From the NCBI RefSeq assembly GCF_036588685.1, contig NC_086373.1, positions 868,001 to 932,000 on the forward strand: a DNA stretch of 64,000 nt, read 5' to 3'. Positions within the stretch are counted from its first letter, which is position 1. Every line of letters begins with the position of its first letter. Below the pieces are notes generated by a model that had not been told where the DNA came from, made no database searches, and saw only the letters and a program-made list of their open reading frames with translations. The translations under genes were made by a program, and so were the position numbers. Origin of the DNA: Mytilus trossulus (lineage: Eukaryota). Below are positions 1-64,000 of the stretch, one piece after another.

Positions 1-41
1 ATGCCATGACAATGTCTAAGTAACCTTACTGTCGAGTTATA

Positions 42-206
42 CAGTGTAACCTGTGTAATTCTGACACACTGCGGGAATATTCAAAAAAATGTTGGATAAG
101 GCAGGGTGTCGGAATACTCCTGTTTTTTTTTCTGAAAGGATATGCTTATTTTTGAACCATGAAAATGCATCGGATAAAGCAGGTGTCTGATTAGGCAGGT
201 TACACT
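42..206. mobile_element. Short pogo/Tc1-mariner-like MITE
   Basis: TIRs cagtgtaacctg / caggttacact(-) flanked by TA on both sides. Confidence 0.6.
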
Positions 207-598
207 TAAATAACAAAATATGTTCTTTGAATTGAGTGTTAGTTATAATCATTATTTTTTGTTTAAATGCCACAACAATTTCGAAATTCTTATTGTGCAA
301 GAACAATGTTTTTGCCATCATATTCCACTTGATTTTCTTATTATAACGTTTCATGTGTTATCTTTTATATCATCCCAATTAACTCTTCAGGTGACTTCTT
401 TTATGTTTTAAGTCTTTCTCTTATAAATGAGTTTAAGTTGCATTTTTTTTAAGATCTTGTTAAATGTCATGTGCAGTTTCATGATGAAGATTTTTATTTG
501 TGTTGGTTTGTGTCTTTTAAACATTGTTGACATCCATTTTATTTCAACTAATGATCTTCAAATTTGTTTTTGTTTGGCTTTATAACTATTTTAATCTG

Positions 599-643
599 AG
601 AGTAACTGATGAATCTTATGTAGACGAAAAGTGTGTCTGGCGT
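599..643 (+). ncRNA. Decayed minimal type I hammerhead ribozyme (Penelope/retrozyme-type remnant)
   Basis: Core CTGATGA (606-612), stem II atct-tatgt-agac, GAAA (626-629), then gtgtGTC cleavage triplet and tggcg. Stems I and III are disrupted. Confidence 0.6.
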
Positions 644-3600
644 ATTTAATCATAAGTGTGGTACCTTTGATAAATATTAGTGGATAGTGGTCTCATTGGC
701 AATCATACCACATCTCTTTCTTTTTATATTAAGCAATCAACAATCAATCAGTTAAATTGCATTTAGTTTAAATGTCACAACAAGGCCATTCACCATTAAA
801 AAGAGTTGTGAGGTTAAATAATAAAAAAAACTTCAATTTTTCTGTTTCTTTATTTAGAGCATTGTGAGATGGTCACACACATATGTCCATTAAAGAAAGG
901 CATAGCTTACGATTCTTTTTTTTGACAAACATATCTTTTCACTCAGAAAAGAATAAAGACATCAATAAAGACATGTAATCAATATTGAATTGTATTTCTA
1001 TGCCCTAGTAAAAACTGTTTTATATCTTTTATTAAATTTCCATACCAGTTTTACTCACAAGGCATGCATATGTTTTATAAGAATCTAAGATGATTTCTTT
1101 GATGTTTAACTATTTTATAACTCAGACAAAATCTTACCAAGAAAAATTGCTAAAAAGTGTTAGAAAAATGTAGATAAATGTCTTAAAATTGATGCCAAAT
1201 AAAAATGCTAAAGTTTTTGAAGTTCAGTATTTTTTACTTTAATTCTAGATACGTCTATTTTTTTATTTTTTTTTATTCAACATCCCATGCAGGGATGGTA
1301 ATGGAACAAAAATAATAAAGAGAAAAGTGAATAAAAATCAAATTAAAAATAAAACATTTTTTTTTTTATTGTTTTGTCTTTTAACTATCATTTTTTATCT
1401 TCATATATTGTTTTATAAAGAAGGTAGGTATGGTAAACTGGAACAAAAGTAAAGTATTCTAAATGACTACAAGAAATCAATATAAAAAAAGAGAAAGTTT
1501 GTTCTAATATAAATAAAGAAAAAGTAATAATATAATTACTTACAATGAAAAAGCACAAACAACTGTTAATATATGAGCTGATTCCCATAAAAATTGACAT
1601 TGAATGATTCTGGAACAATGCACTGTGAAATAAAGAATGAGCTGTAGTCTGTTCTATAGGGTTCTTGTATTAGCTCTATTTAGAAACAGTTACAGAGTTT
1701 GCCAGATATTTTTCAACAAAAATTAAGTGAACAGATGTATATAATTATTTGTTCCTTTTGTTTTTTAATTGATGTGTTTCCTTCATTCTTCTCTCAATCA
1801 ATTTATGACATTTGAACAGCTGTAAATTACTGTTTCCTTTATTTGAATAAGGTTGAAATATATCGGAGGCAGCTCATATATAGAAATAATTACAAATGCA
1901 TAAATAAATTATTTGAATTTCTTATTAAAAAAAATAATGTTTAGTTTTAACAACCCTTGTTGTTTCAAGCAGAAAACTAGTTCTAATGGAGACACTAAAG
2001 ATTATATAAAAGAGTCAAAGTGTAATTACTGCCATTGTAATTATCTTCTGATTCACCCAATCACCAGTCTAACAATGTGGAGAAAAAGATATCTCATAAA
2101 ATTAAAATAAAAACTTTACTTTTTCATAATCTTTTAGTATAAAGTCCATTAACAGATTGGATTCTCTTTTCACAGTGACTAGAGATCGTGATTTTCCATA
2201 TTTCTACCTCAATAATATTTGTATGTAAATTTAAGCACCACTGACTGTCATATACTAAGTCTCATGATGCAATATAAATAGTCAAACTGACTTGATAGTT
2301 CTTATTCTTTAAGCCTCTGTTAGAGTCCCTGAAAATCACAGCACCATTTTTCTAGAAAAATATTTTGAAAAGATCTGATAGATACAAAATTAATTTACTA
2401 ATTCTTTGCTTCTGACAATACAGCAATATATACCAATCAGTTATTACTCAAACACATGTCATCAACTTAGAACTAATTCTATAGAAATCTTGGTAATGAA
2501 ACAATAAAAAACAGGAATTTCTTACAACTATTGTCATTCTAAATAGCAGTCTAAATTTTTCCAAAAGAATATTTCTAATTCAAATATGTCAATTCCTTAA
2601 TATTATGCAAGCTTAAAAGCAAGACATTACAAAATGGTTGAGCATTGAAAATGAAAATAAATCCATATGGCTAAATCATAACTTGTACAAAATTTAATAA
2701 AATATGTAAATTAAAAATAAATAAATTTTTGCAGGTTGATTCAGGATTCAAATCATTTTACATTTTCTTTTAAAATTGAGTGTAAAGTATTTTTTTCATG
2801 TCCTCTGACCATTGTTTATTGACATTTACTAATAACAAATAATACAACATAATGTTAGTAATCCTACTATAACAAACAAATGTATAAAAAATAAAAACAA
2901 AAAATAACCAATCTCTTGTACATCTGAGATCTAGTTTTCACCAGGTGTTGTCCAATAGTCCTGAACGTATGACAATGCTCCTTCATAATTCAACAATTAT
3001 TTTTCAAGTAAACATTATAATCATGAAAGTCCTCTTGTACCATACAACATGTTTTATTTTATAACCTTAAACATCATGACTTCATTACATTTCTCAGTAA
3101 AATAATGTTGTTACAAGGTAACATTGATGGCAAAGTAACAGCACTATTTTTCTTAACAACATAACCATAAATGATAACGCATTATCTATCTAGTTTAACA
3201 TCTTTGATTCGTTCACCTTTATGTCTTCCCAAAAAAGTGGCACAGTCAATATGTAATGCATATCAAATTTTTTATTCTTTAAAATTTCATCTTCTTGAAA
3301 TATTTAATATTTTTTGGCATCAATAGTAATTTCAGTTAGAAACTTTCAAGAAAGTAAATAAAGAACTCAATTATCTACCTCTTTGAAATTAATGAATGCA
3401 CATATTTTTGTTCTTATAAAATACTGCAAACATCAACAAATTTGGCTGATTTATGGAATTATCTGGGGAACTTTTTCTAAGTTCTTCAGGTAAACAAAAT
3501 AACAAATTATTGGTTGCTTAACATAGTTGCAGTGCAAAAAGCTATATTGTAATCTTATATATAACATGTGATTTTAATTTTCAAATTGAATCAATTTTTA

Positions 3601-5847
3601 AAGACTAAATTTACTGGTATACAAAAATATCCCCTGCCTTCAATTCAAGAATAACACAGTTGAACATATATAAAAGCATTTCTGTTTTCTCTTTAAAAAG
3701 GTTCAATTCTAATCACTTATTCACAACTTTATCAAGTCTCCAATATTAATTGTAAATATGGAGTTTCTAATTGTAAAACTTATTAAAATTTTCAGATTTT
3801 GTTCTTATAGAAATGAAACCTTTTTTTTTTAACCAAAATTTAAAAGATTTCACTAATTCCTTCCCATATATGATCATTTTTTATTTTTTTTCAGATACAA
3901 ATGCACGTCATGGGATTTAAATTTCAGTATATTACTTCCTGGATCTTTAAGATCTTCTTTTCATTTCAATACTTTATGGAACAGTTCTTTTTCTGTTTCA
4001 TATTTCACTTCTTTTTCTTTCTTTTTTATCATTCACTCTTTTCAACGACTGTTTAAACGTGTGTGTACTGGACACACATATGAAGCTTAACTCCACAACA
4101 TGATCTTATTAAAATAAAAAGATTCATAACAAATGACCACACTGCTTTCAATATAGATAAATAAGTTATAAAACATACTTTTTGAACCAATAATATATAT
4201 CTAAAAGTAAACCAAGTCACTGCTCTGAAAAAAAGTTCTTATTTAATGAAATCAAGATTTTTTTTAACCAACATGAAAAAAAACTTGTTCGTGATTTTCA
4301 ATACCATTCTATTATTAAGATATCAAAAGCAGTTTGATCATTCAAACATAAAACATTTAAAACATCACACATTTAACAACTTTCATAGGTAGCAACTTGT
4401 CAAAGCTTTGTATATAATGTAAAACTCTCTCTGAGGAAAATTAAAAAAATTTGTAGAACCTATTTCAGATTTATTTGCATTCCTTCAAAAAAATCTCTGA
4501 AAATGAAGGTAAATAGGATATTTAAACCCACTATGAAGACAAATAGCAAGAAGGATTTTTTTTTAAAGTAAACAAGGTTGCTATATATGTAAGTTGTCAT
4601 TGTATGAATGAGTATGCTATGTTTCTTTTCTCTTATTGATATATTTTAATTTCAGCCTGAAATCACTCTATCTAGCATATAGATTTAATCTTAAAATATT
4701 TTAATACATTCAAACAAGTTAAAAGAAACATATCATCTCTTACAAACACTGTACATTAAACATGATAAATCGAAAACTGGATGGTAGTAAATCTTAAAAG
4801 TTATATATAGTCTGTGTTGTAATGTAAAACATAATGTGGAATAACTTATGTCAATAATCTGACAATTTTGCTACAAACATTTTTCCTTTATTTTATATTT
4901 CTTTTTTTAACAGTTTAATCAAGCTGGAAGCAACTCCAAATAATGTTTGATGTACAGTGTTTAAAAATATAAAATTGAGCACCATAGATATGGCGACTAT
5001 CAAAAGGTATATTGCATTGTTATAGATTGCACTATACCGGGGTAATAACAAAAACAAAGAACTTGAAATGAATGGTTAGAAAACAAAGGGAAAAATTCAA
5101 ATTGCTTAATATTGAATAATTGTCTGACATTATCAATATCAATAGTATTGATGTTGTCACTATGTTTTTGGCAATATCTTACTTTGTAATAAGCATTATA
5201 CTTTTAATTTGATTAAATTTAAACAATTTGCATATAATGTTTTATGTTCAGACACTGTCTATTTAATATGTTGTTAACCTGCTTGTCTTCTTTACAAACA
5301 TTTCAAGATCTTAACACTTTAAAGAATATTAAAAAAATAATTGTATTAGATCAAATCACCATTTGGAGAAAAATGGCTTTATTCAAACCTTTAAATTAGT
5401 GTTATTAATATTTTTGACCAATAATAATTCTGTCCTTGAACATATTCAAATAAATTGGTTAAGTCTATTTGATGGGTATAACTTGTCACTGGTCTGAATG
5501 TTATTAACACAGTGTCCACTTGATCTGTCAAACCTCATTCAATGTCACCCTAGAATAATCATCAATTGATGCAATGTAGGAGTTTGTGGTCATTTAGAAA
5601 GTTAGTTATAACTTATAAATTCTAACAGACTTTAAATATTTCTCTCAACACCTTAACTTAAGATATCAAACTCCTAAATTGCAAGTTATTTCATCAAAAT
5701 AGCCGTTTCAAACTTATCTGCAGACTTACATTGAGTAGAGGGGTATCTATAAGGCAAACTGACCACAAAGAATAATCAGTTATTTCTGTAAGAAAAGTTT
5801 GTACCCCACAAGTTTATGAATGTTCTGCAGGTAGGTTTGAAAATCTA

Positions 5848-5987
5848 CAAGTAACTACATAATGTATTAACAGTAGTCCCTCCAAGTAACTACATAATGT
5901 ATTAACAGTAGTCCCTCCAAGTAACTACATAATGTATTAACAGTAGTCCCTCCAAGTAACTACATAATGTATTAACAGTAGTCCCTC
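5848..5987. repeat. 35-bp tandem repeat x4
   Basis: caagtaactacataatgtattaacagtagtccctc, near-perfect copies. Confidence 0.95.
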
Positions 5988-6084
5988 CCTAAGTACATGG
6001 AGAAATATAAAGAAAAAGTTTGTGTGCAAGATGTAGTAAGAGAGGGACTTCTGCACTGCAATCATTCATCCAAAAATACATTCC

Positions 6085-6308
6085 ACCAAACAAGACAGTT
6101 TAACATCATTCAACTCACCAAGACACTTATACACATTATTTCACCAAACAAGACACTTACACACATTATCTCACTCACCAAGACACTTGTACACATCATT
6201 TAACTCAACAAGACACTTACACACATTATCTCACTCACCAAGACACTTATACACATTACATCCCTCAACAAGACATTTATAAAAATTATTTCACTCAACA
6301 AGACACTA
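6085..6308. repeat. Degenerate 30-bp tandem repeat x~7
   Basis: caagacactta(c/t)acacattatctcactca(c/a) recurs every 30 bp. Confidence 0.85.
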
Positions 6309-6420
6309 AATTCACAAGTCACTCATTTTCATAAAATATCACAACACATTTAATATGGACTAGTTTTAAAAACAGCCATACTCCATGTTTTCTGCCTCTT
6401 CCTCGCTTTATGTGAATATG

Positions 6421-6552
6421 CAGAGGCATATCTAGAGAGGGCCCTTCTTTTAAAAAAAACATTGGTTGATTAGATAGAGAAGCATGACCGGAGAGGCCCC
6501 TCTTATGCAGTCAATGGGCCCCCACTTATAAAAATATATGGATCCGACACTG
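6421..6552. mobile_element. Degenerate short MITE (CAG...CTG termini, imperfect 5-bp TSD)
   Basis: cagaggcatatc ... ggatccgacactg; flanks atatg / aaatg. Confidence 0.45.
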
Positions 6553-7138
6553 AAATGTTTTACAATTGATACCCAACAAATCTTGTCGAATAAGCTCGGC
6601 ACTTGCATCACTCCAATGTCAGATTGCCTTACAACAATAAATGGTTACACTGTCCAAATTCCTTTGCTGATAAATTGAAAGTATTGAGTAAATCACTGAC
6701 TTATGCCATTTTATGCAGATACAATGTTAAGCTGCCATCACTATTACATACAGTGAAACCCAGTTTGTCAAAAACATTTGGAAGATTTTGATTGGACAAG
6801 ACAGAAGGACAGACTTGTTCAAAATGTGTATGATGTGGTATTTACCATAGTAACCAATATCTGGTACACGTCCACTCAGGGATAATGGATATAGTTCACA
6901 CAGACATGAAATTGATCAAATAATCTAAAGGTCACTGTACAAATCTAATATCAGCATTCACAGTAAATAACCTAATGAAGTTTCTTTATATTTCAGGAGG
7001 CAATTTCAAGTTTTGAAAAACTGTTGCTTTTGAAAGCTAAGGTTATACAAATTAAAATTGTCTTGTTATCTGAACACTATAGAAAACAGACCAGTTATTA
7101 TTAATGATGTAAAGGAAATTCAAATGTATGATTTTCCT

Positions 7139-7745
7139 TGCACACATAAATTGTCAATACACAGACAATGCACACATAAACTGTCCATACACAGACAATG
7201 CACACATAAATTGTCAATACACAGACAATGCACACATAAACTGTCCATACACAGACAATGCACACATAAATTGTCAATACACAGACAATGCACACATAAA
7301 CTGTCAATACACAGACAATGCACACATAAACTGTCCATACACAGATAATGCACACATAAACTGTCAATACACAGATAATGCACACATAAACTGTCCATAC
7401 ACAGACAATGCACACATAAACTGTCCATACACAGACAATGCACACATAAACTGTCCATACACAGACAATGCACACATAAACTGTCCATACACAGACAATG
7501 CACACATAAACTGTCCATACACAGATAATGCACACATAAACTGTCCATACACAGACAATGCACACATAAACTGTCCATACACAGACAATGCACACATAAA
7601 CTGTCCATACACAGACAATGCACACATAAACTGTCCATACACAGACAATGCACACATAAACTGTCCATACACAGACAATGCACACATAAACTGTCCATAC
7701 ACAGACAATGCACACATGTACATAAACTGTCCATACACAGACAAA
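7139..7745. repeat. 30-bp minisatellite x~20
   Basis: tgcacacataaactgtccatacacagacaa; produces spurious ORFs in several frames. Confidence 0.97.
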
Positions 7746-8795
7746 ACTATTGATATTACACCTAACTTTAAACACAAATGTATACACATTTAACATGGCA
7801 TGATAACCACAAATCAATATATATAAAGCATCATATTATACACAAATCAACAATTATGAAGAATACATAACTGAAAACACCATTGAATCCAAACTGTAAT
7901 GTGATTTGTGTAATTTATATTTTCCCTTCAACTTTATCCTAAATAACAACAATGTAATAGATATGTGTATCTGTATGTTATTGTCTATTCTTGACCATCA
8001 TCACCTTTAATAACACTAGCATTTAATGCCTTTTAAAAAATACACTAAATAATTTATGATAAAAAGTAAAATACACACATCTCTTTGTAGACATACACAC
8101 TTATCATATATGTATATGTATGTAATGATTGATAAGTTATACAGAGATCTAGGGAATGACAACAATCACATTATTGTATAGAAAGAAAGTATATCATTTT
8201 ATAATCCCCTCAGTGAACCCCTATACTTCATCATGTGTAACTTTAACTTTGTACATCACAAAGATTAATGTACAAACTGGCCTCTTGCATAACAGAATAT
8301 GTGGTATTCAAACAATGTCAGTTAATTCACAGTAAATTTTTTAGCTCTGTGATGACTGTATTTATTTAAAAATGAAAATTTTGTGATGTGAAAATGTTAT
8401 CAATGATGTCAATATTTGTTCGAACTCTAATCTCTAAACTGACACAAAAATACAGGGCTCTTTTCATAAAAAAACCTTAATACTATACCATTTTTTTCAT
8501 TAGATTTTTGGTGAAAATAGTTTTACATCTTTTACCTTATATTCAGATTCAATAAAAAATAACAAACAATATGTTGTGTTAATAAGCTTGAATTGGTCAT
8601 TGTAAAAGTAAAATGCACAATTATTAGCTAATGAATAAACAGGTCAAAGTTCATACATGAAAAGGATTATCTATATTCATAAATTTGAAATGCAGTCAAC
8701 CAGAGATAATTTTACAAGTCAACAGAATTCATAAACTGATACAACATGAAAATAAGAAGATGTGGAATGATCGTCAATGAGACAGTTCACCACCA

Positions 8796-8893
8796 GAGAC
8801 CAAATGGTATAGAGATTAGCAACAGAAGGTCATGGTTCAACCTTGAGACCAAATCATATAGAGATTAGCAACAGAAGGTCATGGTTCAACCTT
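8796..8893. repeat. ~49-bp direct duplication at the end of a SINE-like fragment
   Basis: gagaccaaat..tatagagattagcaacagaaggtcatggttcaacctt twice. Confidence 0.85.
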
Positions 8894-10710
8894 TAACAAC
8901 TAGCAAAACTCATACAGTAGAATATACTTTCTTTATAAGTTTTGCATTCATTAAATGAACATGACCTTTGTCCAAAAATAAATCTTCCTTTCCTAACCTC
9001 CCACATTATTTCTCAAGGAATAACTCCTAATAAAAATACTTAAATTGTATGAATAGCACAAGCAGGTACCGTTTAATACCATAATACAAATAGAAGACAC
9101 CTAATGCCAAAATAGACCCAACATTTTATTGAACTTGAGAAAAGAATAATTTGATTGATTAGTTAATTGGTAATTAGCCCAACTTTCAATATTATTGTGC
9201 TATTTCTCTGGAGTCAGTGTTTATTGATAGAGAAAGCCAGAGTGCATGGTGAAAACCATAATCTTTTAAAGCGAAGTTTGACACGATCACTTATGTTTAA
9301 ACATTCTTGCCAATGAAGTTATATTCACTTGTTACCTATCACAAAATAATATTAGAATATAGTGATAGGTAATATTTACAATGATTCTTAGAACTATACA
9401 AATTTGGCATTAAGCATTGACTAGTTTAAATGAAAAAATGTTCAAACATATGCAAATATAATTAGCATTTTCATTACTATTGTAGTATATAAAACACTAC
9501 AGATACACTTAGAATGCACAATGAATTTATTGTCAAAATATGACTTTTGATGGTAAATTAGGATATGTAGGCAACTTCAATCATGATAATAACATGTAAG
9601 AAAGAGAAATGAACTCTCCTTATCATTGTACCTAAGGGAGATAATTTGATGCTTTCCCTAACAGAAGAATTTTTGTTGTTATCTCCCTTACTTAATTAGA
9701 TTTAAGACTTGTGAAACAAATTACTTATTTTTACAATAATGAAAGCTGAGCTTCCAATTTAGTTCTAAGGACTCAAAAAATGACTGATGGTAAGTTATAC
9801 TTCTGTGAAGCAGGAGGCATGAATGAAAACTAATATGTAAATCACAAATACAAGTGTTTCATTACTACATACACAAAACCGAGGAGTACTATCAATAACT
9901 TCTCAAGGCATATCTTCTATGGATTCACACATGATGTATTGTAACAATTTATCAAAGACCACAACCATATCATTGAGTTATATAAGTGGCCAATATATAT
10001 ATTTTTCATATCTAAGGCATGTAAAACAAAAGCAAATTACACAGCTATTATACTGTATCTAACACAAAAATAATGAATTAAATTTTGGCAAAATACCTTT
10101 AGTTCAAAATTACTTTAACTATATTTGTGCAAATTCCTTCTCACATTGTAATTACATGAATTATAGTTGTTGATAATTCTTTGTATCAAGAGATATTGCA
10201 CTTGAGTCATTATTTTACAGGAGTAAGCTAAAAATATAATATTACATGGCAACTTATACATAAGGTATTTAATCTAAATTAAACATGTTCTAAAAGATAT
10301 GCAAAAAGTTTTGTGAAATGTATTACATAATACAATAACTTGTCACTATGATGTAGCATTGTAAGTAATAACAATGTCATATCTATTTTAAGTCAACATT
10401 GCTATTCTTAAGAGATCTTCATAGTATGCTTTTACACTTAGCATCAAACATTTCTTACAATTTTTTCACATGACAAATAACATGTTTACCATCATATACT
10501 AACAATTGTATTTATAACAAAATATCATAAGATATCACATTGAAACACAAATAACATATGTCTAATACTGATTTGTAATTATTGCTTGAACAATACAAAT
10601 ACCAGCATATTATCTGTTAGAGATTGTACATTGAATGATTTCACAACAATCAGATAAATCAACTGACTCAGCACTTTTCTTCAATGATTTTTCTCTCAAG
10701 GTCTGTTGAT

Positions 10711-10716
10711 TTTATT
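10711..10716 (-). promoter_or_regulatory. Candidate proximal polyadenylation signal AATAAA
   Basis: tttatt on the + strand about 50 nt after the stop. AT-rich context makes it uncertain, and the 3'UTR may be much longer. Confidence 0.3.
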
Positions 10717-10764
10717 TCTCTTGATCTTCCTGAAGGGGTAAACCAGTCAAGCATGAAGTTTGTG

Positions 10765-10836
10765 TTACGATTTGGACATCTCTTTCAGACTGCTTAAGTA
10801 TGCTTCATGTAATGTATTTATGAAACTAGGATCTGT
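10765..10836 (-). CDS. DCP1: DCP1 last coding exon (TDPSFINTLHEAYLSSLKEMSKS*)
   Basis: ttttttcag acceptor; FxxxLHEAY trimerization motif; TAA stop at 10765-10767. Confidence 0.95.
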   Translation of the reverse strand, partial: TDPSFINTLHEAYLSSLKEMSKS

Positions 10837-13800
10837 CTGAAAAAAAGAAAGAAAAATAAAACGTTAGACAGTCAGAATTTTACAACATAACAAAAATAAA
10901 ACAATTGCAGAATATTAAAATTTTTACAAATGCATGACTGAAAAAGTTGAATCAATGTGCCGATATTTTCCACATATAACACTGCAATGGAATGAGTGAA
11001 AACCATCAAAACTAGAGGTTACCATATTTCTCTCACAAAAAAGTTTTTGGGACTTACATGAACTGGGCTAGAATAAGACTTTTTAGGGGTTTTTCAAGGG
11101 TATATCAAGGTCATACCATTATCTTGTATTTACCTTCATGAGATATACAATTGCCTGCTGTAATTGTTCCTTAGTTAAAGCTGCAACAGGAAGTAGACTA
11201 GTGCTGCCCTCTGCCGATGACCCTGAATCATTACTTCTATTCAGTTTTCCTTGATCATCTGTTATAACGAAAGTATAGAAATTGAAAATCCAAAAATGTA
11301 TATATTGCATGGACAACAGTTTAAACACTTAAATTACAATAAGTTGACCAGGTGAAAAAAAGTTTTCATCATTCACATAAGATGATCTGAAATGTGACAT
11401 GCAAAATAACTTTTATGTGAGAATTTACTATAGATATTATGATGAAGTTAAAAAAATGGAACCATCTGCTAAAAGGAATAGTCCTAAATTTGGCCATGAT
11501 AAAATTGTGTCTTATTCATCATTTTTGGCTTCAATGTATTCTTAAGGTCTGTTTCTAGCCACATAATTTAATAGAACAAGCATTCTGCACAAAACCATCA
11601 GATCGGAACAAAATTCCAACTTGATCTGTAATTTGTCATGGTAAAACAATTCACCAAATATCAATCAATATATTCAAGCCTGAACAAAAACTAGAGAGCC
11701 TGTGTCGCTCACCTTGGTCTATGTGAATATTAAACAAAGGACGCAGATGGATTCATGACATAATTGTGTTTTGGTGATGGTGATGTGTTTGTACATCTTA
11801 ATTTACTGAACATTCTAGCTGCTTACAATTATCTCTATCTATAATTAACTTGGCCCAGTAGTTTCAGAGGAGAAGATTTTTGTAAAAGATTACTAAGATT
11901 TACAAAAAATGGTTAAAACTTGACTTCAAAGGGCAATAACTCCTAAAGGGTTTGAGTTATAAGCCAAAAACTGCATTATACCCCTATGTTCTATTTTTAG
12001 CCGTGGCGGCAATCTTGAATGTTTGACCAGGTCATTGGACAAATTTTTCCTTTGGGCCAGGTGAGCTAAAAATTGGAAAACTGATTTGCCTGATTGACAA
12101 ATGGACAGATCAATCACTACACATACCTGATAATGTTGATGATGGAGATTTTTGTGAGCCTCTGACAAACGCCATCGGTGATAATAAGACATCTGAGTTA
12201 AGTGAGGCGGCTGCTGCTGTTAGCTGCTTTGTTGACGGAACACTGCCCTGTTAATATAGGTATAAAACTTATAAGGTATATTTATTCTGTATATTATAGC
12301 AAGTCTTATCAGAAATTATTGCAAATTTTTATACATGACAAATTGAAAATGAACATACGGTCAAAGCCATATAAGAACTGGCTGATGTGATGGCAGGGGC
12401 ATGACTATGAGATATGAAGACAAACTCTAGACTCAGTAGTCTCTAAACACTAATTTATCCAAGTCCAATTTGTTGTTAGGTTCAATTAACCTTTCTAATT
12501 TCAGTTACTATGATCTAGGACTGAGCTGTTAACAGAAATCGTAGTCCTAATGATAATATACATGACATGACCTAAACATTAACAGAAATCGTAGTCCTAA
12601 TGATAATATACATGACATGACCTAAACATTAACAGAAATCGTAGTCCTAATGATAATATACATGACATGACCTAAACATTAACAGAAATCGTAGTCCTAA
12701 TGATAATATACATGACCATCTACTAGGACTGAGCTGTTGACCTAAACATTAACAGAAATCGTAGTCCGTATGATAATATACATGACATGACCTAAACATT
12801 AACAGAAATCGTAGTCCTAATGATAATATACATGACATGACCTAAACATTAACAGAAATCGTAGTCCTAATGATAATATACATGACCTAAACATTAACAG
12901 AAATCGTAGTCCTAATGATAATATACATGACATGACCTAAACATTAACAGAAATCGTAGTCCTAATGATAATATACATGACCTAAACATTAACAGAAATC
13001 GTAGTCCTAATGATAATATACATGACATGACCTAAACATTAACAGAAATCGTAGTCCTAATGATAATATACATGACCATCTACTAGGACTGAGCTGTTGA
13101 CCTAAACATTAACAGAAATCGTAGTCCTAATGATAATATACATGACCATCTACTAGGACTGAGCTGTTGACCTAAACATTAACAGAAATCGTAGTCCTAA
13201 TGATAATATACATGACCATCTACTAGGACTGAGCTGTTGACCTAAACATTAACAGAAATCGTAGTCCTAATGATAATATACATGACCATCTATATATTTT
13301 GTTCTAATCAAAAGTAATGTAATACATGTAGTCTTCAGTTATCAAAAAAATAATGCAATTAAATTTTTTCAAATATATCAATCAACTCTTTCTACTTGTG
13401 ACCTGACTTTATAGGCATTGATTTTTTTCCATTTTTAAATAAGACTATATATCCAAATTTGGCAGCTATCTAAAATTTTAAAATTTTCTGAAAAAAAAAA
13501 TTCCACAAAGGAGTAGGTCCGGTAAGACCCCTTTTTGGTCCCAAAATATGGCAGTTTTACAAAATTGTTAAAATGTATACTTTTTGTTATTTATTGGACA
13601 GTAGAATGCTTCTGCTACATAAATATGGGCTGTTTTTGACAATACGATGTACATATATTGAGTACTAGCACCATTAAATCATGCTAAATTACTGAAATCT
13701 CCACAATTCTAGCATTTTGGTTAAATTTTAGACGGTTTCCGTGTAAAACGAAAGTGGCCGCATTCGTGTTCATCCAAAATATTTAAATGTAAGTTGTATT

Positions 13801-16800
13801 TGATGATAATACATAACATATATAAAGGTTCAGGATGAACACGGATGCGGCCACTTTCGTTTTTGACAAAAACCATCTGAAAAGTGACATTTTTCAGCAT
13901 ATTTGGTAGATTTTTCATATTTGAGCTTGAATCGGAGCGTTTTTAATGACTAAATAAGTTAAAATCTTTCACATATATTAATTGAATCAAATAAAATAGG
14001 CATTTAAGTGTTTAAAAAGTGGTCAACATCTTCCGTCAGATGAACCTGAAATTTGAGGCCAAAATCGGTCCTTACCGGACCTACTCCTTTATCCTATAAA
14101 AAGTTTTTGTTGCTAGGTGTAAGACCTTTAAATCAAAAATAGATTATCTATAGAAATTATGGTGCATCACAGACCCTCTATCAAAAACATCTTTATTATT
14201 TAACTTACTTTATAAAACAAATTCCTTGAAACATCTGTTTTATTGTTAATACTGTTCAAATATTACATTTGAATCAATATTCTTTTGATATCAATAATAT
14301 ATGTAATTTACAGACAAGTTATATAATTACAAGTACACTAACACTTTTAATAATTATGTAATAACCACTAGATCACAGAAAACAGACTTTCTCTCAAAGG
14401 AGCACAAAGTTATGTAATAATTACTAAATCATAAGAAACAGGTTTCCACTCATATGACAAGAAAAACTGAAAAAATAAATAAAATAAAGATGTTATGATT
14501 CTTTGATCTTGAGTATTTTTTAAATTGATAAGTTCTTAGAAGTATATGATATATACAAAATAATAGCTTTTTTGCTTTTGATTTTGACTTTATCAGCAAG
14601 AATAGCAAGCAGACGTGCAAGGTAGGCCTCATATTCAAACAAATAAAGCCAGTATCAAAACTAAAATGCCATATAAAATGTGGGTCAAAAATTCACACTT
14701 GCAGTGAAAAAAATCAAAAGCTGAACCTACTAAAATGTGTGTAATTTTCAACTCAGCATACTTCAAAACAAACATGGATTTATCTTGAAAGGGTTTATTA
14801 CCTTTTCAGAACTTGATGACTTTTCTAATGCTGCTGGAGTTAACAATTCTGCACTACCCACTCTCCCAACTCCTTGCAGACTACCCTGTAATTGTCTATT
14901 AGCACTTATAGTTTCTGCTGGGGATGCCCTTCTCAAATTATTATCACTTAGTCTATTTATAGTAACAGCATCACCAAATCTTTCTGTCAAATCTTGCGTT
15001 ACATTTTTTGTTCCAAACTGACAACTTGAGTCCGATAAAGAAAACTTTGCAGGTTCACAACTAAAGTCACTTTCTCCTTGAGACAAATCTGATTTTGATT
15101 TAGAAAGAATTGTATATGAGCCTCCATTTGGTAATGATGAAGTGGGCGTTGTGTCCGTGAGAGATATTTCCCCCCGATGTTGTCGTTCTATGTCCTCCAC
15201 CATTGATCCTGAAGACATGATGTGTCTCAATAATGCTGGGACATTCTGTGAGTCCTGTCCCTCTGTAGCCATCTTAGGTGTGTCTGTCACGGACAAAGAT
15301 CTGAATTACAAAACTTTCAAGTCACTTAAAAGAACATTTTACTACTGAATTTCAAAAAGACATAAATCTTATGAAAATAGTATCACTCATTTTGAATAGA
15401 AGTGAGATATGGTATCAAATATAAATCTTTCATATTCATTTCATTGAAAGAATAATATAAAATAATATGCGAAAAATAATTTAAAAGTTTTATATATTCT
15501 CTATATGAATTTCAATGAAATTCATGAAAAGTTAAACCTGACAGTCGTTAGTGTGTCTAACAGATGCCTTGAATTTCCTCATAATTGTTCTTTGCTGAGG
15601 TATCAGTAAATTAAGACAGCACCAGGCTGTTGGTTTTTCTGTTTTTCTATTGTTTTACATTTTGTTATTGCCAGGCCATTTATTGCTTACTGCGCAGTAT
15701 TGGTTTGCTGATTCTGAAAGCCATGTAACGAGTTGTAGTTGTTTTGACTCTTGTCCTTTGGTCTATTATGGATAGTGGTCATATGGTGACCATACACATA
15801 TCTCCTTTTCCTTATTTTTCTATACTAAATGCCTATGAAATGTAGGTGGAGGTTTGCTTGTTTCCACCACTGAAGTTTATATTAAATACCTATGAAATGT
15901 AGGTGGAGGTTTGCTTGTTTCCACCACTGAAGTTTATACTAAATACCTATGAAATGTAGGTGGAGGTTTGCTTGTTTCCACCACTGAAGTTTATATTAAA
16001 TACCTATGAAATGTAGGTGGAGGTTTGCTTGTTTCCACCACTGAAGTTTATACTAAATACCTATGAAATGTAGGTGGAGGTTTGCTTGTTTCCACCACTG
16101 AAGTTTATATTAAATACCTATGAAATGTAGGTGGAGGTTTGCTTGTTTCCACCACTGAAGTTTATATTAAATACCTATGAAATGTAGGTGGAGGTTTGCT
16201 TGTTTCCACCACTGAAGTTTATACTAAATACCTATGAAATGTAGGTGGAGGTTTGCTTGTTTCCACCACTGAAGTTTATACTAAATACCTATGAAATGTA
16301 GGTGGAGGTTTGCTTGTTTCCACCACTGAAGTTTATACTAAATACCTATGAAATGTAGGTGGAGGTTTGCTTGTTTCCACCACTGAAGTTTATACTAAAT
16401 ACCTATGAAATGTAGGTGGAGGTTTGCTTGTTTCCACCACTGATGTTTGACTTCTGATTCTCTGATCCTGGTTCTGTTGCATGCTAGCATTCCTGAACAA
16501 TGTTTCTAATGTCAAAGGCCCTGAAGATGGTCTAGCATTCTGTGTACTATCAACATCTAAAATTACAAAGTGGAAATTATCAAATCTGGTCTAAAAACAA
16601 GCTTTAATAAAAAGACACTTTTAGTGTTTAAGGTTAATATCTATAAATAACTTGCAGGCAAACACAGTATGCTCATTTTTGCACCTGTTCCAAGTCAGGA
16701 GCCTCTGGCCTTTGTTTGTCTTGTATTATTTTTAATTTTAGTTTCTTATTGTATTTCTTAGTGTATAATTTGGAGTTTAATATGGCATTACTTATCACTG

Positions 16801-19800
16801 AACTAGTATATATATTTGTTTAGGTGAAAGCTGAAGGACGCATCCAGGTGCAGGAATTTCTCGCTGCATTGAAGACCTGTTGGTGACCTTCTGCTGTTGT
16901 TTGTTCTATGGTCGGGTTGTTGTCTCATTGACACATTCCCCATTTCCATTCTCAATTTTATCAATTAAGAGTTAAGACATCTGAAAATAACTGATGGAAT
17001 AGCAAGATAGCACTGTAAAAATTAGGTTTATAAATGTTGACACAGATACTAAACGTATTAGTAAACTACTTGTGTCCTTCCCGTGATTGCAGCTGTCAGT
17101 GTTATGTTGACTTAAAAGTAAGGTTATTTATCAGTAAAATACAGAATTTAAAAAAAATACTTTTTGTGTAAATTTTCTATCTGTGTCTTAAAGTTTAGCT
17201 TGTGTCAGAGTTTCATAACAATCCATAAAGGTTAACAAATCTATCATGTTAGAATGTTTTTATGTCATAACAAACCTGAATCCTCTTTTCCTGCTTTAAC
17301 AAGTCTGGGCCGTATGAGATCTGAGGATTTAGTGACTGGTATAAATATATAGGTAACATATGTAGAAACAAACCTGAATCCTCTTTTCCGGCCTTCACAG
17401 GTCTAGGCCGTATGAGATCTGAGGATTTGGTGGCTGAAGCATTAGGATTATCTATGAAAGGCTTTGGATCAGGTTTCTTCTTAGACTGAAACAAGAAGAG
17501 AAAGCAAAATTTTTTTCATGACAAACACATTCACCAAACAATATAATTATGATAATGTGTTTAAGGCCATACATATACCTTTTATTGTTTACTTTTTACA
17601 CATTGTGACTTGGATGGAGAGTTGTCTCATTGGCACTCACACCACATCTTGTTATTTCTTTATACACATTGTTTTTATTGATTAGGTTAATGCTGGCACC
17701 TTTATGGTGTTTTTTTTTTAATTCCAAAATGCAAATTGTTGTCTTGTGTCGCTCACCTTGGTCTATGTTAATATTAAATATTGTACACAGATGGATTCAT
17801 GACAAAATTGTGTTTTGGTGATGGTGATGTGTTTGTTGATCTTACTTTACTAAATATTTTTGCTGCTTTCAATTATCTCTATCTATATAAACAGTAGTTT
17901 CTGTGGAAAATGTTAGTGAAAATCTACAAATTTTGTGAAAATTGTTAAAAATTTACTATGAAGGGCAATTACTCCTTAGGGGGTCAATTGACTATTTTGG
18001 TCATGTTGACTTATTTTAAGTTCTTACTTTGATGTACATTATTGCTGTTTACAGTTTATCTCTATCTATAATAATATTCAAGATAATAACAAAAAAACAG
18101 CAAAATTTCCTCAAAATTACCAATTCAGGGGCAGCAACCTAACAACCAATGATCCATTTCATCTGAAAATTCCAGGGCAGATAGATCTTGACCTGATCAA
18201 CAATTTTACCTCCTGTCAGATTTGCTCTTAATGCTTTGTTTTTTGAGTTATAAGCCAAAAACTGCATTTTACCCCCATATTCTATTTTTAGCCATGGCGG
18301 CCATCTTGGTTGGTTGGCCGAGTTACCGGACACAATTTTTAAACTAGATACCCCAAAGATGATTGTGGCCAAGTTTTAATTAATTTGGCCCAGTAGTTTC
18401 AGAGAAGAAGATTTTTCTAAAAGATTAAGATTTACGAAAAATGATTAAAAATTGACTATAAAGGGCAATAACTCCTACAGTGGTCAACTGACCATTTTGG
18501 TCATGTTGACTTATTTGTAGATCTGACTTTGCTGAACATTTAGTTGTTTACATTTTATCTCTATCTATAATAATATTCAAGATAATAACCAACTAGAGGC
18601 TCTAAAGAGCCTGTGTTGCTCACCTTGGCATATGTGAATTAAAGAAAGGAAGCAGACAGTTCATGACAAGACTGTGTGTTTAGGTGATTGTGATATGTTT
18701 GTACATCTTCCTTTACTGAACATTCTTGCTGCTCACAATTATCTCTATCTATAATGAACTTGTCCGTGTAGTTTCAGTGGAAAATGTAAGTAAAAATTTT
18801 ATGAAAATTGTTAAAAATTGATTATTAAGGACAATAACTTCTTAGGGGGTCAATTGACCATTTTGGTCATTTTGACTTATTTTTTAGTCTTAAATTGCTG
18901 TACATTATTGCTGTTTACAGTTTATATCTATCTATAATAATATTCAAGATAATAACCCAAAACAGCAAAATTTTTCATCTAAATATTTCAGGGCAGATAG
19001 ATCTTGACCAGATACACAATTTTACCCTTTGTCAGATCAGATTTGCTGTAAATGCTTTGGTTTTTGAGTTATAAGCCAAAAACTGCATTTTACCCTTATG
19101 TTCTATTTTTAGCCATGGGGGCCATCTTGGTTGGTTGGCCTGGTCACCGGACACAATTTTTTAACTAGATACCCCAATGATGATTGTGGCAAAGTTTGGT
19201 TAAATTTGGCCCAATAGTTTCAGGAGAAGCTTTTTGTAAAAGTTAACGCCGGACACAGGACGACAGACGCCAAGTGATGAGAAAAGCTCACTTTGCCCTT
19301 TGGGCCAGGTGAGCTAAAAATGTAGGTATGTACAGAATACAAATCAATAATTTCAAGTTTGGTTTAAATTGTATCAGTTGTTATTTTTTTAATTTTGTAA
19401 AGAATATGAGGCAGATGATGGCTGCCAAACAAAGCCAAAAGTTCACATGACTCTTTGAACTTATTAGAGAGCTAATAACATTGTGAAAATTGTCTTCAGG
19501 TTTTTAACGCCATAAAAATTCCTAATCTTACATGCATCCTAAACAACAATTACGTGGCTAATCACTACTCGTTAGATAATTACTGTGTAACAATTAGTGA
19601 ATCACACAAAAACTTTATTTACATTAACTGGCTGTAAAAATACCTCACATGTTGAGAGTTTTAATAGGAAAATATATAGAAAGTCAAAGTATTAATAGTA
19701 TATTCTGTCTATATGACTTAACTCCTCATAGGTATAATCTATGGTTTTGATATGACATTAGAGTACTTTTAATATAACTGAAATTTGGTACTATAATTTT

Positions 19801-22800
19801 TTGTAAACTGTTTAATCATAGTTTCCTTAGCAATATCATTTTTTATAATTACATAGTGAAAGGGGAACAACCTGGTGGTCTTTTAATATGGATGTATGGA
19901 ACCAGGGACTTCCATTTTTAAATAATATTGCAGAAAATGACACTAACTAGACAAATGAATCAAGAATTAGAAAAAAAATTAGGGGGTCCTTTTCTGGCCA
20001 CTGATACATTACAAGTTTTTTCTTGCTGGTACCTGTCAAGAATTACAAACAGGAAATTTATTTCTTATACAACACAACAAATAGAAAATAATATTGGGGC
20101 ACTGAATGAACTGTTTATATATCTTTTCTTTTTTCTAGATGACAAACGAGCAATATACCTAACATTAAGACATGTTTCCTATTAGCTACAAAACATAAAA
20201 TGAATCCTTTATCATACCCTCCTGGTTATATCAAACACATCTTATAACACTTAAACTGACATACATAACAATGGCCAGCCAGTATTGTGGGGTGGAGGTC
20301 TGGACTGGAAATCTTTGGGGAGGAAGATACGAATCAAATCTACTCTAAAATTGTTAGGTTGATTTTCTAGGCGCTTATTTGTAAACCAGTCATATATTTT
20401 TGTCAATAATTGAAAGTAAACAGTCAGTAGAAAACCCCAAAATTGAACTGGATGATCAAATTTGGACACCAACATTTTTTTATCAACAGCCAGTCAATTG
20501 TGCTGAATATAAAGACCTCCTGTATTTATTATATAATTAATTCATTTCATTGAGGTTTTTTTTATTTACTTTTGCAAAAGTTGTCCTCATATTTACATAA
20601 AAGGAAATTGTCCCCCCTTTTCTTGACTCTCTACTAAATTTTATACACATTACATGAAAAAAAAAAAAAAAAGCATTTCCAAAGTGTCTTCTGATTTTCT
20701 ATTTATCCCCCATATCCAGTTGATGTAAAGTAAATGATTAAATTTGGTTTGACAATATTGGTTGGTTATCACTCCATTCCATACAGAATCGCCACCCCAG
20801 ATTTTAGTGCAGCCTTAATAAGATAAAGTCTGTCTGGATAATAAAGAAATCACATGAATGTCAAGGGCTTTGTTCCTGGAACTATTTATATACAGTAATT
20901 ATAACATTAATATTAAAGAATATTTTAGTTAAGCCCTTCAGTATTTAACTATGAAGTGTGTAATGTAATAAAATCATGAATCAAAGGCGAGAATGAAACT
21001 GGTACTAATTACATCTGACATAACTGTTCCTCTACTTGTCATTATATAAACACAGAAACATTTCTCAATGTCAATATGACCTTGAAACTCATGATTCAAT
21101 CCATCACAAGGAAGTAAATAAACTGACGAAAGTAACAATAAGCAGTTATTTAATTTACAGAATCTTATGATAAATATAAATAACAATGATCTGCACATGT
21201 CTGTCTGTTGTTTTGTTTTTATACATGTCAATCATTGCATGTTATTATATCATCAGGCCCGTAGCCAGGAATTTGCAAAGGGGGGTTCGTTTGACTCACA
21301 AACTCGACTTTAACAGTCACAATTCGAACAGAACATCGACTTTAATAGTGCTTATTTTTTTTCAAGGGGGGGGGGTCGTCCGAACCCCCCCCAAACCCCC
21401 CTGGCTACGGGTATGATCATGATCAGATCAAGTACATACAAAAGTGGCCAGTCGAGGATAAGAATTGATAAATACTTGGACTTATCTGTGTTTTCTGTAG
21501 GTTTTACTGTAATATTTACAGACTCATTTGAAACTAACAGTAGGATCAGCAAGGAATAAATGTGTTTAACCCTTGACTTTAACGACCACTTCTACCCTCA
21601 AACAAAGATGGCCTCCATTCTGATGAATATATTGAAATCGTATGTTTTCACTGTGGTGATATAATAGTGCATTAAACTTTTTGTAATTGGAAAAAGAAAT
21701 CATCTCTTATAATATGACCTAGCATCACAGACAGATGGACAGACAAGCAGACAAGACACTACACTTAGTTACTGCTCTCCCTTCAATGTAATCATATTTG
21801 ACAAACCTTGTCATATTCATCTTGAGCTTTAGACAACATCTGCATAATGTTGACCTGACGATTGACCCCAGACATAACGTCATGCATAGTGTCACTTTCA
21901 GAAGCTCGTCTGTTTCTTAATGCTGCTTTTGAGGTATGACTCTCAATTGCCACCTGTAAATAGCTGAAAAAACAAATAGTTTATTGCAAATATTGAACCT
22001 GTTCCAAAATATTAAAGTTATTCAACAATTTAAATAAACATTAAAGTGTTTAGTATGGTATTCATTATCACTTAACTAGTATATTTATTCGTTTAGGGGC
22101 CAGCTGAAGAACACCTCCGGGTGCGGGAATTTCTCGCTGCATGTCGGTGACCATCTGTTGTTGTCTGTTCTATGGGCAGGTTGTTGTCTCTTTTACACAT
22201 TCCCCATTTCCATTCTCAATTTAAAACACTGATATGTCTTGTCTACTTTACTGATTATGATTGAATAGATACCAAGGCCGTAACTAGGCATCTTATTTTA
22301 GTGAGGCAAAATAATTGAGCCGAGCGAAGCGAGGTGAAAATTTTTTTTTGTAGGGTTTGAAATGAATTGTGCAAAATCCTGCATTCTAGGCATTTTTAGA
22401 GAGCTTGATAATATTTTGAATTTGGACACTCTTTATATAATTTTTTCATATTTTAAGACTTTTACTAACACATTATCATCAACACAATGATTAATGTCTT
22501 CTTCATATTCCTTCTCCATCAGCAATTCGGTAGCAGCATCGGTAGTAACAGTTTTTTTTTGCAAAAGGGAATTAAGCTTTCCTGTAAGCACCATCATACA
22601 GTCGCAGTTACAAATTATTTAACTCGTTTTTATGCTGACAAAAAGTAGATAAACTAGGGATAGAATGAGATAATTTACAGATATATGATTCTTTCTATAG
22701 AGAAGTACATGTATATCCAATATGGGTTCAGGGGAAATTGGAATGAAAATTTTTGATGTTTACATGTAGGTCAGTAATTTCCAATGTTTCTGGAAATAGT

Positions 22801-25800
22801 TGGTGGTATTTTAGTTCCAGAATCTATAAATTTAGGGGTTGGGGGTGTCCGATTCAAAAAACCCCGAAAAATAAAGGAATGAAATTCCGAAGTCCCGAAA
22901 AAGTCGTAACAAAATCCTGTGTTACCTGTAAAAGGTTTTACATTTCCTCAAAAATATCAAATTGGAATATGGGATATTCTTTCAATTTTTAAGGTTAAAG
23001 AAACATGGATAAAAACTAACCCATGCATGTTTCATTTTATTTATATTTTATTTATCTGTACAGAGAAAGATTAAAGTTCGTGAAATAAATACGCAGACAG
23101 GACTGTCCCCTTGCAATGCCCAGTACTTGATTTGTTAAAAGTTGGTGAAACGGAGAAATGAATACGCAGACAGGACTGCCCCCTTCCGAAGACCAGTACT
23201 TCATTTGTCAGTCTGCTTATCGATTTTGGATTGTACTAATGAAGTTATATGCAATACTCAGACTCTGTTCACAAAAAAAACTAGTTTACTAAAACTATTC
23301 CTTCTTTACCTTCAGTGTCGCTTTTCCTTTTTCTACAAGATCCTGTTTTTAACTAGAGATCCATGATTATTATCGTTACTAGGTTAATGTAATCGAGAAA
23401 CATCACCCGTTGAGATGCTGAGTTATATCCAGGAAGAATAGTTTAAAAGGAATGATGACAAGTTATAGAAATTAAGGTTGAGACAGTCAACAACAAATGA
23501 CTGTTATATTTGCCTCAAGGGTAGTTACGGCCTTGGATACTGTAAGACTTAGAAATAAAGGTTACACAAGACTTAAAAATAAAGGTTACACAAGTATTAT
23601 AGGACATTAAGTTAAGCTATTTTTTATAGTATATATACATGTATCTGGGAAACAGGTAAAACAGTGAAAACATAACATTGATCAATGAGCCATGAAAATG
23701 GGGTCATGGTCAGATGAACTTTTTGACAGACATGCACACTTAGCAATCATTCCATACACCACATATAATTCCATATGTTATAGATTCTGAGAAAACAGAC
23801 TTAAAACTGCTTGCACCTGTCTCTGTTGTTTATTGATGGGGTTCATAAGTATGTTGTTCATTTTTTTTTAATATAGATTAGACCGTTTGTTTTAGATAAG
23901 TAATTTTTAGGACCCTCATAGCTAGCTGTTCGTTTTGAGCCAAAGCTTTGTGTTGAAGGCCATACATTCACTTATAATGGATAACTTTTACAAATTGTAA
24001 ATTGGATGCAGAGTTGTATCATTGGCATTCATACCAATCTTCTTATATCTCTTAACCATGAAAACCAAATGCTGACTAGAACAACTGTAACCTTGCATTG
24101 TGAACCAGCACATTAGAAATTTTGAGTGTGGTGGTCTAGCTCAAAGTTTATATTTTCTACTTGATGTTAAATGTGTATCCGTCACCTCCATTTTCTTCCC
24201 TTAAAAAGTATCAGTCAGTTTGATGAGACATACACAAATATACATATGAATATATATATGTCATTTCCCATCTATCTGTTATATTTTCACAAATGTTTGA
24301 ATTCAAAAAGCTGATTTGTATTTCAAACAACATGCACCATTCTTTTGTAAAAGATTTTACTGTGGGGATAATCTCAAATATTTCAGAAAATTTCCTTTTT
24401 TTCTTAATGTTACTTTTTTAAACTGGTTGATGTATACTCTTACAAAATATTACGACTGAGTAAATACAATTGTAAATTATATCCCCCTCTGTAACAACAG
24501 TAATCTTTTTTTAATGGGAATATATAAAAGAGCTGCACATGTTTAACATCAAAGAAATGCTTTATAAAACCATGCTATTATCTTTGATATGCTCCTCATT
24601 AGCAGGAGGTAGTTAAAGAGGAAGATTAAATGTCTGGAGTCATTGAAATCAACAGAAGCTAAAAACAGGAAAAATAAAAGTCCATGGTATAAGAACAGAT
24701 GAGAAATTATTCAAGACAAAACACAACCAAGAAAAATAAATTGGCTTTTTTGCATGTTCCCTTTTCTAGAATAAAATTATTGAATATTCCACGTGTTTTT
24801 AAGACTAAAGATAAAAGTAGATAAACCTTTTAAACATGGATACAACCTTGTTTTTAAAACATTATTTGATGAACCCACTAAAGGTTAATATTAGGATACA
24901 TAAGATAATCTATTATATATACCTATTTATCATCTGTCCAATCCTGGAACATTCATCTTTATCATAGAACCATATACCATATATTGCTAAAAACAAAAGT
25001 TAGATATTTATCATAGAACATGCATATACCATATATTTCTAAAAAATAAAAGGGATTATTACCGATATATGTATGATTAGGGTTATAGAACCATATACCA
25101 TATATTGCTATAATTGTGTTAAATAGGCACTCTTTGTCTATAGTTTATTTCCTAAGGCACAAAAAAAAAACTTAATTCAAGGGCAATAATTCTTACAAGA
25201 AGTTAACTGAGAATTCTCCCCTTGCTGATCTTATTGTAAATCTTGTCCTCCTGATCAAGTTAAGCTGTTTGTAGTTTCTCTCTTTGTTCTATAACGTTTG
25301 CCCAATCATAAATAAAGGGTGAAAAATCACTGACTGCTCAAGGCCAAATTATCTAAGTGGAAATGAAATATGCCAATGCTAATTCAACTGCACATCAAAA
25401 TACAGTTGACGTATCATAAGTTGCTTCCCTTAAACTGACCTAACAAAAAGCTTCAACATGTTAACTGCGAAAATTCCAAAGTCAATAAATTTTGACTGAA
25501 GGGCTATGTGATATAATCTCTCTGAAATGTGATTTGCTTATTCTAAAACAAATGCATATCATATATTATTGCCTTACCATTAGTGGTTCCCCTTAAACTG
25601 ACCTAATCACAAACTTACAAACTATGCTAAAGCTGTCTGTCACAAACATACCATCTGACAGAGGTGAGAGGGAAATAATCTCCCTGGATATCATTGATAT
25701 CTCATTAGTGGTTCACCTCAAACTGACCTAATCACAAACTTTAGTTTTTTAACATAGGCAATTTATAAATTGTAAGTTATCAATCCTACTTAAAGTTAAA

Positions 25801-28800
25801 AACATGCAGTTAAACAAATAGTGGTTTAATATATCACTTAATTCTCGATTCCCGTTTTTAAAACTACTAAAATAGATCTTATTTATGAGAAATAAGTATT
25901 TCTAACTACTTCAACAACTCTAATGATGAGGTGCAGAACATATGCTTGAAATGCTTGAATTTTCATTTTAAGCACATGTATTGGTACTCATTTTGACAAT
26001 AAATCAAAAAGTCTGATGATAATTTTTCAAAGTAAGTAATCTAAGAAGCCAAACAATGGTTAATGTAATAACATGCTGTTATCCTAATGCACAAAGATTT
26101 TTGATAAGAGAAAAAAAAAGACAAAATACATCATTGTATGTTATTTTCTTCTTCTTTATCTATTACAATGTCCATACACTGCCAACAAGTGACGTCTGCT
26201 TCGGCAACCAATCTACAACAGCATCATGTGATTTGAAATATGTTCACTTTCCAATCAGTCATTGCTGATAATTAAGGTACTTTGGCAGCCTCATCAAATG
26301 TGCTGTTAATGATTGCTTAATAAAACTAAACATATCACTTTTTGTGCAAGAGTTGTCAATTAAAATGTTATTATTTATTTTTGGTGAAAAACAAACAGAT
26401 TGTTAAACGGAAGAAATCTCTTTCAAATCATCGGCAAAAATGAGCTGCGTACATTCATGTTTTTTGCAGGGCATGTTGGAAATAGATTACGGCAAATGAG
26501 TGTGAGAGGATGATGGAGTCATCTAAGTCTATCTAAACAAAGCCAGTGATCTATTTCTATAATGAGGGGCAAATCACAGAGTCCAGTTGTTGGAATGAAC
26601 TATTTATACTCATTAGAAGATATTGTACTTTTAGGATGTTTTCTTTAATTTTATGATTCTTTGGATTAATTACACCATCAAACAAGAAAAGATAACTTAA
26701 AGATGCATATTCACTTGTAACTGGCAATAAATATTAATGAATACATCCTTTCTCCCCATTAAATCAAATGAATATCCTTAAAATTGAAAACTCCAGGGTT
26801 TAGCAGAATTCACATAAGTTTTATTAATTATAAGATATAAAATTGAGAATGGAAATTGGGAATGTGTCGAAGAGACAACAACCCGACCAAAGAAAAAAAC
26901 AACAGCAGAAGGTCACCAACAGGTCTTCAATGTAGCAAGAAATTCTCGCACCCGAAAGGCGTCCTTCAGCTGGCCCCTAAACAAATATATACTAGTTCAG
27001 TGATAATGAACGCTATACTAATTTCCAAATTGTATAGTTTTATTATTTAGTCATTAAAACTATGGCTTGTTTCTGAAATTTATTGCTTTTATTTAATTAA
27101 GTGACTTGTAATCTAGTTTTCCATTAAAATCAAAAACAAAGACTGAAAAGATCTCTGCAGTTTGTTACAACCTAAAGGCAACTAAAATTCAGTGTATTAT
27201 AGTACAACCTTGGACTTCTGACTGTTAACAATAATAGAAGCTATCATCACCTTCTGTTCCTTAGTTTAGCATATAATCTTTAAAAACATTTACAAAGATG
27301 GCAAACAAGTTTACTCTGAGCAGTTCTCAAATTATATTACCTTTGCTTTCCTGTGTTTCATCTTATATTTAATTTTAGCCTATCCAAGAATTATATTGCA
27401 CTTTGAACAAAGTTTTCTTTAAGATCAAATTTTAAAAGCCTGAAAGACTGCAAAGAAATGAAGCTGACTAAAAATTTACCATACACTAGGATGGATGTGA
27501 TTTCAAAAAACCTTCTTCATGTATAAATACAAACTCTAATCTAAAAGGATTATTTCTCTTCCGAGTCCTTTTATCAAAAGTTTATTATCAGGTTCACTCT
27601 CAATAACAGAAATAACTGTATAGTATGTTACTCATTAAAGAAAATGGGGTTAGTTAGCTACATATTGATGTAGGTAGGTGTCTCTAAGAGATGGGGTTAG
27701 TTAGCTACATATTGATGTAGGTAGGTGTCTCTAAGAGATGGGGTTAGTTAGCTACATATTGATGTAGGTAGGTGTCTCTAAGAGATGGGGTTAGTTAGCT
27801 ACATATTGCTGTAGGTAGGTGTCTCTAAGAGATAGTTAGCTACATATTGCTGTAGGTAGGTGTCTCTAAGAGATAGTTAGCTACATATTGCTGTAGGTAG
27901 GTGTCTCTAAGAGAGTTTTATCACACATACCTTTACTGTTTCTATATAAGACAAATGGATCCTGCAGTTGGAACTCAAGGTCTTTTGTGATTGGTTCTAT
28001 CTGATTGTTCAATCCTAATCTATTCAAGATCATAAAACCATGAGTTGGAGATGCTGACCTGAAAAGATAAAAATAAAATATTTTTAATATTTATCTAAAA
28101 GTCAAACATATAATTCCTTAATTAGTAATGGTTATATTCTAAAATTGTTGACCTACTGCAAAAAGGATCTGAGATTCAGAAAACTATTCACAAAAGGTAA
28201 TGGAACGCTGTTCCAGAGTCATATCTATTTAACTGACACAAATCAGGTCGCAAACTAAAACTGAGTGAAAAACATCAACCATTAAAGGGAAACAACAGAA
28301 CAACAGGACTGCTTCAAAAACAGCTACATAAGTGTTGTAATGCCAGTGACCTTTCAGATATAAACTTAGGTCATGTAAACCAATGTCTTATCTTGGAGAA
28401 ATTTCTTTTTAATAGATTTTATTGCAAACTATACTATTGTATGTACAAATCCAGGGGAACAGTGTATTGAAGTTAAAGAGGCAACTGGTATTTCAAAGCA
28501 GATGGCAAAGACATAATTGTTTGTCTTGCGTAAACCTGATGCTGATTATATAAAGATATATTAGTCATATGCAGTTAAAGATATATTGGTCATATGCATT
28601 TAAAGTATTTGAAATTAAGTGCAATATAAATAAAATCCTGGCACATTCTTTCTAGCTTAAAGCACTTACCAACATGTGAAAGAAGGAGATTTTATTTACA
28701 TTTTGATCTTAAAGTACATACAAATCTTATCAACTTCTATAGCAATAAACAATTAAGTATCTATAGGGAAAAGTGTTGACAATTAACAACTTTCTTTTGT

Positions 28801-31800
28801 AAGATTTCTTTAAGTTTTTTTTCCCTCACTTGTTTGGTTAACCAGACTACAGTGTAGTTCTATTAGTCAGTAATAGGAAAGACAGCTGTACACACACATA
28901 CACGAGTCAGGCAAAGTACAACACATAAATCTATCATTGATCCACAGAAAAAAACAATTTCAGACTTTTTTTAATTAACAAGAAATGAGAAAAAAGTTGT
29001 TTAGTTCATTGTGTCACTGAGAGTAGTTCCTTTACAAAAGTGCAGCTTAAATTAATTTGGTGGCCAAAAAACTATTGTCGATGGTACAAAGCAATGTCGT
29101 AAATCTAATCACTGGAGAACTGTTTAATCTGTGTACTTTGATTTTTTTACTCTTGATAATGCCAACATGAAGGCCAAGGTCACCTGTTTCTTGAATGATT
29201 ACTTATAGAACATGCAATTTAAACCAACATTTAACCAAAGGTCAAGGTAACTAAATTCATGTTTGTTAGATAAAAATAGTTTATGAAGAAACCAACAACT
29301 GCAAAGTCATTTATAAAGAATGATGTGTATAGCTACTTTCTACAAATAGTGAATTTTATATAAAGAAGTAGGTAAGGACCGATTTCAGCCTCAAATTTCA
29401 AGTTCATCTGACGAAAGTTTTTGACCACTTTTTAAACACTTAAGTGCCTATTTCATTTGATTCAATTAGTTATTGTGAAAGATTTTGACTGATTATGCAT
29501 TAAAAAACGACCCGATTCAAGCTCAAATATGAAAAATTTACCAAATATGCCGAAAAATTACACTTTTCGGATGGTTTTTGTCAAAAACAAAAGTGGCCGC
29601 ATCCGTGTTCATCCTCAACCTTTATATATGTTATGTATTATCATCAAATACAACTTACATTTCAATACTATGGATGAACACGAATGCGGCCACATTCGTT
29701 TTACACGGAAACCGTCTAAATTTTAACAAAAACTTGTAAGGGTTCCGCGGAACCCAGTGTCTCGCCCAGTAGTTTCAGAGGAGAAGATTTTTGTAAAAGA
29801 TTACGAAGATTTATGAAAAATGGTTGAAAATTGACTATAAAGGGCAATAACTCCTAAAGGGGTCATTTGACCATTTCAGTCATGTTGACTTATTTGTAAA
29901 TCTTATTTTGCTGAACATTATTGCTGTTTACAGTTTATCTCTATCTATAATATTATTCAAGATAATAACCAAAAACAGCAAAATTTCCTTAAAATGACCA
30001 ATTAAGGGGTAGCAACCCAACAACAAGTTGTTCGATTCATCTGAAATTTTCAGGGCAGATAGATCTTGACCTGATAAACAATTTTACCCCATGTCAGAAT
30101 TGCTCTAAATGCTTTGTTTTTTGAGTTATAAGCCAAAAACTGAATTTTACCCCTATGTTCTATTTTTAGCCATGGCGGCCATCTTGGTTGGTTGACCGGG
30201 TCACCGGACACAATTTTTAAACTAGATACCCCAATGATGATTGTGGCCAAGTTTGGTTTAATTTGGCCTGGTAGTTTCAGAGGAGAAGATTTTTGTAAAA
30301 GTTAACGCAGGACGACGACGACGGACGCAAAGTGATGAGAAAAGCTCACTTGGCCCTTTGGGCCAGGTGAGCTAAAAATAACTAAAAGTTGACATTTTAA
30401 CAATTTTGTAAAACTGCTTTATTCTGGGGCCAAAAAGTGGTCTTACTTGTTTGTGTATTTATTTAATCCTATGAGCTGTATATTTGCTTCAGAATAAAAA
30501 AAAAAAAAAAAAAAAAAAAGAAAAAAAAGAATTATTATTACTGAACCTACTCCTTTGTACAAATTCCTTAAAAATAGTTTTTGAAAATGCTGGCTTATAT
30601 ACAAATATGTTCTTTTTTTTCATCTTTAATGTGTGTTTATATTATGTTAGGGGCATAAAGCTGCATAATTTGTTGATTAATATTAAGTAAGGGAAATAAC
30701 TTGTTAGATTTCAATCTATTACTTTATTCTACAATAATAAAATGTAACATAACTCGATAAGGTAAAATCTTATATTTATAAAAATCAAAAGACGGCAGAT
30801 ATCAACAATTCACTCAAGTTTCATGCAAATTGGTTGAAGCGTTTTTGAGTTATTGTGACATGTTGTGACTATACCATACTTTGTCCGGTAAACGAGCGTA
30901 TAAAAACTTATGATTTTGAAAATGATTAAAAATATAATTATATATATTTTGAGATCAAGTGAACATCAAATCTCCCACCCCTTCACCTCAAAACAATAAA
31001 TAAATTCATATATATTTTCTTTAAATTGAACTGTTAATTCTCTCTTCAGATCTTTCAACTATATATATTATTAATATGGATCGAAACCTACAATAAACAG
31101 AAAACCTTTCCACTCTTTAATTATTGTTATAAACAGTCAGTGTCAATATTTATTTTAAAAAATCTTTAGATATAAGATCTGGAGTTTGTTAATGATGTTT
31201 ATAATAAGTTTAAAAAGCAATGAGTTGTATATGTCCCTACAGTTCCATAATTCTTAACCCTTTATCAAATATGAAGAGTATTGAACCATCTGGTCATTTC
31301 AAATTCTATCATCACAATATCTTAAACATAGTGCTAATGCTAATTTCTATATTTAGACTTTGTAAGACGTTTTTTTCATATTCTTAAATTTTATTAATCT
31401 AATAACATATAAAACAGTAAACATGCTAACTGGGATGGTATCTGGCGGGGAAGAGTTTATATATATATATATATATATCTGGCGGTATCTGGCGGGGAAG
31501 AGTTTATATATATATATATAGAGACTGATGATGTTTCTTTTTTTTTTTTACATGGATCAGGTTTTTTTGGTAAATTCATATTTTTTCTAAATTTCATGAA
31601 GAAAGTCTAAACACTGAGGGTGTGGGTTTCAAAGCCTCTCCCAGCTTCTCCAAACCCATTTCAAGCAAATCAGTCTTCAGAGAAGTATGCATCATGTTTG
31701 TGAAAGCTTAAAACAATATCAAACAAGAATGATCTGATGTCTAAGCATTATCAGTGAAAAGCACTAGTAGATGTTCAGATATGGCTTATTTTGAAATGTT

Positions 31801-34800
31801 TTATCACATGTTATATAACTTGTTACTATCCTAAGTAGTTATTAAATTAGTTTTACATCGTTTATAAACATCCTTTGGGGTTCAATAACATATTCTTTGG
31901 CGATCGTTGTGATCATTCACTGCCAAACAAAAAGCTGATGGTAAATGCTCTATAAAATATTTATACTTAATGTTGTGTCTAATGTACATTGATGAATTAT
32001 AGCTGTTACATTATAAACCTCCTAAGGTAACATGCAAAACAGTCAAATTAGCTGCCATGCTTTTTATGAATGACACTTTAACAAAGTCCTAGCTTTGTAT
32101 TGTTCTTGTAAAAGAAACATTTAGAAAAGAATTTAAAGGAGCATAACTTTAAAAACTGAATTAGATTACTTTTAATCAAATCAATAATCTGCTGTTGTAA
32201 CAAATAGCTAAATTTTCTAATATAATAACAAGTATTGTATTGTCAAGTGAATGGCATCTGTGACGTGGTAAACTAAAGAACAGTTCGAAACTTAAAAATC
32301 TCTAAGTTAATGATGGATAGAGAGAAAAACCTAACCTCTAAGCTAATGATGGATGGAGAGAAATAGTTACAAATCATAGATTTGAAAAGTTTTGTAGTCT
32401 AACCTTCAAAGGAGTTCTTAAATTTTTACAATCAATCAATATAAGAAACAAGATGTGGTATGATTAATTGCCAATAAGACAATTCTCCACCAGACCAGTC
32501 TTTTCCACCCCCTGGGCTCGTCATTTTTCTCCCTCTTTTTAAAATTTTATTTCTATGTTTTGAGTTTTGCTCTATAACTGATAAAAATAATGGGAAAATA
32601 TTTTTTATTTCCTTATGCTTTTTTTTAATTAATTACCTCCTACTGAAACAAAAAGCCAATTTTGTAGTAAAACATAACAAGGTGAACATCTGTGTACTAA
32701 TCAATGTTAATCATGCACAATAAACTAAACGAACTTATAATTAACCTCAGCCAACAAAGTATTCTCTTTACAATGCTAAACTCAAACATATTACAATTCA
32801 TCTTTTTATGATTCAGGAATGAAATAAAAGAAAAAAAAATGTGCACACAGACCCAAACCACCCACCCCTCAAACTCTTAACAGATGATCATCAAAACCAG
32901 AACAGCAATTTGACATATTTTTACTAAAATGTAATTTTGTTGTTGGCTTTTTTTTTATATTTCATCTATAACATTTAATGTTGACTTCCCATTCAATTGC
33001 ATGTAACTTTTATTACATAAATATATAAAATATTTTATAAGAGGGTGGTAAAGGGGGATACTGAACACGGAAACACGTGACATAAAAATCGCAAAAACGT
33101 AGCACGAAAAATAAAAATCGAGAAAAACGATGCACGAGAAATAAAATCGTAAATATAAAGAAAAAAAGTACCAGCAGTTATTACTCAGCCGTTCTTGGAG
33201 ATCATGTAGACATTGTTAGTGGACATAAAGACATTATGGTCACCTTAGCGTATGCTACTTACATCTGATTTGAAAAAAAAATGTATTATGATGGACTTTA
33301 TTACATGTATAGCATACATATACAATAGAAAGTAGAATGGTAACAATATACATCAAATTCTATTACATTACACAAGTTTCAAAAGGTACTATAACTCACT
33401 GATTTTGAGTTACTTTTTAATCGAATGCGGAACAATGCAAGAACGAGAAATTAAGAGCACCGACACGCAACACGGAAAATAAATAAGGGGAAATACGAAG
33501 CACGCACATCGAACCAAACACGAGAAAACGAGAAAGTAAAACACCAAAACATGAAAACACGTGAAATAAAAAGGCCGAAAACATTGCATGAAAATAACCC
33601 TTTACCACCCTCTTATAATGGTTTAACTCTTGTATCTTTATATGGTTTTCCCTGGTACATGTATGAACTTGTTTAAAAGTTTTTACCATTAGTTAAAGGA
33701 ACTGTAAGCCAATTCTTCTTTTGTATCTTTATTCCACTTTTGCAGTTTCCATTTTAAGCAGTTTCATATGTTAAATATTGAAGCTTTTTTAAATTTAAAT
33801 AAACTGTTGACACAGAGAGATGACTTGCCTGAATGTCAATTGATATTAAACTGCTAATGTCAAAATTAAAATAGCAATACTTCATTTAAACAAGGCAAAA
33901 ACTTCAAAGTCATTTATACCATAACTGAAGGAAAGGGGAATGAAATGTGTCAATGCTAATAAACTCACTCACTCATCCTCTTCGTGCCTGTCAGCACATA
34001 AGGCCTCAATGCTAATAAAACTGCATACCAAATATCCTTGAATTATCATAAGTGGTTCCTTAGCTATAACTGACCTAATCTCAATCTTTTCAACTTATTG
34101 TGAACACTGATGGGTCAGTGTAAACAGCATACTTAAGTCTGGCTTTGCTGACCATAGAATTATAAGACATTGCTGACCATAGAATTATAAGACATTGCTG
34201 ACCATAGAATTATTAGACATTGCTGACCATAGAATTATAAGACATTGCTGACCATAGAATTATATGACATTGCTGACCATACAATTATAAGACATTGCTG
34301 ACCATAGAATTATAAGACAATGCTGACCATAGAATTATAAGACAATGCTGACCATAGAATTATAAGACAATGCTGACCATAGAATTATAAGACAATGCTG
34401 ACCATAGAATTATAAGACATTGCTGACCATAGAATTATAAGACATTGCTGACCATAGAATTATACGACATTGCTGACCATAGAATTATACGACATTGCTG
34501 ACCATAGAATTATACGACATTGCTGACCATAGAATTATAAGACATTGCTGACCATAGAATTATAAGACATTGCTGACCATAGAATTATAAGACATTGCTG
34601 ACCATAGAATTATAAGACATTGCTGACCATAGAATTATTAGACATTGCTGACCATAGAATTATAAGACATTGCTGACCATAGAATTATACGACATTGCTG
34701 ACCATAGAATTATACGACATTGCTGACCATAGAATTATACGACATTGCTGACCATAGAATTATACGACATTGCTGACCATAGAATTATAAGACATTGCTG

Positions 34801-37800
34801 ACCATAGAATTATAAGACATTGCTGACCATAGAATTATAAGACATTGCTGACCATAGAATTATAATACATTGCTGACCATAGAATTATAAGACATTGCTG
34901 ACCATAGAATTATAAGACATTGCTGACCATAGAATTATAAGACATTGCTGACCATAGAATTATAAGACATTGCTGGCCATAGAATTATAAGACATTGCTG
35001 ACCATAGAATTATACGACATTGCTGACCATAGAATTATAAGATAGTGCTGACCATAGAATTATAAGACATTGCTGACCATAGAATTATAAGACATTGCTG
35101 ACCATAGAATTATAAGACATTGCTGACCATAGAATTATAAGACATTGCTGACCATGGAATTAGTAGGAAACAGTCATATGTAATGATCTTAACATTTCAA
35201 AATGGTCTTCAACAGAATATAAATGTTAAGATGTAGTATTTTAATTACACAAAAAACAAAATATCTAGATGAGCTTCCCTGTTGCTAATGATGTTCATTT
35301 AGAAATGACTCATTCATTTACTGTCTAATTATCAAAGGCATAATACATATTTTATTTATCATAGATTACAAAGTTTCAAGTAATGTTCAACAGGAATGTG
35401 AATTAAATCGTACATTATGTAACACATTATTTAATTATATCACAATTAAAACAATTCATTGCATTACAATTAAAACAATTTATTGCATTACAATTAAAAC
35501 AATTCATTGCATTACAATCAAAACAATTCATTGCACTACAATCAAAACTATTCATTGCATGCTGTACATTTACAGTAAAAGTCTGTCAACTGATTTAAAC
35601 AGGCCAGCAAGACAATGAATTCTGGAGCAAGTGAGGGCAACCATCAGTTTTGGTGTGATTTGTGTTTTTCAATTCTTGTGTAGAGTATGTGAACTGTTTT
35701 TTGTCAGTCTTTTATTTGGCATTAGAGCTGTATGTTTCTGGTCAGTTTTTTATTTGGTCATGGTGTTGTATGTTTTTTGTCAATCTTTACTTTGAACTTT
35801 GTGCTAAATGTTTTTGTTAGTCTTTACTTTGGCCGTAGTGTTGTATGATTTTGCCAGTCTTTACTTTGGCTTTTGTGCTGTATGTTTTTGTCAGTCTTTA
35901 CTTTGGCTGTAGTGCCGAAAGTGATGGTCAGTCTTTTATTTGGCCATAGTGGTGTATGATTTTTTTTGTTAGCATTCTGTATGGCTGTATGTTTTTTTTC
36001 AGTCTTTTATTTGGCCTTAGTACTGTATGATTTTGTCAGTCTTTTATTTGACCTTAGTACTGTATAATTTTGTCAGTCTTTTATTTGGCCATGATGATGT
36101 ATGTATTTGTCAGTGTTTTATTGTGCCCATAAGGGGTTATGTTTTTTGCCAGTCTGTTATTTGGCCATGATGTATGTATGTTTTTGTCAGTGTTTTATTG
36201 TGCCCATGGGGTTTGTTTTTTGTCAGTATGTTATTTGGCCAGTGTTCTATAGGTAGATTGATGATTTACGCCACATCAGCTCAAAAAGGAAGAATATCAG
36301 CTGTTCTCATGACAAACAATCAATACAAAAAAAACATGAATAGCAAAGGATCAGTACTTGTATTGCTGTTCTTCACCTCAAAGTCAATTAAAGGATCTAG
36401 ATGTTACAATTGGCCCCCAAACAAGGATTTCAAATAGAAAGTCAAGATAACAGGGTGAACACAATTGTCTCTTCATTCAAATTAAATTAATGTCATTCTG
36501 TAGTTATAAGAATACAACTTATCTCTTGTAACATGCATTGGCAGAGCTGAGGGGGGTGGGTGTTCCAGGGGTTGGAACCCCCCTTTTTTTTGGCCGATCA
36601 ATGCATTTGAATGGGAGCATATAGTTGGACCCCCCCCTCCCCCCCTCCCCTTTATTCTTTTAGAATGGCTGGATCCGCCCCTAAAATGTCTACAGTGGGA
36701 AAAAAGTCTGGTCTTTAAAATAATATAAAATGGGCAATGTTTTCAACTTTTACTAGAAATTTAATAAGTTAGGAAAAACTATCAAGGATAGCAGACCTAC
36801 AACTACTAAAGTGTATGTCAGCATGTGGCCTCATTAAAAACCTATAGACGACAATACTATGTGTACTATAATTGAATAAAACCTTTCATTCATCAGTTAT
36901 AACAGTGAAATGGAATGCCTTATCCTAGAACGAAGGACAAGTCACAATTACATGTCTAAACTTATCAAATATTCATGTACACAGAAGGATGTAATGATTT
37001 TTGAACATAGGTATTTAAATAATCAATTTCACAATATGAAACTTGGCGTTTAAAATATTATAAATTAATAATAGAGACAAGGGGATCATTGAATGCAATA
37101 GTATGGATAGTACCTACCTTGAAAAAAAACTTAATCAAATACTCTCTGACTCTTCTACCAATAATCAGATAACTCACTGTAATGTTACTGTTACACACAA
37201 CTCCCGTTATTCCCTTTATATATTTGTAAATAACAGTGTCAATACCGGCTTTCTTCACATATTTACATTAGCTTGTAGCAGCTGTACAGTGAACGAAAAA
37301 TTTCTATTGTGAAAAAAATAAGTTATCATTAAGCAGGAACTATTTTTATACTACTTAATCTGCTGAACATTACTTTTGGAGAGAGAGTGCAGTTTGTGTG
37401 TTCAACTATCACTAGGGAATTAATCAATGTTTTCAGGAATATTAACAATATATTTATTTCAAAAGTGATATGAAATTTGGATTTAAATTCTTTTCCTAAG
37501 TGATAATTGTGTTTGTGATTTAGCAGTTTTCTCAGTTTTTAACACAAAATAAGAGATTTATGTATCAAAGAGGAAGTTATCACTAAATGTTGTTTGGACT
37601 TGTTACAGTTATGTAAGGTAGGTACAGTAAGTTAGGGTTTTATCACAATTCAAGGTCAATACATAGCTATTTTAACAAAAGGGATTTTCCTTACTTACAA
37701 ACATGCCTACCCCCTTAGGTTAACAATATTACTATCATATCTGCTTTCGTTTGATCCATTGTCATGACATTGTTCATATTGGTTCAATTTATAAGAAAAT

Positions 37801-40800
37801 CTACAATATATGCAAAATTCATCAAATAGCATATTTGTGGACCATAGTACAAAGTATTATACCATTAAGTACAAGAGAATAATTTGTTTTCCAATTTATA
37901 ATAAACATATGACCTATGCAAAAATTCACTTATCCAAAATTGCATTTGTCAGAAAAAAACTGTAAATCAAAAGAATATTGGAAAAATGAGAATTTATCCC
38001 CTGATCTTTGTGACCTTATTCTTATTGATCGACTGATGTTTGTTTTTCAAAACTTTTTCAAATTTGAATGTGTAATCAATATATTCCTTACATAACAACT
38101 ACTTGTGCCTTCGATTACCCTTATAATTAGCTACTAGAGTGTATTGTATCTAAAAATACAGGTACATACATGCAGGTTGAAGAGGAGAAAGGGTCTGGAA
38201 TCTTTTCTCTTTAAAAGGTGTAAAAATAGTAAGCAACCTGAACATGCTTGTACAAAATTTAGGATATACTTTACAATGATATATCACATTAAGCTCCATA
38301 TCCACTAGGGGGCTACAAATTAACAGAAAGTCCAAAGACCCTATGTAAAGTCAAAAGTAGATCTACTTAGGACAAACATGATACCTGATCTTAATCAAAC
38401 TTATGCAAAATAAAATACACAAATTCACCACAATGAAAAACAAAGCAATATCTTCCTGTTTTAATAAAATAATATGCAAGGAGTTTATTTTTGTTTTAGT
38501 TTTATTTGGTCCGGTAAAAATTGAATGAGTAACTTACCATGATTGTATATATATATATATATACATATTGAATAAAAAATAAAAATTGATCATTTATATC
38601 TTATATGACATTGTCGTGTGCCATGCATTTATTAACCAATGTTTAACTTTTAACAGAGCATTTGCTCTATACATTAATACATTCAGTTGAATAAGACAAA
38701 ACATGGTTCTCACTAATTAAAGGACTCTGAGGACTTAGGCAGGGGTATTCCTCATTTTACACTCATCACTGATCGATGAACTGACATTAAAATAAAATAA
38801 GGGAATAACTTTTTGCAATGCTACTGTAGGGTATACAATTTTTTTTTTTTTATCAATTTGCCGTCTAGATAAACATTGTCAAAACAATTTCCCTTTTTGT
38901 AAATTTAATTTGAAAGGAATATAGGAATTGGGAACAAAACACACTGTAAGTCATGAAATTGATCTCTGTTTGAATACCTCTAACAGTATAACATGAGACC
39001 AACCTTTAGCTGTGTATCTACAATATGATGATTTACAATGATTCTGGAAAATGGATTTATTACAATGAATTTTTGCAAGGGTTGTAAATATATGGTCAGC
39101 AGAAATAAGTTATGTTAACTAGAACCACTTATTATACAACTAGACACTAATAAATCTTTACAGGGATCAAACCTTTAGTGATTATAGAGGCCATGTTTCT
39201 TACTAGTTGACATCATCTGATGTACCACAATTTATCAAGGGGATTTTAACTGTATCGTTTCCAGACTTTGATAGCAACTGGCACTTTTACAGTCTTCTTC
39301 ATGATATTTGAATAGATTTTTTATAATTATATCTATATGATCTATAACAATTTATAGTTATATGAAGCAATGCTTGATGGGTTGTGGACACAAAAGCCAA
39401 GTATGGCTCAAAGTCTGAAATAAGTTACAAATGGACAATAGCTCACAGGTCATTTTGAGTGTCGAGAATATTGATTAAAACATGATAAAATTTGATTCTA
39501 TCCTAGAATACAACTAAAGATTTGTACTCTATAAGTGGAAAAAAGAAGCAGGCAATGCAAATTTAATCGACCTATAATAAAAAGCCATCACTCTCAGGCA
39601 GGGGTATATTCATACACAATCTCATCTCTGGCAGGGGGTATATTCATACACAATCTCATCTCTGGCAGGGGGTATATTCATACACAATCTCATCTCTGGC
39701 AGGGGGTATATTCATACACAATCTCATCTCTGGCAGGGGGTATATTCATACACAATCTCATCTCTGGCAGGGGGTATATTCATACACAATCTCATCTCTG
39801 GCAGGGGGTATATTCATACACAATGACAACTCTGACAGGGGGTTAATTCATACACAATCTCATCTCTGGCAGGGGGTATATTCATACACAATCTCATCTC
39901 TGGCAGGGGGTATATTCATACACTAAAAGATGAAGGCTGAAATATAACGTGGTGAACGTTGATAATTTTTCAGATTTTTTTTCTTCCTCATCAGTTACCT
40001 CGTAATCATAAATTGATACCATTATCAATTAACTAATAAATACCCCATCATTATCAATTACGTGCAATAATGCCAATATATATAGTAAAGCATTCTGTAA
40101 AATACAGTGAAAACAATTTTAGTTAAAAATACTGCCTTTAAAGATTTGAAGAAAAAGAACAAATTGTATCTATTTTTTTAAGCTTGAAAATGTGTTCTGT
40201 AATCACAAGGCATCTTCTTACCTATCTACCTACACATGTACCAAGTCTTATCAAACCAACATTGAGCAATTTTCAAATCTTACAAAATCAATTTGGCACC
40301 AGATGATGTTTAGAAAGGAACACAATGACTAAGTAGAATCAACACAAACTAAACATTCAACTGAATTTGTTGCCATAGCATTTTATAATAATTTGATATC
40401 ATTTGATTTTTTTCTATATATATGATTTATTTCAATGAGATAATCACCATATTTTATATATGTATGCTTGGTATACATGTGTTTTACATATCACCAACAG
40501 GAATACATCAAAATACACATTTCAAATTACTATCAAACTATCTAATCAGAAGAAAATTCAGATAATAATTCATATTTTCTTCTGCAAAGTAGAATTTTAA
40601 CTTTTCCCCTGCCATTCTTAACGAATTAAACAAGTTTAATTTCCATAGATTCCCAAACTTTTTCAACAAGTATTTTAAAGGAAAATTACTAAAATTTTGG
40701 CACAGATCTAATGAAATGAAAGTTCTGTGGCAACTTTAAGCATTCATAGTTTATAGGTAAAAGTAAAACAATAATTAACTGTGTAAGAATCTGTAGGAAA

Positions 40801-43800
40801 CACACAAAACTGTGTTACTGACTATTTTAAAGAGTGGCCCCTCAGAGCTTGGTGATGTGAAATAAATTCTGGGGAATATGTCACTTCTATATTTTATTCC
40901 AGTCTGATTTATAAGCTCAATTAAACATTATTCCATGAAATCTATTTCCCATTTAACCTTCTTTTTCATCTAAAATTTATGATCTTATAAGTGCTTTCAC
41001 AATCTCCATCCCAAATCAATAGCTTAGTAAACCCCTGGTGCCAAAAAAGAACGTTTCTAACACTCAAAAGACATATATACTACCATTGAGAGTCATACAA
41101 ATAACAACTGATGCTTCAAGTGCCCCCTATGGGGTGCCATATCATCGATTAATGGGTTCATACACAAGAAAAAAGCTGTATTATAAAATACATAAAATGA
41201 TAAATAGGTTTTATCTCATAAAATATAGTTTATGTTAACATTAAACATAAGATTTGCATAATTTTCAGAGGAATATACAACAGTAATAAAATTCTAGGTA
41301 GGAATTCATATTGACTGTTATCTTATTAATTAATGAGAAAAATAGCTATAAAGTTGCCAAGATTATGAATAATATTGTCATCTTTAATTATTGTAAATTC
41401 ATCCTTTGAAACTGTCTGTTCTATACACAAGTTTGAATGCCTTTTCTCTTAGACTTTGTCATGATCAGAAAGTTCATACAAGTGCCAATCTCTCACTCTA
41501 GAGCTTTGTCAGAAGGCACATACAAGTTCCAATCTCTCACTTTAGAGCTTTGTCAGCAAGCACATACAAGTTCCAATCTCTCACTCCAGAGCTTTGTTAG
41601 CAGGCACAAACAAGTTCCAATCTCTCACTCTAGAGCTTTGTCAGCAAGCACATACTAGTTCCAATCTCTCACATTAGAGATTTGTCAGAAGGCACATACC
41701 AGTTCCAATCCCTCACTCTAGAGCTTTGTCAGCAAGCACATACAAGTTCCAATCTCTCACTCTAGAGCTTTGTCAGCAAGCACCTACAAGTTCCAATCTC
41801 TCACTTTAGAGCTTTGTCAGCAGGCACATACAAGTTCCAATCTCTCACTCTAGAGCTTTGTCAGCAAGCACATACCAGTTCCAATCTCTCACTCTAGAGC
41901 TTTGTCAGCAAGCACATACAAGTTCCAATCTCTCACTCTGGAGCTTTGTCAGCAGGCACATACAAGTTCCAATCTCTCACTCTAGAGCTTTGTCAGCAAG
42001 CACATACACGTTCCAATCTCTCACTCTAGAGCTTTGTCAGCAGGCACATACTAGTTCCAATCTCTCACTTTAGAGCTTTGTCAGCAGGCACATACAAGTT
42101 CCAATCTCTCACTCTAGAGCTTTGTCAGCAAGCACATACCAGTTCCAATCTCTCACTCTAGAGCTTTGTCAGCAAGTACATACTAGTTCCAATCTCTCAC
42201 TCTAGAGCTTTGTCAGCAAGCACATACAAGTTCCAATCTCTCACTCTGGAGCTTTGTCAGCAGGCACATACAAGTTCCAATCTCTCACTCTAGAGCTTTG
42301 TCAGCAAGCACATACTAGTTCCAATCTCTCACTTTAGAGATTTGTCAGCAAGCACATACAAGTTCCAATCTCTCAGTCTAGAGCTTTGTCAGCAAGCACA
42401 TACAAGTTCCAATCTCTCACTCCAGAGCTTTGTCAGCAAGCACATACAAGTTCCAATCTCTCACTCTAGAGCTTTGTCAGCAAGCACATACAAGTTCCAA
42501 TCTCTCACTCTAGAGCTTTGTCAGCAAGCACATACAAGTTCCAATCTCTCACTCTAGAGCTTTGTCAGCAAGCACATACTAGTTCCAATCTCTCACTTTA
42601 GAGCTTTGTCAGCAAGCACATACAAGTTCCAATCTCTCACTTTAGAGCTTTGTCAGCAAGCACATACAAGTTCCAATCTCTCACTCTAGAGCTTTGTCAG
42701 TAAGCACATACAAGTTCCAATCTCTCACTCCAGAGCTTTGTCAGCAAGCACATACTAGTTCCAATCTCTCACTTTAGAGCTTTGTCAGCAGGCACATACA
42801 AGTTCCAATCTCTCAATGTAGAGCTTTGTCAGCAAGCACATACTAGTTCCAATCTCTCACTTTAGAGCTTTGTCAGCAAGTACATACAAGTTCCAATCTC
42901 TCATTCTAGAGATTTGTCAGCAAGCACATACAAGTTCCAATCTCTCACTTTAGAGCTTTGTCAGCAAGCACATACAAGTTCCAATCTCTCACTCTAGAGC
43001 TTTGTCAGCAAGCACATACTAGTTCCAATCTCTCACTTTAGAGCTTTGTCAGCAAGCACATACAAGTTCCAATCTCTCACTTTAGAGCTTTGTCAGCAGG
43101 CACATACAAGTTCCAATCTCTCACTTTAGAGCTTTGTCTAAGGCACATACAAGTTCCAATCTCTCACTCTAGAGCTTTGTCAGCAGGCACATACCAGTTC
43201 CAATCTCTCACTTTAGATCTTTGTCAGCAGGCACATACCAGTTCCAACCTCTCACTCTAGAGCTTTGTCAGAAGGCACATACCAGTTCCAATCTCTCACT
43301 CTAGAGCTTTGTCAGAAGGCACATACCAGTTCCAATCTCTCACTCTAGAGCTTTGTCAGAAGGCACATACACTCTAGAGCTTTGTCAGCAAGCACATACA
43401 CTCTAGAGCTTTGTCAGAAGGCACATACAAGTTCCAATCTCTCACTCTAGAGCTTTCAGTCAGCAGGCACATACCAGTTCCAATCTCTCACTTTAGAGCT
43501 TTCAGTCAGCAGGCACATACAAGTTCCAATCTCTCACTTTAGAGCTTTGTCAGCAAGCACATACAAGTTCCAATCTCTCACTCTAGAGCTTTGTCAGCAA
43601 GCACATACAAGTTACAATCTCTCACTCTAGAGCTTTCAGTCAGAAGGCACATACTAGTTCCAATCTCTCACTCTAGAGCTTTCAGTCAGAAGGCACATAC
43701 AAGTTCCAATCTCTCACTCTAGAGCTTTGTTGGCAGGCACATACAAGTCCCAATCTCTCACTCTAGAGCTTTGTCAGCAGGCACATACAAGTTCCAATCT

Positions 43801-46800
43801 CTCACTCTAGAGCTTTGTCAGCAGGCACATACCAGTTCCAATCTCTCACTCTAGAGCTTTCAGTCAGCAGGCACATACAAGTTCCAATCGCTCACTCTAG
43901 AGCTTTGTCAGCAAGCACATACAAGTTCCAATCTTTCACTCTAGAGCTTTCAGTCAGCAGGCACATACACTCTAGAGCTTTGTCAGCAAGCACATACAAG
44001 TTCCAATCTCTCACTTTAGAGCTTTGTCAGAAGGCACATACTAGTTCCAATCTCTCAGTTTAGAGCTTTGTCAGAAGGCACATACCAGTTCCAATTATCT
44101 CACTCTAGAGCTTTGTCAGCAAGCACATACCAGTTCCAATCTCTCACTCTAGAGCTTTGTCAGCAAGCACATACAAGTTCCAATCTCTCACTCTAGAGCT
44201 TTGTCAGCAAGCACATACAAGTTCCAATCTCTCACTCTGGAGCTTTGTCATGATAAGGAAGCTCATGTGGCTGGGGAGTTGGGGAGTTAATAGTACCATG
44301 ATTAATATGAAATCAGTCAGTAAATTTTTTGGTAAAAATTGGAATAATTTTTAAAATTTGGTTAATATATCCAAATAATTAGCCGTAATGTAAAGTGTTT
44401 GTCTTTCTACATTGCCTGAAAAGTACTTGTGAAATAATTATGTATTTTTAGTTAAATGTCAATCATATTAGTACCCCAAAAGAATTATATGACATGTAGC
44501 TTAATAAAATTATTATTATTGATTTTCATCATATTTTTCAATTCAAATGACCAAAAATCCTTGTTGGCAGATGGTTATTTGATCACCTGCTTTCTACCGC
44601 TACATCTTACAGTAAGACAATTATTTACTTGATATCAGATTTTTCGTAACATATGTTTTTAAAATTTATTTAGCATTACATTCTAACTATCAAAAAGAAA
44701 ATATTTAACCAAATTCTGAATGTTTTTTGACAAATTACTATATTAACACAGTATCACACCTGTCCCTTCCTAACATTAAAAGAGAAATAAAGATGTTCTG
44801 ACGTAAAGAACACAAGCATTGGCACTATAGATGGCAGTAACAATGTACTTTAACCACAATTACTCATTCAATACAAGGAACAGTATCAATATAGACACTT
44901 ATTAAAAGGTCACAACTAAAAATAAGCAACAAATCTTTTAATTTATAATCTTAACATATTTGTTTGTTGAATCTTGACGGCAGAGAAAATAAACAATTGT
45001 AAACAGTTGTGGCACATAAAACTTACTACAGTAATAAATTACTTTTCTGATGGAGAAATAATCAAATTTGAAACAATTAAGTTTATCTAATTGTTGATTT
45101 GGCAAGTCTTTATGATTGCTCCAATACCAGAGATTAAATCACTTCCCTTCAGCTTGGGGAGATATTGGATTTCTTTAAACTGGAGTTCAAGATAAGAACC
45201 ATTTCTTTGGAACTTTTAGGAAGGTTTCCTCAAGTTATTCTAAAGTCTAAAAAAAAGATGATGTGGTATGATTGCCAATGAGACAACTATCCACATATAT
45301 TTTAACAGTGGTGTTCCATTAAAGATGAAATGTACTTAAGACCATCTTTATCTAACTTTTTGTCAATGGTATTCTATAGTTGTTTTTTTTTACCTTTTCC
45401 TAACATGGGAGTGATAGGACCAGTTATTGACCCAAAATTGTACATTGGCCTTTAAGCGAAACACTGATTTGAGAAACAATGAAGCAGTCAGAACTCTTAT
45501 AATCATTATAGTTTTTTTTATGAATTTAGGAGTTTTTTTTCCTATTTCAAGCATGAACTGCAGTAGTAGTATTCCAATATGACTTAATATAGTCCAAATA
45601 ATGTGGATTAAAACTGTTGCCTTCAACAATGAGCAAACACCTAACTGAATGGTAAGCTAAGTGTATAAAATCCTAAAAGACAAAATATTGAACAAATCAA
45701 ATAAAAAATAACCATATAAACAAGAAGACATTTACTCCAATGTAAAAAATATATCCCTGATAAACCACAACATTTGGTTGACAAATCAATATATTACAAT
45801 TGTCATCATCCTAACACCATCATAAACTGGAGAAGAAAACACGGAGTTTGGCTCTATGGTGGTTATTTTAATGAAATTGTCTCTTCATCATAAATTTATG
45901 TCTATATTGCATAAAACAGACATTAAAGGTACCAGAAAGTAATTTTCAATGACACACGCCTGACACTACAGACAAGTAATGGACAATGAATATCTCTTGA
46001 TAGCATACAGATTATTACACTGCCCTCCAAAACATTTCCGTATCAAAGACAGTGTAACATTAGTTTTTTAATTGTACAGGAAAACACAAAAAGATTGTAA
46101 GATATTCTCAAATGTTCCTCACTTACAAGAAGTCTAATACTCTTATGATTGTGTGAAATAAGAAGCGAATCCAAGCTAAAATATTTTTTGGCATCATTTG
46201 GAAAATCTTCTATTTAAATCATTTACTGAAAATTCATCATAAATATATAATACATACAAAATTTGGTATAATTTTTTCAAAATACATTTTTTTTATTTAA
46301 TGATTTTCAATTTCTTTCTATAAAGGAGGAAACAAAAATCTACCGACTAACAGCTTCTACTAACAAGATTAATATATGACTAAATATTTTCCAAAATAAG
46401 TTAGATATTTTGAATAGAAAAAAAAATGCTTGCAGAGTTGAAATATCAATAACAAAAAGTTTGTAAGATGTTAAAGGTGTGAGGCTTAAATTAGCAAAGG
46501 AGAAAACCTGCTACTCCATTCTGGACATCAAATCTAGCATCAACTTTAAGACAATTGTAATTATAAGGTCTATTACAAGCAATAACTGAAATGGACCTCT
46601 TTCTGTGTGTTTCCTTCCCTTTGAAGAAGATATATATCTCCCCTCAGCTGTTGCTTGTTTCCTCCCCTCATTGAGCAATAGGTAGACAATGTATCTACAT
46701 GTTTTCCATCTGTCTGAGGGCAAACTCATTTACCTTGAAGAACATTGTGTAGAAACCTACCAAGTTGTTAACTACAGGTATTTCCCCAGCTGTACATATC

Positions 46801-49800
46801 ATATTTATAAACATTGCTGAATGGTATATACATATTATACACAGAATATGATTTCAAAATTCTTCAATTAACTTCTGAAGGTACTACATTATCAGTCCAT
46901 ATGTTACCACACGTTCTTCATAGACCAATCCTCAGCGGGGTATTCAACTCATTGATAAGTGCAAATGATTATAGAAAAAATGTGTCTCCTGAAAAAAGCT
47001 ATCGGCAATCATAATGCAACAGCATATTGTATCTGCAGGCAAAAAAAGCCAGGCATATAGAAAATAGAATTATATCAAAAGTTTAACAAAAACATAACAA
47101 ACATGCAAGTATGAGACATGGAATCCCAATCTAAAATCATTATTACCAAAAATTGATAAAAATATAAAAAATCAAATTGACAAATCAAAATCAAGAATTG
47201 CATCAGCCATGTCTGTTTGTTTTAATCTGAGTGAAATAAGTTTGTATTTATAATATTCTTGACATTATTCTGCCAAGTAATTACTTAAACTTATAAAAGT
47301 GAAAATAAAGAAGAGAACTAGACAATGTGCATGGAAAAACATATAACACTAAGATATATGGACCTATGCATTAACTTTGGTTAACCAAAATCAATCAAGC
47401 ATGTCATGGAAGTAAAATGTTTCAGATGGTTATTCAATCAAAAGAAGATCTACCTGGTACAAGCCTGGTCATTTATCTATACAACTAAATACAATAATAG
47501 CTGGAGAACTGATAGGGAAGAAATGCTATGCCATATTGGCCAATATAAGTGGCAAAGCCATACACAAATGAGAATTTTAAAGGCACACTAGCTGTCAAAT
47601 TCATGGTCACTGATTTGACTCAAATTCTCATATTTGATTTATAACAATGTTAAACATTTATCCTAACTACCAAAAGTCCAAAAGAAACAGTTTACAGAGC
47701 ATGGGGTAGAGAATATGTAGGTTAATTTCATGTGAATTTTAGTCCAGACACCATCTAATTTACTATCGAATTGACCTTAGATGACCATATAAGCGATGTA
47801 AACATATATAAAGATATGAATAGATTAAATCAAAACGTGCAATTGGATTTTAATAGGTCTGTTTGATTTTATTTTATAGATTAAACATATATGTTTCTCA
47901 TTGTTTTTTACCATATAAGAATGATTTTATATGGATTGAATAAGTAATCAAATGGTTTACCTTAGTTTCACTTTCATTGTTGACATTCTTTTTCTTTAAA
48001 AATAACCAGTACAGGTACAATGCATGCGTTGTCAATCTCTAGCTAGGGGTTAAACTGAAGTTCACATGAATATGGATATAATGAGGTAGACTGATTCACT
48101 TGCAAATGAATTAGAAAATATCAATGTTTCTTTGCTTAATTTGACAAAATTAAACTATTTTGGCTGATAAAAGTGAATTATTATTTCCCTTTTTCAGTTT
48201 CATTATTGATTTAACAAAAACAATCTTACTATAGATTTTTTATTTATCTCGTAGCTAGTTCCCCTTTAAGGTTCTACATAATGAACAGTACCATATATTT
48301 CAGTCATATGGAGATTTTTTTTTCATCCTTTTCTCTATTCTTCAAGTCTCCCCTTATTCTAACCTGTAATTCTGTTCACAAGTATGGTAAAAAAAAAAAT
48401 GTGTGTGTTTGGGAGGGGAGGGATATGATACAACATATAATCAGATTTTATAAGAAGATGTATTAAGATAGAGTCATTATTATTACAGTTCCTAATCTTC
48501 TTCTTCTCTGGATCTTTACCCCTTTATAGGGTAACCATACTTTCATATGTAAAACAGTTATCACATGTGGAATATTTGGGTGTATATATAATTTTATGAT
48601 CTTTTCAATCATTAAACCATCATGTATTTCTTCATTCTTGTGTCTATGTAGATATAATATTTATTTATTTTAAGTTCACTCATTAAACCATCAATTTATT
48701 TCTTCATTCTTGTGTCTATCACCATGGGTCTCTCCATACTTAATCAAATCCTCTATACTACTGATAGATACTTAATCTATTGGCACAGAATAGTATACAG
48801 TAATGTAAAAACTCAAATCAAATCTGTCAAAGTTGTTTCTTTTTTCTCTTTTATAACAATAAGTTAAATATACCACAACTGAGTGGTTTATAAAGCTTTA
48901 AGTACAGGAAAGTCAAAGTTATAGTTTTCTTGTTTTTTAATACAGAATTAACTTTTAAGGAAAAAGCACATGTATTTTAATTGAATTGGTGGTCTTAATT
49001 AGGCTAAGTAACATTACACTCTCTCTGACATCAACAACTGGTGTATGACTTGTACATATAATCAGGTTTATAGACATGATTATATAAATAAGTCACACAT
49101 TATGGCTTTTACTTACTTTTGGGAAAAATAGTGAACATTGATAATATAGCAATGACTAGATTATCTGACAAATACTATAAAAGCAAAATAAAATACTGTT
49201 CCTCTACATTAAAATTTTGTTGGATCCGACTTTGAAAAACATCAAGTCAGTACCAAAAATTTAAATTAAATATAATATAACTCTTTTCAGATCCTAGAAT
49301 TTTAATAATATTTCTTGATTGTACAAACTTTTTTTATTAGTTCCTTATTTTTGCCACATGAAGTAAGAATGTAAATTTCCCTGCCTCTGTTCCGCCATTG
49401 ACATCTGTTTCCTTTATCATAAATTATTCTATTGTAAGATTCTCAAGTTATAGTAATTGAAAATGGATTATAGAAGGAGCAATCTTTATATAGACTCTTG
49501 ATAGGAAAACCTTATTCAGTTTATCAACTTTTTCTAGACAGCTTATGGCCTTTAAAAAATCATCAAAAAATAATAAAATGAGAAGAGAACATTCTGACAC
49601 AGTAAAAACTGTATGTTAATCTCACTTGGGGCAAGATTTATACAGTCAATTGATTCAGAAATCAATATCCCTGTAATTTCATTGAGAAAATATGTTCCTG
49701 GATTAAGTGGAAAGCCCCAGTTCTAATCTAGAACAAAACACATGTTACCTTCTCTGAGGTAATGTAGTGTAAATTTATTAAGATAACATAAGATGTATGA

Positions 49801-52800
49801 TCATGGCTCTGCCAAAGGTTTACTCAAAAGATGGCTATAGATTATAATCCTGAAAGTCATACCGATAAGAATATAAGTACATAATTTGTATATTTATGAT
49901 TAAATTTCTTGTATTACTTCTAATAAATTGTTTTACTGAACAAACCTGCCTGCCATAAATCTTATAAATAGAAGATACTGAGAGTCTTATTTCCAATTGG
50001 ACCGAGACAACAACAAAGGAACAAAATAAACAGAATAATAGGACTCAATTTTTTAAATCAAAAAGTAGATTTCAGATTTTAAAGAAATGATTTAAAATTC
50101 AATATTCTATTTTGTAGACACTATGTCCTCCTTAAATTCTCTAAGGAGAAATGGTATTGTACAATGATTGATTTATCAAAAATATAACATCATCTAAGAA
50201 TTGCTCCATTTAAACAGCAATGAAACATTACAAAGACAGATATCAGATTAACTACAAGTGAATCTTTTCTGTTTTCAGAACTAAATCTATTTGTAAATAT
50301 ATCTTTTTTTTCAAAATTTCAGGATTTTCCTTAACCCTGCAAAAAATACCCCTTTCAAAATTCCTATTTCACAATTTCTAATATTTGTATTTCATAAAAA
50401 AACAAGCTCATATTTATTATACATGTAACACTCAGAAACGTGTCCTTCCCCCCAAACGTGACTGATTCCCCCAAACGTGTCCACATTGACGTCACTAAAC
50501 TGCAAAACATGTCTAGTTAAAAATAACGCCAAAGTGTGTGATTTGTATAAACGCCCAAACGTGTCCATTTCTCAACAAACCCCCAAACGTGTCCAATCCC
50601 AAAAACGTGGCCATATCAAGCGTTATTTGGTTATTGCTATTCAATTAACGTATACTTATTTAACCATTTCATTAAAAACATAGATAAGGTACTTTTTGAA
50701 ACCGGCCGAAAAAAGCGGGTAAAAGTGGGGGCATCCTTTCAACTCTGTCGTATGTAAAGTGTAAGCAAACATGTTTAATAACGTTAAACTGTACAGATAA
50801 CGGATGAAAGTGTCCCTTTCTCTGCACATTAAAATGTGTATGTTCTCTCTAAATATTGTGAAACATCGGCAACTGGACGATCAACAGTCTAAAATAAATG
50901 TATCAGTACAAATGTAAAAACATAAAAACGAAGATGTGGTATGATTGCCAATGAGACAACTATCCACAAAAGACCAACATCACACAAAATTAACAATTAT
51001 AGGTCACCGTCCGGCCTTTAATAATGAGCAAAGCCCATACCGCATATAGTCAGCTATAAAAGGCCCCTATGCCCTATGTTCTCTCTAAATATATATAAAA
51101 TACTTGCAACTGGACAATACACAATTATCAGTTTAAAGATAATTTAAACAGTATATAGAAAACAGTAAAATCATTAAAACATGTACGTTCTCTAAATATG
51201 CATGAAATACTTGCAACTGGAAATGCGCTATCAACAGTCTAAAGTTAATTTATACAGAAAATGTAAAACTATTTCGCTCTAAATATCCATAGAGTACTTG
51301 CAACTGGACAATACGCTATCAACAGTCTAGAAAGTGAATTTGTACAGCACAAATTAAATTTGTAATTACGGTAACCATGCACTAATAACCGGCGTTGATC
51401 ACATAACATTCATATTGATAAAAAGAATCTATAAAACCAATGCATGAAATATTTGGCACTGGACGTTATGTCTCTTGATCGTGTGTCTTTAGTGATGCTG
51501 GAAACCTAAAATTTATTAACAAAAACCGGATAAACAGTTTATCATTTGATGAGTTTTTGAAAAACACATAAATTCAGATGGAGAACTATTAACAAAAGTT
51601 TTAAAAAAAAATGCTGCTTATCTCCCCCCAGGCAATATTCGGATAAATTTAAAACGTATCATTGGAGTTTATTAGTACAAAATAATTTACAAAGTCACCG
51701 ATTAAATCAACTCTCTAACTATGTGCAGGTTCGCTCTTAATGAGTTTGAAATACTTGCAACTGAACAATAACCATTAGAAAATTGTCGTCAACTTTAGCA
51801 GCGATTTTATTTAGGAGATACATGTATTAACGCTAAAAGACATGAGACGTTCTGGCGTTAAATATTGGACACGTTTTGGCGAATAACATTTATCGGACAC
51901 GTTTGGGGAAATTTGTACATTTCGGACACGTTTAGGAAGAAAAGACACGTTTGGGGGATCGGACACGTTTGGGGGGAAGGACACGTTTGGGAGTGTTACA
52001 TACATACTGCTTCATCTAAAACAATTTGTTCAATAATGGACAAAGTTGCTATGATAATATAGGAGTATGACCGCCAGGACACTGGACAGGACAGGAGTAA
52101 TAGGTCAGATGTAAATGCTAGACACTATATTATAGTGCTATGGAGAGCTAAGCCTTATGTCAATTATCTTTCCAGCAAAATTTAACCATCCAAACCATCA
52201 GGTTTTTTTGGGGGGGGAGTTATATGGCTTTTTTCATTATTGAAACCTCCATTCCCGACACATCTAACATAATATACCTTCCATAGCTGGTGGGATATAC
52301 TAAAATATATATGGCTTTTAATCAAATATCCCATTCCCAACACATCTTACAGAATACACCATTCATATCCATGAACTTATTGCACTAATCAAGGAAGGCT
52401 GTTACAACTTAACCGATTTCTTTTAAAATCAAACGTATTGAACTTCTTGTGAGCAATAAACAGAGACCGATTTCCACCAGTCAAAAGACTTTTCTCGGCT
52501 AAGATTGTTGAAAATGCTCAATTTCCTTCACAGGACAAAGACAAAGTAATTAATATAAGAAAAACTTCATAAATCTATCTTGGACTGTATTTCTGTATGT
52601 AACACTGTTTGTTGTCTTATATACTATGACAGCTTCTTTAATCCAAGTTCAATAACTCATTCTTAATTGATTTTTTTTTAGTAATATAAAACATGTTGAG
52701 GTTAGATTCATTTCCACAGAAGATAACTAGTCATTTCCCAGGAAAGCTTCTTTTGTTTTCCTAACATTAAATCTTTACCACTTGGAATTAAACAATATAC

Positions 52801-55800
52801 TATGTCCCATTTTATACTATGATTGACACATGTGTTTATTACATGGTAAGGAAGAGCTCTGATTAGCTACAATGATTAAAGTTAAACATTTCTTCTTTTT
52901 AAGGGTGATAAAACTTTCATGTCTACTTTTAGAACATAGCTTTCATTATCTGCTGAGGTCTGACAAGTGACAAATTGGTCTATTTCAGTAATGCTGTACG
53001 TATTGATCGCTATTTTGGAACTTAACATTGAATCTATGGACAGGAACTACAGCTGTGATCATGGTGATCAGACTAAGACTTACTAAGGTCCTCAAAGATC
53101 ATGGACAATACCAATCTAGAAATCAGACTAAGACTTACTAAGGTCCTCAAAGATCATGGACAATATCAATCTAGACATCAGACCAAGACTTACTAAGTTC
53201 CTCAAACTCAAAGATCATGGACGATATCAATCTAGAAATCAGACTAAGACTTACTAAGTTCCTCAAACTCAAAGATCATGGACGATATCAATCTAGAAAT
53301 CAGACTAAGACTTACTTAGGTCCTCAAAGATCATGGACAATATCAATCTAGAAATCAGACTAAGACTTACTAAGGTCCTCAAAGATCATGGACAATATCA
53401 ATCTAGAAATCAGACTAAGACTTACTAAGGTCCTCAAAGATCATGGACAATATCAATCTAGAAATCAGACCAAGACTTACTAAGGTCCTCAAAGATCATG
53501 GACAATATCAATCTAGAAATCAGACTAAGACTTACTAAGGTCCTCAAAGATCATGGACAATATCAATCTAGAAATCAGACTAAGACTTACTAAGGTCCTC
53601 AAAGATCATGGACAATATCAATCTAGAAATCAGACTAAGACTTACTAAGGTCCTCAAAGATCATGGACAATATCAATCTAGAAATCAGACTAAGACTTAC
53701 TAAGTTCCTCAAACTCAAAGATCATGGACGATATCAATCTAGAAATCAGACTAAGACTTACTTAGGTCCTCAAAGATCATGGACAATATCAATCAAGACT
53801 TACTAAGGTCCTCAAAGATCATGGACAATATCAATCTAGAAATCAGACTAAGACTTACTAAGGTCCTCAAAGATCATGGACAATATCAATCTAGAAATCA
53901 GACCAAGACTTACTAAGGTCCTCAAAGATCATGGACAATATCAATCTAGAAATCAGACTAAGACTTACTAAGGTCCTCAAAGATCATGGACAATATCAAT
54001 CTAGAAATCAGACTAAGACTTACTAAGGTCCTCAAAGATCATGGACAATATCAATCTAGAAATCAGACTAAGACTTACTAAGGTCCTCAAAGATCATGGA
54101 CAATATCAATATAGAAATCAGACCAAGACTTACTAAGGTCCTCAAAGATCATGGACAATATCAATATAGAAATCAGACTAAGACTTACTAAGGTCCTCAA
54201 AGATCATGGATGATATCAATCTAGAAATCAGACCAAGACTTACTAAGGTCCTCAAAGATCATGGACAATATCAATATAGAAATCAGACTAAGACTTACTT
54301 AGGTCCTCAAAGATCATGGACAATATCAATCTAGAAATCAGACTAAGACTTACTAAGGTCCTCAAAGATCATGGACAATATCAATCTAGAAATCAGACCA
54401 AGACTTACTAAGGTCCTCAAAGATCATGGACAATATCAATCTAGAAATCAGACCAAGACTTACTAAGGTCCTCAAAGATCATGGACAATATCAATATAGA
54501 AATCAGACCAAGACTTACTAAGGTCCTCAAAGATCATGGACAATATCAATCTAGAAATCAGACTAAGACTTACTAAGTTCCTCAAACTCAAAGATCACAT
54601 TTAATCCTTCTAGAGATTAATTTTCTAGTTTTCACAGGTCAACAATACACATGCTCCATTTTTATGTCACTAATTTGTAATTTTGTATGGGCATACATTT
54701 TGCAAGTTCTGTTGAAGTCAGTTTACACTGGAAATATAAAATTGATATGAAGGTGTCTCTCAGCCTTTTATTTGACCAGCAATAGATCTTCAACTTAACG
54801 CTTTCATCTTGTGACTGAGTCTTGAAACAAAATTCCATGACAATCTATTGACTGACATGAATTGAGCCTTGTTACTATTAGTATTAGATGAAAAGAAGCA
54901 TAAGTATTTGTAAGAAACTAAACTAAAGTTTTAACCGGAATGTATATATACAATTTGCAAGAAAGACTCAATAACATTTTAACCGGAATGTTCATATATA
55001 TGACATACATGTGTCACTATCTGCAACTGGAAGACAGACATCTATTCCCTTTAAGTTGATTAGATATGATATCAGTATGGATACATGTTCAGGTGCAAGT
55101 CATGTGCATTACTGCACTATATATCATGGAATAACATCCATATGATGTAATTATTATCTGATGGAGAAGATCTTTAATTTTATTATGAGATGAAATCAGA
55201 TATAAATTAAACAGACTTTTTTTGTTTGTTTTTACAATGATTAATCATGTGAAGTAGAACCTGCTATGTTAACCTTGTTAAAGCAACATTTGGGATATCT
55301 CAAAAACTTGATTAAAGGTGTTTTCTTTGTGATAGTACTATTAGTAGTAACTTCCAACGATCTCAGCTTCCAACATGTTAGATTACTATTTATGTAAATC
55401 TTGAATTTTAACAAATTACAGGTCATGATACTTTCAGATCTATTTCCCACAAAATTTACAGAAAATTGAAAAAATTGGTTTGAAAAATTTAACTTATAAA
55501 TTATTTACAAAGCTTGAACCTACTAGATTTGTACAAATTTCACTTAAAACTTGGCAAATTCAACTTCAAATCTAGAATTTTAAAACCTCAAACTCTCTCC
55601 CACCACAATTAAACAAAAATCCTGCCAAAATCAAAAACAAACCAAAATTTAACTTATCGATACAAACTGCAGCTAAATCACTCATTTTCAGAATAAAATC
55701 CAATTTCTAACTAAATATGTGAAATCACATCACAGATCACGTCAGGAAATAAGGAGAAGAAGAGAGTATCTTAAAACAATCTAATTGCAAAACAAAAACT

Positions 55801-56446
55801 ATGATTGGAAATGGTGTAATTAAAGTCTCATCTTTAATTCATCTCAGATTCTTAGAAGTAATATACTATAGAGGGGTTAATTGAAAGGTTTGTAAACCAT
55901 AATACAACACCTAGGTGTAATTTACTTTATAGCCCCTAGTCTGACAGAATGTTGGACAAGATGAGAGGGTTTTAACCAGTTAAATTAGCATCTCATTATA
56001 TTACCTATCTACCTGTCTGTGTATTCCCCTCTCATTATATTACCTATCTACCTGTCTGTGTATCCCCTGAGAGTCTGCCAGCAAATGTAATACCTGCTGT
56101 CTACTTAAAACTAGAGTAAACACATTCACTTTAATATACAGCTAGAAAAACATCAAATTATAAATTATATTGCATTGATCAAAAGTGCTGTCTAGAAACA
56201 AAATAATTTACATTAACAGGTCTGAAATTTTTCTAAAGGGGGAGGGGGGGACACAAAATGTTCCTGGATTTCTCAGGTCTATGCCTACTTTGAGGAGACA
56301 TCAGGTGTTGATATAGTCTGTTGTACTCAACAATAATTTTGGGTGATTATCTTAATACATTTTACACATCATTTCATTGATTTCTTATCCTATAAGTGAA
56401 CTTACCTTTTGTATACAAACAATGATCCCTCTATTTCTGTTCTTTC
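10765..56446 (-). CDS. DCP1: mRNA-decapping enzyme subunit 1 (DCP1A/B-like), spliced gene with 5' exon outside the window; join of 10 exons listed separately
   Basis: The hand-spliced ORF is 1473 nt with no internal stop. EVH1 motifs ERTEIEGSLFVYKR, HGFMILNRL, DLEFQLQDPFVLYRN and IYGIWFYDKDEC; motifs IMQMLSKAQDEYDK and LTLETLF; LLSPMAF; C-terminal trimerization domain LTKEQLQQAIVYLMKTDPSFINTLHEAYLSSL. All introns are GT-AG with matching phases. Confidence 0.96.
11134..11258 (-). CDS. DCP1: DCP1 coding exon 10 (125 nt; DDQGKLNRS...LTKEQLQQAIVYLMK)
   Basis: aacag acceptor, gtaaat donor; start of the trimerization domain; phase 1->0. Confidence 0.93.
11689..12071 (+). mobile_element. Internally deleted HINE/pearl-like (Helentron-associated) non-autonomous element, family A
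   Basis: 5' aactagagagcctgtgtcgctcacct, 3' gggccaggtgagctaaaa (gctcacct/aggtgagc inverted); homologous to 17745-19318 and 29731-30378. Confidence 0.75.
12127..12247 (-). CDS. DCP1: DCP1 coding exon 9 (121 nt; GSVPSTKQLTAAAASLNSDVLLSPMAFVRGSQKSPSSTLS)
   Basis: ttaacag acceptor, gtatgt donor; LLSPxxF motif; phase 0->1. Confidence 0.88.
12514..13292. repeat. Minisatellite with ~46/51/69-bp unit variants x~14
   Basis: acattaacagaaatcgtagtcctaatgataatatacatgac(atgac)ctaa, with interspersed catctactaggactgagctgttga variant. Confidence 0.95.
13509..14088. mobile_element. MITE with ~20-bp TIRs (AGG...CCT, Kolobok-like)
   Basis: aaaggagtaggtccggtaag (13507-13526) / cttaccggacctactccttt (14071-14090); internal inverted repeat gtggccgcat..gtgttcatcc; second copy at 29363-30555. 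TSD is not a clean TTAA. Confidence 0.8.
14802..15300 (-). CDS. DCP1: DCP1 coding exon 8 (499 nt; RSLSVTDTPKMATE...LLTPAALEKSSSSEK), low-complexity middle region
   Basis: ttcag acceptor, gtaata donor; coincides with ORF 14763..15296; phase 2->0. Confidence 0.9.
15820..16443. repeat. 57-bp minisatellite x11 made of the DCP1 exon 7 3' end plus its splice donor
   Basis: Unit atactaaatacctatgaaatgtaggtggaggtttgcttgtttccaccactgaagttt; the last copy is the real exon end. Confidence 0.97.
16403..16556 (-). CDS. DCP1: DCP1 coding exon 7 (154 nt; DVDSTQNARPSSGPLTLETLFRNASM...KPPPTFH)
   Basis: ttttag acceptor, gtattt donor; LTLETLF helical leucine-rich motif; phase 1->2. Confidence 0.88.
16676..16960 (+). 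mobile_element. SINE-like interspersed repeat, family B (partial copies at 22050-22222 + and 26838-27033 -)
   Basis: Shared ...gggaatttctcgctgcattgaagacc...gacacattccccatttccattctcaattt in three copies. Confidence 0.7.
17276..17335 (-). other. Duplicated 3' part of DCP1 exon 6 with its own AG/GT (candidate cassette exon or pseudo-exon)
   Basis: 53/60 identical to 17374-17433; ataccag acceptor, gtttgtt donor; 60 nt, phase 1-1. Confidence 0.6.
17374..17485 (-). CDS. DCP1: DCP1 coding exon 6 (112 nt; SKKKPDPKPFIDNPNASATKSSDLIRPRPVKAGKEDS)
   Basis: gtttcag acceptor, gtttgt donor; phase 0->1 fits neighbours; overlaps ORF 17249..17494. Confidence 0.88.
17745..19318 (+). mobile_element. Two tandem/nested HINE/pearl-like elements, family A (second starts at 18591)
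   Basis: Two 5' ends (tgtgtcgctcacc; aactagaggctctaaagagcctgtgttgctcacc), internal repeats, gacgacagacg microsatellite, 3' hairpin agctcac-ttt-gccc-ttt-gggc-cag-gtgagct. Confidence 0.8.
21254..21415. mobile_element. MITE with 5-bp TSD (hAT5-like)
   Basis: TIR caggcccgtagccagg / cctggctacgggtatg; TSD atcat on both sides. Confidence 0.8.
21807..21963 (-). CDS. DCP1: DCP1 coding exon 5 (157 nt; SYLQVAIESH...VNIMQMLSKAQDEYDK)
   Basis: ttttcag acceptor, gtttgt donor; conserved IxxMLSKAxDEY motif; phase 2->0. Confidence 0.93.
22273..23535. mobile_element. 1.26-kb non-autonomous DNA transposon with 5-bp TSD (hAT5-like)
   Basis: Perfect 14-bp TIR caaggccgtaacta / tagttacggccttg; TSD gatac on both sides; no transposase ORF. 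Confidence 0.85.
23870..24050 (+). mobile_element. SINE-like repeat, family C (other fragments near 680-728, 8750-8800, 15650-15810, 17560-17660, 32445-32492, 45250-45295, 50925-51068)
   Basis: Recurring 3' motif ggatggagagttgtctcattggcaatcataccacatctt in both orientations. Confidence 0.65.
24923..24986 (-). CDS. DCP1: DCP1 coding exon 4 (64 nt; AIYGIWFYDKDECSRIGQMIN)
   Basis: tttttag acceptor, gtatat donor; IYGIWFY EVH1 motif; phase 1->2. Confidence 0.95.
27644..27913. repeat. 47/41-bp minisatellite x6, 18 nt from the exon 3 donor
   Basis: atggggttagttagctacatattg(a/c)tgtaggtaggtgtctctaagag. Confidence 0.95.
27931..28058 (-). CDS. DCP1: DCP1 coding exon 3 (128 nt; SASPTHGFMILNRLGLNNQIEPITKDLEFQLQDPFVLYRNSK)
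   Basis: ttttcag acceptor, gtatgt donor; highly conserved Dcp1 EVH1 segment; phase 2->1. Confidence 0.96.
29363..30555. mobile_element. Second, inverted copy of the 13509-14088 MITE, interrupted by a HINE-like insertion and a poly-A tract
   Basis: Homologous to the reverse complement of 13509-14088 on both sides of 29731-30378. Confidence 0.8.
29731..30378 (+). mobile_element. Chimeric HINE/pearl-like element nested in the MITE
   Basis: 5' acttgtaagggttccgcggaacccagtgtctcgcc fused to a family A body and 3' hairpin ...gggccaggtgagctaaaa. Confidence 0.7.
33041..33612. mobile_element. MITE with GAG...CTC termini (Sola-like, class uncertain)
   Basis: TIR gagggtggtaaaggg / ccctttaccaccctc, flanked by ttataa on both sides; CpG-rich cacg-aaa subterminal motifs. 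Confidence 0.8.
34145..35160. repeat. 25-bp minisatellite x~40
   Basis: ttgctgaccatagaattataagaca. Confidence 0.97.
35442..35560. repeat. 24-bp tandem repeat x5
   Basis: acaattaaaacaattcattgcatt. Confidence 0.9.
35696..36242. repeat. Old degenerate ~38-40-bp tandem repeat
   Basis: ttttgtcagtctttta-tttggcc..agtg..gtatg recurs about 14 times. Confidence 0.8.
36541..36682. mobile_element. Degenerate GC-rich short MITE
   Basis: G-rich 5' end, ggggttggaacccc hairpin, 3' tggctggatccgcccct. Confidence 0.5.
39590..39922. repeat. 34-bp minisatellite x~10
   Basis: tctcatctctggcagggggtatattcatacacaa. Confidence 0.95.
41476..44250. repeat. 44-bp minisatellite x~63 (2.8 kb)
   Basis: catacaagttccaatctctcactctagagctttgtcagcaagca with variant units. 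Confidence 0.98.
47581..48265. mobile_element. Kolobok-like non-autonomous element
   Basis: TTAA on both sides; imperfect TIR aggcacactagct / agctagttcccct. Confidence 0.75.
50424..52000. mobile_element. Ginger-like non-autonomous DNA transposon (1577 bp)
   Basis: TGT...ACA termini, ~37-bp TIR tgtaacactc..aaacgtgtccttcccccc, 4-bp TSD taca, arrays of aaacgtgtcc motifs inverted at both ends; contains a SINE-like insert at 50925-51068. Confidence 0.85.
53069..54596. repeat. 55-bp minisatellite x~28
   Basis: atcagactaagacttactaaggtcctcaaagatcatggacaatatcaatctagaa. Confidence 0.98.
56406..56446 (-). CDS. DCP1: DCP1 coding exon 2 (41 nt; ERTEIEGSLFVYK-R)
   Basis: tttcag acceptor, gtaag donor; EVH1 motif EGxLFVY; phase 0->2. 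Confidence 0.93.
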
Positions 56447-57241
56447 CTGAAAATATACAAAGAAAAGATTGAAAAACAAGTCTTTCTAAATAGCAATATC
56501 ATAATACAGTTCTGTAAAGAGGTCAGGGTATCAATGTTTTTTAAAATTTATATCACATCATTTAGAATTCTAGCATGTGATCATGAAATCCAAGAAATAA
56601 GAAACATTAAGAGGGGATCATACCGTCATCAATGTCAATAAATAACTATATGACATACATGTGGTTTGAATGTGAGGATAATATGCTCATAAGGCTGAAA
56701 ATTCTAACTGGACATTTGGACATAGGCAAACATAATTTTATCTAAATGCAGATGATTGATTGCCATCAACATGGAAATGAACAGGACATATTTTTTATTA
56801 GTGACACTTCTCTCCAAATTGATCAGAATTTGATGATTTTTTATAATTAGTTGTTGTTAGGTTGCTGTATTTTTTTAACAGCAAAAGGACTCTCTAACTT
56901 TTAAGGGATGTTAGTGCAAGTGTACTAAGAGACATTATTGAACATCTGAACTTTCAGAATTTATAACTAATCATTTCAGACACTGTTATATTCCATGTGA
57001 TTGTGTACTACACACACCCATATAGAACATAAAACATACATATCATGTATTCCTCATTAAGACATACAATATACTATTCAATTGTTTTGGGACTCTTATA
57101 CATTATAATTTAAAATAAAAATCGTTGATTAATATGTCAAATAACCTATTTTAAGTCAATTCTCACATAAAAAATAAAAGTTTCAAAAAGTGTATCCCTT
57201 GATAATTTCTACAGCTATAAGACACACTGTTCTATCAGTGA

Positions 57242-57476
57242 GGCCACACTTAAAAATATTTTGGTTTGTGCAAACCCTACCCAAAGGTTGAGACAGTGGG
57301 TAGGTAGGTAGGCATTTTCTTTTTTTTTTTCAAAATAAGAAATTGAAGTATAAGTCTTCATGCCTATTTGATTAAAAAAAAACTTCTTCAAATCAGCACA
57401 ATAAAAGAATTTGAGTAGGCAGCTTTTTTCTGGGTAGGTAGCGTTTGGGCAAACAAACCTATTATTTATTATGGCC
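57242..57476. mobile_element. MITE with GGCC termini and 3-bp TSD (PIF/Harbinger- or Zator-like)
   Basis: ggccacacttaaaaatattttggtttg / caaacaaacctatattttattatggcc; TSD tga. Confidence 0.7.
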
Positions 57477-58647
57477 TGACCTTGTATGACCTCGGTATAA
57501 ATAGAAGAGATTATGGTGTGTACTTTACATCAGAGGTAATACAGATGTATTGTTCATCAGCTGTTTCATGGCTTATAACTAGATCTATATTGTATTCTAT
57601 TAAAAAAAAAAACTGGCAAAAAATCAACTGCCATAAAAACTATAAAGCAATTCTCAAAACCACAAATTCATCATTGTTCAATGCCTTTGCCTAGAGTATG
57701 GATCTGACATTGAAATCATTCTTTGTCCTTAGACAGGGTTATGAGGCCTTGGTTATTGAGCGAAAGCTCACACCTCACTATAATTTCAAGATAGCTGCCC
57801 CTTAGAAAAGGCTGTAAGCAGATTGTTTTAGCTCATTGTTGACTACACTCTATCTATGCACTGGAGACTTGTGAACAGATGCAGGATATTAGAAAATAAA
57901 GATGTCTAACAATTATATACATGTCTTTGTCTTTAGATCTATGTATTGTAATTTATGGCATGATTAAGGCCTATCTCTCTCTTTATTAACCAATTAAAAA
58001 AGATTCTACACAATTATCTTCTTGTTTTTTAATATTCCTCCAAGGTTTATACCATTGAGACCTACTACAACAAAACACTACTAGTATTTGATAAATCATT
58101 TGTCATTTCTTGACTGTTTTCCTCATTACAGATTCTGACCTTTCATGACCTCTAATATTATATTTTGATCAGTGATATCCTTATAGACATTTCCTTTTCA
58201 ATGCAAGTGTAATTAGTCATATTTTTTTCAGGAAAAGAATTATCATTTCCATTTTAACAACATGTTTTCCAATAGCTAAGCCTTAAAATATGACATAATT
58301 TTTGAGAAAATAATGTTTAAATGAACTAATGATGTTATATATGATGTATTGGAGAAGGAAGAATTTATCATTTTCAATCCAAGGCTAACTAATGGCATGA
58401 TAAGATATAATACACAAGCAAGTTTAATTTGCTTGATAATCCATAGTATTTTCAAAGAGATACAACATGGACCGACTTGTATGCTTTTAAAAAAACATGT
58501 GCTAATGTACTATATAACCATTTATTTTAAGCATGTAATACATGTATAGCACATCAGACCTAAGAGACATAATATCTTTCAAATATATTTCAATTTTTGA
58601 TGAAAGAAAATATTCTTATAAATAGTACATGCAGTATATAACAATGT

Positions 58648-58751
58648 ATAATTTGAACAATTACGAATACTTGACTTATCACATACACATTCATTTTTTT
58701 GACATTTAATGTGTATGTGATAAGTCAAATATTCATAATTGTTCAAATTAT
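58648..58751 (-). repeat. 104-nt inverted repeat (44-bp arms, 16-nt loop) in DCP1 intron 1
   Basis: ataatttgaacaattacgaatacttgacttatcacatacacatt / aatgtgtatgtgataagtcaaatattcataattgttcaaattat. Confidence 0.9.
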
Positions 58752-58816
58752 GTGAAATGAATCAAAACTTTTAATGCTTATGAACCACAACCTACATAAC
58801 TGTAAAAAATATGAGA

Positions 58817-59446
58817 AACAAGAATGTGTCCAAAGTACACAGATGCCCAACTCACACTAACCTTTTCCACATTCCATGGACCATAATTGGGTAATAATCT
58901 AATTTGGCATTAAAATTAGAAAGATTATACTATAGTTAACATATGTACTAAGTTTCAAGTTGATTGGACTTCAAGTTTATCAAAAACTACCTTGACCAAA
59001 AACTTTAACCTGAAATTCAAACTTTCATTTTCTCTGTTTAGTGGACCATGAAATTGGGGTCAAAAGTCTAATTTGGCTTTAAAATTAGAAAGATCATATC
59101 ATAAGCAACAAGTGTACTAAGTTTCAAGTTGATTGAACTTCAGCTTCATCAAAAACTACCTTGACCAAAAACTTTAACCTGAAACTCCCACTTTCATTTT
59201 CTATGTTCAGTGGACAGTGAAATTGGGGTCAAAAGTCTAATTTGGCTTTAAAATTAGAAAGATCATATCATAAGCAACAAGTGTACTAAGTTTCAAGTTG
59301 ATTGAACTTCAGCTTCATCAAAAACTACCTGGACCAAAAACTTTAACCTGAACGGACGCACAAACAGTTGAACGAAACGGACGGACGAACGGAGCCACAG
59401 ACCAGAAAACATAATGCCCCTCTACTTTCGTATGTGGGGCACTAAA
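58817..59446 (+). mobile_element. pearl/HINE-like element with ~169-bp internal tandem repeats
   Basis: 5' aacaagaatgtgtcc..gatgccc, about three 169-bp units, ggacggacg microsatellite, 3' hairpin gcccc...ggggc then A-run. Confidence 0.8.
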
Positions 59447-61821
59447 AAAATAAATTTGTATTGCTGAATAATCACATTTCTATTATCTTTAAAGAATAAG
59501 TCTTTCAAAAGGCTCCAATAATGTGTATGTCAACCAAGGGAAATAATTTGTCAATGTGTGTGTATCATTACCACAAAAACAAAAGTTTCCAAAAAAGGGC
59601 TTTAAAACAATGTTAAACATAGAAGTTTTACATCCATAATGGACCATGTACCATCATGTATTTTAATCAGCTTGGCTAGATTAGAACTAAATTGTTTTAA
59701 AATTTAATCTACATATCATTGATCAAAGAGTAATTCAAGTAAAATTTAGCCCTTGATTTCAATTTTCATTATAGAAAACAAGAAAATTCTCTAATTTTAG
59801 GAGCCTAAAGTGTGTGCATCCTTAAAAACATATATAACATCATGTTACATGATGTTTGTCACAACAATGGTAGCAACATGTATGATTGGTGTTGTTCCTT
59901 TTATAGAGATACATATTTCCAATGATGTTTATAGTATTTTTTAGAAAAATTTATCTAACTATTTCCTGCTTAAAATGATAATTTAGTGTATATATATTCC
60001 TCCTCTTTAGATTTAATAATAAAAACCCTGTTTGTTAAATCCAGAGGTTTAACTAACAGGGTCATTTTACATAGAAGTAAATGATTGCATACATTGGACA
60101 AAGGGAGAGAACTCTATATAAGAAGTAAGAGATGTAGCAGAGTTATCTTTCTTGCTGTACACATTTTGATTGACTTTAGATTTCATTACTTTGGATTTCC
60201 CTTTCTAATACCTTCCCAAAAAGATAATATCAAGCATAAAATTCTACTAGCTGATTTGACTGATTATGTTTTCTTGTTTACATTTTTATCATAATATAAG
60301 CACAGAGATTTGCACATTTCTAGATCAAAAATCTATTCTAGCAGAATTAATTATAGTTACATAAGTATATTTGCTGATGTTTTTTTAATAAAGGAGATTG
60401 AATTGTCTCCCTTTGTACTCTTAAAAATTGTGATAAGCAATGATGAAAATGCAATTTAAGGACATAATACCATCTTAATATCCAAATTAATACTTTAAAT
60501 CATTTTAAAATAAACCAATCTATGGTTTCATTATAAAATTGCTGTCTTTTATCAAGTATTTTGTCCCATTTTACAATCTAAAGTGAAAATATAGAGTCAG
60601 GACTATAACATACACACGTAGTTGTCTCCCTTCTAACAGGAGAACAAATCTAAATGTGTGTATTATCTATTAACCATTGGAACCTTAACTTGGATAAATA
60701 CATTCACCTATTGGTCAAGATGGAGGAACATATGCTCAATTATTAAAAAATCTTTTTGTTACATGGCATGTTCTCAAATTACGCAATTATACCTGTTCAA
60801 TTAGATATGCTGAATTATGCAATAAATTAATAATCTCCTAAACAAGTTTCATGACATACCTATTAAATCAATTAAATATGCAACATATGTTCAGTCATTA
60901 TATAACAAATATTTTAGAGGAGTATTTAAAAAATCACTATGAAACTACATTTATCTTTTTGCATTTAACTAGTCCTGTATGTTTATTTAATTCGTATTTA
61001 TATAAACAAATTGTCTTTCCTAAATTGAGGTAAATTTTATGGCCTTCCAAATAATATTTGGATCCCTAACATCACAGAAGAGACATTAATTGTTGGATAT
61101 GGTGAAGTAATTTTTGCACCCTTTGTTTGCAGTATACCATCGATCTTTTCCTCAAGTTTAATATTATTTTCGGTTTGGTAATAAATTCATAATACAGATA
61201 CATTTTGTTACATTCATATTGTGATCCGTTTATTTAGAAAAGGCCAATTTCAGTCAGCAAGGGTTAAGAACATCAGTTGTACGACCTGTTAGTCAAATTT
61301 GTGTTGTAACTTTTGTTAAAATATACTTTTTCACTTTTTTGGTCTTTGGGAAAATGTTATTTGTGCTGTATTTAGACCCCTCTACCAAGAAATTTGTTTT
61401 ACATCCTCATATATAAATAAAAAAAAGTACTATCATAGGTTTTAAAGTTGTTTTCAGTTTAGACTTGAATATATGTATATGGTACAAAATCACCAAAAAT
61501 TTATAAGAAAATGAAATAATGTTAAATATTACTGATAACAGGTGCAAATGTACCCTACATCAGTATGATTGTGATGTAAAATGAATCAATTCAATCTATT
61601 CTGATTATAAAACTATAACAATCTTGAAATTTATACAATACAATAGTTTTACCCGAACATCATAGAGACAGTAGTCATATTCTAAAATGTTAACACATGA
61701 CATAGGTTATATAGCTATTTTAAATACAACAGACCACAAAGATCTGCTTCAAATAAACATAGTAATGTGCAATATGAACTGGTACAATACTAAAATTTCA
61801 AAGGTGACAACAGTTAATTAA

Positions 61822-62452
61822 GAAATAATTCATGGGGGCTTGAATATATCGTGATTTTACCACGGGTTGGCCCTTTATGACAAATATTTTACCCCTGAGC
61901 GATAGCGAGGGGTAAAATATCGGCATAAAGGGACAACCCATGGTAAAATCTAGATATATTCAAGCCCCCATGAATTATTTCGATTCTGATAGGACACATA
62001 CAGCAATTCTTTTGGATCGAAGCGCTCTAGTTGTAGGCAAATATTTGCCGTTCCCATAAATAAACGCACTAATAAACTAGCGTAAAAGAACGGAGCAAAC
62101 TGCATTAGTGACATGCTTAAACTATTTAAAATAATGTATTTAGACAGTTTTGGATGAATTTGAATGATAATTTATTTATATGTCTTATATGATGTACAAT
62201 AAAGGGCTTTTGCCACAATTTAGCATCATTTGTGTATGTTTCCGTGTGATGATTGTCGGATTCACAAGCGTGTATTTTCCCATAAAATGCTTACATTCTA
62301 ACGTCATTGTTCTATGACGACGGGTATCTCAATCATAAAAAAGCATATGACGTGGGAGTACAATCGGAACAGCACTGGCAATATATTCATATTTTACCAT
62401 GGGTGTGTACTCAAAGCGTTTGAAGGACGTCATGTTAGAATATGTTACAATA
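61822..62452. mobile_element. Repeat element beginning with a 160-bp palindrome (class uncertain, possibly Crypton-associated)
   Basis: ~75-bp arms 61822-61981 around gagcgatagcgag; CpG-richer sequence continues to about 62450. Confidence 0.5.
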
Positions 62453-62617
62453 ACAATATCATGGAAATACATTGGCAATAGATCTATAGATCTACATGTA
62501 AGCTGATTTAATATTTCAAATTTGACAACGATAGAATACTTGTAATTAAAACAGAGGCTGCATATTTTAACATCCAAAATAGATAGCAGTTTGATAATGA
62601 ATAAAAAATAATTAAAG

Positions 62618-63163
62618 AACCTTTGTGAGCACGCTCACATACCCCACATCTTCATATTGTCACTGGAGAAACAAAATCTCACTACGCAAGTGAACAACTC
62701 ACACTTCAAAGTCTCAATCTCCTGATTTTGATTCAAAGGAGCTGCGATGACAAACTACTGTTCAGTATTTTTGGGGAATTTAAATTCCAAGCGAGAGGAG
62801 TCAACAGTATAGTGAGGCAAATAAGTTCAAAGGTGCGTAACTCCAAGAAAAAAAATTGAATCACAATTTCCCGTCGATATGCACAACAATATAGTATGTC
62901 CTTATTATCTGCAAAGGTTTCGTGAAATTCTGTTGTGTGGTATGAGAGGAGTTGCGATGACAAGCTGTTGCAGTAGTACATTAAAGTAAATAAGTTTAAA
63001 GGGGCGCAACTCCTGGAAAAAAAATTGAATAGTACTTTCCTGTTGATATGCACAACTACATAGTAAGTCCTTATTATCTGAAAAGGTTTCGTGAAATTCT
63101 GTTGTGTGGTTTGAGAGGAGTTGTGATGACAAGAAACAGGACTTACGGACGGACTGACAGACA

Positions 63164-63194
<31 letters not shown>

Positions 63195-63218
63195 AAACCC
63201 GTTGCGTGGGGTATAATA
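62618..63218 (+). mobile_element. pearl/HINE-like element, third family
   Basis: Sub-TIR ataccccac / gtggggtat, internal repeats (~169 bp), ggac/agac microsatellite, 3' hairpin. Confidence 0.75.
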
Positions 63219-64000
63219 ACAAATTTTAACTAAGGTTAAATAATTGAATGTGACTGCATAGTTGTACATCTTTCTCAAATGAATAGAACCCTATTATTTT
63301 AACTGGTAAAATCAAAAAATTCCTTAAAACTGTAAGAGTTCAGTATGGAAGTCTGAGATACTGGGTACAAATGATGGTAGGGAAAATAAGGAGTTTGACA
63401 CTCACAAACTTGTTTTACAAACTTTGAACAAATGATAATTTTAAAAATGATCAAACACAAGGGTCTGTTACTAGTTATTAATCAGGTTTTCTATCCATAC
63501 CAACCCCGAAAGAGAGCAAGTCTTTAAGTAATAATTATCACTTACTTAAACTCATAATGGTTGTCAGCCATTATACCATTTGAAAACAATTAGAAGATAT
63601 GATTAAAATTCACTTTCTCAATGTCCAGCTTGAATGATGCCATTTGAATATTATAAAACGTTATATGGTCAGAAAAATGAGAAATCATTATGCTTAAAAA
63701 TGTCAATTCCTGTCAAACGTCGTAAGGTCAACAGTACACTGCTACAATGGGTTACAAAACCAAACACAGAAGCTGACAATGACTTGAGTCTTTATTGTTG
63801 GTCCTACATGTTCTGCAACATTATCTGTTAGTGCTTAGAAATCTTCACATAGGCAGTCTGGTATAACCCATCATGGAAAAAAATACTTCTCCTTGGGTTT
63901 TAACTTTTATACACAGATACATTTGTAATATGAGGATTATAAGAATTTACAAAGAAGAAAAAATTACTCTTCTTCTATTTCCAGATATATTAACTATTAT

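What the first reader, a model, noticed from the sequence alone, without database searches (positions are those of the whole stretch)
15820..25110. Recurring pattern: three DCP1 splice junctions independently copied into the flanking intron
Exons 4, 6 and 7 each have an exon/intron boundary duplicated outward into the intron (x3, x2, x11), at apparently different ages judging by divergence, while the coding copy stays intact. Inference: this may be simple survivorship of junction-spanning tandem duplications in a very duplication-prone genome. Alternatively it may be a real route for generating new exons, introns and AS-NMD switches. Clustering in an mRNA-decay gene raises the possibility of autoregulation by unproductive splicing.
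Basis: inference. Interest (0 to 1): 0.7.

Follow-up and report, generated by a model that had tools for sequence, protein, structure and literature searches.

The report
Echoed splice junctions in mussel DCP1
Three exon edges of a mussel mRNA-decapping gene are copied into the neighbouring intron (3, 2 and 11 times), a layout already known from several human genes; the main assembled transcript ignores the copies, so they are likely harmless local DNA duplications rather than a self-regulating switch.

Summary
Observation confirmed. The gene is Mytilus DCP1 (exons 2-11 match the M. trossulus RefSeq protein at 490 of 490 residues). The exon-4 acceptor occurs 3 times, the exon-6 donor twice, and the exon-7 donor 11 times (57-bp minisatellite). 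'Copied outward, coding copy intact' follows from the geometry of any tandem duplication over one junction. The window holds 27-38 local duplications. Three hits on 19 junctions is chance per base (P 0.37-0.77) and a mild excess per event (P 0.002-0.05), in a window picked after the fact. One putative RNA run's contigs fit only the canonical exons 4-7; rare isoforms could not be seen. Most uses of the copies would create premature stops; only inclusion of the exon-6 copy as an exon keeps the frame. Human F7, CBS, IFI6, LMNB2 and PDGF minisatellites and CBS 844ins68 are published precedents, and this scan noted the same pattern in many unrelated genes of other genomes. New here: the exon-6 end is also multiplied in M. 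galloprovincialis and M. coruscus gene models, so it is old or recurrent. Nothing supports DCP1 autoregulation.

The parts
10765..56446 (-). DCP1 gene, exons 2-11 (56446-56406, 28058-27931, 24986-24923, 21963-21807, 17485-17374, 16556-16403, 15300-14802, 12247-12127, 11258-11134, 10836-10765 to the stop)
   Evidence: 490 of 490 residues identical to P0008; AG/GT ends; Pfam PF06058, PF16741
24923..24986 (-). Exon 4 (64 nt), uses the most downstream of three acceptors
   Evidence: run X16 depth 4.41 in bin 24730-25029 against 4.4 expected for the canonical exon and 7.1 if extended
25004..25052 (-). Exon-4 acceptor copy A (13 nt intron end + about 32 nt exon start, 3-nt insertion); use would add 52 nt, shift the frame and give a premature stop
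   Evidence: 42 of 45 identical; pyrimidine fraction 0.75 against 0.65 for the real site
25085..25113 (-). Exon-4 acceptor copy B (6 nt intron end + 23 nt exon start); use would add 121 nt, shift the frame and give a premature stop
   Evidence: 28 of 29 identical; weak tract, 0.55
17374..17485 (-). Exon 6 (112 nt); its last 60 nt are predicted to fold into the strongest DNA hairpin of the 19 junction windows
   Evidence: (z -2.84 as DNA, -1.36 as RNA); X16 depth 9.19 against 9.18 expected for this exon alone
17336..17373 (-). 38-nt GT..AG spacer between the real exon-6 donor and the copy
17261..17338 (-). Copy of the exon-6 end and donor; holds an AG..GT-bounded, frame-preserving 60-nt pseudo-exon (17335-17276); extending exon 6 to its donor would add 98 nt and a premature stop
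   Evidence: 68 of 78 identical; 5 synonymous and 2 non-synonymous differences; DNA contig of run X2 spans 17550-17283
16403..16556 (-). Exon 7 (154 nt); the main RNA contig leaves the stretch at 16403, the first donor
   Evidence: X16 record 17
15821..16448 (-). 57-bp minisatellite x 11 whose first unit spans the exon 7/intron 7 border: 1 real and 9 decoy GT donors plus 1 GC; an in-frame stop three codons behind the junction codon, so any distal donor would give a 262-aa truncated product
14802..15300 (-). Exon 8 (499 nt), acceptor partner of the exon-7 donors

Best explanation
These are three local duplications, each lying across one DCP1 splice junction, that likely arose by ordinary slippage or unequal exchange and likely stay silent because the spliceosome takes the site next to the intact exon. 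Shown: the copies; the intact reading frame; 24-35 other duplications found by the same scan elsewhere in the window; canonical exon ends in the main contigs of one putative RNA run; a stop codon for every donor or acceptor shift translated. Follows from geometry: the extra copies always end up on the intron side and the coding copy stays whole. Inferred: first-donor preference as in human F7 and last-acceptor preference as in CBS 844ins68; removal of rare leaky products by nonsense-mediated decay; expansion of the exon-7 unit as a VNTR; and, for exon 6, an old or repeatedly renewed duplication, possibly favoured by a predicted DNA hairpin in the exon end.
For: 27-38 local duplication loci in the window, only 3 on junctions; per-base null P 0.37-0.77. 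X16 contig of 1161 nt fits 16558-16403 and leaves at the first donor; depth in the exon-6 and exon-4 bins equals the canonical exon alone; exon 5 is covered exactly. 10 of 13 Mytilus-named proteins that cover the exon-6 end, including all 6 RefSeq ones, have one copy. The repeated pieces in the other 3 and the window copy carry residue changes in a motif that is unchanged in the RefSeq proteins and in P0004/P0005, as expected for drifting pseudo-exons. Copy donors score no better than the real ones. Precedents: PMC1557585 (abstract, Introduction, Discussion), PMC2630376 (passages).
Against: Per-event nulls expect only 0.24-0.83 junction hits, so 3 is a nominal excess (P 0.002-0.05), and GC bias does not remove it (0.55 against 0.58). 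The exon-6 end is multiplied in gene models of two other species, more persistence than a one-off neutral event suggests. 5 of 7 differences in the exon-6 copy are synonymous (P 0.11-0.13 under a neutral copy), and its exonic arm (53 of 60) is closer than its intronic arm (about 21 of 37 columns). The RNA evidence is contigs of one run, which drop rare variants. Only 15 of 2034 joints were printed, all in interspersed repeats, and a residue of depth in the exon-7 bin (X16 13.5 against 11.6 expected) is unexplained. In human CBS and IFI6 the nearest pseudo-donors ARE used.
Confidence: 0.75

Rival explanations
1. Exon ends are real hot spots or long-term refuges for local duplication in Mytilus, and the exon-6 copy is an exon being born: an AG..GT-bounded, frame-preserving unit that is renewed from the constrained exon and could be included once the intervening intron is long enough.
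For: Per-event P 0.002-0.05. The same exon end is repeated in models of M. galloprovincialis (P0018) and M. coruscus (P0021, P0051), in M. coruscus from about the same start. 5 of 7 AG options in the window copy keep the frame, and the 45- and 15-nt options match pieces of P0018. Predicted hairpin z -2.84. Synonymous excess 5:2.
Against: The three repeated proteins are GenBank gene models with other oddities (wrong N-terminus or unrelated tail); none of 6 RefSeq proteins has the insert. The 38-nt spacer is far shorter than the gene's shortest intron (297 nt). The copies carry changes in a fixed motif. No RNA contig depth falls on the copy in X16. The hairpin is 1 of 19 tests and weaker as RNA. 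The window was chosen after the fact, and exon-anchored copies decay more slowly, so they stay visible longer (doubling the expectation gives P 0.014-0.23).
Confidence: 0.17
2. The decoy sites form a regulated unproductive-splicing (AS-NMD) switch by which DCP1 limits its own level.
For: Every donor or acceptor shift translated gives a premature stop well upstream of later junctions; DCP1 acts downstream in NMD (PMC7764535 passage).
Against: Premature stops are the default result of such shifts. [quoted passage not shown] Stabilising the stop-carrying RNA would not restore full-length protein (inference). The copies are diverging, not conserved. Main contigs are canonical. 0 of 6 spliced-looking DCP1 loci from distant taxa has a duplication over an exon end. 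Human precedents lie in unrelated genes.
Confidence: 0.04
3. The copies are assembly artefacts of this one sequence.
For: Other Mytilus gene models near these places look disturbed, and arrays are hard to assemble; the number 11 may be wrong.
Against: The copies differ from the exon by substitutions and indels. A DNA contig from another study spans the exon-6 copy (X2 record 27). Depth in the bin holding the 57-mer is far above single-copy in both DNA runs.
Confidence: 0.03

Closest known systems
Human F7 intron 7 37-bp VNTR (Borensztajn et al. 2006, PMC1557585; abstract, Introduction and Discussion read), which also lists CBS intron 13, IFI6 (6-16) intron 2, LMNB2 and PDGF intron 4
   Same: First unit spans the exon/intron border, so identical donors are repeated into the intron; the most upstream one is the real one.
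   Different: The unit here is mostly exonic (46 of 57 nt against 4 of 37). Invertebrate. Three junctions of one gene are affected. Silence of the pseudo-donors is shown here only at the level of one run's main contig, not by mutagenesis.
Human CBS 844ins68 (PMC2630376, passages read)
   Same: Duplication of an intron-end/exon-start junction; the downstream site is used and normal mRNA results. Matches the exon-4 acceptor case.
   Different: One 68-bp recent copy in CBS; here two shorter, diverged copies with spacers that barely align.
Intron and exon gain by tandem duplication (PMC2891723, abstract read; PMC4974935, search listing with start of abstract only)
   Same: A local duplication holding AG and GT signals can in principle make a new intron-exon pair; the exon-6 copy has that shape.
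   Different: No new intron or exon is shown to be spliced here; the spacer is 38 nt.
AS-NMD autoregulation of splicing factors by poison exons or alternative sites (PMC7764535, passages read)
   Same: Use of the decoy sites would put a premature stop upstream of later junctions.
   Different: No conservation, no detected isoform, no known binding of the product to its own pre-mRNA.

Membership tests
F7-type junction-spanning minisatellite | Tandem array whose first unit spans an exon-intron border | tested here: met
   57 bp x 11.0, 46 exon + 11 intron
F7-type junction-spanning minisatellite | Pseudo-donors identical to the authentic donor | tested here: met
   9 further GT donors with the same 9-mer, last unit GC
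F7-type junction-spanning minisatellite | Only or mainly the most upstream donor is used | tested here: inconclusive
   Main X16 contig leaves at 16403; rare use is invisible in contigs and a small depth residue is unexplained
F7-type junction-spanning minisatellite | Copy number varies between individuals | tested here: inconclusive
   Bin depth 762 (X1) and 444 (X2) against 43 and 4.7 at single-copy places hints at longer arrays; the tool warns that this is no copy number
CBS 844ins68-type duplicated acceptor | Intron end plus exon start duplicated, AG kept in the copies | tested here: met
   Two copies, 42 of 45 and 28 of 29 identical, both with AG
CBS 844ins68-type duplicated acceptor | Downstream acceptor used, normal mRNA | tested here: inconclusive
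   X16 bin depth 4.41 against 4.4 canonical and 7.1 extended; indirect, one run, presence of the copies in that animal unknown
New exon/intron by tandem duplication | Copy bounded by AG and GT and frame-preserving | tested here: met
   60-nt piece 17335-17276 gives an open 511-aa reading from exon 2 on
New exon/intron by tandem duplication | Included in transcripts | tested here: inconclusive
   No depth on the copy in X16, 0 of 6 RefSeq proteins; 3 GenBank models include copies but are predictions
New exon/intron by tandem duplication | Purifying selection on the copy's coding sequence | tested here: inconclusive
   5 synonymous: 2 non-synonymous, P 0.11-0.13; copies alter an otherwise fixed motif
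AS-NMD autoregulatory switch | Alternative event introduces a premature stop upstream of a later junction | tested here: met
   Conceptual translation only
AS-NMD autoregulatory switch | The unproductive isoform exists and rises when NMD is blocked | not testable with these tools
   Only contigs were served, no raw reads
AS-NMD autoregulatory switch | Element strongly conserved across species | tested here: inconclusive
   No orthologous Mytilus DNA available; at protein level the exon-6 copies differ between species; no junction duplication in 6 distant loci
AS-NMD autoregulatory switch | [quoted passage not shown] | not testable with these tools
   Defining feature from PMC7764535 passages; not known for DCP1 (own knowledge)

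The most novel reading that the evidence does not exclude
The hairpin-forming end of DCP1 exon 6 is a standing source of AG..GT-bounded, frame-preserving pseudo-exons that has been kept or re-copied in at least three Mytilus species. It would be one visible case of a genome-wide excess of junction-seeded duplications, through which mussel exons keep spawning candidate cassette exons and micro-exons that can be watched across species.
Probability: 0.15. Interest if true: 0.55.

Novelty: new member of a known kind. Interest (0 to 1): 0.2.

Why it matters
As it stands it is a tidy invertebrate example of decoy splice sites on both the donor and the acceptor side within one gene: a natural test bed for first-donor/last-acceptor choice, and a place where gene predictors go wrong (3 public Mytilus models string the copies into DCP1). 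It would matter more if the per-event excess held genome-wide or if the exon-6 copy were included, because exon birth by partial duplication could then be followed across closely related species. Autoregulation of a decapping factor by splicing would be surprising, but nothing here points to it.

Tried and rejected
No whole genome is held for this window, so the genome-wide test could not be run. GC bias as the cause of the per-event excess: founding units of 29 non-junction loci are richer in GC than background (0.339 against 0.305, P 0.004), but weighting by it leaves the expectation at 0.55 against 0.58; rejected. Templated insertion as the source of the spacers: 8 local comparisons, best shuffle fraction 0.03; not convincing. 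Hairpins as a common cause: only the exon-6 donor window stands out (z -2.84); exon-7 donor -0.6, exon-4 acceptor -0.06; rejected as a general cause. P0014, which ends just behind the exon-7 donor, is not diagnostic of the array, because the sequence behind the last unit also has a stop at that codon. Joints and loose ends were swamped by interspersed repeats (15 of 2034 joints and 24 of 5902 loose ends printed, none at a DCP1 splice site). Run X12 covered the exons too thinly to use. Run X1 has contigs with 0 differences from the window and may not be independent. The stretch laid (16330-25300) left out exon 3, exon 8 and 9 of the 11 array units, so exon 3-4 and 7-8 joints were not seen directly. 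The metagenome scan gave 13 loci, none close enough to be Mytilus. The literature search for DCP1 + Mytilus + bivalve gave 1 paper (PMC4793324); its passages list the transcript and give no DCP1 gene structure (supplements not opened). Searches listed no genome-wide test of junction-spanning repeats in molluscs (search listings only); PMC3152781 has no such passage. Look-ups of earlier findings by place and by sequence were empty.
Full report
Gene and organism. The finding lies in a minus-strand DCP1 gene. A search with exon 8 returned Mytilus DCP1 proteins. Ten exons joined by coordinates translate to 490 of 490 residues of P0008 (XP_063429260.1, M. trossulus), from residue 41 to the stop, with AG/GT at all 9 introns. 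Pfam DCP1 and mRNA_decap_C both pass their cut-offs. The first 40 residues were not found in the window, so exon 1 lies outside it. No whole genome is held.

Observation. All three duplications are there. Exon 4: two upstream copies of the acceptor, 42 of 45 and 28 of 29 identical, both with AG. Exon 6: one downstream copy of the last 63 exon bases and 15 intron bases, 68 of 78 identical, period 98; it forms a 60-nt AG..GT piece behind a 38-nt spacer. Exon 7: a 57-bp unit of 46 exon and 11 intron bases, 11 times, with 10 GT donors and a last GC. The three differ in build (perfect array, decayed pair, two short pieces), and each build also occurs away from junctions in the same window, for example 23082-23208, 25427-25741, 27644-27914 and 12515-13292. 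'Outward, with the coding copy intact' is not a finding of its own: a tandem copy over a donor leaves the first donor on the whole exon, and a tandem copy over an acceptor leaves the last acceptor on it. Unit identity cannot date a homogenising array, so 'different ages' holds only loosely.

Chance. An ungapped self-scan found 27-38 local duplication loci depending on threshold, against 0-3 segments in shuffled sequence. Under a per-base null, 11-20% of positions lie inside a duplicated arm, and 3 hits among 19 junctions have P 0.37-0.77 (circular shifts 0.48-0.58); at the strictest threshold only 2 of 19 are hit. That null is too generous, because long arrays grew after they were seeded. Under a per-event null the expectation is 0.24-0.83 and P is 0.002-0.05; on the array-collapsed window it is 0.58, P 0.021, and GC weighting does not change it. 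Two biases work against taking this at face value. A copy whose partner is held by selection stays recognisable longer (doubling the expectation gives P 0.014-0.23). And the window was picked after the fact: at P 0.02 about 400 of 20,000 windows would show three hits, for a genome of 1.3 Gb (size recalled). The verdict is a mild, unresolved excess, not background for certain and nothing special to DCP1.

What use of the copies would do. All 10 distal exon-7 sites give the same stop three codons behind the junction codon (262 aa). Extension of exon 6 to the second donor adds 98 nt and stops at 254 aa. The exon-4 acceptors add 52 or 121 nt and stop at 121 or 144 aa. All lie upstream of several later junctions and would be NMD substrates (established rule, not tested here). 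Only the exon-6 copy taken as a separate exon keeps the frame: 5 of 7 AG options are in frame (60, 45, 18, 15, 9 nt, behind introns of 38-89 nt), against a shortest real intron of 297 nt. Copy donors score the same as the real ones; acceptor copy A has a slightly better pyrimidine tract than the real site, copy B a worse one.

Transcripts and other individuals. 24 runs were listed, all as contigs, none as raw reads; 4 were laid on 16330-25300. In X16 (RNA by the tool's guess) a 1161-nt contig fits 16558-16403 and leaves at the first donor, and another covers exon 5 exactly. Mean depth in the exon-6 bin (9.19) and the exon-4 bin (4.41) equals what the canonical exons alone give (9.18 and 4.4; 7.1 if exon 4 were extended). 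A residue in the exon-7 bin (13.5 against 11.6) is unexplained; one of like size occurs in the exon-5 bin (12.8 against 10.5). Contigs drop rare variants, whether the X16 animal carries the copies is unknown, and the joints table was filled by interspersed repeats (15 of 2034 shown). So dominant canonical splicing is supported in one run and rare use is untested. X12 was too thin. In DNA run X2, from another study, one contig spans 17550-17283 with 14 differences and 1 gap, so the exon-6 duplication is not private to this assembly. Depth in the bin with the 57-mer is 762 (X1) and 444 (X2), while 16515, 16578, 16635 and 16646 are single-copy (43 and 4.7). This hints at arrays longer than 11 units, but the tool warns that summed depth is no copy number, and X1 may not be independent of the window.

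Other species. Of 86 fetched proteins, 3 hold an internal exact repeat of 6 or more residues, all at the exon-6 end: P0018 (VDI47607.1, M. galloprovincialis, partial) and P0021/P0051 (CAC5416860.1 and CAC5416859.1, M. coruscus). A gene model must be read from genomic DNA, so those assemblies hold several copies of this exon end (inference). In M. coruscus the pieces start at about the same residue as the window copy, and the 15- and 5-residue pieces of P0018 match the 45- and 15-nt options of the window copy. These are predictions with other oddities. The other 10 of 13 Mytilus-named proteins covering this place, including all 6 RefSeq ones, have one copy. The repeated pieces carry residue changes in a motif that is unchanged in the RefSeq proteins and in the more distant P0004 and P0005, which argues for drifting pseudo-exons. 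Against that, 5 of the 7 differences in the window copy are synonymous (P 0.11-0.13 if the copy is neutral and the exon constrained). The exon-6 donor window has the strongest predicted DNA hairpin of the 19 junction windows (z -2.84; -1.36 as RNA), a possible cause of recurrence and borderline after 19 tests. None of 6 spliced-looking DCP1 loci from distant taxa has a duplication over an exon end; the other 7 loci have no introns in the match. This is a weak control.

Mechanism. Most likely: slippage or unequal exchange copies 30-100 bp at a rate that is high throughout this genome region. When the tract crosses a junction the extra site falls on the intron side, the spliceosome keeps the site next to the intact exon, leaks are removed by NMD, and the exon-7 unit went on to expand. 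The copies, the background of similar events and the canonical main contigs are shown. The mutational route, the site-choice rule in mussel and the NMD step are inferred.

Known cases. PMC1557585 (abstract, Introduction, Discussion) describes the human F7 intron-7 VNTR, where only the most upstream of 5-9 identical donors is used. It lists LMNB2 and PDGF (authentic site only) and CBS and IFI6 (the two nearest pseudo-sites also used), so leaky use is possible. PMC2630376 (passages) describes CBS 844ins68, a duplicated intron 7/exon 8 junction that yields normal mRNA. PMC2891723 (abstract) reports intron gain by tandem duplication. PMC7764535 (passages) defines AS-NMD autoregulation as an RNA-binding protein acting on its own pre-mRNA and names DCP1 only as a downstream decay factor. 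I found no paper on this locus and no genome-wide test in molluscs (listings only). Earlier notes of this scan describe the same layout in LIG1, DCTN1, MRPS18C, MOB3, UBR2, FDPS, CUL2, EMILIN1 and others. They are unchecked and I use them only as a lead that the pattern is not tied to RNA-decay genes; the F7 precedent was found before them.

Verdict. Real, a new member of a known kind, most likely silent (0.75). The part worth following is the exon-6 end, multiplied in three Mytilus species, together with the unresolved per-event excess (0.15-0.17). Autoregulation is unlikely (0.04). Interest 0.2.

Noticed in passing
window 27644-27914: 47-bp array (6 copies) that begins 17 nt behind the exon-3 donor: next to a junction but not across it.
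   Followed up: partly
window 28059-56405: Intron 2 is 28.3 kb and holds several locus-specific arrays (25 bp x 41, 37 bp x 13, 34 bp x 10, 44 bp x 56, 55 bp x 27).
   Followed up: no
window 12515-13292: Complex array in intron 8 built from 45-, 50- and 70-bp variants of one unit.
   Followed up: no
window about 16690-16960, 17530-19330, 22030-22330: Very high-copy interspersed repeats (summed contig depth up to 2.6 million); related pieces recur at about 26830-27010 and 29800-30360.
   Followed up: no
window 50436-52000: About 1.5-kb element with clusters of a short motif at the left end and its reverse complement at the right end, like the subterminal repeats of a non-autonomous DNA transposon.
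   Followed up: no
protein P0003 (CAG2221588.1, M. edulis), residues about 152-160: The model departs from all other Mytilus DCP1 exactly where the exon-6 duplication starts and has a change in the fixed motif; it may have jumped into a decayed copy, which would make a fourth species.
   Followed up: partly
proteins P0014 and P0009 (VDH89140.1, VDH89139.1), P0015 and P0018 (VDI47608.1, VDI47607.1): In one M. galloprovincialis annotation DCP1 is broken into pieces at intron 6 and intron 7, the two introns with donor copies here.
   Followed up: partly
L008:6658-6897: In this distant DCP1 locus the exons matching 4 and 5 are one continuous reading frame (no intron 4); L001-L007 have no introns in the match.
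   Followed up: no

Follow-up and report, generated by a model that had tools for sequence, protein, structure and literature searches.

A partial, donor-bearing duplicate of a DCP1 exon end in Mytilus trossulus, skipped in assembled RNA

Downstream of exon 6 in the DCP1 gene of a Mytilus mussel lies a 60-nt copy of the end of that exon. We conclude that it is very probably a dead partial duplicate with a silent pseudo-donor, skipped by the assembled RNA and likely decaying without selection. The copy lies in a 64,000-nt stretch of the Mytilus trossulus genome (NC_086373.1, positions 868,001 to 932,000), which we call the window and whose positions we count from its first letter. A first-pass annotation had noted that most differences between exon and copy are synonymous and had offered three readings: a translated microexon behind an ultra-short intron, a formerly coding duplicate, or a patch copied from a diverged allele. 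Under our reading, the element itself matters little. It does mean that a synonymous excess between an exon and an intronic copy is not evidence of translation, since silent differences are contributed by the working exon and its alleles. It means, too, that in polymorphic or hybrid mussels the junction being sought can be mimicked by reads from a different allele that are placed on the copy.

Judged by translation and domain matches, the host of the duplicated exon end is the gene for DCP1, an mRNA-decapping activator, on the minus strand. Its ten exons in the window, exons 2 to 11, translate exactly to residues 41 to 530 of protein P0008 (M. trossulus mRNA-decapping enzyme 1B-like by its NCBI label). 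All ten have an AG acceptor and nine have a GT donor, the tenth ending at the stop. The first coding exon, with the N-terminal 40 codons, was not found within the window, and the label “exon 6” assumes that these codons form one exon. Exon 3 matches Pfam DCP1 (PF06058, the N-terminal DCP1/EVH1 domain; E 1.6e-11). The C-terminal domain mRNA_decap_C (PF16741) matched the exon 10 piece alone at E 0.0002, below the cut-off, and is precomputed on all five full-length homologues. A protein query with the exon 8 frame returned five homologues, three of them named Mytilus DCP1B-like or its locus, and the locus has one match in the genome from which the window comes. Exon 6 (17374-17485, minus strand; 112 nt, phase 0-1) is the working exon and the source of the copy, and exon 7 (16403-16556, minus strand; 154 nt) is its splice partner. 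Both were placed by tblastn, by exact translation to P0008 and by a spliced joint, found in runs X3, X10 and X11.

Several other features of the gene were recorded along the way. Intron 2 (28059-56405) spans 28.3 kb and holds several simple tandem arrays. Introns 6 and 5 contain fragments of high-copy interspersed repeats at 16655-16998 and 17580-17686, respectively, and hundreds to thousands of contigs from RNA-type runs fall on these intronic repeats. Two unnamed proteins, P0012 and P0013, read through the exon 8 donor into the intron (14770-14801, minus strand) and probably stem from contigs of DNA or of unspliced RNA.

On the minus strand, 17335-17276 is identical to 17433-17374 at 53 of 60 bases (88%, offset 98). 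The best of 40 shuffled 60-mers reached 31/60 in a search of about 2 kb on either side, so a chance match is excluded. The whole duplicated unit covers 70 bases, with 17269-17338 copying 17367-17436, donor included. Both units end in CAG|GTTTGTT, and the two donors, the working one upstream (17367-17373, minus strand) and the distal pseudo-donor (17269-17275, minus strand), are identical from -16 to +7. Exon and copy differ at seven exon positions (17433, 17429, 17405, 17400, 17396, 17393 and 17390); five of these differences are synonymous third positions, and two change the amino acid, one being Pro>Leu and the other, at the first base of the copy, Ala>Val. Between exon and copy lies a 38-nt spacer (17336-17373, minus strand), the would-be ultra-short intron, made up of the donor, 28 nt of AT-rich filler and CAG, and ending in ...TTTATACCAG. 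In the alignment, the CAG that precedes the copy falls opposite TCA-G in the exon itself, and for this reason the acceptor-like AG was probably inherited with the duplication. Of two comparisons made for the filler, that with upstream exon 6 gave no match (p = 0.80) and that with the intron beyond the copy a weak one (p = 0.027). A metagenome scan with a 23-nt motif gave 0 matches. The geometry described in the first-pass annotation, including the offset, the shared donor, the AG and the spacer length, is what the sequence contains, and its count of five synonymous and two non-synonymous differences is also correct.

Translation likewise bore out what had been said of the reading frame. As an added cassette, the copy is in frame (phase 1-1) and would contribute 20 residues. 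Use of the distal donor without removal of the spacer shifts the frame and reaches a stop 43-45 nt into exon 7. In place of exon 6, the copy breaks the frame and meets a stop in exon 7; mutually exclusive use with exon 6 was ruled out by this shift.

We aligned six of the 24 listed runs, two of them twice, all as assembled contigs rather than raw reads. The figures of the first round rest on the joints and differences listed, with 51 joints and 125 differences lying beyond them; a second round covered 17000-17575 in runs X2, X3, X4 and X11, with 7 differences and 75 loose ends beyond those listed. None of the listed runs is recorded as RNA, and the RNA label of X3, X10 and X11 is a guess backed by a GT-AG joint over 817 nt. 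In both DNA runs, X2 and X4, exon, spacer and copy are crossed without a break by a single contig (record 14 of X2, spanning 17210-17535, and record 23 of X4, spanning 17126-17550). An unspliced contig of X3 (record 18, depth 2.1) spans 17261-17387 with copy and AG intact. An assembly artefact was ruled out by these three contigs.

The spliced contigs skip the copy (17276-17335, minus strand). The joint 16556|17374, with CT..AC ends on the forward strand, is present in X3, X11 and X10 at depths of 16.3, 26.3 and 24.6 (two studies), that is, in three of the four RNA-type or untyped runs, the fourth, X15, being without exon 7 cover. The presence of the copy is established for X3 alone among X3, X10 and X11, which makes X3 the best control: an intact copy is present, yet both spliced exon 6 alleles (records 19 and 20) end at 17374. 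Splicing at the upstream donor is the one step of the proposed mechanism that the contigs themselves display. In RNA it is this donor that is used, on contig data that leave room for low-level use of the distal donor.

These data bear directly on the proposed microexon, which would be included rarely, across a 38-nt intron, and would add its residues to the linker after the EVH1 domain. Such an exon has its open frame, matching phases and flanking AG and GT in the window, and the pyrimidine content at its acceptor (12/18) lies within the 10-18/18 range of the real acceptors of the gene. Very short introns are also known to be removed elsewhere: three human ones, 43, 49 and 56 nt long, are spliced out (PMC4463651), and animal introns below 30 nt are described in two parasite lineages (PMC13644364). 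Against this stand the contigs and proteins. In the region 17000-17575, the contigs of the four runs contain no joint of any kind, hence none from 17374 to 17335, one of the two junctions that the first-pass annotation had proposed to look for, and no removal of the 38-nt spacer. The 20-residue insert is in none of the ten proteins that cover the site (13 were aligned), including the transcript-derived M. galloprovincialis DCP1, P0011. One haplotype has lost the AG and changed the amino acids of the copy, as detailed below. The other introns of the gene are all at least 297 nt long. Branch points usually lie 18-40 nt from the AG; here, a branch point at that distance would fall very close to the donor, which makes a 38-nt intron unlikely, if still possible. 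The single YTNAY motif in the spacer has its A 7 nt from the AG, and there is no branch motif at a usable distance. We infer that the spacer is likely too short, and without a usable branch point, to be removed as an intron. The data do not support a translated microexon, to which we give only a marginal chance.

One contig appeared to contradict the skipping. The first-pass annotation had named the junction 17276->16556 as a test of inclusion, and at face value this junction is present: X11 record 5 (145 nt, depth 29.2) was placed on 17276-17328 with two differences and then enters exon 7. Its geometry tells a different story. Records 5 and 6 of X11 are branches of equal length, with ends in register and 30-nt shared flanks. 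The exon 7 part of record 5 has eight differences from the window, including the Asn codon found in the M. edulis and M. galloprovincialis proteins, the last of them being 30 nt away from the opposite end. A shared piece at 17397-17431 with a depth of 40.5 gives the best fit to the bin depths (error 0.14, vs 2.1 for the next best placement). Record 5 shares 17397-17426 with record 6, which has the exon's bases at 17400 and 17405; these bases account for the two differences of record 5 from the copy. Record 5 must in turn equal the copy at 17390, 17393 and 17396, as deduced from contig geometry rather than read directly, and it was aligned to the copy and not to the exon because two mismatches beat three. 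X11 record 5 is a second allele of exon 6, with a diverged exon 7, that mimics the junction, and its joint was ruled out as proof of inclusion. The shared piece also has two entries and two exits, and its depth approximates the sum of the two alleles, so there is no room for a third pass through an included copy.

A different use of the element would leave the spacer in place. If the distal donor were chosen at a low rate, exon 6 would be extended to 210 nt, the frame would shift, and the stop in exon 7, 109 nt before the exon 7/8 junction, would send the transcript to nonsense-mediated decay; this could be noise or a way for DCP1 to regulate itself. The identity of the two donors over the interval given above fits this idea, and human 6-16 and CBS offer examples of repeats of this kind whose second donors are used (PMC1557585). 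Decay would moreover hide such an isoform, thinning out a frameshifted transcript beyond the loss of rare forms that contigs already entail. No contig uses the distal donor, and X3 record 18, which crosses the spacer unspliced, continues 15 nt beyond that donor into the intron. The match of one haplotype ends before the donor, which makes a conserved regulatory role unlikely. We consider low-level use of the distal donor improbable. Under the preferred reading of a dead duplicate, the distal donor would likely lose to the first, by analogy with intron 7 of human F7.

The haplotype just mentioned suggests that the copy is decaying. It is represented by one contig, X2 record 15 (depth 7.7), in which 17337 T>A turns the AG into TG, so that the acceptor is lost. 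Within the copy, it encodes Thr>Pro (17333) and Leu>Ile (17318), and its match ends at 17283, leaving 28 unmatched letters at the place expected for the donor. In the same contig, exon 6 differs from the window at only two silent sites. Copy and AG are intact in X2 record 14, X4 record 23 and X3 record 18; across alleles, with X2 record 15 included, neither the splice sites nor the protein sequence of the copy has been kept. Changes private to the copy total one synonymous and four non-synonymous, vs 12 and none in exon 6 (Fisher P = 0.002, a post hoc comparison), and the copy-private changes fit the neutral share of 26-29% synonymous.

The synonymous bias that first drew attention to the copy has another source. 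The copy's base at 17390 occurs in every exon allele listed in the four runs (X2, X3, X4 and X11), which means that the window's exon is the exception there. At 17405, working alleles of X2, X3, X4 and X10 share the copy's base, and contig geometry implies that the second X11 allele does so at 17393 and 17396. The first-pass annotation had suggested comparing the copy's synonymous states with other alleles, and four of the five are indeed found in working exon 6 alleles. The window's copy keeps as its own just one synonymous change (17331) and the two non-synonymous ones, Pro>Leu and the boundary Ala>Val. Variation among the exon 6 alleles themselves comprises 12 sites, every one of them synonymous; 10 are listed and 2 deduced. 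The bias is divergence among working exon alleles, since four of the five silent sites vary among them, and not selection on the copy. The 5/7 ratio, unpolarised, would be unusual if all changes fell on a dead copy (P = 0.016-0.024), but has P = 0.11-0.15 if the working exon also gathers silent changes.

As a side observation, one exon 6 haplotype, found in X2, X3, X4 and X10, has 10 third-position differences from the window in 112 nt and no amino-acid change. Among the differences listed, X2 record 14 and X4 record 23 have none in the copy or spacer, though exon 6 differs at 10 silent sites; a recombination breakpoint would probably explain this unchanged copy beside a diverged exon.

The allelic variation also speaks to how the copy arose. 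It probably originated by local tandem duplication or unequal exchange, and its source would have been an exon 6 allele distinct, at silent positions, from the one now in the window. The earlier suggestion of a patch from a diverged allele comes close to this, given the four of five synonymous states found in working alleles. With the direction of change at 17393 and 17396 unpolarised, the source could be an ancestral allele or a diverged one. A formerly coding duplicate is not needed, as the silent differences map onto variation among working exon alleles. The remaining alternatives of this kind hold either that the copy was once used as an exon and keeps a coding signature, or that gene conversion or collapse gave the second X11 allele its last bases from the copy. 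The unpolarised sites are compatible with both, and that allele does equal the copy at three adjacent silent sites. The states at 17390 and 17405, on the other hand, are matched by ordinary working alleles, the remainder of the copy's differences are mostly non-synonymous, and past use would require the same 38-nt intron. We regard past use or conversion as highly unlikely.

The copy is one of several local boundary duplications in DCP1. Nearby copies, within 1.5 kb, were found at three of the 20 exon ends tested: the exon 4 acceptor (two copies), the exon 6 donor (one) and the exon 7 donor (ten). These copies score 22-25 of 25, and shuffled controls score at most 19/25. At exon 7 (15821-16447, minus strand), a 57-nt tandem array contains 10 extra, near-identical copies of the last ~44 bases of the exon plus its donor; the unit is a multiple of three with an in-frame stop inside, and it is the first donor that the proteins reflect. 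Two degenerate extra copies of the exon 4 acceptor and first codons sit directly upstream of the genuine exon (24980-25114, minus strand). Separately, M. edulis P0003 (CAG2221588.1) departs from all other proteins at residues ~149-160, at the copy's 5' boundary, being two residues shorter, with three residues changed and Ile>Lys beyond; the odd segment may be built on a diverged copy or may be an assembly error.

Some chance of function is left to the intact haplotype, though we think it small. Its copy could be a rare microexon in some tissue or stage, or its donor could feed a decay-targeted isoform that tunes DCP1, which would make this a young exon polymorphic for its splice sites. If rare use were true, it would mean either that a free-living mollusc splices an intron of 38 nt or that a decay factor limits itself through one of its isoforms. 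Among the papers listed by our literature search, none dealt with the DCP1 exon 6 copy or with mussel exon-boundary repeats.

Like metazoan DCP1 (PF06058, PF16741), the host protein has an EVH1-type N-terminal domain and probably the C-terminal domain in ~530 residues; it shows no difference from that family, and the copy is in none of the aligned proteins. MgDCP1 is listed in Rosani et al. 2016 (PMC4793324). Tandem exon duplications, used as cassettes or in mutually exclusive fashion (PMC9013439, PMC8373072), also place an exon copy nearby, flanked by AG and GT. The DCP1 copy differs in that it repeats the 3' 60 of 112 nt only, shifts the frame when swapped, is included in none of the contigs of the three informative runs, and is not maintained as a protein sequence. 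Ultra-short spliceosomal introns of 43-65 nt in human (PMC4463651) and below 30 nt in myxozoans and Dicyema (PMC13644364) resemble the spacer insofar as it is a 38-nt GT-AG segment between coding-like blocks. Unlike the human examples, many of which are G-rich (PMC4463651), the spacer is AT-rich, and its removal was seen in no contig.

A close parallel is a set of repeats that span an exon boundary and repeat its donor: the 37-bp VNTR of human F7 IVS7, LAMIN B2 (100 bp), PDGF intron 4 (81 bp), 6-16 and CBS IVS13 (Borensztajn et al. 2006, PMC1557585). As described there, the first of the identical donors is preferred in F7, LAMIN B2 and PDGF, and later ones are also used in 6-16 and CBS. The DCP1 unit likewise spans an exon-intron boundary and repeats its donor unchanged downstream, and the most upstream donor alone is seen in spliced RNA, on the basis of contigs from three of four runs. 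Unlike the F7 VNTR, the DCP1 exon 6 element has two units, with one diverged copy (88%) of 60 nt of exon and a 28-nt filler, and its distal donor is judged silent from contigs. The array at exon 7 is a close match to the F7-type minisatellite, closer than the exon 6 copy. In its workings the exon 6 copy resembles the F7 case, although with two units it is no minisatellite.
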